A DNA stretch of 49,023 nucleotides from an uncultured Bacilli bacterium. Lineage in GTDB: Bacteria > Bacillota_I > Bacilli_A > RF39 > UBA660. Where the stretch lies: contig CALVOU010000004.1 in NCBI GenBank assembly GCA_944350365.1, forward strand, positions 1-49,023, written 5' to 3'. The notes below the pieces were generated by a model that was not told the origin of the DNA, did no database searches, and saw nothing but the letters and a program-made list of their open reading frames with translations. Within the stretch, counting starts at the first letter, position 1. Every line of letters starts with the position of its first letter. This document shows, piece by piece, positions 1-49,023 of the stretch. A program made the translations under genes and the position numbers.

Positions 1-154
1 ATTATCTCACTCCTGCCCAATACAAAAATTTACATTTTCAAAAATAAATTGTCTACTTTTTCTTGACTTATGCAATTTCTTTCACTTTTTTCTCCAAAAA
101 ATAAACCAAAGAAGTTATAATAATGGACGAGATTGGAAAACAGGTGGTGGTAGT

Positions 155-694
155 ATGAATTCGTGGTTAGATCAAATACGATTAGATCACACCTTAAGGA
201 AATTACAACAAGAGGATAAAAAGGCTTGGGAAGAAATCTATCAACTTTTATATCCGTCTATTTTTCGCTATACTTTTTCCCTTGTTAAAGATTACCACCA
301 AGCAGAAGATATCACTCAAGAAGTATTTATTCGAATTGAACGCTATAAGAAACGTTATATTCCCGGTACTAACGTTAAAGCTTGGGTTTACCAGATGACG
401 AAAAATCTGATTTATACGAAATTACATCAAAAGAAAGAAATTACTCTAGACGAAGAAAAATTAGATTTTCTTATCCATCAAGAATACTTGAAACCTTCTA
501 CTGATTTATCTTTTGTGAATGATGCTTTAAATTGTCTAACAGAAAAAGAAAAACAAGTCGTAACTCTTCATCTTTATGGCGGATTAAAACACTATGAAAC
601 CGCTAAAGTATTACGCCTACCCTATTCCAAAGTTCGTTCTATATACGCTTATGCGTTAACGAAAATCAGAAAAAAGTTAGGGGGAAGATTATGA
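155..694 (+). CDS. ECF (group 4) RNA polymerase sigma factor
   Basis: 179 aa. Region 2 motif AEDITQEVFIRI..KAWVYQMTKN; region 4 HTH LTEKEKQVVTLHLYGGLKHYETAKVL; no region 3. Confidence 0.93.
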   Translation: MNSWLDQIRLDHTLRKLQQEDKKAWEEIYQLLYPSIFRYTFSLVKDYHQAEDITQEVFIRIERYKKRYIPGTNVKAWVYQMTKNLIYTKLHQKKEITLDEEKLDFLIHQEYLKPSTDLSFVNDALNCLTEKEKQVVTLHLYGGLKHYETAKVLRLPYSKVRSIYAYALTKIRKKLGGRL

Positions 695-1221
695 ATAGGC
701 GCTTAGAAAAAAAGTTAAAGAAAAGTTTAGATATTTATTTACCAAACGATTATTCTAAGAAAAAAGATCTGCATTTTGTTTATCTATATGCGAGTATCTT
801 ACTTTTATTTGGATGTTCTTTTTTGATTCGACCAATCACACTCTATTTTGATTCTGAACTTTATCTTCCAGTTACTGCGATGCGAACAGATTATTATTTA
901 GAAACTACTCTTGGTGATTACCCCATCTGGCACGAAGATGGAAAAACGGAATATCAATATCTACAAAATGAAAGTAACTTAACTATTTATTATCAAAGAG
1001 AAAATCCCGTCTATTTAACGATTCAAAAACAAGAATTACCTATATCACTTGATACAAAGAGTTCAAAGATTGATGGTACTTTAGTTTATCTTGCTTATCA
1101 AAAGGATATCTATCAAGCAATTTGGGAACATAATGGATATACGATAATTGTACAGATGAATAGTAGTAGAAATCAATTTATTCAAGAAATTAAAACAATT
1201 ATGGAGGAGAATTTATCATGA
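691..1221 (+). CDS. Putative single-pass anti-sigma factor / membrane protein
   Basis: ATGA overlap with the ECF sigma gene. Short basic cytoplasmic N-terminus, one TM helix and an extracellular domain, the usual anti-sigma topology. Function inferred from position. Confidence 0.55.
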   Translation: MNRRLEKKLKKSLDIYLPNDYSKKKDLHFVYLYASILLLFGCSFLIRPITLYFDSELYLPVTAMRTDYYLETTLGDYPIWHEDGKTEYQYLQNESNLTIYYQRENPVYLTIQKQELPISLDTKSSKIDGTLVYLAYQKDIYQAIWEHNGYTIIVQMNSSRNQFIQEIKTIMEENLS

Positions 1222-1679
1222 AAAAAATAATTATTGGTTTATGTATTGTACTTAGTGTATTTATGATGACTGGATGTGGTCAAAAAGAAAAAAATATTGA
1301 AGGGTCATTAGAAGAGATCATGACGAAAGTATATGAAGGAATTTCTGAAGATGAATTACCTATGATGCTTTCGAATATGGAAATCACAGATGAAAATATT
1401 GAAAATTATCTAGGAACAAAAAATATTGATTATCAAGAGGCTTTAGCTTCTGAATCTATGGTTGGTTCTATCGCTCACTCTGTTGTTTTGGTTCGTATGG
1501 CAAATGGTGCCGATATTGAGGAGGCAAAGACATTAATTAAAGAAAAAGCTAATCCTAGAAAATGGATCTGTGTAGAAGCAGAAAATGTTTATGTAGAAAG
1601 TAAAGGCAACTTAATCATTCTCATCATGAGTGGTGAACTTGCCGATACAATTAAGACAAATTTTGAACAATTATCTTAA
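1218..1679 (+). CDS. Lipoprotein (DUF4358-like) associated with MBOAT/DHHW operons
   Basis: Lipobox MMTG-C; motif ESMVGSIAHSVVLVR..NPRKWICV; lies directly upstream of the MBOAT gene. Confidence 0.7.
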   Translation: MKKIIIGLCIVLSVFMMTGCGQKEKNIEGSLEEIMTKVYEGISEDELPMMLSNMEITDENIENYLGTKNIDYQEALASESMVGSIAHSVVLVRMANGADIEEAKTLIKEKANPRKWICVEAENVYVESKGNLIILIMSGELADTIKTNFEQLS

Positions 1680-1725
1680 CATGAGAAAAATACCGGGATT
1701 TTTCTTCTAAAGGAGTAACATAATT

Positions 1726-3120
1726 ATGGTTTTTTCCAGTATTACTTTTTTATTTTATTTTTTACCTATCGTCTTATTCTGTTATTATGTATTGTTTCGT
1801 AAATATAAAAATACGGTTTTGCTACTAGCTAGTTTGTTTTTCTATTTTTATGGAGAACCAAAGTATATTTTCGTTCTACTATTTTCCTGCTTTATCAACT
1901 ATTTCTGTGGAAGATTAATCGAAAAAATACCGAAATATCGAACACTAATTTTAGTTATTGATTTAGTGATTAGCTTCGGATTATTATTATATTTTAAATA
2001 TTTTGGTTTTCTGGTAGAGAATTTAAATACTATTTTTTCCTTAGAAATGGTTATTCCTCATATCGTAATGCCGATTGGGATTAGTTTTTTCACCTTCCAG
2101 GCAACTAGTTATACAATTGATATTTATCGTGGCGAAGTGAAAAGTGCGAAAAACTTCTGGTCATTTACGACTTATCTTTCGCTTTTTCCACAATTAGTAG
2201 CTGGACCGATTGTCCGTTATGAAACTGTTCAAAATGAATTAGAACAACGAACTGAGTCAAAAGAAACATTCGCATCAGGGGTTAGGCGTTTTACGATAGG
2301 ATTAGCGAAGAAAGTTCTACTAGCTAATGTTCTTGGTGAACTAGTGGCTATTTTGGCCGATATCAGTGTTTCCTCTATTTTATCTTATTGGATTCAAGCA
2401 ATTGCGATTACCCTACAACTCTACTTTGATTTTTCTGGTTACTCAGATATGGCGATTGGATTAGGATTAATGTTTGGTTTTCATTTTTTAGAAAACTTTA
2501 ATTATCCGTTAATTGCCAAAAGTATTACTGATTTTTGGCGTAGGTGGCATATCTCTTTATCTACTTGGTTTAAAGACTATGTCTATATTCCGTTAGGGGG
2601 AAATCGAAAAGGAATTATCAGGCAATGTTTCAATATTCTCATTGTTTGGTGCCTAACTGGTTTATGGCACGGTGCGAGTTGGAACTTTGTGATTTGGGGA
2701 CTTTATTTTGGAGTATTACTGATCATTGAGAAAACATTATTAAAGAAAGTATTGAAACTTCATCCTTATCTAGCTAGAATTTATACTTTTATTTTGATTG
2801 TGATTAGTTTCGTTATTTTCCATTTTGACGATTATCACGAACTTATTTTATTTTTAAAGGGGATGTTTGGCTTCTTATCTATACCATTAGTTAGTCAGGA
2901 GACAATATATTATCTAAGAAGCTATGGGGTTGTTTTACTAGTTAGCTTATTTGCGATTTCGCCACTTGGAAAAAGGTTTGTTCATTCTTTAATGTGTAAG
3001 CCTCGTTTTAAACATGTAATCGACGTACTTGAAGTTGGTTACTACTTTGTTTTACTTTTTGTTTCGGTTAGCTTTTTAGTTGATGAAGCTTATAACCCTT
3101 TCTTATATTTTAGATTTTAG
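1726..3120 (+). CDS. MBOAT family O-acyltransferase (AlgI/PatA/DltB-like)
   Basis: Start MVFSSITFLFYFLP; motifs PIGISFFTFQ, FPQLVAGPIVRY, DFSGYSDMAIG, DFWRRWHISLS and catalytic GLWHGA; ends NPFLYFRF. Confidence 0.95.
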   Translation: MVFSSITFLFYFLPIVLFCYYVLFRKYKNTVLLLASLFFYFYGEPKYIFVLLFSCFINYFCGRLIEKIPKYRTLILVIDLVISFGLLLYFKYFGFLVENLNTIFSLEMVIPHIVMPIGISFFTFQATSYTIDIYRGEVKSAKNFWSFTTYLSLFPQLVAGPIVRYETVQNELEQRTESKETFASGVRRFTIGLAKKVLLANVLGELVAILADISVSSILSYWIQAIAITLQLYFDFSGYSDMAIGLGLMFGFHFLENFNYPLIAKSITDFWRRWHISLSTWFKDYVYIPLGGNRKGIIRQCFNILIVWCLTGLWHGASWNFVIWGLYFGVLLIIEKTLLKKVLKLHPYLARIYTFILIVISFVIFHFDDYHELILFLKGMFGFLSIPLVSQETIYYLRSYGVVLLVSLFAISPLGKRFVHSLMCKPRFKHVIDVLEVGYYFVLLFVSVSFLVDEAYNPFLYFRF

Positions 3121-3134
3121 GAGGAGGAATTACT

Positions 3135-4214
3135 GTGAAAGATAATTTTATTATCGGAGAATTTATTTTGTTGATTTTTGGCTTTTTTCTCTTTAGCATT
3201 CTTCTTCCTGATGAAGAAATATCTCTATCAGAGAGAAGAAAATTAGCGCAGTTTCCTAACTTTAGTGTGGATGGAATGATGAAGGGGGACTATTTTAGCG
3301 ACTTAGATCAATACTTTAGTGATCAATTTCCTTATCGCGATACATTCAGACGAATAAAAGCTTATACACAATTTTCTCTCTTTCAAAAACTAGATAATGA
3401 GGGAATCTTTATCCAAGATGATTCTGTTTTTTCGCTTAGTTCTACTTGGAATCAAAAAGAAATCGATCATTTTACCGATAAACTTACAGAGATTAAAGAA
3501 CGATATTTAACGAATCAACAAAATATCTATTATAGTGTGATTCCGGATAAGAACGCTTATTTAGAAAACACTTTATATCCAAAATTTAATTATTCTCGTT
3601 TAATTACCGAGTTAAATCACCAGTTAGATGCTGATTTTCAGTACATTGATTTATTTTCTAAACTTTCTTTAGAGGATTATTACCGAACAGATATTCATTG
3701 GCGTCAAGACAAGATCGTAGATATTGCTTCTTATTTAGTGGAAGAAATGAATCACCATTATGTAAGTAGTGAAAAAGAAAAGAGGAATTTTTCTCCTTTT
3801 TATGGTTCACTTTATGGTCAGGTAGCTCTACCTATTTCTCCTGATACGATTACTTATCTCACGAATGACACTTTAGAAAGTATTCAGGTATGGAATTTTG
3901 AAGATCAAAAGATGGAGTCTGTTTATCAACCAAATTCCAGTGATATCGATTCTTATGATCTATTCTTGTCTGGTCCCACACCGCTTTTAGAAATCGAAAA
4001 TTCAAATCAAACAGAAGGCGAACTCATTATTTTCCGCGATTCTTTTGCGAGTAGTTTGACGCCTTTAATAATTGAAAGTTATCACCATATTACTTTAATC
4101 GATCTTCGCTATATCAGTACTGATCTATTAGAGAATTTGGTTGATTTTACTAATCAGGATATCCTATTTTTATATAGTATTCCTGTTATTAATCAAAGTA
4201 ACATTTTAAAATAA
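3135..4214 (+). CDS. DHHW family / AlgJ-PatB-like extracellular O-acetyltransferase
   Basis: GTG start after AGGAGG. N-terminal TM, SERRKLAQFP, DQFPYRD, YYRTDIHW (DHHW-like), FRDSFA, LIDLRY. Confidence 0.88.
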   Translation: MKDNFIIGEFILLIFGFFLFSILLPDEEISLSERRKLAQFPNFSVDGMMKGDYFSDLDQYFSDQFPYRDTFRRIKAYTQFSLFQKLDNEGIFIQDDSVFSLSSTWNQKEIDHFTDKLTEIKERYLTNQQNIYYSVIPDKNAYLENTLYPKFNYSRLITELNHQLDADFQYIDLFSKLSLEDYYRTDIHWRQDKIVDIASYLVEEMNHHYVSSEKEKRNFSPFYGSLYGQVALPISPDTITYLTNDTLESIQVWNFEDQKMESVYQPNSSDIDSYDLFLSGPTPLLEIENSNQTEGELIIFRDSFASSLTPLIIESYHHITLIDLRYISTDLLENLVDFTNQDILFLYSIPVINQSNILK

Positions 4215-4267
4215 AAGAGTCTAGCCTCCTGCTTACAAAGAATTTGTCAGGAGCTAGATTCTTTTTT
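4213..4267. terminator. Bidirectional intrinsic terminator between convergent genes
   Basis: AAAAGAGTCTAGC-CTCCTG...CAGGAG-CTAGATTCTTTTTT imperfect inverted repeat with A and T tails. Confidence 0.8.
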
Positions 4268-4286
4268 ATTCATCATTGTATTTTTT

Positions 4287-4721
4287 CTATTTATTCTTTT
4301 TACTTAATATTTTTTCTTTGGCATAATCTTTATTCGAAGAAGAAACTATAAAATCGGGATTTATTGTTGCCACATTTGGTTCTAGTAAATAATCTAAATA
4401 TTCTTGACCAAATTTATGTAAATAAAATATTCTAACCTCTTTTTCCATTATAGATATACTTCCCACATCCACTTGCCATCCATAGGCACCTTCACCACCA
4501 CAGTCAAAAGGCCAAGAACAAATGATCGCATCATCAGTTAAGGTATAGGTGTTACCACCAGCACAAAAATTAGGTCTTGTACACTGTGGATTATAGTGAT
4601 AACTTCCTTTACTTTCGTAGGTAGAAATTGCTTCTTTTAGATCACAGTTTTTATATTCAATTAATTTTAATAAAGAGACAAACTCTTCTATATTTATTTT
4701 AGTAGAAAATTTATTATTCAT
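4287..4721 (-). CDS. Hypothetical protein
   Basis: 144-aa ORF overlapping the stop of the upstream gene, RBS AAGGAG; no recognisable family. Confidence 0.7.
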   Translation of the reverse strand: MNNKFSTKINIEEFVSLLKLIEYKNCDLKEAISTYESKGSYHYNPQCTRPNFCAGGNTYTLTDDAIICSWPFDCGGEGAYGWQVDVGSISIMEKEVRIFYLHKFGQEYLDYLLEPNVATINPDFIVSSSNKDYAKEKILSKKNK

Positions 4722-5931
4722 AGCGAACTCCTTGTTTGTCCTTTTTTTCTTTTTGTTCTATCTTTTTTGCTTGCCGTTGCCAAAGTTCTTTTAATAATGT
4801 TACGATTTCTTTAGCATCTTCTATTTCTGTTTCCTTATGGTATTCTTTCATTTCACTGAATGTTCCTGAATCACTAACAATACCTAATAGCCATTTACTT
4901 AGGATTGCTTTTTTGTATTTAAAGATCATACAACTTATTTCCCCTTCTTCAAAGGAATTCGTATATTCTATTCTGGCAGGTTTTTGTCCTAATTCTCGAA
5001 AATCAGATAACCACTCAGATAACTTTTTTTTCGCTTGTTCAATTTTATAGTTTTCTATTTTTTTGAACATATTTTTATCAACGGTTACAATAATATGTTT
5101 TGCATCAAAAATAGGATATTTCTTCTTATCGATCATTTTTTTAAAATCAGTATAAGGAATTTCTGCAGTCATTTTAAACTCTTGATTTTTATGTTCAATA
5201 ATTGCCACATTCCATGATTTAATTTTTTTAAAATAATCTTGGTCATAACCAAATGGTAAATATGGTTCTAGTGGAAATATCGATGGAACATCTTCCGTTA
5301 AAGCATATCTCGCATAATAGCTATCATCTTGGTTGTTCGTATAAATAATTGGTTTCGCAAAATAACAATCTTGTTTTTGTTTTTTGTCTAGATATAATTC
5401 AAATAAATCTGTTACTCGTTCTGGAAGTACAATTTGAACGCTTTTGATAAAACTCTTTTCGATCGTGATTGGATAAATACAGCCAAAGATAGTAAGTCCT
5501 TCTTTTAACTCTTGTCTAATATATTTTTGATTAAATGTCTTTACCTCTTGTTTTAAGCCTTCTATTTGAAAAAGTGAGTACTCTTCTCCTTCTTCAAGAA
5601 AAGTTTCTAATTCTAATTTTTCACAACAACTTTTGATAAAATGATAAAATACTTCAATATCGGTATTCGTAGCTGGATAATTAAGAACAAGTTCTATATT
5701 ATAATGATCATCCACTAGAAAACTCATTCCTCTACCATAGGTCTTTCTACTAAATAAAACAAATAACTGATTCTGGATATCTTTTTTTCCAGTATAGCTT
5801 TCTAAACAATAAGCTTGATTAGGCACACCATAATAAAGTTGTTCAGAAATTACGATTTCTTCTAATTCTTTTAACGTTATTTTCTTTTTTTTATCTGATA
5901 CTTGATGGATATTTACTACAACAGACATCAC
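4714..5931 (-). CDS. DUF4299-like protein with an extra C-terminal domain
   Basis: N-terminal about 290 aa resemble DUF4299 (YGRGMSF, YPATNTDI, YFAKP..Y, LTEDVPSIFP). C-terminal WL..ELG.KP..IE...IFKYKK..L.KWLLG...G.FSEM..Y domain recalls one seen with DUF2185-type proteins. Confidence 0.6.
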   Translation of the reverse strand: MMSVVVNIHQVSDKKKKITLKELEEIVISEQLYYGVPNQAYCLESYTGKKDIQNQLFVLFSRKTYGRGMSFLVDDHYNIELVLNYPATNTDIEVFYHFIKSCCEKLELETFLEEGEEYSLFQIEGLKQEVKTFNQKYIRQELKEGLTIFGCIYPITIEKSFIKSVQIVLPERVTDLFELYLDKKQKQDCYFAKPIIYTNNQDDSYYARYALTEDVPSIFPLEPYLPFGYDQDYFKKIKSWNVAIIEHKNQEFKMTAEIPYTDFKKMIDKKKYPIFDAKHIIVTVDKNMFKKIENYKIEQAKKKLSEWLSDFRELGQKPARIEYTNSFEEGEISCMIFKYKKAILSKWLLGIVSDSGTFSEMKEYHKETEIEDAKEIVTLLKELWQRQAKKIEQKEKKDKQGVRYE

Positions 5932-6066
5932 TATCTTCCTTTCTTTTTTACTTATGTGGAAATATTTTCTGTATATTGATGACTTTCTGTTATATATTTT
6001 ATAATCTCTTTATCCGACATCATATCGTCTAAAGTAATACTAAGCTAATTTTTATATTGTTTCTTG

Positions 6067-6569
6067 TTAACTAAAAAACGAACGATTACACCTATTCTTC
6101 ACTAATTCTATAAATATAGTTTTCTTTTCTTGGTCTAGCTTCCATTGTTCATCATTTTCAGAATGCTCTAAGTAGCCGATTTCTCTGTAGTTGCCTTTTA
6201 TTCCTAATAATTTTAATAAGTTCTTGCCTTCTTCAGTTTCAACCTCTTCTTTCGCTCTATCAATCCAGCAATTTCCTATTCCTAAGTTGTAAGTAGCAAT
6301 CATCATATAAATAAGTTGGATAATTCTTGTCAGCTAGTACGACAAGAACTACTGATACACCATAGAATGAATCACTATCTGTTTATTTGTCCTTTATTTC
6401 TTTGCTCGTGATTACAAAGATAACCGATGGCTATCTATTCATCCCCAATGGGGCATAAGTACCATCAGTTCCAACAGTTAACTTCATCGATTAATTTTTC
6501 TCTACTATACAGCTTTTACATTTTTCTTATACTTCTTCGTTCCAAAATATTCTTTATTCCTTCATTCAT
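6067..6569 (-). pseudogene. Degraded nitroreductase family pseudogene
   Basis: After a GAGG RBS, ATG at 6569 reads MNEGIKNILERRSIRK, then frameshifts and stops. Later fragments GTYA, FYGVSVVLVVLADKNYPTYLYD and ATYNLGIGNCWIDRAKEEVETEEGK lie in different frames. Confidence 0.85.
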
Positions 6570-6726
6570 CTCTATTTTCCTCTTGCTTTACTTCTTTACT
6601 ATTAAAGTACTACATTCATGAACAAAATTCAATATAAATTCTAAAAAATATTGAACTATTTTTTTAATATAATACATATATTTATATCAAATCATTTTGA
6701 TTAAATAATTGATATTACTTGCATAG

Positions 6727-6758
6727 AAAAACTCGCTTCGAATGGAAACGAGTTTTTT
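6727..6758 (-). terminator. Intrinsic terminator after the proS-hypothetical unit
   Basis: AAAAACTCG-CTTC-gaatg-GAA-A-CGAGTTTTT hairpin immediately after the stop of 6757..7587. Confidence 0.7.
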
Positions 6759-7587
6759 ATTTTACTAGTTCAACTTTATCTAAGTAATAAGTGCCATTTT
6801 CTTTGTCTTTTAAAAAAGTAAATTGGTAAGTTGGTACACTTTCGCGACAAGAATCAATACCATAGCTTTCTACAGTTGCGATTAAATCAGTAGTCTTAGA
6901 ATCACCGTAGACATAATAATAAATTTTCTTTTCTTCCAAGTTGTAATCAAAATTAATAAAGGCAACTTTTTCGCTGATGATGATCTTGTCATCCTCTTCT
7001 GTAGTATTTACTACTTCTGTATAAATTGTACTCTTAGCTAGCTCATCACAATCTGAAGGCATTTGCGTATAGAGATTATTTTCTTTATCGTATTTAAAAT
7101 CTGTATAACTACAAGCATTTCCACTTAAGGAATCATGTTTGTATTTTACATCTTTACCAAATAAAATAGTTAACGCTTTTTCTACATCAGAAGCATTGAT
7201 TTCTAGTTTCTTATCAGTATTCAAATAGGTAGTTGGATTATCTGCTACAATTTTACGAATAGCCATATATATCTTGATTTTATTATCCATATCATCAACT
7301 TTTAGCTCATCATTTTGGAAGAAATAACCATAATACTCTTCTGGCAAAGTATTTAGGTTTAGATAGTTAATTACTGTATAGTAATCTGGTGTTTTTACTT
7401 CAGCTGGGTCAGTTGGTTGAACAGTTGGTTCTGGTGTTGTTTCATTATTTTCCTTTTTGTCTTGATTAATAAAAAATAGGATTACTAAACCAATAACAAG
7501 GAGGATTAATAACCCGCAAAGACTTAACCTAATCCATTTGACGCTACTTAGTTTTTTTTCCCTTTTTTTTGTTTCTTTTTTCATCAT
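6757..7587 (-). CDS. Membrane-anchored extracellular hypothetical protein
   Basis: Lys-rich N-terminus, one TM helix, Pro/Thr linker (TTPEPTVQPTDP), extracellular domain with Cys residues. Confidence 0.8.
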   Translation of the reverse strand: MMKKETKKREKKLSSVKWIRLSLCGLLILLVIGLVILFFINQDKKENNETTPEPTVQPTDPAEVKTPDYYTVINYLNLNTLPEEYYGYFFQNDELKVDDMDNKIKIYMAIRKIVADNPTTYLNTDKKLEINASDVEKALTILFGKDVKYKHDSLSGNACSYTDFKYDKENNLYTQMPSDCDELAKSTIYTEVVNTTEEDDKIIISEKVAFINFDYNLEEKKIYYYVYGDSKTTDLIATVESYGIDSCRESVPTYQFTFLKDKENGTYYLDKVELVK

Positions 7588-7615
7588 ATTTCCCCTACTC
7601 TTCTTTTCGATTTTT

Positions 7616-9049
7616 TTAATATTGTTTTCCCCAATAGACTAAATGTTTTGCTTCTTTCCCACAACAGACGCATTTACCAATTGGTTCGTGATCATCAAAA
7701 GGAATACAACGAGAAGTTACGCCTACTTTTTCTTTAATTGTGTCTTCACATTCTCTATTTCCACACCAAGAGGCACGGATGAAGCCATTTTCCTGATTCG
7801 CTAAAGTAATCATTTCTTCTAATGTATAGACGGTTTTGGTCATATCTTCTCTTCTAATTTTCGCTCTTAAATACATACTATTTTGAATATCTAAAAGCAT
7901 TTTAATGACTTCTTCGGTAACATCACTTAAGGAAACAGTTACTTTTTCTAGTGTATCTCTCCGTACTAAGATACAAGTATCAGTTGCGACATCACGAGGA
8001 CCTATTTCAATACGAAGAGGAATCCCTCTCATTTCACTTTCCGCGAATCTAAAGCCTGGTGACTTTTCACTATCGTCCACCTCACAGCTAATGTTTAAGA
8101 GTTTTAGTTCTTTCGCAATTTCGTAACTTTTTTCTATTACCTCAGGATGATTTTTCCCAATTGGGATGATATTTACTTTAACTGGCGCGATGTTTGGTGG
8201 TAGTACTAATCCATGGTCGTCACTATGTGTCATAATCATAGCACCAATAATTCTAGTCGACATTCCCCAAGAGGTTTGATACATGTAACGAATTTTATTT
8301 TCTCTATCTAAGTATGTCATTTGAAAGGCTTTCGCAAAGTTATCTCCGAAGTAATGAGATGTTCCTGATTGAAGAGCAACTCCATTATACATTAAAGCTT
8401 CAATTGTATAGGTATTTTCTGCACCGGCAAACTTTTCCTTAGCGGTTTTCTCCCCTTTAATTACCGGAATAGCTAAAACTTCTTCACAAAAATCAGCATA
8501 GATATTTAACATTTTTAATGTTTCTTCTTGAGCTTCTTCTTTTGTTGCATGAACGGTATGCCCTTCTTGCCATAAAAATTCTCTACTTCTTAAAAACGGT
8601 CTAGTTGTTTTTTCCCAACGAACGACACTACACCACTGGTTATATAGTTTCGGTAAATCACGATAGCTTTTAACGATGCTAGCGTAATGTTCACAAAATA
8701 GGGTCTCGCTCGTTGGACGAATACATAATCTCTCGGTTAATTTTTCACTTCCCCCATGGGTAATCCAGGCTACTTCTGGGGCAAACCCTTCTACGTGATC
8801 CTTTTCCTTCTTTAATAAGGATTCAGAAATTAAAAGTGGCATATAAACATTTTGATGTCCTGTTTCTTTGAATCTCTTATCTAGTTCTTTTTGAATATTT
8901 TCCCAAATGGCAAAACCGTAAGGACGAATAATCAAACAGCCCTTTACGGAAGAGTAATCAACTAGTTCGGACTTTAAGCAAATATCTGTATACCATTTAG
9001 CAAAATCATCATCACGACTGGTAATTTCTTTTACTTGTTTTTCATTCAT
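7616..9049 (-). CDS. proS: Proline--tRNA ligase (archaeal/eukaryotic-like type)
   Basis: DFAKWY, KEKDHVEGFAPEVAW, RPTSE, RWEKTTRPFLRSREFLWQEGHT, QSGTSH, C-terminal Zn Cys residues and terminal GKQY. Confidence 0.98.
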   Translation of the reverse strand: MNEKQVKEITSRDDDFAKWYTDICLKSELVDYSSVKGCLIIRPYGFAIWENIQKELDKRFKETGHQNVYMPLLISESLLKKEKDHVEGFAPEVAWITHGGSEKLTERLCIRPTSETLFCEHYASIVKSYRDLPKLYNQWCSVVRWEKTTRPFLRSREFLWQEGHTVHATKEEAQEETLKMLNIYADFCEEVLAIPVIKGEKTAKEKFAGAENTYTIEALMYNGVALQSGTSHYFGDNFAKAFQMTYLDRENKIRYMYQTSWGMSTRIIGAMIMTHSDDHGLVLPPNIAPVKVNIIPIGKNHPEVIEKSYEIAKELKLLNISCEVDDSEKSPGFRFAESEMRGIPLRIEIGPRDVATDTCILVRRDTLEKVTVSLSDVTEEVIKMLLDIQNSMYLRAKIRREDMTKTVYTLEEMITLANQENGFIRASWCGNRECEDTIKEKVGVTSRCIPFDDHEPIGKCVCCGKEAKHLVYWGKQY

Positions 9050-9114
9050 GTTTTCACTCCCTAGTAAAATTATATAGTAAGTATAAGAATTAAAGCAACT
9101 ATTATGTTTTTTTC

Positions 9115-10080
9115 CTATTTACATACGGCTTGGCTTACTTCTAACGTCTTTTGTATTTCACTAAATGATTGTTGATAACGATATGGAGCTACTTTGCTTT
9201 CCCCTGTAGAAGTGGTAAAAGGTTCAAATGTTTCTAAATCATAGCTTTCTGTTAATGTTATTGTTAAATTATCAATTTCACAGTCGATACTATACCCTTC
9301 TTGACTAGGTGTACTAAGTGGATCTGCTTGTGTTTGACAGGTTAATTTCATTGCTTCATATTCTGCATCTTCTTGAAGATAAGTACGTGAAGTAGCAATA
9401 GAGACAGTTACAATTTTATCTTCTTTATATTCGAATGTTTGAGTTTCATTTAGCGTAAATGTTGCTTGATTAGAAGAGGGTAATGTACAAGTCGCCGTCT
9501 TTATTTTTTTCTCCTCTTCTAAAGCTTCTTGTCGTTCAGCTTCTGCTTGTTCTTGAGCCTCTTCTTCCTTACGTAATTGTTCTTCTAAAGCTGCTTGTTG
9601 TTTCTTTGTCTCTCGGGCTTGTTTATATTCATTAATATAAGGAAGTCCAAAAATAAAACCACCTAGAATGAAAAATACAAAAATAGCTAGAAGAGGACTT
9701 TTCGTCTTTTTGGGAGAACGATTGGGCGTTGATTGTTCTTTCATTAGGCTGGAAACTGGGGGGATACTTTCTGGGTTACTCGCTGTATTCCCTCCCCCAC
9801 TGATATTAGGAGGTATGTTTACTTTTGGTGCTGATGAAGAGGTGGAATTATCTGTTAGATTATTCGCTAAATTCATCCCTGGATCGGCATTTATGGTAGA
9901 TGTTGAATGCATTGATTGTGTTGGTGCTGATTGTGGGGAGATAGTATTCAAAGTACCTGTACTATTTTGAACATTGGTATTAGGATCAATTGATGATGGG
10001 CTAGAATTAGTACCTGATGGTATTGTATTGGGCTGTTCCTTTGCATTTACTTGTGGTATATTATTATTCATTTCATTCAT
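9115..10080 (-). CDS. Membrane protein: disordered N-terminus, TM, coiled coil, DUF1307/YehR-like C-terminal domain
   Basis: About 130 aa of N/S/P/T-rich sequence, TM LLAIFVFFILGGFIFGLPYI, E/Q/K coiled coil, then a TCT..ETQTFEYKEDKIVTV..C domain. Confidence 0.7.
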   Translation of the reverse strand: MNEMNNNIPQVNAKEQPNTIPSGTNSSPSSIDPNTNVQNSTGTLNTISPQSAPTQSMHSTSTINADPGMNLANNLTDNSTSSSAPKVNIPPNISGGGNTASNPESIPPVSSLMKEQSTPNRSPKKTKSPLLAIFVFFILGGFIFGLPYINEYKQARETKKQQAALEEQLRKEEEAQEQAEAERQEALEEEKKIKTATCTLPSSNQATFTLNETQTFEYKEDKIVTVSIATSRTYLQEDAEYEAMKLTCQTQADPLSTPSQEGYSIDCEIDNLTITLTESYDLETFEPFTTSTGESKVAPYRYQQSFSEIQKTLEVSQAVCK

Positions 10081-10121
10081 AATTTCATCCCCTTATTCTT
10101 TATTTATAATAGAATTATACC

Positions 10122-10150
10122 AAAAAAAAAGTACCCTTAAAAGTACTTTT
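10122..10150 (-). terminator. Intrinsic terminator of typA
   Basis: AAAAGTAC-ccttaaaa-GTACTTTT with an A9 run (U-tract on the minus strand). Confidence 0.65.
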
Positions 10151-10151
10151 C

Positions 10152-11960
10152 CTATTTTTTAGCATCAAATTTTTTTCGTTGTTCAGTATCTAAAATCTTT
10201 TTACGTAAACGGATATTTGATGGTGTGATTTCTACCAATTCATCACTGTTAATATAATCTAGTGCATATTCCAAAGTAATTGGTCTAGGTCTTTTTAATA
10301 CGACAGTCTTATCGGCACTAGCGGCACGCATATTGGTTAGTTGTTTACCTTTGACTACATTTACAGCAAGATCATTTTCTCGGTTGCATTCCCCAACGAT
10401 CATCCCTTCATAGACATCAACGGCTGGTTCGATAAACATAATACCGCGATCTTCTAATTGGCCAAGAGCATAAGCGGAACTCTTTCCTGTTTCTGTAGAA
10501 ACTAAGACGCCGAGTTTTCTTTCACCAATTTGAAGGGCTTGATATGGACGATATTCTTTAAAAGTATGGTTGATGATTCCATATCCTTTGGTTAGTGTCA
10601 TGAAATCAGTCATGAACCCAATTAAACCACGAGACGGAATGACATAATTTAATCTTACTTGATTTTCGAAGTTCGTCATATTATCCATGATAGCGCCACG
10701 TGAACCTAATTGCTCAATGATTGAGCCAACACAGTCTTCTGGTACTTCGATTTGTAAATCTTCATATGGCTCCATCTTAATTCCATCTTCTTCTTTTAAA
10801 ATTACTTCTGGTTTAGATACTTGAAGTTCGTATCCTTCACGACGCATATTTTCAATTAGAATTGAAAGATGTAGTTCACCTCGCCCTGACACTAGCCAAC
10901 TCTCTCCATCTGATGGCTCTACGCGTAAACTGACATCTCTTTGTAATTCTCTATTTAGTCGGTCTTCAATTTGACGAGCGGTTAAAAATTTCCCTTCTTT
11001 TCCTACAAATGGAGAAGTATTAGTACCGAATGTCATTTGTAAAGTCGGCTCATCGATTCTAAGTAATGGTAAAGGATAAACTTCTCCTTGATTACAGATT
11101 GTCTCGCCTACGGAAATATCACTTAGTCCACTAATAGCAATAATATCCCCGGCTTCAGCCTCTTCAATTTCTAATCGTTTCATACCAAGGAAACCAAATA
11201 ATTTTTGAACACGGAAAGTTTTGGTAGTACCATCTAGGCGACAACAATTTACCATCTGACCAACTTTGAGTTTTCCATTGTGGATACGACCAATTCCAAT
11301 TCTACCAACAAATTCATTATAATCTAACAAGGCCGGTTGAAACTGAAGTGGTTTATCAGGATCCCCTTGAGGTGCTGGTATTTCCTCGATGATTAGGTCA
11401 AGCAACTCATGGAAGCCTGGTGTTTGAGTCGTAATATCTTCATTCAAACTTGAAGTTCCATTTAAAGCACTGGCGTATACTACTTTAAAATCTAATTGAT
11501 CATCGTCGGCTCCAAGTTCAATAAATAGATCCAATACTTCATCGACTACTTTACTACATCTCGCACTAGGTTTATCTACCTTATTGATTACGACAATAGG
11601 TTTTGCTTTTGCTTCTAAGGCTTTTTTTAATACGAACCTAGTTTGTGGCATTGGCCCTTCATAAGCATCAACAACTAATAAAACACCATCAACCATATTC
11701 ATGATACGTTCTACTTCGCCACCAAAATCGGCATGACCTGGTGTATCGAGAATATTGATTCGGTAATCTTTATAATTGATTGCGGTAGTCTTCGCTAAAA
11801 TCGTAATACCACGTTCTTTTTCTAAGGCATTAGAATCCATTGTTACATTAGAGGTATCCTCATTTTCTCTAAACATTCCACTTGTTTTTAATATTTCATC
11901 AACTAGAGTGGTTTTTCCATGATCGACATGGGCAATAATTGCAACATTTCGTTTTTTCAT
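10152..11960 (-). CDS. typA: Translational GTPase TypA/BipA
   Basis: RNVAIIAHVDHGKTTLVD, EKERGITILAK, DTPGHADFGGEVER, GRGELHL, KQLTNMRA. Start reassigned to ATG 11960 because the longer ORF runs through the promoter. Confidence 0.98.
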   Translation of the reverse strand: MKKRNVAIIAHVDHGKTTLVDEILKTSGMFRENEDTSNVTMDSNALEKERGITILAKTTAINYKDYRINILDTPGHADFGGEVERIMNMVDGVLLVVDAYEGPMPQTRFVLKKALEAKAKPIVVINKVDKPSARCSKVVDEVLDLFIELGADDDQLDFKVVYASALNGTSSLNEDITTQTPGFHELLDLIIEEIPAPQGDPDKPLQFQPALLDYNEFVGRIGIGRIHNGKLKVGQMVNCCRLDGTTKTFRVQKLFGFLGMKRLEIEEAEAGDIIAISGLSDISVGETICNQGEVYPLPLLRIDEPTLQMTFGTNTSPFVGKEGKFLTARQIEDRLNRELQRDVSLRVEPSDGESWLVSGRGELHLSILIENMRREGYELQVSKPEVILKEEDGIKMEPYEDLQIEVPEDCVGSIIEQLGSRGAIMDNMTNFENQVRLNYVIPSRGLIGFMTDFMTLTKGYGIINHTFKEYRPYQALQIGERKLGVLVSTETGKSSAYALGQLEDRGIMFIEPAVDVYEGMIVGECNRENDLAVNVVKGKQLTNMRAASADKTVVLKRPRPITLEYALDYINSDELVEITPSNIRLRKKILDTEQRKKFDAKK

Positions 11961-11990
11961 AAATTCACTTCCTATATAAACATCTTGCTC

Positions 11991-12019
11991 ATTATAGCAC
12001 ATTTTTTCAGGAATTTCAA
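11991..12019 (-). promoter_or_regulatory. SigA promoter of typA
   Basis: TTGAAA-17 bp-TATAAT with extended TG (TGcTATAAT). Confidence 0.8.
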
Positions 12020-12039
12020 AATTTTTTTATCAAAAGAGC

Positions 12040-12067
12040 AAGAGAGTAGATTTTTGTCTACTCTCTT
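12040..12067 (-). terminator. Hairpin terminator after the rhodanese gene
   Basis: Perfect 11-bp stem AAGAGAGTAGA-tttttg-TCTACTCTCTT. Confidence 0.7.
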
Positions 12068-12374
12068 ATTCATCGCTAGATTCAGTTTTTTCTTGATAAT
12101 GCTCGAAACCTCCGATTAAATCTATAACTTGATAACCAAGTTCAGTTAGATAATTACACAATTTTCTACTTCTAGTACCACAATCACAATAGAAATAATA
12201 TTTTTCATCTTTGGTTAAATAGTTTTCAGGCATCATCATTAAATATGTATAAGGAATATTAATTGCTCCTTTTATATGACTTAATACATATTCATATTTA
12301 TCCCTAATATCAATTAAATTCTCATTCGTAGTAATGGTATCTATTTCTCCTATATCCATAGAATCATACATCAT
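12066..12374 (-). CDS. Rhodanese-like domain protein
   Basis: LIDIRDKYEY..SHIKGAINIP, active-site loop YCDCGTRS, DLIGGF. Confidence 0.92.
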   Translation of the reverse strand: MMYDSMDIGEIDTITTNENLIDIRDKYEYVLSHIKGAINIPYTYLMMMPENYLTKDEKYYFYCDCGTRSRKLCNYLTELGYQVIDLIGGFEHYQEKTESSDE

Positions 12375-12418
12375 ATCACCACTATATTATATGTGAAAGA
12401 AATCATATTGTGTAATTA

Positions 12419-15064
12419 CTAGTCATCAAAGAAATCATCAAAAAATTGGTCATCGGTAACATCGATTTCTTTTTCAGGAATTTTATCTTGATGAATAATC
12501 GGGTTTTCTTTTGAGCCCATATTTGAAGTTGCATTTGGTGATAGTGGTGGCTCTTTGAAGCTAGTTGTTGGTTCAATAATTGTCTCTGGGGTTGGCTGAT
12601 GTCCAAGATGTGGCTTTGGTGCTTCTTGGAATTGTTTAATGAAATCATCGACATCTTGAATATTGTTCTTAGGTGTTGTTGAAACGGCTCGTCTAGGATT
12701 CAACAAATCTTCAATTGACATTGTGTTTGTTTCTTGTTGCGGTGAAATGATTTCTTCTTGTTTTGATGGTAAATCAAATGTAGGTGGTTCTGGTAAATCC
12801 ATTTTAGTGGCTGTAGTTGCCGATGTGGTAATTGATGGTTCTACCGTTAATGAAGAGGATTGACTTCTTGGAATATTGTTTGTTGTCTCTTCTAAAGAGA
12901 CAGAGGCGCTTGTGACTTCTTGTGTCCCTGACACTTCATTCTTTTCTTCTTCAAGTGAATCGGTGGCAAGAGTAGTTGAAGCTGAAGTTGTAACCGATTC
13001 TGGTTGTTTTTCTTGTGTAGCGAGTTGTTCCTTTTGCCTTTTTTCTTCTGCTTCGATTTCCGCAATTTTGGCATCGATTTTCTTTACTAAATCATCGACA
13101 TTAAAGCCAGAATTTAAAGTCCTACTCTGTGCTTGAGCTGGATTAGACCTTGGTGCAAACGGATTCTGAGTGGTAGCACTTGTTCCACCGAAAACACCTG
13201 TTCCACTATTTGATGGAAACATTCCACTCGGAAATCCTCCGCCTGGTAACATTCCACTACCAGCAAATCCTCCCATGCCAGAAGCAATTCCTCCAGGCAT
13301 TCCACCTGGTAAACCACCTGCTGTTCCAACATTGTTCATTGCTTCCATCATCTTTTGGTTACGTTTATCTAAAACGAATTTTCGTAAATCGAAGACATGA
13401 ACCTCTTGTTTTTCACGATGCGGATAAGTCGCTTTAGGATATTTTTTACCAAATTCCATTTGATAATAAGGAACGAATTTGGTTTTAAATGGATTTTTAC
13501 GCATTCTCATGATGATTACTTCAAATTGTTTCATTCGTTGTAAGTCACTAATGGTAACTAAAGGAGTAGAGGCTGTCTTATCATCTTTCTTCGATTTAAC
13601 TTCACCACACATCTTAGAAATTTCCTCTAATGCTTTTAATTCAGTCGTAATCAAATAAATAATATTTCCACAGTTACCTTTAATAGTTTCTGCATTTTCT
13701 TTACCATATACTTGATCTAGTTGAGCAAAGTTTTGGATGATCATTGTAAAACGAATTTGACGAGAACGAGCTGCGGTGATCATTGTCGTAATATCTTTTA
13801 ATGGTGGCATATTCGCAAATTCATCTAGTAGGAAATTGGTTCTAACAGGAAGTTTTCCACCATTTTTTTGCGCAACACTAATTAGCGTTTCGTAACATTG
13901 TTTCAAAAGAATGGTAACTAGTGAATGGTAAGTTTTCTTTTCATCTTGAATAACAATAAATAATACGGTTGGTTTTTCTCCAATGGATTCTAGTTCGAAA
14001 TCGCTATGACTAAGCATTTCTGATAAATTTTCACGGGAAGCAAATAATTTAATTTTTTGCTTAAATACGGAAATGATTGAACCTTTGGTTTCATTTGGTG
14101 CCATGATAGTACCAGATGCATTAGTATAGGCAGGAGAGGCTGGATCTTTAGTGTTAAAGTACTCTTTAATGAAGGTTGACCCACCTATTTTTTCTTCTCC
14201 TACCGTAGTCATTAAACTGATACTGTTCAAATTAACATTGTCTTCGGTCGTATCTTCAAATAGACCTAAAGCAAGTCCAGAGAAATAGTCAGCTGAAGTC
14301 TTTTCCCAGAATGGATCGGCATTACCTGATTTTTCTTCATAAAGAATGTTTGCAGCTAGGTCGTCTAATAACTCAATCGCTTTATCTTGATTGCCACTAC
14401 GGTAAATTCTATATGGCAAGGAAAGAGGATTCCATGAGTTACCATCCTGTGGATCACGGAAGTTCAAAATCAAAACGTTATACCCTTTTTCTCTCAACAT
14501 GTTTGAAGTTTGTTCATAAATTTCACCTTTAGGGTCAGTAATGATCATGGATTCCCGTTTTTTGGCTAATACTTCAACCGTAGGAAAGATAACGGTTTGA
14601 GTTTTACCGCTACCAGTCGCACCGATAACTAAGTTATGATATTCACCATTGTCAACCCATACTTCATCTTTTTTGATAATTAATGGTACTCCCGCTACAT
14701 CAGAAGTTTCAGCCCGAGGATTTACTTTTGCTACGCCTTTATCTTCTTTAATTTCCTTTTCTTTTGCCCAGTGGCTGTAGCCTTTAGAAGCTTTTTCTGT
14801 ACCGAATCCAAATCCTTTTTCTCGTTCAAAAAAATATGAGGAAACAGACATAAAAATGCCAGCTAAAGCAAGAAGATAAAAAACGATTGTTCCTACAATA
14901 CGGCTAGGTGCAAAAGCAGGAAAGGGATTAAGTCCAAAAAAACGTCCGTTAATGGCAAGTTCGGGGAAATTTAATACTGCCAAACATACCACATATAAAA
15001 GAAATATCGCAAACAGGATGAATATTACCACATCCGATGCATCAGCTTTAAATTTTAATTTCAT
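12419..15064 (-). CDS. virD4: VirD4/TraG-like type IV coupling ATPase with a long disordered C-terminal tail
   Basis: Two N-terminal TMs; Walker A HNLVIGATGSGKT; ITDPKGEIY, SWNPL, DPFW; Walker B FLLDEFANMP; AARSRQI, IIQNFAQL..YG. Confidence 0.93.
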   Translation of the reverse strand: MKLKFKADASDVVIFILFAIFLLYVVCLAVLNFPELAINGRFFGLNPFPAFAPSRIVGTIVFYLLALAGIFMSVSSYFFEREKGFGFGTEKASKGYSHWAKEKEIKEDKGVAKVNPRAETSDVAGVPLIIKKDEVWVDNGEYHNLVIGATGSGKTQTVIFPTVEVLAKKRESMIITDPKGEIYEQTSNMLREKGYNVLILNFRDPQDGNSWNPLSLPYRIYRSGNQDKAIELLDDLAANILYEEKSGNADPFWEKTSADYFSGLALGLFEDTTEDNVNLNSISLMTTVGEEKIGGSTFIKEYFNTKDPASPAYTNASGTIMAPNETKGSIISVFKQKIKLFASRENLSEMLSHSDFELESIGEKPTVLFIVIQDEKKTYHSLVTILLKQCYETLISVAQKNGGKLPVRTNFLLDEFANMPPLKDITTMITAARSRQIRFTMIIQNFAQLDQVYGKENAETIKGNCGNIIYLITTELKALEEISKMCGEVKSKKDDKTASTPLVTISDLQRMKQFEVIIMRMRKNPFKTKFVPYYQMEFGKKYPKATYPHREKQEVHVFDLRKFVLDKRNQKMMEAMNNVGTAGGLPGGMPGGIASGMGGFAGSGMLPGGGFPSGMFPSNSGTGVFGGTSATTQNPFAPRSNPAQAQSRTLNSGFNVDDLVKKIDAKIAEIEAEEKRQKEQLATQEKQPESVTTSASTTLATDSLEEEKNEVSGTQEVTSASVSLEETTNNIPRSQSSSLTVEPSITTSATTATKMDLPEPPTFDLPSKQEEIISPQQETNTMSIEDLLNPRRAVSTTPKNNIQDVDDFIKQFQEAPKPHLGHQPTPETIIEPTTSFKEPPLSPNATSNMGSKENPIIHQDKIPEKEIDVTDDQFFDDFFDD

Positions 15065-15082
15065 ACTTTAACCCTCTTCCTA

Positions 15083-15838
15083 CTAAATTTTATTGGCTTC
15101 TGTACTTTTCTTTTTAATCACTAGACAAACTATTCCTATCACTAGGATAGCACTGCCAATTCCAAAGATCAATCCCCAATTCATCGTAAACACTGTATCT
15201 TCACTTAAGATAATCTGCATTGTTTTTTTGGTGGCATTATTTTTGTTGATCTCCCAAGTATATTTCCCATTACTTTCTTTATCTGCATTATGGGAAACTA
15301 CTTTATGATTCGTTTTTAAATTAACTGTAATTGATTCTAAATTAGGATATATATCAAAGCAATAGTTTTTGGCAGATGTGGAAATAATTAACTGTTCTTT
15401 TCCTGTTTCCTCTTCATTATTTCTTAAAACCGTAAAGTAATCATAACAAGTATTTACTCCAGCCATTTTGGAAAAACCAGAAGTATTTTCCCAGGTATAT
15501 TCTTCTTTGTAAGTGATACCTAATTCCTCTTTGGTTTTAAATTTTTCTAACCCCTCTCGACGGGTTGCTTCATCGGCTGCGATTGTTTTAGAATTCACAA
15601 ATTCTTCAAAGGTTAATTTAGTATAATCTATTTCATTATCTTCGATCATAATATTGTTATCTTCTGATTCACCAGCCGCATTGTCTACGACAATATCATC
15701 CCATTTATTCCTATCCAATTCTACTAGTTTCCCATTTACTTTAATTGTCTGATCATGAACTTCTATATCATAATTCACACTACACCCAGTTAAGAGAAAA
15801 ATCAATAATAAACAAATATATAGTTTTTTCTTTTCCAT
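15083..15838 (-). CDS. Lipoprotein with an additional C-terminal TM anchor (LppM/DUF3153-like architecture)
   Basis: Lipobox LLTG-C; VVSHNADK..GKYTWEI; C-terminal TM followed by KKK. Confidence 0.7.
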   Translation of the reverse strand: MEKKKLYICLLLIFLLTGCSVNYDIEVHDQTIKVNGKLVELDRNKWDDIVVDNAAGESEDNNIMIEDNEIDYTKLTFEEFVNSKTIAADEATRREGLEKFKTKEELGITYKEEYTWENTSGFSKMAGVNTCYDYFTVLRNNEEETGKEQLIISTSAKNYCFDIYPNLESITVNLKTNHKVVSHNADKESNGKYTWEINKNNATKKTMQIILSEDTVFTMNWGLIFGIGSAILVIGIVCLVIKKKSTEANKI

Positions 15839-15850
15839 CTTTTTCCTCCT

Positions 15851-18565
15851 CTAATATCCAGTAAATGAGAAATGCATATAGTCTTTTGAACTAGTCCAAC
15901 TTCCACCCCAACTCCAACCATATTTAGCAAAGGTAGTAACTACTACACTATTTTCCGCAATAGAGTATGGATCTTCACCGGGTTTCCAATATGAACCAAC
16001 TAAAATTTGGCCATTTTTAATTTGATAGTTCTGATCAGGGTTGATATCACAAGCTACACCGTAACTATGATGAGAAGTAACATCTCTATTTCCTGACATT
16101 CCACGCCAAGAATAGCAAGCAAAACTATTAATCGGGAATCCAGCATTAATGATTTCTTGCATAGCATTTTGTACATCATTAGCTACTTCTTTATGAACTT
16201 GAGTATTAAAGGTATGATAGACCCCATTCGCATCTGGAGCCGTTATGGAAATCGTTGTTAGGTAACGTTGCATTTCGGATTTTGACGTTGGTAATCCATC
16301 TGGGAACAAATATTTCAACTTTTCGTCTCGAGATGCATTGACAATACTAGGATCTAAACTACTTCCAGAGCCACCTAATACCGATATTTGTACTCCTTCT
16401 GAGTAAAAGGTAGATAGTATAGTTCTATAGTATGTACTCCCCGTATTTGCGCTTGATGCCGCCATATCAGCAGCCGCTATTTGACTCATTCCACGACCAT
16501 GTCCTCCTGCGGCACGGGATAAATATTTATCACTAATTGTAATCTCGTTGCTTTCACGATTTGGTAATTTTACATATGTACAAGTATTACTTCCTTGACA
16601 ATTCCATGAATCGTATTCAGAAGAAAATATTTCCCCATTATAAGTTAAAACTTCACCAGTAGTTGCCGTAGCTGCTTCTAGGGATTGTTCAGAATAATTA
16701 GGAGTAAAATTTTGGGCATTGGAACTGTTTTCGATAGTGCTTTCACAATAGTTGGTACGATTCAAAACATAAGTTCTAGCAGCGACAGCTAAAGCTTTTT
16801 TCGCTTCAATATTAAAGTCAGCATACCCCATCTCTGCTTCAACAACACCAGCTACATATTCTTCCAAATCATATGTCCCAGAATATTCTCCACCGGTTAT
16901 AGTAACACCATTTGGACAACTTCCACTAACGGTAGGACGATAAGAAAAATCACAATTACGACCTGACCCCATATCGTTATATAAAAGATAAATATCTGCT
17001 ATGATATCTTTTATTTTTTCGTATCTTTCTGTACCTTCTTGAGGGGCACCACTACCACTAGGAAGATATTCTGCATAGTAGTCCCCAATAAAAGAGTCCA
17101 TCAAATTCCAATAGTATACGTTATTATCCATATGATTCAAGTCACCGATGTCCACTTCAGCGAAGCTCGTATTACTTGTTAAAACTTTAGGGTCACACTC
17201 TACCTTTGGCGTATCGAGTTTATTTCCATCACTATCGTATTCTTGAATAGTAAATGCAGGTCGATATAAATAATAGGCAATATTTCTCTCCTCATTTGCC
17301 TTCTTAGTAAGCCACTGAAACAGCCCTCCATCTAAATCATTTTGAGCAATTTCCCTTACACTACCACTTACTCTAATTGGTACGCCTTCGATAGTGTTTC
17401 CAACTTTAGTTAACCAATTATCCAAAAAGCTAGCAAACCCAGTTCTATATTCTGCTTTTTTAATATCTTCCTCTTTGGTGATTAACTGGGTTACCTCCTC
17501 GCTTTCGGTTTCTGGGTTAGTACAATATTTAATTTCATCTCCAGTATAAGGATTAGTTGTTGTCCATTCTTTATCTAATAAGTATACTTTTCTTTTGATC
17601 TGCATATTCGCAAGTAATTCTACTTGTTTAGTCATTTTTCGATAATCATGACTGTAGGTTAACTCTGCTCCATCAGAATCTTCAGATACTATTCCTTCTT
17701 CAAGATATTCATCATTAAGCATATTTACCGTAAGTGTTGCAGTAATTAGATTAACATCAATACAGACATTATATTTTTGAAGTAGTTCATCTTGTACTTT
17801 TTTTAAAGTCTCATAGTACTCTAATTCCCATTGTTCATCATCTTTAAAGCCAACGAAGTTTTTCAAACTATCCCAAGCTCCAGAAAAGAAATTGATTACG
17901 GCTTGGGCTGGACTGATAATGACATTAAGTATTGCCATAAAAACGACTATAATTATTAGAAAACCACCTACTGAAGCTATAATTGGTATCAAAAATTTCC
18001 AATTCTTTTTTATAGCTCCACTTATTGCTGCACTTCCACTATTATTTCCTTCTATATCAGCACTATTAGCGCTAGAATTATCGCCATTTAGCCCAGAAAA
18101 TAATGAATTTGATTTCGAATTTGCTTGAGCATCAGCTCCATCTTCTAAACCTTCCCTCTTTAGTCCTTCTCTTTGCATTGAGGGATCTTTAGGTGCAGGA
18201 GTCGTTCCTCCACTAGCTCCTGATGCCATTCCTTCTTTCGTTCCGCCACTCATAACGTCCATACCCTTATTTGCAGCATCCAAAGCTCCTGATTTATCTG
18301 CTATCTGGGAAGCTCTTCGCATAGCCGGATTTTTATTAATTGCATTTCCCGCTTTTTTTTCTATTGCTTGTCCTAATTTTGTTTTGCTAGCCATGTCATA
18401 GGCCATTCCACCAGCTGACCCACCAAAGTAAGTAGCGGCAGCTTTACCCGCAGTATGAGCGGCTTTTTGCCCAGAATCAGGTTGTTGACTATTACTACTC
18501 GTTTCATTATTAGAATCATCATTCCTTCTGGCATGGTATTTTGTATTATTTTCGTCCTCACTCAT
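15851..18565 (-). CDS. Membrane-anchored peptidoglycan hydrolase, SpoIID/LytB domain + M15 peptidase (VirB1 analogue)
   Basis: TM near aa 190-220. SpoIID motifs LEEYVAGVVEAEM, EAKKALAVAARTY, GHGRGMSQ. M15 motifs SHHSYGVACDINP, WGGSW..KDYMHFS. Confidence 0.88.
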   Translation of the reverse strand: MSEDENNTKYHARRNDDSNNETSSNSQQPDSGQKAAHTAGKAAATYFGGSAGGMAYDMASKTKLGQAIEKKAGNAINKNPAMRRASQIADKSGALDAANKGMDVMSGGTKEGMASGASGGTTPAPKDPSMQREGLKREGLEDGADAQANSKSNSLFSGLNGDNSSANSADIEGNNSGSAAISGAIKKNWKFLIPIIASVGGFLIIIVVFMAILNVIISPAQAVINFFSGAWDSLKNFVGFKDDEQWELEYYETLKKVQDELLQKYNVCIDVNLITATLTVNMLNDEYLEEGIVSEDSDGAELTYSHDYRKMTKQVELLANMQIKRKVYLLDKEWTTTNPYTGDEIKYCTNPETESEEVTQLITKEEDIKKAEYRTGFASFLDNWLTKVGNTIEGVPIRVSGSVREIAQNDLDGGLFQWLTKKANEERNIAYYLYRPAFTIQEYDSDGNKLDTPKVECDPKVLTSNTSFAEVDIGDLNHMDNNVYYWNLMDSFIGDYYAEYLPSGSGAPQEGTERYEKIKDIIADIYLLYNDMGSGRNCDFSYRPTVSGSCPNGVTITGGEYSGTYDLEEYVAGVVEAEMGYADFNIEAKKALAVAARTYVLNRTNYCESTIENSSNAQNFTPNYSEQSLEAATATTGEVLTYNGEIFSSEYDSWNCQGSNTCTYVKLPNRESNEITISDKYLSRAAGGHGRGMSQIAAADMAASSANTGSTYYRTILSTFYSEGVQISVLGGSGSSLDPSIVNASRDEKLKYLFPDGLPTSKSEMQRYLTTISITAPDANGVYHTFNTQVHKEVANDVQNAMQEIINAGFPINSFACYSWRGMSGNRDVTSHHSYGVACDINPDQNYQIKNGQILVGSYWKPGEDPYSIAENSVVVTTFAKYGWSWGGSWTSSKDYMHFSFTGY

Positions 18566-18598
18566 ACTATTTTCACCACCTTACTCCAGTCCTTTTTT

Positions 18599-20386
18599 CT
18601 ATAAACCTCCACCTGAACCAAATGAATCTAATTCTTCTGGAGTTAAAATTACATTAATTTGCATTCTGCGGTTACCACATACAAATAATGCTTCACCTTG
18701 AGAAAATCTTTTAATACTTTCTTTTTCGTTATCATTCAAATCAATTAATCTGCCAAGATCTTCAGCCGCTTGCTTTTTTAGCCCCATGACAAGATAATAA
18801 GAGGCATTATCAAAAATAGCTTTTCCTTGAGTAATTACACTAGAATTAGCAAAATCGCTCGGTTGTTGAGTAATTACAATTGAACCGGTATTATACTTAC
18901 GAGCACGTCTTTGTACTTGTGCTAAAAAATCTGCTCCAAGAGAATTTTGATCAGATAATAATACATGCGCTTCATCCACCATTAACACTGTATTTACGTC
19001 TTTATTCAAACATAATCCCCAAGCATATTTTAAAATGTTGAAAAATAAAGCATTTCTAATATTATCCGCAGAATTCATTAACTCTTTAATATTAAATACG
19101 ATGAAATCCGTTTCGGATTGTACAGTAGTGTGTCCATCAAAATAATACTTTAATTCTTGAGTTAACGGACGTATTTTTAATTCTAATTTCTCCATAATCA
19201 TTCTCTCTTGGGTACGTTCTGTCATAGCTAATAATCTTCCTTTAATTGTTTCATACACATCAGAGAATGTTGGATAATCGCTTGGTCCATAGTTATAGAA
19301 ATCACTTGTAAAGTCAATTCCAAAACGTCGGTAAGTATCTTGCACGACTTCACTGAACATTGTCAAAACATCTTCTTCTATAGAAGGGTCATAATAACGC
19401 ATAAAACCTTTTAAAAACTGTAAAGTTCTCGTTAAGACAGTATATCCTAACCCCTCTTTAATTTCTTCCTCATCAGCATCGACAACAATTTGAAGAGGGT
19501 TTATCATTCCATACTCTCCACCCTTACCTAAGTCAATGCTTTCACCCCCAAAAGTCATTGTCATATCCAAAAGTTCATTTTCCGGATCGATCGCAACTAT
19601 TTGATATCCATTTCTAATATGACTACGTAACATTAATTTGGCAGCTGTCGACTTACCACTACCTGAAGTACCTAAGATGATTAAATTAGCATTGTTACGA
19701 TTATTTTCTTTTTTCATTTGATATAAAAACTGATTAAAAAGTATTACACCGCCTGAAAAGTCTACACCAAGTAAGGTAGAAAGGCCGGGATCTTTAATGC
19801 TATCAAAGATGAAAGGATACATTGCCGCTAAAGTAGGAGAAGGTATAGGTGTACCTATTCTTTTTTCTACATCTTGCGAAGGAAATATCGGAACTATTGA
19901 TTTTAAAACTTTCTCTTGTTCAAAACGTAAGGAAATTCCTCGCAGTTCCATTGCATCTAAATAGTTTTTTACATTAATTTTTCTAAGTTCTAGATCCTCT
20001 TTAGTATCAGCAGTAATCATAACATGTAATTGAAAATCGAAAATTTTAGATTGCGAACTAACAAGCATAGTAATAAATGATTCTAGGGATTCATAATCTT
20101 GTCGAATTCGTTCTTTTATTGTTTGATCCTTTTCTTCTTGGTATCTAACTTTTAAGTCCGCTATTTGCTTATTTAACATCTTTGACATAGCAGTAATAGG
20201 CATAGGAATATGTTTAGCCACAATCTTAATACCCGACATGCTAGTTAGAGAAGTTAGGTAACCTGGATAAATATACTTTGGATAAGTAACTACAGTCAAA
20301 ATAGTAGCATATTTATCACTGATAAAAAAATCACTTGGATTAAAATGAATTCCCTTAGGGGCTATTTCTGACTTAAAAATACTCAT
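18599..20386 (-). CDS. virB4: VirB4/TraE-like T4SS ATPase
   Basis: NNANLIILGTSGSGKS, VAIDPENE, INPL, Walker B LMVDEAH, RRARKY, ITQQPSDF, GEALF. Confidence 0.93.
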   Translation of the reverse strand: MSIFKSEIAPKGIHFNPSDFFISDKYATILTVVTYPKYIYPGYLTSLTSMSGIKIVAKHIPMPITAMSKMLNKQIADLKVRYQEEKDQTIKERIRQDYESLESFITMLVSSQSKIFDFQLHVMITADTKEDLELRKINVKNYLDAMELRGISLRFEQEKVLKSIVPIFPSQDVEKRIGTPIPSPTLAAMYPFIFDSIKDPGLSTLLGVDFSGGVILFNQFLYQMKKENNRNNANLIILGTSGSGKSTAAKLMLRSHIRNGYQIVAIDPENELLDMTMTFGGESIDLGKGGEYGMINPLQIVVDADEEEIKEGLGYTVLTRTLQFLKGFMRYYDPSIEEDVLTMFSEVVQDTYRRFGIDFTSDFYNYGPSDYPTFSDVYETIKGRLLAMTERTQERMIMEKLELKIRPLTQELKYYFDGHTTVQSETDFIVFNIKELMNSADNIRNALFFNILKYAWGLCLNKDVNTVLMVDEAHVLLSDQNSLGADFLAQVQRRARKYNTGSIVITQQPSDFANSSVITQGKAIFDNASYYLVMGLKKQAAEDLGRLIDLNDNEKESIKRFSQGEALFVCGNRRMQINVILTPEELDSFGSGGGL

Positions 20387-20931
20387 GATACTGACACCGT
20401 CCCAAACGTAGTGGTTCTACCACCATTTAAAAAATTATCTAAAATAATTCTTAAATCTTCATTACTAGTCTGTCTAGCCATTAACCCTGCTTGAGCTAGA
20501 CCACTAATCAATGCTCTTACTTTCTTTTGAAGTAATTCCAAATTCTTTTCCTTAAATAAAATATAGTACTCCGTATCAACAACATTATTGTGCATGAAAA
20601 AATTTCCTTTTTGGATATCCTCATTAATAAGCTTTCGAATAGCGGGGTTCTGTTGATTTTGGTAAAGTAATTGAAGTTGTGATAAATAGATCGATATATC
20701 GACAGGTCTATCCGCCACAATTAACCAGAATTCATAATCAATTGTATTATAAAAATTTTTCAATGAGGTAATGATACTGTCTTGAGCTTCTCTTTCCAAG
20801 ATAAAGATGTTCCTAGGTGTGATTTTGACACCACTTACTTTTTCTTGATTAGGAAGAATAATCATCCCATTAGAGATAGATTGAATATTAATCCAATTTT
20901 CTGTCCATTTACTCTGATTCTGTTGACTCAT
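20383..20931 (-). CDS. T4SS accessory protein resembling the N-terminal part of VirB4/TraE (TrsD-like)
   Basis: TENWINIQSISNGMIIL..VKITPRNIFIL...QDSII..LKNFYNTID pattern; sits between PrgI and VirB4 with overlapping start/stop codons. Confidence 0.7.
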   Translation of the reverse strand: MSQQNQSKWTENWINIQSISNGMIILPNQEKVSGVKITPRNIFILEREAQDSIITSLKNFYNTIDYEFWLIVADRPVDISIYLSQLQLLYQNQQNPAIRKLINEDIQKGNFFMHNNVVDTEYYILFKEKNLELLQKKVRALISGLAQAGLMARQTSNEDLRIILDNFLNGGRTTTFGTVSVS

Positions 20932-21226
20932 CTAGAATACACCAACCTTTCCATATATATATTCTTCTATTAGTAAAAAACGTATAAATTTCAATTATTA
21001 ACTGTAGTATATTATGGTAATATGCAACTGGAGCTACTAATAAGGAACATACTATCCCTGGAGTTACAGATAAAACAGCCGCCCAAGTTTGTTCCATGGG
21101 CATTACTGCTACCAAAATTAATGTTACAAATATACCAACACCAAATATAATTAAATCAACTGGTCTAAACAAACCAAATATATACTGTCCTCTTTTTACG
21201 TTGGCTGGTATTAAAAAAGTATTCAT
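20909..21226 (-). CDS. PrgI/VirB3-like two-TM protein
   Basis: FLIPANVKRGQYIFGLF..DL, two TM helices, directly upstream of the VirB4 module. Confidence 0.75.
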   Translation of the reverse strand: MNTFLIPANVKRGQYIFGLFRPVDLIIFGVGIFVTLILVAVMPMEQTWAAVLSVTPGIVCSLLVAPVAYYHNILQLIIEIYTFFTNRRIYIWKGWCILDESTESE

Positions 21227-21244
21227 CTAATATCACACCTTTCT

Positions 21245-23098
21245 CTATCCATCCATATGACCTGGATCAAACATATCATCACTATTTACAGTTTTCGCTC
21301 CCTGATTATTCTCATTTCTGTCCGTATTGGTGGCATTTTGTGCATCTGCCGTTTTTGGTTCTTTTACTTTTGGGGTTATTGCATCACCAGTATAAGATCT
21401 ATATTTTTCTGGCTTAGAATGAATATTTGAAGCGATTTTTTCATTTAATTCATCTTTAGTAGTTATGCCTTTATTATAATTTTCTTTACCCCCACTATTT
21501 CTAATTGCTTGATATGTTGGTTTTTTACTATAATTATCCGCTGCTGTACTTTTTGGAACTAGACTATCACGAGCTGATTTTGCTTTTTCATAAGCATCTT
21601 TAGCATCAGAATATATTTGAGAAGCTGCTCTAGCATTTTGCTGTAAATTTCGCGCAATTTCTGGATCGTATTCATATTTTCCACTTTGTACGCCTGTTTG
21701 ATATTCAGCAAAAGCATCTTGTGCTCTTTGAGACTCTGTGCCATAAGCTTCCATTTCATTTTTTAATTCTTTAACATTTGAAGCAGACAATCCCAATTTA
21801 TCTGCCCTTTCGTCACCAGCTCTTGCAGTTGCTCGTTCGCTCAACCGAGTAGAAAGTCTATTTGCTAATCCACCCTTAGCATTTTTGTCACCTGTTCTAA
21901 GTTGAGCAGCTAAATCACTGCCTTTACCCCAACCAGCTGTTCCAGACTTTCCTTGGGCAGCGGCATCGGCATTTTCATTCATTGCCTGTGTTCCAGCCGT
22001 TAAAGCCCCTACTAAACCTGCACCACCAACTGCAGCTCCAGCGCCAGCAAGTACTCCACCTAAGCCAACGCCAAAGCCACCTCCTTCTTTTATACCAAGC
22101 GCTTTAGAGATAAACTTAGGCGCCTGCTTAGCGAAGAAAAACAAGCCTATAATTAAGAATACAATTAATACAAGTCGTCTAAAGAATGGAAGTGTAGCAC
22201 CTATACTTAGTCCGCCTTGAATAATTATCTCATCAAGTAAGTATAATACCAAATACAAGACTCCTAATTTTATAAAAAGATCCAACCAAGTAGATATAAG
22301 CAATTTAGTCCAAGAAGCAAAAGCACCATCCTTTGATGATTTAGGATCAATATAGCTAATAATAGGAATTGGTGCTATCATCCTCAATATCAATAATTTA
22401 AATGCTCGAATAGCTACATCAATCGCAATTCCTACTAATAAAACCGTCATAAGAATAGCAATTACCGCTCCTATAATGATTTTATACTGATATTTGAATT
22501 CAGAGTTATTGCCATCTGCTGGATCACTGATTACACTGGCAGCTCCCTCAACGGTATTAATACATGTGCTAGAATCACTCGGATCCGGACACATCAGATC
22601 AGCATCTCCCTCACCCAAAGATAGTTGAAAAACTGACCAACTAACAGAATCAGATATACCATCCATCTCTTCTCCCGTCGACTCTGTACTAGTATTACGA
22701 CCAATTATAATACGTGGTAAAGCTTCTAATAAATCTTCTTGTACACTTTGCATTAAATTAAATACAGCGGGAAAACCAATTAACATAATTAAAACCACTA
22801 CTGTTCTAGTTACCATTTTACCCATACCTTTTTCTTTATCCGCTATTTTGTCAGGGCTTACTAAATAACTTAGTAATGAGACAGTAACTTTAAAAAGCAT
22901 GAAAATTCCTAAAAATATATAAATCCTATTTTGTAAGCTATCAAAAACACCATCCTGAACAATATCGGCATTAGCAATATCAAAAATAACTTGCAATATC
23001 CACCCAAACACGGTAAAAGCAATAGAGTCTATGAACGCAAAAAAATCACGCAATGCAGTAGTAATCAGATTTCTTGATAAACCGAAAAAAATTAGCAT
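21245..23098 (-). CDS. VirB6/TrbL-like polytopic membrane protein with a long hydrophilic C-terminus
   Basis: About 6-7 TMs; IRAFKLLILRMIAPIPIISY...F.SW.K motif; Gly/Ala-rich segment then coiled coil; canonical position between pilin and PrgI. Confidence 0.78.
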   Translation of the reverse strand: MLIFFGLSRNLITTALRDFFAFIDSIAFTVFGWILQVIFDIANADIVQDGVFDSLQNRIYIFLGIFMLFKVTVSLLSYLVSPDKIADKEKGMGKMVTRTVVVLIMLIGFPAVFNLMQSVQEDLLEALPRIIIGRNTSTESTGEEMDGISDSVSWSVFQLSLGEGDADLMCPDPSDSSTCINTVEGAASVISDPADGNNSEFKYQYKIIIGAVIAILMTVLLVGIAIDVAIRAFKLLILRMIAPIPIISYIDPKSSKDGAFASWTKLLISTWLDLFIKLGVLYLVLYLLDEIIIQGGLSIGATLPFFRRLVLIVFLIIGLFFFAKQAPKFISKALGIKEGGGFGVGLGGVLAGAGAAVGGAGLVGALTAGTQAMNENADAAAQGKSGTAGWGKGSDLAAQLRTGDKNAKGGLANRLSTRLSERATARAGDERADKLGLSASNVKELKNEMEAYGTESQRAQDAFAEYQTGVQSGKYEYDPEIARNLQQNARAASQIYSDAKDAYEKAKSARDSLVPKSTAADNYSKKPTYQAIRNSGGKENYNKGITTKDELNEKIASNIHSKPEKYRSYTGDAITPKVKEPKTADAQNATNTDRNENNQGAKTVNSDDMFDPGHMDG

Positions 23099-23111
23099 AT
23101 TACACCTCCTT

Positions 23112-24629
23112 CTATTTTATACCGCACATAGGGTCGACACCTGTACCATCTACATAGTGAAGTATATAACTTAATATTGTTGGAACAAAGAAAATCGCAA
23201 TACATACAATGGCTCTTTTTATAAATTTACTTCCCGCTTTTTTTAGTGCATCTTTATCATCTAATAGTACAGCTTGCCCAAAATCAACACTTCCTAATAC
23301 AATAAGTATAATTGGTGCAGCTATTTTTACATATCCAAAAATCTTATCAATTGTAGATAATAATTTATCTCCTAATAATCCTTCACAATCTAGTCCATCA
23401 TAAGGATCGCCAAGAGCAATACTACTAATTTTATTTTTAAATTTTTCAAAGCTATTATCAATCAAATCATTTATTTGATCATTTTTTTGATTAAGATTAT
23501 CCAATATATCATCTTTATCTGAGTCATCAATAGCATTAGCAGCCTCTACACACTTTTGGGCCTTTTCTTTTGCATCATCATTTAAATTAATTGCCTTCTG
23601 TTTTAGCTCTTGAATCTTTTTGTCAAAAGAATTTATAATTTTTTCGTTTACTTGTTCATCGGATAATGAAAATTTACAATTCGAATAATTGTTTTTGACA
23701 CTTGCTCGAATATTTTCAATTTCATTTGCATTTAGATTATAACTATCAATATTTTTGATGAGATCTTCAATTGCATTTAATGGGCCATTACAATAACTTT
23801 CTATCTTATTTTTGTCAGTATAATCACTAGGATCGAACGATTCTTTATTAATTAGTCTTTGTAAATTTACTATTTTTTCATTAATATCCGATGTAATCTT
23901 ACTATCGTTTACTACCTTATTAATTAAGCTATTAATTTCATTTTCATCTATAGTACATTGACGATTTTCAATTGCATCATAACCACCTGTATCTTTACCA
24001 TGACAAATTGATAAAGGTTTTGTCACACCACTAATCCAACTAAAAACTTTACTACCATTACAGTCAATCGAACTTGGCATCGTTGTTAAAAGAGTACCAG
24101 TTATGTTTTGGGCAACATATATTTTAGGGCAATATCCTTCAGAGGTTAATTTAATGCTTACATTACAATTGGTTCCGGTACAGCCATTATCTAAAACGTC
24201 ATGAACTCGTTCTTTTTCCCAGCCAAATGCATTTTTCATTGTCGATAGGAATTTTTCACTATTACGGTCACCTTTAAAAAGTGGACCACTTATCCAAGTA
24301 TTCTTTCCTGTTTTATCCAAAATTTCTTCTACATCGTTTTGGCTTAATGTTAAGTTTCTTACACTAGATTCAAAACACTCATCATCTTCTACAGTGCCAT
24401 TAAAATCAGAGTCCGTGCAGTCTCTACTGGTACCAGTTGATAATACTAATTCATCATTTTCATTTACAGAAAATTGTATTTTAGAATAGTTGCCATCAAT
24501 CTCCGTGTTTAGGTCATACTCATATGTACAAGTAGTAGGTTTAGCCTCTACCCTATCTCCCAATAAAAAAAAGAAAGCAAAAAAACATAAAATTAAACTT
24601 ATTCTATTCATTATTATTTTTTTATTCAT
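23112..24629 (-). CDS. Large Cys-rich secreted domain fused to a C-terminal VirB2/TrbC-like pilin domain
   Basis: Signal peptide ending VEA-K. The last about 90 aa (CEGLLG..APIILIVLGSVDFGQAV..DDKDALKKAGSKFIKRAI..IFFVPTIL) align with the neighbouring 113-aa pilin. Start reassigned to ATG 24629. Confidence 0.8.
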   Translation of the reverse strand: MNKKIIMNRISLILCFFAFFFLLGDRVEAKPTTCTYEYDLNTEIDGNYSKIQFSVNENDELVLSTGTSRDCTDSDFNGTVEDDECFESSVRNLTLSQNDVEEILDKTGKNTWISGPLFKGDRNSEKFLSTMKNAFGWEKERVHDVLDNGCTGTNCNVSIKLTSEGYCPKIYVAQNITGTLLTTMPSSIDCNGSKVFSWISGVTKPLSICHGKDTGGYDAIENRQCTIDENEINSLINKVVNDSKITSDINEKIVNLQRLINKESFDPSDYTDKNKIESYCNGPLNAIEDLIKNIDSYNLNANEIENIRASVKNNYSNCKFSLSDEQVNEKIINSFDKKIQELKQKAINLNDDAKEKAQKCVEAANAIDDSDKDDILDNLNQKNDQINDLIDNSFEKFKNKISSIALGDPYDGLDCEGLLGDKLLSTIDKIFGYVKIAAPIILIVLGSVDFGQAVLLDDKDALKKAGSKFIKRAIVCIAIFFVPTILSYILHYVDGTGVDPMCGIK

Positions 24630-24661
24630 AATATTCCCCACCAAACACATTTACTAACATT

Positions 24662-24670
24662 ATTATAGCA
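24662..24670 (-). promoter_or_regulatory. Extended -10 promoter upstream of the pilin-fusion/VirB6 genes
   Basis: TGcTATAAT on the minus strand; poor -35. Confidence 0.55.
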
Positions 24671-24720
24671 TAAAAAAAATAATAACAAAATATAATTTTG
24701 CTATTATCGTATATACTTTA

Positions 24721-25062
24721 TTAGTCTAGATTATTCCAGCAATCTTTCCATGACTCTGTTCCACCAACACTATCAGAATCGGTAGCACCAGAGCTAGAGA
24801 ATAATCCCATCAATAAAGACACAATTGTTGCAACAAAGAATACTGCAACAGCTGCAATCGCACGTTTAATTAATTTACTGGTTGCGCCTTTAATCTCTTT
24901 ATCATCACTCGACATAACAGCTTTTCCTAGGTCAATAGATCCCATAAGAATTAACAAAATAGGAATACCTATTTGGATGATTGGGTAAACACCATTTTTA
25001 ATAAATTTAAAAACAGGAACCAAGTCAGATGGGCAAGTCAATATTTCTACTAAATCAAACAT
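24721..25062 (-). CDS. VirB2/TrbC-like T4SS pilin (probable major subunit)
   Basis: 113 aa: two hydrophobic helices separated by the charged loop SSDDKEIKGATSKLIKR; Cys near each end; RBS GAGGAGG. Confidence 0.8.
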   Translation of the reverse strand: MFDLVEILTCPSDLVPVFKFIKNGVYPIIQIGIPILLILMGSIDLGKAVMSSDDKEIKGATSKLIKRAIAAVAVFFVATIVSLLMGLFSSSGATDSDSVGGTESWKDCWNNLD

Positions 25063-25089
25063 CGTATTTCCTCCTCTTAATATAAGTCA

Positions 25090-25118
25090 ATCATATATCA
25101 AATTATTTATATAGTCAA
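25090..25118 (-). promoter_or_regulatory. Internal SigA promoter for the VirB2-like pilin
   Basis: TTGACT-17 bp-TATGAT. Confidence 0.7.
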
Positions 25119-25161
25119 TATTTATTTACAAATTTTTACATGGAGTACCTTATTAACTAGT

Positions 25162-26157
25162 TTAACCAACACTATATGTACTAATTCCTAAACGATTTAA
25201 TAGATCCGTTAGTACTTCAGAGTTATTCGCTCTCTCATCTAGCGGTGGTAAGTTAAAGAACACTTTCGTTCTTGCTTCATACTCAAATTCGGTAATATCT
25301 TGATTAGTTAATAGACTCTTGGCTAAAACTATTTTTTTACCACGCAAATTTTCAAAGACTTTTCTATCACGACGAATCAATTTATTTAATTTTATCGTAG
25401 AAGGTTCTACTAAATAAATAATGTCTGTACATAGTTCAACATTTCCGTCATTATTCAAATCAACTAAAACTACTGCAGCATCGCGATGTTTTAATAACTC
25501 TGGGGCTAAATTTTCCTTATTTACAGAAATTAAACTTTTATCGTTGATATAAATAAAATCTCTTCTTCCCACTTCAATAGCAACTACTCTTTTTCCCAAT
25601 TGTTCTAATTCTTTTTTTAATAAGTAGGTCAACATAGTTGCCCCAGCATGATCAGTTAAATTTTTAATTCCTAAAATAAACGCACCACCACTTACTACAT
25701 TATTGATTACAGTTGCTCCCATATCACCTGTCACAACCGGTGCAATTGGTGTTGTAGTACCAGTACCACCGCCAACATCAATTTGATGGAGATGCGCAAC
25801 ATCACGATAAGTATTTGGATTAGTCAGTAAATAGTTAACACCATCTAAATTGGTAGTAAAATTATAGATTCCCATTGAGATCAATCTGGATAAAAACTGC
25901 GGAGCTAGGCACTCTGGGGTGTCTGGTAAAAGAATAATAATTTTTTCTACATCTAACGCCATAGAAAGTTTCTGGAGATTACGAATATCTTGATAGTCTT
26001 TTAACGCTGTTAAATCTAGAATCATTCTCCCATAGAAAAAATTACTGAACATATTAACCAATTCATCGGCATCAAAAACCCCATGAATGGATTTAATTAC
26101 TTCTATATCTAAATTAGCAAGCTCTGCCTGCCTTTCATTAGATATGATTACATTCAT
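25162..26157 (-). CDS. CpaE/TadZ-like protein (receiver-like domain + degenerate MinD/ParA ATPase)
   Basis: N-terminal alpha/beta domain, G/T/P linker, then ILGIKNLTDHAGATMLT (deviant P-loop without Lys), VVAIE, VVLVDL; Tad gene context. Confidence 0.65.
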   Translation of the reverse strand: MNVIISNERQAELANLDIEVIKSIHGVFDADELVNMFSNFFYGRMILDLTALKDYQDIRNLQKLSMALDVEKIIILLPDTPECLAPQFLSRLISMGIYNFTTNLDGVNYLLTNPNTYRDVAHLHQIDVGGGTGTTTPIAPVVTGDMGATVINNVVSGGAFILGIKNLTDHAGATMLTYLLKKELEQLGKRVVAIEVGRRDFIYINDKSLISVNKENLAPELLKHRDAAVVLVDLNNDGNVELCTDIIYLVEPSTIKLNKLIRRDRKVFENLRGKKIVLAKSLLTNQDITEFEYEARTKVFFNLPPLDERANNSEVLTDLLNRLGISTYSVG

Positions 26158-26184
26158 CTAAATCACCTTTCTTCTCTATTTTGT

Positions 26185-26724
26185 CTAAGATGGATCTACG
26201 ATAGCTCCTCCTGTTGAACTTCCGCCGGTTTCTGAGTTGTTTCCAGATGAGAAGATCAATGAGGTCTCTCCTTCTACTCTAAATAATCCTGCTGTTACTG
26301 GTAATAGTTTATTGATAATTGGAATATCCATATCGACAAAAGTGGCTATTGAATAATAGGAACCTTGATATTTATTAGTAGCCTCTGTATCCCCTGTAAC
26401 ATCTACTTTTTCATGTTTATAGCAAAAATTACCAATTTCTGACTCGAATACTTCATAACCATTATTTTTACACCATGTACTATAACCTTCATGATGCAAA
26501 TGATAGTTCACACTTTTCATATATTGCACAATTTGAGTTGCCGCATTATTATTTACACCATTAGCATTCATTAGTCCTTCATTTTTTTCAATAATACTAA
26601 TGATTTCATTTTTTACACGGAAAGCCTTCGTATAGTTTACAGAGAATGCAAGATAACCATTTACTATCAACATAAATATTACAATAATTTGAAGAGACAT
26701 TGCTCCACTAATTGCATCTTTCAC
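26185..26724 (-). CDS. TadE-like minor pilin
   Basis: GTG start. Short leader MKDAISG, hydrophobic helix, amphipathic helix (KAFRVKNEIISIIE), Cys pair; follows the Flp-like pilin. Confidence 0.65.
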   Translation of the reverse strand: MKDAISGAMSLQIIVIFMLIVNGYLAFSVNYTKAFRVKNEIISIIEKNEGLMNANGVNNNAATQIVQYMKSVNYHLHHEGYSTWCKNNGYEVFESEIGNFCYKHEKVDVTGDTEATNKYQGSYYSIATFVDMDIPIINKLLPVTAGLFRVEGETSLIFSSGNNSETGGSSTGGAIVDPS

Positions 26725-26757
26725 ACTATCACCACTCTATTCTTTATTTTGTTAGTT

Positions 26758-26916
26758 TTATTCTACTTGTACATTATCAGTATTACTAATATTATCCCAT
26801 TGATCAGTGATAGCATTCTTAATTTGTGGCCACATAAACCAGAAAAAAGCTACAATTGCACCAATGGCAATAATCGTTACAACTGTCATATTTAATTCAC
26901 CTGTTGCTTCTTTCAT
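26758..26916 (-). CDS. Flp-like major pilin, 52 aa (absent from the ORF track)
   Basis: MKEATGELNMTVVTIIAIGAIVAFFWFMWPQIKNAITDQWDNISNTDNVQVE. RBS AAGGAGG, its own promoter, located between tadC and tadE-like genes. Confidence 0.8.
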   Translation of the reverse strand: MKEATGELNMTVVTIIAIGAIVAFFWFMWPQIKNAITDQWDNISNTDNVQVE

Positions 26917-26938
26917 TCCTTATCTCCTCCTTATTATC

Positions 26939-26967
26939 ATTATAACATATAAACATTCATTATCCAA
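26939..26967 (-). promoter_or_regulatory. Internal SigA promoter for the Flp-like pilin
   Basis: TTGGAT-17 bp-TATAAT with extended TG (TGtTATAAT). Confidence 0.72.
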
Positions 26968-26977
26968 TATTTTTAAA

Positions 26978-27775
26978 TTAAATACTTGAGAACATGTAAA
27001 TCATAGCAATCAAAATTAGAACCATAACTCCACCACCTGTTGCTACTAACATAATCATGGTTTGACTCTCCATGTAATTTAATCGCTCTTTATATTTTTG
27101 ATCACGCGCTTTGGCTTGTAGATTAGAAACCGTTCTAGAAAACATCAATAAACGCTCTTGTTTTCTTTCTTGAGAACCAAGTCCTAAACGATATAAAAGT
27201 CTCATCATTCGCATCGAATCTCTAACCGGATACTCGTTAGCAAAATCCATATAAGGATCTATACTAGAATCCCCAGCATCAATTTTAGCAATTAATTCTC
27301 TAAGTCCTGGTTTAAAGATATCTGGCGCTTCTTCAATCGATTTAGCAATAGCAACTGGTACCGTATAATGTTGAACTAGAATTTCTAATCCCTTTAAATA
27401 ATATGGCAACATCACGTCAATATCATGTAAATGTTTTTTATAATATTTTTTTAATGAATTATAGCGTGATTTAAATACTAAGTATCCTACTACAATCGAT
27501 AATACAATATTTATCGTATTTAATTCAGATAAAAAGATAACTAAGAAAGCAACAATAGCGATAAATCCTTCTTTTAATCGTTTATTGTACAAAACATTAG
27601 CATCTACTTTATCTCCGTATTTAGCAGCCACCAAGAAGTCAAAATCGTCTTCTTTTAACATCCCTAGAGCCGCTTCATTGTCCTTAAAAAATTTTTTACC
27701 ATCTACGACATTATTATATAGTAATACAGCTAAAACAATCACTCCACATAGAACCACTTCCATATTATTCAGCAC
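26978..27775 (-). CDS. TadC-like (T2SS F-domain) pilus platform protein
   Basis: TMs plus LPYYLKGLEILVQHYTVPVAIAKSIEEAP F-domain pattern and a C-terminal TM; second of the two platform genes after the ATPase. Confidence 0.75.
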   Translation of the reverse strand: MLNNMEVVLCGVIVLAVLLYNNVVDGKKFFKDNEAALGMLKEDDFDFLVAAKYGDKVDANVLYNKRLKEGFIAIVAFLVIFLSELNTINIVLSIVVGYLVFKSRYNSLKKYYKKHLHDIDVMLPYYLKGLEILVQHYTVPVAIAKSIEEAPDIFKPGLRELIAKIDAGDSSIDPYMDFANEYPVRDSMRMMRLLYRLGLGSQERKQERLLMFSRTVSNLQAKARDQKYKERLNYMESQTMIMLVATGGGVMVLILIAMIYMFSSI

Positions 27776-28658
27776 CTACATTCTCGTTATAATATTTTTC
27801 ACCTTTGAGGAGAAAATAACTATTGACTAGCAGTACCGCATGTAAGATAACTACCATAAACGGATTAGATAAAATCGATATATAAGTATCCCTACCTAAT
27901 AAGTATTGAACTAGCATGACCAATAAGTATAGCATAACTCCATATTTTAAGAAACTCTTATGGAAAGTTGCCCTATCCATCCTATCACGGTAAACACTCT
28001 CTACTAGCATATCGATATCTAATTGCATATTTTCTAATGATTCTCCTGAATCCTTAGCGCCTTCTTTCGTAATCTGTAAAAACAGTTGGTGCATATTTTT
28101 TACGATATAGTATGGATATTTACTAGACATAAATTCAATGGACTCATCAATAGAACCATTTTGATAAGCAAGAGAAATCATCATGTTTACATCACTTAAG
28201 ACTGGCTCTTCTAATACGCCTGAAGCAACGACACCTTCTAAGGCTTTTACAAAACTCTGTGTAGTTGCAAATTCCATAATTGTATTGGTTGTATAAATTT
28301 GAACCTGTTCAAAGATATATTCACTATATACTCTTTTACAGCGCAAGAAAGCAAGATATGGGATCACAGATACTGCCAAAATTACATAGATAATGGAGAT
28401 CAAAACATTGTAAAAATACATATATGTAATTACTGCAGTAAAAATAGCAAAAGTCGCAATCTGAATTGCATATTGTTTAACAGTGTATTCCTGTCCTAAT
28501 TCTTTCGTTTTTTCTCGCACTACTTTAAAAGAATAGGGGGCAAATTTATCGTAAACTACAGCTGCTTGTTCAGTCATAAACTTATAGACATTTTGACCCT
28601 TATAAGAACGATATAACATAACAAATATCGCTATAATAAGAAGAATGATTAATTCCAT
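27765..28658 (-). CDS. TadB-like pilus platform protein
   Basis: Multi-TM protein with cytoplasmic F-domain (SFVKALE..); immediately downstream of TadA/CpaF. Confidence 0.75.
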   Translation of the reverse strand: MELIILLIIAIFVMLYRSYKGQNVYKFMTEQAAVVYDKFAPYSFKVVREKTKELGQEYTVKQYAIQIATFAIFTAVITYMYFYNVLISIIYVILAVSVIPYLAFLRCKRVYSEYIFEQVQIYTTNTIMEFATTQSFVKALEGVVASGVLEEPVLSDVNMMISLAYQNGSIDESIEFMSSKYPYYIVKNMHQLFLQITKEGAKDSGESLENMQLDIDMLVESVYRDRMDRATFHKSFLKYGVMLYLLVMLVQYLLGRDTYISILSNPFMVVILHAVLLVNSYFLLKGEKYYNENVGAE

Positions 28659-28672
28659 ATTTTCACCACCTT

Positions 28673-30154
28673 TTAGCTCAATGTTCCATTATCAGATTGA
28701 TTATTATTTGAAATCGACCCAAAATCAATAATTTGTGGTCCCATTCCTGTTGCCATACCGTCATTTAACGGGGGAACTAAATTAGGAGTCACATTGGGAA
28801 TTGGATCAGCTAGTTTTGAAATTGTATCTACACCTGGATTTACATTTGGGATTGATGAAGTTGCTTTTGATTCTGGTGTTGGTAAAGAATTTACGGTTTC
28901 TATTTTAGAATCCGATTGTACTAGTGTAGTGTGAGCAACTTCGTTTGCTGGATTAGAAACAGTTTGTACGTTTGAGTGATCAGATAAAGTTGATCCACCT
29001 AGAGTTGGCGCTTCTTCTTTCGTTAAATTCACTGTTGCTTTGTTTTCTTGACTATCTCCCATCGCTTCTTCAAAAGACAACCCATTATCCTGATCTTCAT
29101 CATCAAATCTTATATTTTCTACATCGATATTTTGAGCAAGCAAATAATTAATTAGATGTTCACTTGGTTTTACCTTAGTAATCTTGCCCCCCATCGTTTT
29201 CTGATAAAGAACACGGTAAATTGGTTTATTGGTTTCCTCATCGATATAAAACTCCGTAATCTCATCTATTTCACGATGAAATTTTCCATATTTCTTACTA
29301 TAGTATGCCTTAATATGTACACCAAGTTGAACATAGCGATAAATAGTATTTAGAAACTGATCAACATCCAATTGACTTTCCATTAAGGAATACATACGAT
29401 GTGGTATAGCTGATGCTTTATCTGAGTGAATGGTCGACAAAATATTGTGCCCTGACGAAATGGAATTTCGAACTGCACTTACTGCTTCAGCACTACGTAC
29501 TTCGGAAAGTAAAATCCATTTGGGATTCTGCCTCATACATGTAACTAATACATCACTATATGAAGCAATATTATTGGTCTTCATTGCTACAATATCCCGC
29601 GTTGGATAAATCTTATCCAAATGCAACTCCAATGTATCCTCAATGGTAATTATCTTTTCATTTTCCTTGGTATGGGAGGCTAAGTATTTAACAAATTCTG
29701 TTTTTCCGGAACCAGTCTCTCCACAAACCATAATATTACAATGTCCATGAACGCATTGGATTAAAAAATCGTGAATATCTTTGGTAATATAATCCTCTTT
29801 CAATAAGGTTTCTTCTTTTAATCTAATTTTAGCTGGTGTTTTACGAATAACTAGTGCTATTCCATTAGTAGCAATTGATTCATGAACAAAGTTCATACGT
29901 AGCTCTGGACTTTCGGCATCTAGAAACGGACTGGCGTTATTAAATGTCGTTCCCATTACATTGGAACATTGGAAGGCTAGTTTTTCTACATCTGCATTAG
30001 TAATTGAATGATTTTCAACACGATATGACCCTTGGGTAAGCGATCTGACCCAAATTTGTCCATTATTGGTATAAGAAATATCTGTGATATCGTCATTTTC
30101 AATAAATTGACGGAATGCACCAAATTCTAGTTGTTCGAATAAATTTTCTCTCAT
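28673..30154 (-). CDS. cpaF: TadA/CpaF (VirB11-family) secretion ATPase with a low-complexity C-terminal tail
   Basis: ITDISY, LVIRK, Walker A GETGSGKT, Asp box ITIEDTLEL, MRQNPKWILLSEVRS, His box GH..STIHS. Confidence 0.92.
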   Translation of the reverse strand: MRENLFEQLEFGAFRQFIENDDITDISYTNNGQIWVRSLTQGSYRVENHSITNADVEKLAFQCSNVMGTTFNNASPFLDAESPELRMNFVHESIATNGIALVIRKTPAKIRLKEETLLKEDYITKDIHDFLIQCVHGHCNIMVCGETGSGKTEFVKYLASHTKENEKIITIEDTLELHLDKIYPTRDIVAMKTNNIASYSDVLVTCMRQNPKWILLSEVRSAEAVSAVRNSISSGHNILSTIHSDKASAIPHRMYSLMESQLDVDQFLNTIYRYVQLGVHIKAYYSKKYGKFHREIDEITEFYIDEETNKPIYRVLYQKTMGGKITKVKPSEHLINYLLAQNIDVENIRFDDEDQDNGLSFEEAMGDSQENKATVNLTKEEAPTLGGSTLSDHSNVQTVSNPANEVAHTTLVQSDSKIETVNSLPTPESKATSSIPNVNPGVDTISKLADPIPNVTPNLVPPLNDGMATGMGPQIIDFGSISNNNQSDNGTLS

Positions 30155-30175
30155 AGCCTTCTCCTTTACTAGAAG

Positions 30176-30203
30176 ATTTGGAATAGGTTTCCCTATTCCA
30201 AAT
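30176..30203 (-). promoter_or_regulatory. Intergenic 12-bp perfect stem-loop between cpaB and cpaF
   Basis: ATTTGGAATAGG-GAAA-CCTATTCCAAAT on the minus strand; weak U-tract, so partial terminator or RNA stabiliser. Confidence 0.6.
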
Positions 30204-30210
30204 ATCCTTT

Positions 30211-31062
30211 TTATTCTGTAGTATTGGTAATATTTCCACTATTATCTTCGGTCCAAACGGTAATTTGGTTAATGAAATCCTTTAATTCGTTATTGGCGAT
30301 CGCAACTTCGCCAGGATTTTTCTTTTCCCCTTCGTTTGTTGGAACTGGAATTAATGTTGCTTCATATGTTCTTAAGTACATTGTTTTTCTTAATAAAATG
30401 TGATATTCCTCTGGAACTGCAAAGATAATTTGGGCAGGTGTTTTAATATCTTCTAGATCTTCGAATACGGATGCTCCATTCGCATCTAAAACGTCGATTA
30501 CTTTAACATTTTCTAGTAACTTACCAATCATTATTTTATCTTCAGTTTGTTGTGTTGTTGTATTTCCAGCTGCATCAGTCACGTAATCTTGTTTTACAAT
30601 TTTTAAGTATATATCGATATAATTTCCAGGATAAATTTTATTACCATAAGTGTTAGTTGTATTTACTGACATATTAACTAAAACGTAGCCATCAGGATAA
30701 TCATAGATAATTGAATCTGGTAATTCATCCTTTTCTACCACACTTCCCTTATAGAACAAACTTCCTTGCGGAATTACCGTATCCGCATTGGCATAACGCC
30801 CAACGATTTGTGAAGAATCCATAATAGGATCTCCTTTTAACATAGCTGGAGGTACCTCTATTGTTCCAATCATTTCACTAGTAATTTTGGTTTTTGGTTG
30901 AATTCTTTGGGTAGCATATGGAACTGAGGTTGGATTAATTTGCGAATTAATACGATAATTATAACCAACATACAAAATAACTATACCAAGCAATACTCCT
31001 ATAATCGTTACCGTATTTTTGTTGGTAAAAAATCTTCTTATCGCCGTTTTTATATTATTCAT
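30211..31062 (-). CDS. cpaB: CpaB/RcpC-like Flp pilus assembly protein (SAF domain)
   Basis: N-terminal TM; SAF motif VPYATQRIQPKTKITSEMI..IVGRYA...IPQGS; RcpC-like IYPGNYIDIY and LLENVKVIDV. Confidence 0.85.
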   Translation of the reverse strand: MNNIKTAIRRFFTNKNTVTIIGVLLGIVILYVGYNYRINSQINPTSVPYATQRIQPKTKITSEMIGTIEVPPAMLKGDPIMDSSQIVGRYANADTVIPQGSLFYKGSVVEKDELPDSIIYDYPDGYVLVNMSVNTTNTYGNKIYPGNYIDIYLKIVKQDYVTDAAGNTTTQQTEDKIMIGKLLENVKVIDVLDANGASVFEDLEDIKTPAQIIFAVPEEYHILLRKTMYLRTYEATLIPVPTNEGEKKNPGEVAIANNELKDFINQITVWTEDNSGNITNTTE

Positions 31063-31087
31063 TTTTTACAATCTCCCTTCTTTATTC

Positions 31088-31516
31088 TTAGTTTACTTCG
31101 CCTAATAATCTATTTTCATCATATTTAACTTCTAGGATAGCATCAATTCGGTTGACAATATCAAATTGTTCACCGGCAAAGGTAGCTATTGTCCCTGACC
31201 CTACCTGAATACTTACTTTAGGTGGTGTCTCATTAAAATCTAAAATCCTGATTTTATAATCTGTATCCGCAGTAGCACTTTCAGCAAATCTTCTAACAAA
31301 ACTTTCTAGAAACTTTTCTCTGTCACAACGAATGATTCCACCGCTAACTCGGTAGTATCCTAGATCTACCGAGTCGATCATTGCGGCTTTAGTGGTTTCG
31401 TTTAATAAGTAGTAGTCCAGGTCATTACCAGATGAATAACTAGTTACAATATTAACAACCGCTAAGGTTAGGACACCTAATATGATAATTCCTACTAAGC
31501 TCATTGCTTTACTCAT
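31088..31516 (-). CDS. DUF5411-like small pilin-like protein
   Basis: N-terminal hydrophobic helix, then DYYLLNETTKAAMIDSVDLGYYR..G.I..D.EKF.ESF.RRFAE and PPKVSIQV. Confidence 0.65.
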   Translation of the reverse strand: MSKAMSLVGIIILGVLTLAVVNIVTSYSSGNDLDYYLLNETTKAAMIDSVDLGYYRVSGGIIRCDREKFLESFVRRFAESATADTDYKIRILDFNETPPKVSIQVGSGTIATFAGEQFDIVNRIDAILEVKYDENRLLGEVN

Positions 31517-31529
31517 TTTTATCTACCTC

Positions 31530-34442
31530 CTAACTTCCTGATGTTACATCGTAACATTCCAAATTCCTAGCGTTATTACAAACGGCTAAATCTCTTCTTG
31601 CTTCTGGTGTGTACCCAGCAGATCGGCTTGAATAAGTAATATAATCTGCATTATCTAAAAATCTACTGGTACATACTTTTCTCGTTTTACCATTTACAGT
31701 TTGATTATAACATTCTTGATCATAATCCAGATAATTGTTGCTTCCGTCTTGATTAAAGTCCTCTACATTTTTATTATAATTTCTGATATTCCGTAAGTTT
31801 TCACGAGTTAGAACAAATTCATAATCTACCTCGGCAGAACTTGAAGTAACATCGTAGATGGTCTCTCCCTTTGATTCAATCTCATCAATTAAGCTATCTG
31901 GATCGATTCGATAATTAAGAAGGGATGTATCTTCTGTACGGGCTGCACCAGTTGTTTGATTAGTATTCGTAATTGTTCCTTGCCAATTCCATCTTGGATC
32001 ACGTTCATTAGGGAAAGCATCGTCTAAATTAATTTCTCTAAAGATATATTGGATTCCGCAAGTGCAGACATCTTCTTCATTACAAACTAACGGCTGTCCA
32101 TTCGCACATTTATAGAAATTATTGTATAAACCGTAGATACAATCAATATCTACATTCCATTGACTCCAACTTCCTAGTTTTTGAAGTTTTACATCAATGT
32201 TTTCATCATAATTACTGATCGTATAATCTGTCTGATTACTATTATAAGCCGGCCAATTACTCCAATTATTTACTTCTGGGGCAAATAAACTTGTATACCA
32301 TTTGTTTCCACCGTCATAATAATCTAAACAGAGTAAGTTATTTTTATCCTTATCTTCACAATCTAATTTATCATCACGATAAACACTACCTGTTGTTCCG
32401 TCCTGATTAGTAGACTTTGAAATATAAGCTTGTGTTAACTCGATTGTTTCGGTACGAACAATTGTGGAAAACATAAAAGTATATTTCAAATCTTCTTCTG
32501 TTATTGTATACCCTCTAGAATCCACTTGGGTAGTATTGGCAATTTTTCTTTCTTCAATCCTACTATACTCTGGATCACTAACCTCTATTGTTTTATAAGT
32601 AGGCAAATCTACCTGTTTATTAGTGTAATGATCATATACACCAGTATAAATTGTTTCATCTTCATACTCATCAACCTTAGTAATTAAATTCATAACTGAA
32701 TTCAATTCATTCTTAGCCTCTTGAAGATCTTCATAATATTCCTTTTCTGGATCAATTGAACAGTCTGGACTGCTAGCATATACTTCATAGCAAACATCAG
32801 CGCCATTACAACTACTAGCAAATTGAACCAGTCCACCATGTTCTAATGGACATTGTTCTACACCATTTATATATACTGTACAATCTGTATTATCAACTAC
32901 CATTTGGCAAGAAGAAAGCACTTTACCGTTACGAACAGTAGAAACGCCAGGTCTACAATTAGGAATATTGGCAGGTGCTAATCTTGTTCTAACAATACCC
33001 TTTTGACTATAATTTACCATACCTACTGAAGAAAATTTATCTGTGTAAGTTAAAGTTTTTGGCTCCTCATCTCCATAAACTTTTTGGTAACAACTGTCAA
33101 TACATGATTGTGTATATTTTCCACCATCACAGCTATTAACGCAACTGTCAAACTCTTCATTCGGACCAGCAACTTTATCACCGTTATGGTGCACGCCCCA
33201 ACAGGATGGCTCATAGGCGCATTTTGGTTTTTTTCTAGGGGTCGCAATTTGAAGCGGTTGACATTCCCTTTTTATTTTTAGGATCGTCGTATACGAGAAT
33301 CCTGCTCCGGCATTTACAGCTTTTGGGTCATCATAGTAAATTTCTAAGTATTCAGTACATTGAGCCTGAAACCATTTATTATTTTGGGTTTCTGTCAGAA
33401 TACCAGTTGTGGTTGTTTTATAACTATTTTTGTCTGCCGCTTCTCCACTTTCACTAGTCGTTGTCGTAGTATTTTTACTAGTTTCTGGGCTTAGAAAACT
33501 ACATTTTCTTACAATATCGCTACTTGTTACTGAGTTAGCTATTTTTTTGAGTTGTTGTACTTCGGAAACTTGAGAAATAATCTCTTCTTTGGTAGGGTAG
33601 GTTTCACCAAAATTTACATAATTTTGAAAGCAATAAGGAACTTTACCTGTTGAAATTACATCACCTTGATAATCGTCTTTTAACTTTTTGCAAATATTGG
33701 TACCATCATCGTAAGTATAATTCAAAACAGGATTAGCATAGTAAGTGGGAGTAAAATCACGTACATAGGCAAGATATTGACCTTGACATAAACCTGTTTT
33801 TGAATAAAATTCTACATAAAAAGTATTACTTCCTTCTTCATCAGGATTTACTGTTACGACGAAAGAAGTACCATTGATTACAGTATATGTACCAGGATTA
33901 CCAGTAGTATCAAACGAATATATAGTTGTACCATTTTGATCTGTTTCTACCGTCTTTTTTAACAGACGCATTTCATATTTTGACGTGTCAAAAGTAAAAT
34001 TTACTCTGAATTGATTTGGTCCAATATTTTGCATTTCTAAACTTTTGGTTATTGCTTCAACCTCGTCTTCACTAATATTATCTGCGTCTGGACAAGAAAG
34101 AACCTCGCCCTTAACTGGATCAAACACCCCACCTTTTCCGGTAAAACCAGATGTGGTAAACTCATATCCAGGTGCACAATATTTCTTACTAACAGGCACT
34201 GTGGAATCAGGACTTTCTTGAAAAGTAGGAAGAAATTGAGCACAGCCACTTACAAATTGTTGATAAGTAATACCGATTAAATCAGCTTGCTGAACGTTTA
34301 CTCCTTTGCTCGTCACTTGAAAAATTTTTCCATTTACTATTCCTAATACCCGCGCTGAGACAGTTTCACAGGAAAGTAAGGAAAACAAGGAAAATAAGAA
34401 CAGAAACAAGGATAGTCTTTTTATTTTTTTTGTTTCAGGCAT
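31530..34442 (-). CDS. Large Cys-rich secreted protein (candidate pilus-associated adhesin)
   Basis: 970 aa. Signal peptide (LLS-C lipobox or VSA-R), about 34 Cys by hand count, Thr-rich stretches, no C-terminal TM. Confidence 0.8.
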   Translation of the reverse strand: MPETKKIKRLSLFLFLFSLFSLLSCETVSARVLGIVNGKIFQVTSKGVNVQQADLIGITYQQFVSGCAQFLPTFQESPDSTVPVSKKYCAPGYEFTTSGFTGKGGVFDPVKGEVLSCPDADNISEDEVEAITKSLEMQNIGPNQFRVNFTFDTSKYEMRLLKKTVETDQNGTTIYSFDTTGNPGTYTVINGTSFVVTVNPDEEGSNTFYVEFYSKTGLCQGQYLAYVRDFTPTYYANPVLNYTYDDGTNICKKLKDDYQGDVISTGKVPYCFQNYVNFGETYPTKEEIISQVSEVQQLKKIANSVTSSDIVRKCSFLSPETSKNTTTTTSESGEAADKNSYKTTTTGILTETQNNKWFQAQCTEYLEIYYDDPKAVNAGAGFSYTTILKIKRECQPLQIATPRKKPKCAYEPSCWGVHHNGDKVAGPNEEFDSCVNSCDGGKYTQSCIDSCYQKVYGDEEPKTLTYTDKFSSVGMVNYSQKGIVRTRLAPANIPNCRPGVSTVRNGKVLSSCQMVVDNTDCTVYINGVEQCPLEHGGLVQFASSCNGADVCYEVYASSPDCSIDPEKEYYEDLQEAKNELNSVMNLITKVDEYEDETIYTGVYDHYTNKQVDLPTYKTIEVSDPEYSRIEERKIANTTQVDSRGYTITEEDLKYTFMFSTIVRTETIELTQAYISKSTNQDGTTGSVYRDDKLDCEDKDKNNLLCLDYYDGGNKWYTSLFAPEVNNWSNWPAYNSNQTDYTISNYDENIDVKLQKLGSWSQWNVDIDCIYGLYNNFYKCANGQPLVCNEEDVCTCGIQYIFREINLDDAFPNERDPRWNWQGTITNTNQTTGAARTEDTSLLNYRIDPDSLIDEIESKGETIYDVTSSSAEVDYEFVLTRENLRNIRNYNKNVEDFNQDGSNNYLDYDQECYNQTVNGKTRKVCTSRFLDNADYITYSSRSAGYTPEARRDLAVCNNARNLECYDVTSGS

Positions 34443-34454
34443 TTTAACACACTC

Positions 34455-35237
34455 CTATTCTAGTCCTAGTATATCATAATTTGTATTCTTTTGCACAGAA
34501 TATTTTTCTATTTTTTCATCGTCTCTTACTTTTCTCGCATCAATTTTAAAAGTTGTTAAATTATTAACACCAAAAAATCTAGTACAAGTAATTAAAGATA
34601 GAAGTTCATCGGTATTATTTACATCGACATCATAATTATAAATACTATTTGTCTTGACATTTTTTATATAATTAGTCAACTCCTCAGCCTGCATAATATA
34701 ATCATAAGAATATCCGCGATCATCTTCATAATTATAAAAACCAACAGCATAAATTTTATACAATTCATCTACACCATCATGACTATATTGAACATAAAGG
34801 TTTTCTTTTGCAAAATCCTCATAAACAAATGACATTAGTTGTTCAAATCTTTTATGTTTTTGGTCAGTAATTAATGGCTTATAAGATACATTTTGGATAT
34901 TATGCCCATAGATTGCCATACGTGTTTCACCATCGTAATACTCGCTTGATACCCAAGCATACTCTTTAACTCCTTTAATAGTTTCATTTTCAACTACTAC
35001 AGGATAGTCAATATTTGTGCCTTGTACTTTGATCCATCCTTTAGTTACTGTTCCTTCAATAATTGTTGATGTAGCTTTTTCATAACGTGATTCTGGGTGA
35101 TAATATTCTGTATTGTTTTTTTGATTTTCATTAAATGAAAATACTAGTATCATTATACCTAACAACACAATTACTGCTATTCCAAGTATAACAAGACTAT
35201 TTCTTTTATTTTTATTTTTTTTCTTTTTTGGCTTCAT
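34455..35237 (-). CDS. srtB: Class B sortase
   Basis: N-terminal TM; GWIKVQGTNIDYPVV, IYGHN, catalytic SLITC and downstream Arg. Confidence 0.88.
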   Translation of the reverse strand: MKPKKKKNKNKRNSLVILGIAVIVLLGIMILVFSFNENQKNNTEYYHPESRYEKATSTIIEGTVTKGWIKVQGTNIDYPVVVENETIKGVKEYAWVSSEYYDGETRMAIYGHNIQNVSYKPLITDQKHKRFEQLMSFVYEDFAKENLYVQYSHDGVDELYKIYAVGFYNYEDDRGYSYDYIMQAEELTNYIKNVKTNSIYNYDVDVNNTDELLSLITCTRFFGVNNLTTFKIDARKVRDDEKIEKYSVQKNTNYDILGLE

Positions 35238-35253
35238 TTTAACTTCTCCTTAT

Positions 35254-37080
35254 TTATTTTATAAAATATGGGCTATTGGCGGTTCCATTTCCTGATGAAA
35301 TCTTGGCATCACCTTTTAAGTAAATAACCGCTTTCACTCCGTTATTCTCCCAGACAGCTTGATCCATAATAAATGGTATACTATTTCCCGGATTAATAAA
35401 CATTATATCTTCGCCAACGTAATCTGCTAATAGATAGTTGGCATTGCTACGATAAAAACTACTATCCGTTGAAAACAGCTCATAACTAGCAGGTAATGAT
35501 ATATAGGCATTAACTGTGTATTTTTCTAATTCATTATAATTCTTACCCGCTTCATAGATTGGCACTTCAAATTCGTGTTTTACTAAATATTTATCATTAA
35601 TATAAAGTAAAATATCGTTGTTTAAAATATATCCGACATTTCCCTCTTCGTTCACGTTAAATTTTTTATCTTGAACACTATATGCTACTTTCAGAGGATT
35701 AGCCGTACCACTTTCTCGCATTATTCCTGCCATTATCATTTTAACATTTCCATTTTTGTCTTCTCCTGCTTTCCTAAACACATAACCAGAATAATTGAAA
35801 TACTCTCCGTCTAATCTAGAATTAATTGTTTCATTTTCTTTTCCATAATTATAATCATTTAGTTTATACGGATTTTCCGCTGTACCGTTGCCTTTTACTA
35901 CATAAAGGCTATCTTTTAAATTGATAACTGGCTTTACTCCTAATATTGATGTTGAAAAATCCATAGTTAACGGCTCACTCCCGCTACTAAATACATACCA
36001 TATTATATCCTCAGCATAAGTATCTAATAACCAAGCGGAACTTTTAGCATAACTAGCCCCCTCTAACATAGTATTCTGAAATTCATACATGGTAAGTAAT
36101 CCTACAGGCGCGGTTACTGGTGTACCATTACATTCGGCAGGAATATTTTCCTTACTTTCAATTTTAGAACTACACCACGTGGCATCTTGAACAATATATT
36201 TTTCTGGATTGGTTAAATGACTATAAAAATATTCATTTAACCATTTATAAACATTAGAATCTTGATAGCTTACTCCTTCTTTTCCCCATATTACATTACC
36301 CGCATTACTATCTAAAACCACTTTAACACTATTGTCCTCATTCACTTTCACAATTCTCCAGATCATTCCAGAAAATTGAACATAATTGTTGGCCTCTCGT
36401 CCTCGATAATAAGTGCTTTCATCGGTATTATTTCTAGCTACAGTATACAATTTTGCCACTACATTTACTGTTCTAGTTACTGTCGTCTCATTTTTCAATT
36501 TATCACTTACTCGGTAAGTAATTTTGTAACTTCCTACTTCATTTGTATTTAACGAAGAATCATCTATTTGTACTTGAGATATATCGATCTCACCATCTTC
36601 TTTGTCATAAACTCTTTTTACACCCGGATCAACATATTCTTCCCCTACATTGACAATTACGCTTTCCTCTCCTTCTAATTCGATCTCTGGCCCTTCACTA
36701 TCTACTTTAGACTCGTATTTACCGCACTTTAAATAAACATAATATTCATATTCCCCTTTTTCATTATGGTAAACTCTTACCCAACTGTTTGTATCACACA
36801 TTTTATCTGTCTTAGGTACATATAATGCTTCTAGTTTACCATCATCATAAAGATCTTGAAGAGTTATTTCTCTCGTTTCTAACTCTTTTGGTAATCTTCT
36901 TGGATTAATTTCATAATATTTTTTCACTTCATCTAGAAATATATTTTCTTGTTCATGAAAAATATAGATTTTTGAGAAATAGAATTGCCAAGATAGAATA
37001 CCGATTAGAATTAAGATGACCCCTATTCCCGCTATAATTAGTAATCTTTTTAATTCTTTTTTTTCCAAGGCTTTTTTCAT
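35254..37080 (-). CDS. Membrane-anchored surface protein: pilin-like head, DUF5011 Ig-like domain, two DUF6273-like domains
   Basis: TM; ITLQDLYDDGKL..C..WVRV..YYVYLKCG head; GPEIELEGEE...YVDPGV..YDKEDG (DUF5011); NNYVQFSGMIWRIV...GVKPVINL and a second degenerate copy ending GVKAVIYL..GNGTANSPY. Confidence 0.7.
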   Translation of the reverse strand: MKKALEKKELKRLLIIAGIGVILILIGILSWQFYFSKIYIFHEQENIFLDEVKKYYEINPRRLPKELETREITLQDLYDDGKLEALYVPKTDKMCDTNSWVRVYHNEKGEYEYYVYLKCGKYESKVDSEGPEIELEGEESVIVNVGEEYVDPGVKRVYDKEDGEIDISQVQIDDSSLNTNEVGSYKITYRVSDKLKNETTVTRTVNVVAKLYTVARNNTDESTYYRGREANNYVQFSGMIWRIVKVNEDNSVKVVLDSNAGNVIWGKEGVSYQDSNVYKWLNEYFYSHLTNPEKYIVQDATWCSSKIESKENIPAECNGTPVTAPVGLLTMYEFQNTMLEGASYAKSSAWLLDTYAEDIIWYVFSSGSEPLTMDFSTSILGVKPVINLKDSLYVVKGNGTAENPYKLNDYNYGKENETINSRLDGEYFNYSGYVFRKAGEDKNGNVKMIMAGIMRESGTANPLKVAYSVQDKKFNVNEEGNVGYILNNDILLYINDKYLVKHEFEVPIYEAGKNYNELEKYTVNAYISLPASYELFSTDSSFYRSNANYLLADYVGEDIMFINPGNSIPFIMDQAVWENNGVKAVIYLKGDAKISSGNGTANSPYFIK

Positions 37081-37081
37081 T

Positions 37082-49023: not shown

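Follow-up and report, generated by a model that had tools for sequence, protein, structure and literature searches.

The pilins of the VirB2/TrbC/TraA family (Pfam PF04956) are small hairpin proteins of two hydrophobic helices and a basic loop, their genes adjoin those of VirB3, VirB4, and VirB6, and the hairpin termini may be linked to each other, TrbC and the T-pilin being cyclised head to tail. A pilin module with a grafted bulky binding module is represented by FimH of type 1 pili and by PilB/PilC of Streptococcus sanguinis. In T4SSs the tip protein VirB5 (pTi VirB5, pKM101 TraC, and R388 TrwJ) is separate, lacks a pilin module, possesses an N-terminal membrane helix of its own, and is modelled in the review PMC12857230 as an exposed, variable, helical target-binding subunit that is placed on VirB6 and starts the fibre. 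According to the same source VirB2 and VirB5 are absent from Gram-positive T4SSs, the Patescibacteria being given there as the one exception. The Pfam family T4SS_pilin (PF18895) was used to call the VirB2-like pilins of the Patescibacteria (Microb Genom 2025, PMC12102498; bioRxiv 10.1101/2025.01.22.634366), whose monoderm MPF-FATA-type T4SS is described there as lying on a small-genome chromosome and as including VirB6, PrgI/VirB3, a separate VirB4-N-like protein (TrsD), and tandem divergent pilin genes near virB4, in a cluster without relaxase. Further relevant systems are relaxase-bearing, mobile plasmids of Bacillus such as pAW63/pBMB67 and pLS20, in which a block of Tad-like ATPase, CpaB, and TadB/C is found with VirD4, TrbL/VirB6, PrgI, and VirB4, and the Mycoplasma ICEs, in which a small pilin-like protein (Mbov_0395, NCBIfam NF045849) is encoded beside Mbov_0396 (VirB6-like) and Mbov_0397 (VirB4).

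The locus described here belongs to an uncultured Bacilli bacterium (GTDB lineage Bacteria; Bacillota_I; Bacilli_A; RF39; UBA660) and was analysed within positions 1 to 49,023 of contig CALVOU010000004.1 (assembly GCA_944350365.1), hereafter the window; unless stated otherwise all features lie on the minus strand. Two adjacent genes are in focus. The first (24721..25062) encodes a small pilin-family protein of 113 aa without signal peptide, is preceded by a strong AAGAGGAGG ribosome-binding site, and consists of a short acidic N-tail with Cys10, helix 12–51, a basic loop, helix 54–90, and an acidic C-tail with Cys108; the AF2 model is a two-helix hairpin (pLDDT 81.8). The second was listed as an ORF of 512 aa (23112–24650), and its likely start is M8 at 24629, since a GGTGGGG stretch stands upstream, orthologues start at MNKK, and P0001, a cluster representative of 505 aa, shares 99% identity; this gives a long protein of 505 aa (23112–24629).

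The long protein begins with a signal peptide (residues 1–29, 24543..24629; hydropathy segment 4–29) that ends in VEA before KP and is kept in orthologues, an SP-like N-terminus being found by a crude hydropathy rule in 137 of 143 long relatives. It is followed by the head (residues 30–224, 23958..24542), a Cys-rich, hypervariable distal ectodomain which holds 9 Cys, is modelled by AF2 at low confidence, and has no Pfam family match, and by the stalk (residues 225–414, 23388..23957), a helical bundle with modelled helices at 229–403 and pLDDT mostly 84–96 over 225–405, for which fold searches returned generic helical bundles only among PDB matches. The C-terminal pilin-family module (residues 415–505; 23112..23387, stop codon included) comprises in order Cys415, a helix, the basic loop DDKDALKKAGSKFIKR, a helix, and a tail ending in DPMCGIK with Cys502, and confident helices are modelled at 229–403 and 415–493. 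With the hydrophobic N-terminus, 16 Cys (of which the ectodomain holds 13 and the C-terminal tail 1), and the modelled helices, the description of this protein in the original prediction as signal-peptide-bearing, Cys-rich, and helical is upheld; likewise neither Pfam scans nor fold searches gave an enzymatic family or fold for its N-terminal domain, and the ectodomain had no usable match in the ESM Atlas.

The gap-free alignment of the small protein to the end of the adjacent gene, from which the interest in this locus arose, was confirmed by BLASTP, which pairs residues 25–92 of the small protein with residues 437–504 of the 512-aa frame at 29/68 identities (43%) and 46/68 positives (E 2e-17), and the shared stretch lies in the DNA where it had been placed, at 23112–23387. 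Since the alignment takes in both hydrophobic helices and the basic loop (DDK..K.A.SK.IKRAI), the likeness exceeds mere hydrophobic composition, and the modules of the two proteins are homologous. Each loop holds 6 K/R against 3 D/E, the tails are acidic in both proteins, Cys is present on both sides of the hairpin in 217 of 218 module ORFs by a crude window test, and 131 long forms all share C415, P439, R472, and C502. The idea that the module is a local duplicate did not hold: in the tree each window module groups with its orthologues from other genomes and not with its neighbour, so that a recent local duplication was rejected, and the two modules are ancient paralogues. A large genome-wide set of paralogues was also not found, the genome having 2 module copies only, and the module HMM detected no other ORF of at least 40 aa in the window at E≤10.

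The small protein matches PF18895 with E 3.5e-4 and 21.0 bits over profile positions 9–71 of 71, and the long-form module alone with 17.9 bits over positions 3–71 of 71 (12.7 bits for the whole long form), so that neither window protein reaches the gathering cut-off of 26.6 bits. Among relatives 65 of 100 long (best E 2e-7) and 68 of 116 short forms (best E 3e-8) match at E≤0.01, and PF18895 is by far the commonest family match in both scans; the architecture of this family, with two hydrophobic helices, a short basic loop, and a gene beside the T4SS core, is also present. Agrobacterium-type VirB2 was not recovered, as hhalign of the 116-sequence module alignment gave a probability of 0.1% against pTi VirB2 and of 0.07% against 30 pTi VirB2 homologues, the latter profile being narrow and of rhizobial type only; PF04956 had no match in the window proteins even at E≤10, and a profile of 116 modules against all PDB sequences gave a best E of 0.21, which is noise, and no solved pilin. 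In fold searches of the PDB (Foldseek and VIA wide) the long-form model matched designed or generic helical bundles only, and the small-protein model matched generic hairpins only; no VirB2 or VirB5 chain was among the matches listed, which speaks neither for nor against such a fold. An NCBIfam scan of the 116 short forms gave noisy matches to membrane proteins. The label “VirB2-like” is therefore based on what the Pfam family is called, on the architecture, and on the place of the genes: the family link, the hairpin, and the position support the original prediction, but no profile likeness to Agrobacterium-type VirB2 was detected.

In comparison with VirB2/TrbC/TraA pilins the likeness thus includes the hairpin, the adjoining genes, the signal peptide of the long form and of many short relatives, and a Cys pair that could tie the hairpin ends, whereas sequence and profile similarity is undetectable and the small form of the window has no signal peptide. 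No VirB2 with an ectodomain of ~390 aa was found described in the literature searched. Of the Mycoplasma families, Mbov_0396 and Mbov_0397 are matched by the neighbouring proteins of the window, but NF045849 is matched weakly, with E 0.059 for the small protein and 6 of 116 short relatives at E≤0.01. The VirB5 family (PF07996) had no match in the long form at E≤10 and none in the window, which has no separate VirB5, and is absent from the 25 most frequent of 34 families in 100 long forms.

Directly downstream of the long form is the gene of a VirB6/TrbL-like polytopic membrane protein (21245..23098; Pfam TrbL_4, E 3.2e-10; NCBIfam MMCAP2_0566 / Mbov_0396), and in 64 of the 65 related loci with an identified VirB6 the nearest detected gene before it is a module gene. 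Further on are a VirB3/TcpE-like gene (20909–21226, 105 aa), a VirB4 split into an N-part (20383–20931, 182 aa) and an ATPase part (18599–20386) that match positions 98–276 and 296–890 of the NCBIfam model VirB4_plasma, and, by Pfam and NCBIfam scans, a SpoIID + M15 cell-wall hydrolase (15851–18565), a lipoprotein-like gene (15083–15838, 251 aa), and a VirD4-type coupling protein (12419–15064); the gene order of the T4SS block 12419..18565 is kept in related loci. Directly upstream of the pair a Tad-like module (25162..31516; Pfam, NCBIfam) comprises a 331-aa, a 179-aa, and a 52-aa Flp-like gene, two TadB/C-like membrane genes, a T2SSE/VirB11-like ATPase, a CpaB-like gene, and DUF5411; its gene order is kept too, and the 331-aa homologue stands directly before a module gene in 45 of 45 loci in which it was found. 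At the far end of the cluster a thioredoxin-fold lipoprotein is encoded on the plus strand (38758..39162; lipobox LVSGC, CTAC motif; Pfam Thioredoxin, TraF), and of 79 related loci, the majority of which end before this point, 6 have a homologue close to the cluster. The cluster also carries a sortase and Ig-like surface proteins.

With the Patescibacteria this locus shares the PF18895 profile, a monoderm T4SS of the MPF-FATA type, VirB6, PrgI/VirB3, a separate VirB4-N-like protein (the 182-aa ORF here), and tandem pilin genes, two here and up to 8 in relatives, in a cluster without relaxase on the chromosome of a small genome. It differs in its host, a Bacilli lineage, in the joined Tad-like module, and in members with a conserved flanking pair of Cys and with N-terminal ectodomains that reach about 550 aa, of neither of which a mention was found in PMC12102498 as far as consulted. 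The plasmids of the pAW63/pBMB67/pLS20 kind have a Tad-containing gene set too and are the best plasmid matches of the window's VirB4 (28.7% identity); however, the module HMM matched 0 of 468 ORFs (at least 40 aa) of pLS20 and the pBMB67 region at E≤10, and the module has no relation to the 126-aa gene that precedes TrbL in pBMB67 (hhalign probability 0.09%). Four Mob_Pre relaxase genes were found on other contigs of the genome. A mobile element was considered and rejected, since no relaxase or integrase family is present among the window ORFs scanned, BipA is located on VirB4's contig, about 8–10 kb apart, in many genus genomes, and a rhodanese gene comes after that of the coupling protein both in the window and in 5 related loci.

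The module genes lie on one strand in 79 of 79 related loci, in arrays of 1–8 genes. By the crude hydropathy rule 129 of 209 unique module ORFs have an SP-like N-terminus (99–654 aa), and the other 80 lack it and are short (72 of 80 with at most 175 aa); therefore the extension goes with export. In a scan of 22900–25400 the promoter-like sites numbered 16 where 15.5 were expected, and no terminator was detected between the small and the long gene; the scan therefore permits no statement on the stoichiometry of the two proteins.

The machine is much more conserved than the ectodomain. The VirB4 ATPase part is 85–95% identical in 26 of 28 other genus genomes, and BipA has 84–99% identity within the genus. 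The small form, without signal peptide, is the best conserved module member (median identity 71.7% in 11 genus genomes), the genus medians of the long form are 57.1% for the module and 24.5% for the N-terminal domain, and in a 13-sequence alignment the head and the stalk have medians of 16.6% and 15.7%. The metagenomic variant P0004 is identical at 274 of 281 positions (98%) over residues 225–505 and has an unrelated head, while in L016 the identities of head, stalk, and module (83%, 39%, and 82%) are discordant. Thus the expectation of a hypervariable N-terminal part beside a conserved module is borne out within the genus, with replacement of the head in P0004. Contigs from four runs of one study, compared over 21000–27000, all had essentially the window's allele, and no alternative head was seen in them. 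A single loose end at 23949 has an in-frame stop.

The module was found in 49 of 49 sampled genomes of the window's family against 3 of 351 others of the class sample, the pair of small and long genes is present in 23 of 24 genus genomes, and the module representatives at E≤1e-3 number 8849. In 72,556 plasmids tblastn gave no match of the long form at E≤1e-3 or of the small form at E≤1. No paper on such a module with a large head-and-stalk ectodomain was found in the literature searched.

According to the mechanism proposed here the two genes, which encode ancient paralogous forms of a single hairpin module associated with T4SSs (Pfam T4SS_pilin), would be parts of a vertically inherited chromosomal Tad-plus-T4SS machine of a small-genome gut Bacilli family. 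The 113-aa protein, SP-less and well conserved, is probably the plain subunit. The 505-aa protein would be exported via its signal peptide, with the hairpin staying in the membrane, the basic loop predicted to be cytoplasmic, and the Cys-rich head (30–224) presented outside on the helical stalk (225–414). C415 and C502 (C10 and C108 in the small protein) would then face outward and could tie the hairpin ends by a putative disulfide, and the thioredoxin-fold lipoprotein is a candidate oxidoreductase for the exported cysteines. Via the module the long form may dock at, or be assembled by, the adjacent VirB6/VirB4 platform and may serve as the target-recognition subunit, in a role like that of VirB5, and in the case of a fibre this would make it a minor pilin or a tip pilin; by analogy the design principle would be that of FimH and PilB/PilC, whose folds and assembly machines are unrelated. 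The chances appear to us evenly balanced that the long form is a target-binding subunit which is displayed on the surface, undergoes recombination, and is docked or assembled via the pilin module, and its fast-changing outer domain probably sets what the machine attaches to, although the sortase and Ig-like surface proteins of the cluster could supply adhesion instead.

The arrays of module genes and the missing likeness to VirB2 bear on three other explanations. It is rather unlikely that no fibre exists and that the hairpin is a membrane anchor or docking element of the translocon beside VirB6, the long form being a surface adhesin or wall-spanning stalk at the channel that does not polymerise with the small protein and does what separate surface adhesins do in other Gram-positive T4SSs. 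Such an arrangement would agree with the absence of VirB2 and VirB5 from Gram-positive T4SSs that PMC12857230 reports with the Patescibacteria as sole exception and with the undetected VirB2 similarity; besides, a thin fibre would leave little room for an ectodomain of ~390 aa on each subunit, and a helical stalk of 175 residues may be long enough for crossing the cell wall. However, it hardly explains arrays in which as many as 8 divergent module genes occur, some of them plain forms of ~100–130 aa without cargo, and both the good conservation of the SP-less short form and the PF18895 link across relatives argue against it. Sub-threshold Pfam scores of both window proteins, noisy matches to unrelated membrane families, and the negative hhalign result against VirB2 would even be consistent with a module unrelated to pilins, that is, a generic two-helix membrane element under a misleading Pfam name, such as a small assembly factor of T4SSs resembling TcpD, TcpE, or PrgF; this is highly improbable, because the T4SS_pilin match extends over almost the entire profile and is found again in about 60% of 216 relatives, and a separate TcpE/VirB3-like gene already occupies 20909–21226.

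The same arrays, with 2–8 divergent paralogues in relatives, may also be read as sets of alternative major subunits, the long form being one interchangeable pilin for antigenic or host-range variation, as proposed for the VirB2 paralogue arrays of Bartonella Trw and of the Patescibacteria, where 2–11 VirB2-like genes with a mean identity of 25% are reported in PMC12102498. Head replacement between near-identical alleles points in this direction, but here there is a single gene of each form, short and long, and nearly all genus genomes retain the two together; the SP and SP-less forms are largely separate lineages (15 tree changes against a shuffled mean of 63), which fits two distinct roles. 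Interchangeable pilins are very unlikely.

Returning to the long form as a target-binding subunit, these data make the pilin-family module used to call the pilins of the Patescibacteria a universal, vertically inherited feature of a gut Bacilli family, with an ectodomain that diverges far faster than the machine and is swappable between near-identical alleles. A farther-reaching possibility is that in this family a T4SS builds a VirB2-type fibre in a Gram-positive envelope and that recombining head-stalk-pilin fusions replace VirB5 and set the target cells as part of a dependent way of life, epibiotic or parasitic, that parallels the Patescibacteria; in this proposal the T4SS is core and chromosomal, the module occurring in all sampled family genomes and VirB4 being as conserved as BipA, and the proposal as a whole is speculative and, in our opinion, unlikely. 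If the module is not a pilin, it would still be a widespread T4SS-docking anchor for variable surface proteins, with 8849 representatives. If it is a true pilin, the T4SS would make up for the absent VirB5 by a fusion of adhesin and pilin, and the module would give a handle on the attachment targets of uncultured reduced-genome gut bacteria.

The small-protein ORF (24721-25062, minus strand, 113 aa), which is preceded by a strong ribosome-binding site, adjoins the 512-aa long-form ORF (23112-24650, minus strand). For the latter, M8 (24629) is the most likely start codon and yields a 505-aa protein: the orthologues begin there, and the cluster representative P0001, also 505 aa long, is 99% identical. 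The originally predicted gapless homology between the small protein and the C-terminus of its long neighbour was confirmed by BLASTP at the coordinates first given: small-protein residues 25-92 align with 29/68 identical and 46/68 similar positions (E 2e-17), and the aligned stretch takes in the charged loop together with the hydrophobic helices on either side of it. This shared hairpin, the module, occupies residues 415-505 of the long form, where it is delimited by BLASTP to the small protein, a Pfam PF18895 match, and invariant residues; it follows a signal peptide (residues 1-29, VEA before KP), a head (30-224) with nine Cys and low model confidence, and a stalk (225-414) modelled as a confident helical bundle (helices 229-403). 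The suggested count of paralogues in the organism's own genome (1.47 Mb, 80 contigs, 95.8% complete) gave two module copies, i.e., this pair, and the module HMM detected no further module among the other window ORFs of at least 40 aa at E<=10.

With respect to the Pfam T4SS_pilin family (PF18895), the small protein gave E 3.5e-4 and 21.0 bits over profile positions 9-71 of 71 and the long-form module alone 17.9 bits over positions 3-71, both below the cut-off of 26.6 bits. Among the relatives, 65 of the 100 long forms examined match at E<=0.01, the best of them at E 2e-7, and so do 68 of the 116 short ones, with a best E of 3e-8; every other family is far behind for both lengths. In AF2 models the small protein (pLDDT 81.8; helices 12-51 and 54-90) and the long-form module (helices 415-456 and 459-493) are confident helix-loop-helix structures. 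The loop of each module contains six K/R versus three D/E and the tails are acidic; the positive-inside rule would accordingly put the loop in the cytoplasm and both hairpin ends outside. The original prediction had regarded both proteins as VirB2-like; however, hhalign comparison of the 116-sequence module alignment with pTi VirB2 and with an alignment of 30 pTi VirB2 homologues gave probabilities of 0.1% and 0.07%, respectively, the module profile yielded only noise against all PDB sequences, and fold searches returned generic hairpins only. PF18895 is the profile by which VirB2-like pilins are called in Patescibacteria, according to PMC12102498. Since direct similarity to classical VirB2 was not found, the label is supported by the recurrent Pfam matches, the architecture, and the gene position, while membership of the classical VirB2 family is not supported at the sequence level.

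Across 131 long forms only C415, P439, R472, and C502 are invariant, of which C415 stands immediately before the first module helix and C502 in the tail past the second. Cys occurs only twice in the small protein, as C10 and C108, at equivalent places, and a crude window test revealed Cys on both hairpin sides in 217 of 218 module ORFs of the collected loci. With the two ends predicted on the outside, a disulfide joining them is plausible. Unlike TrbC and T-pilin, which are cyclised head to tail, the module would have this putative disulfide in the part of cyclisation. A thioredoxin-fold lipoprotein (38758-39162, plus strand; lipobox LVSGC, CTAC motif, also a match to the Pfam TraF family) is encoded divergently at the distal cluster end; of the 79 related loci, most of which stop short of this point, 6 have a homologue of it close to the cluster.

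The pair sits inside a minus-strand cluster at about 12.4 to 38.6 kb, whose transcription order starts with a surface-gene block (31530-38650, minus strand) including genes of a DUF4352 protein, an Ig-like surface protein, a class-B-like sortase, and a 970-aa protein without family, which provide additional candidates for surface or adhesion components. Then follow the Tad-like part (DUF5411, CpaB-like, T2SSE/VirB11-like ATPase, two TadB/C-like, 52-aa Flp-like, 179-aa, and 331-aa genes), the small pilin, the long form, VirB6/TrbL-like, 105-aa VirB3/TcpE-like, and split VirB4 genes, and finally the SpoIID+M15 hydrolase, a lipoprotein-like gene, and the VirD4 coupling protein. The 331-aa gene (25162-26157, minus strand) has no family match; judged by position, one may guess at a TadZ/CpaE-like part of the Tad module. 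In the split VirB4 (18599-20931, minus strand) the N-part (20383-20931, 182 aa) and the ATPase part (18599-20386, 595 aa) share 4 bases and cover NCBIfam VirB4_plasma at positions 98-276 and 296-890, respectively; the split is also present in related loci. No relaxase or integrase family was detected among the window ORFs scanned, and tRNA genes lie about 8 kb outside the cluster. Outside the window the same genome carries four Mob_Pre (MOBV-type) relaxase genes, on contigs C14, C67, C72, and C11, and no PF03432, PF02486, or PF03389 relaxase above cut-off; small mobilisable elements might employ the relaxase-less chromosomal T4SS.

A profile from 18 long forms, run against 1.84 billion representatives, matched 8849 of them at E<=1e-3, 5063 at <=1e-10, and 284 at <=1e-30, the full-length profile being biased toward long forms. 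Of the best 150 matches 143 were at least 250 aa long, and 137 of these had a signal-peptide-like N-terminus by a crude rule; none bore a functional name, the sole named record being a hypothetical protein of a MAG. The 79 related loci collected, many of which end at contig ends, carry labels such as uncultured Bacilli, Tenericutes, "Mycoplasma sp. CAG:776," and "Clostridium sp. CAG:302." In each of the 79 the module genes run on a single strand, in arrays of 1, 2, 3, 4, 5, 6, and 8 genes in 19, 34, 6, 15, 3, 1, and 1 loci, respectively; the gene detected directly before the VirB6 homologue was a module gene in 64 of 65 loci with VirB6, and the 331-aa homologue immediately preceded the (first) module gene in all 45 loci where it was found. 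A signal-peptide-like N-terminus is present in 129 of 209 unique module ORFs (99-654 aa, median 274) and absent from 80 (median 122 aa, 72 of them up to 175 aa). Short signal-peptide forms, composed of signal peptide, Cys, module, and ..DPxCG, resemble the long form minus its ectodomain, so that ectodomains vary from none at all to over 500 residues. In genera with a short pilin beside VirB6 a 365-396-aa protein is encoded just upstream of that pilin (L025:10388-11506 and equivalents in loci L059, L061, L064, L066, L075, L083, L092, L043, and L065); this protein, which matches no Pfam family, combines a membrane helix at the N-terminus with a Cys-rich body ending GSGT..DPYI.K and may be the in-trans counterpart of the ectodomain fused in cis in the window.

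The expectation of a variable N-terminal part on a conserved module was borne out within the genus, where identity is 85-95% for the VirB4 ATPase part, 37-63% for VirB6 (about the first two thirds only), and in median 71.7% for the small pilin, 57.1% for the long-form module, 24.5% for the whole ectodomain (11 genomes, 55 pairs), 16.6% for the head, and 15.7% for the stalk (13 sequences, 78 pairs each). The long-form segments diverge out of step: head, stalk, and module are 83%, 39%, and 82% identical in the long form of locus L016 and 54%, 33%, and 82% in that of L015. The metagenomic protein P0004 (539 aa) is identical to the window protein at 274 of 281 positions from C225 to the end, while its first 260 residues, including the signal peptide, are unrelated and had no match among 188 proteins and 3033 ORFs compared; the breakpoint coincides with the head/stalk border of the AF2 model. 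Such recombinational swapping of exposed parts on a conserved anchor is expected of a target-binding or immune-exposed surface component. In one contig of run X1 the match ends at 23949, 6 bases from the C225 codon, and the diverging letters beyond contain an in-frame stop. In contigs of runs X2 and X4 positions 24708-24821 (small-gene 3' end and spacer) are replaced by 109 other letters, and therefore the C-terminal tail of the small protein differs between strains.

In a poorly resolved, quick-search tree of 206 modules (105 columns) the signal-peptide label required 15 changes versus 63 on average after shuffling (none of 500 shuffles came down to 15), the "long" label required 18, and each of the window's modules grouped with its own orthologues; thus, the two modules are long-standing paralogues, and gain, loss, or resizing of the ectodomain took place on many occasions. 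A short-plus-long pair, in some cases three genes, was found in 23 of 24 other genus genomes, the missing one being 53% complete, and in 2 of 16 genomes sampled outside the family. Class-wide sampling showed the module in all 49 genomes from the window's family (about 40 genera, genome sizes 0.7-1.6 Mb) and in 3 of 351 from 29 other families. The VirB4 ATPase part, detected in 26 of 28 genus genomes (the misses 86% and 53% complete), equals in conservation the housekeeping GTPase BipA (84-99%, 26 of 28), and in many genus genomes the two lie on one contig about 8-10 kb apart; a rhodanese gene follows the coupling protein in the window and five related loci. According to this distribution, identity, and linkage the cluster is a core chromosomal system rather than a mobile element of sporadic occurrence. 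The BipA matches of genomes G001, G007, G008, G021, and G043 contain one or two in-frame TAG codons, which may precede the actual start codon.

In solved conjugative pili, such as the F-pilus structure, both pilin ends are exposed on the exterior and the lumen is lined by the loop, so that a graft at the N-terminus would face outward. Since 390 extra residues on each subunit seem too much bulk, the long form would be expected in a minor or tip position of the putative fibre. The preferred reading, which has about an even chance, is that the small protein would act as the plain subunit, while the long form, by means of the common module, would dock to the VirB6/VirB4 platform or be assembled by it as a displayed, variable recognition subunit. 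Polymerisation and binding are presumed. Of the alternatives, an anchored adhesin or wall-spanning stalk without polymerisation is rather unlikely, interchangeable major subunits are improbable, and a non-pilin hairpin is very improbable.

The Tad-plus-T4SS layout is shared with Bacillus plasmids of the pBMB67/pAW63 and pLS20 kind; the module HMM found no module among 468 ORFs of pLS20 and the pBMB67 region, and the pBMB67 126-aa gene before TrbL is unrelated. Full-text literature searches returned no account of this system in Bacilli and no VirB2-type pilins with large N-terminal domains. The nearest described case (PMC12102498, PMC12857230) is the VirB2-like arrays of Patescibacteria T4SSs, which have in common with the cluster the Pfam profile, the split VirB4 with a TrsD-like part (the TrsD-plus-VirB4 arrangement of PMC12102498), the chromosomal location, and no nearby relaxase. 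The pair is real and well conserved and belongs with the T4SS pilin-family arrays of monoderms, an already known kind, to which the fused recombining head-stalk ectodomain and the putative Cys clamp are the new elements.
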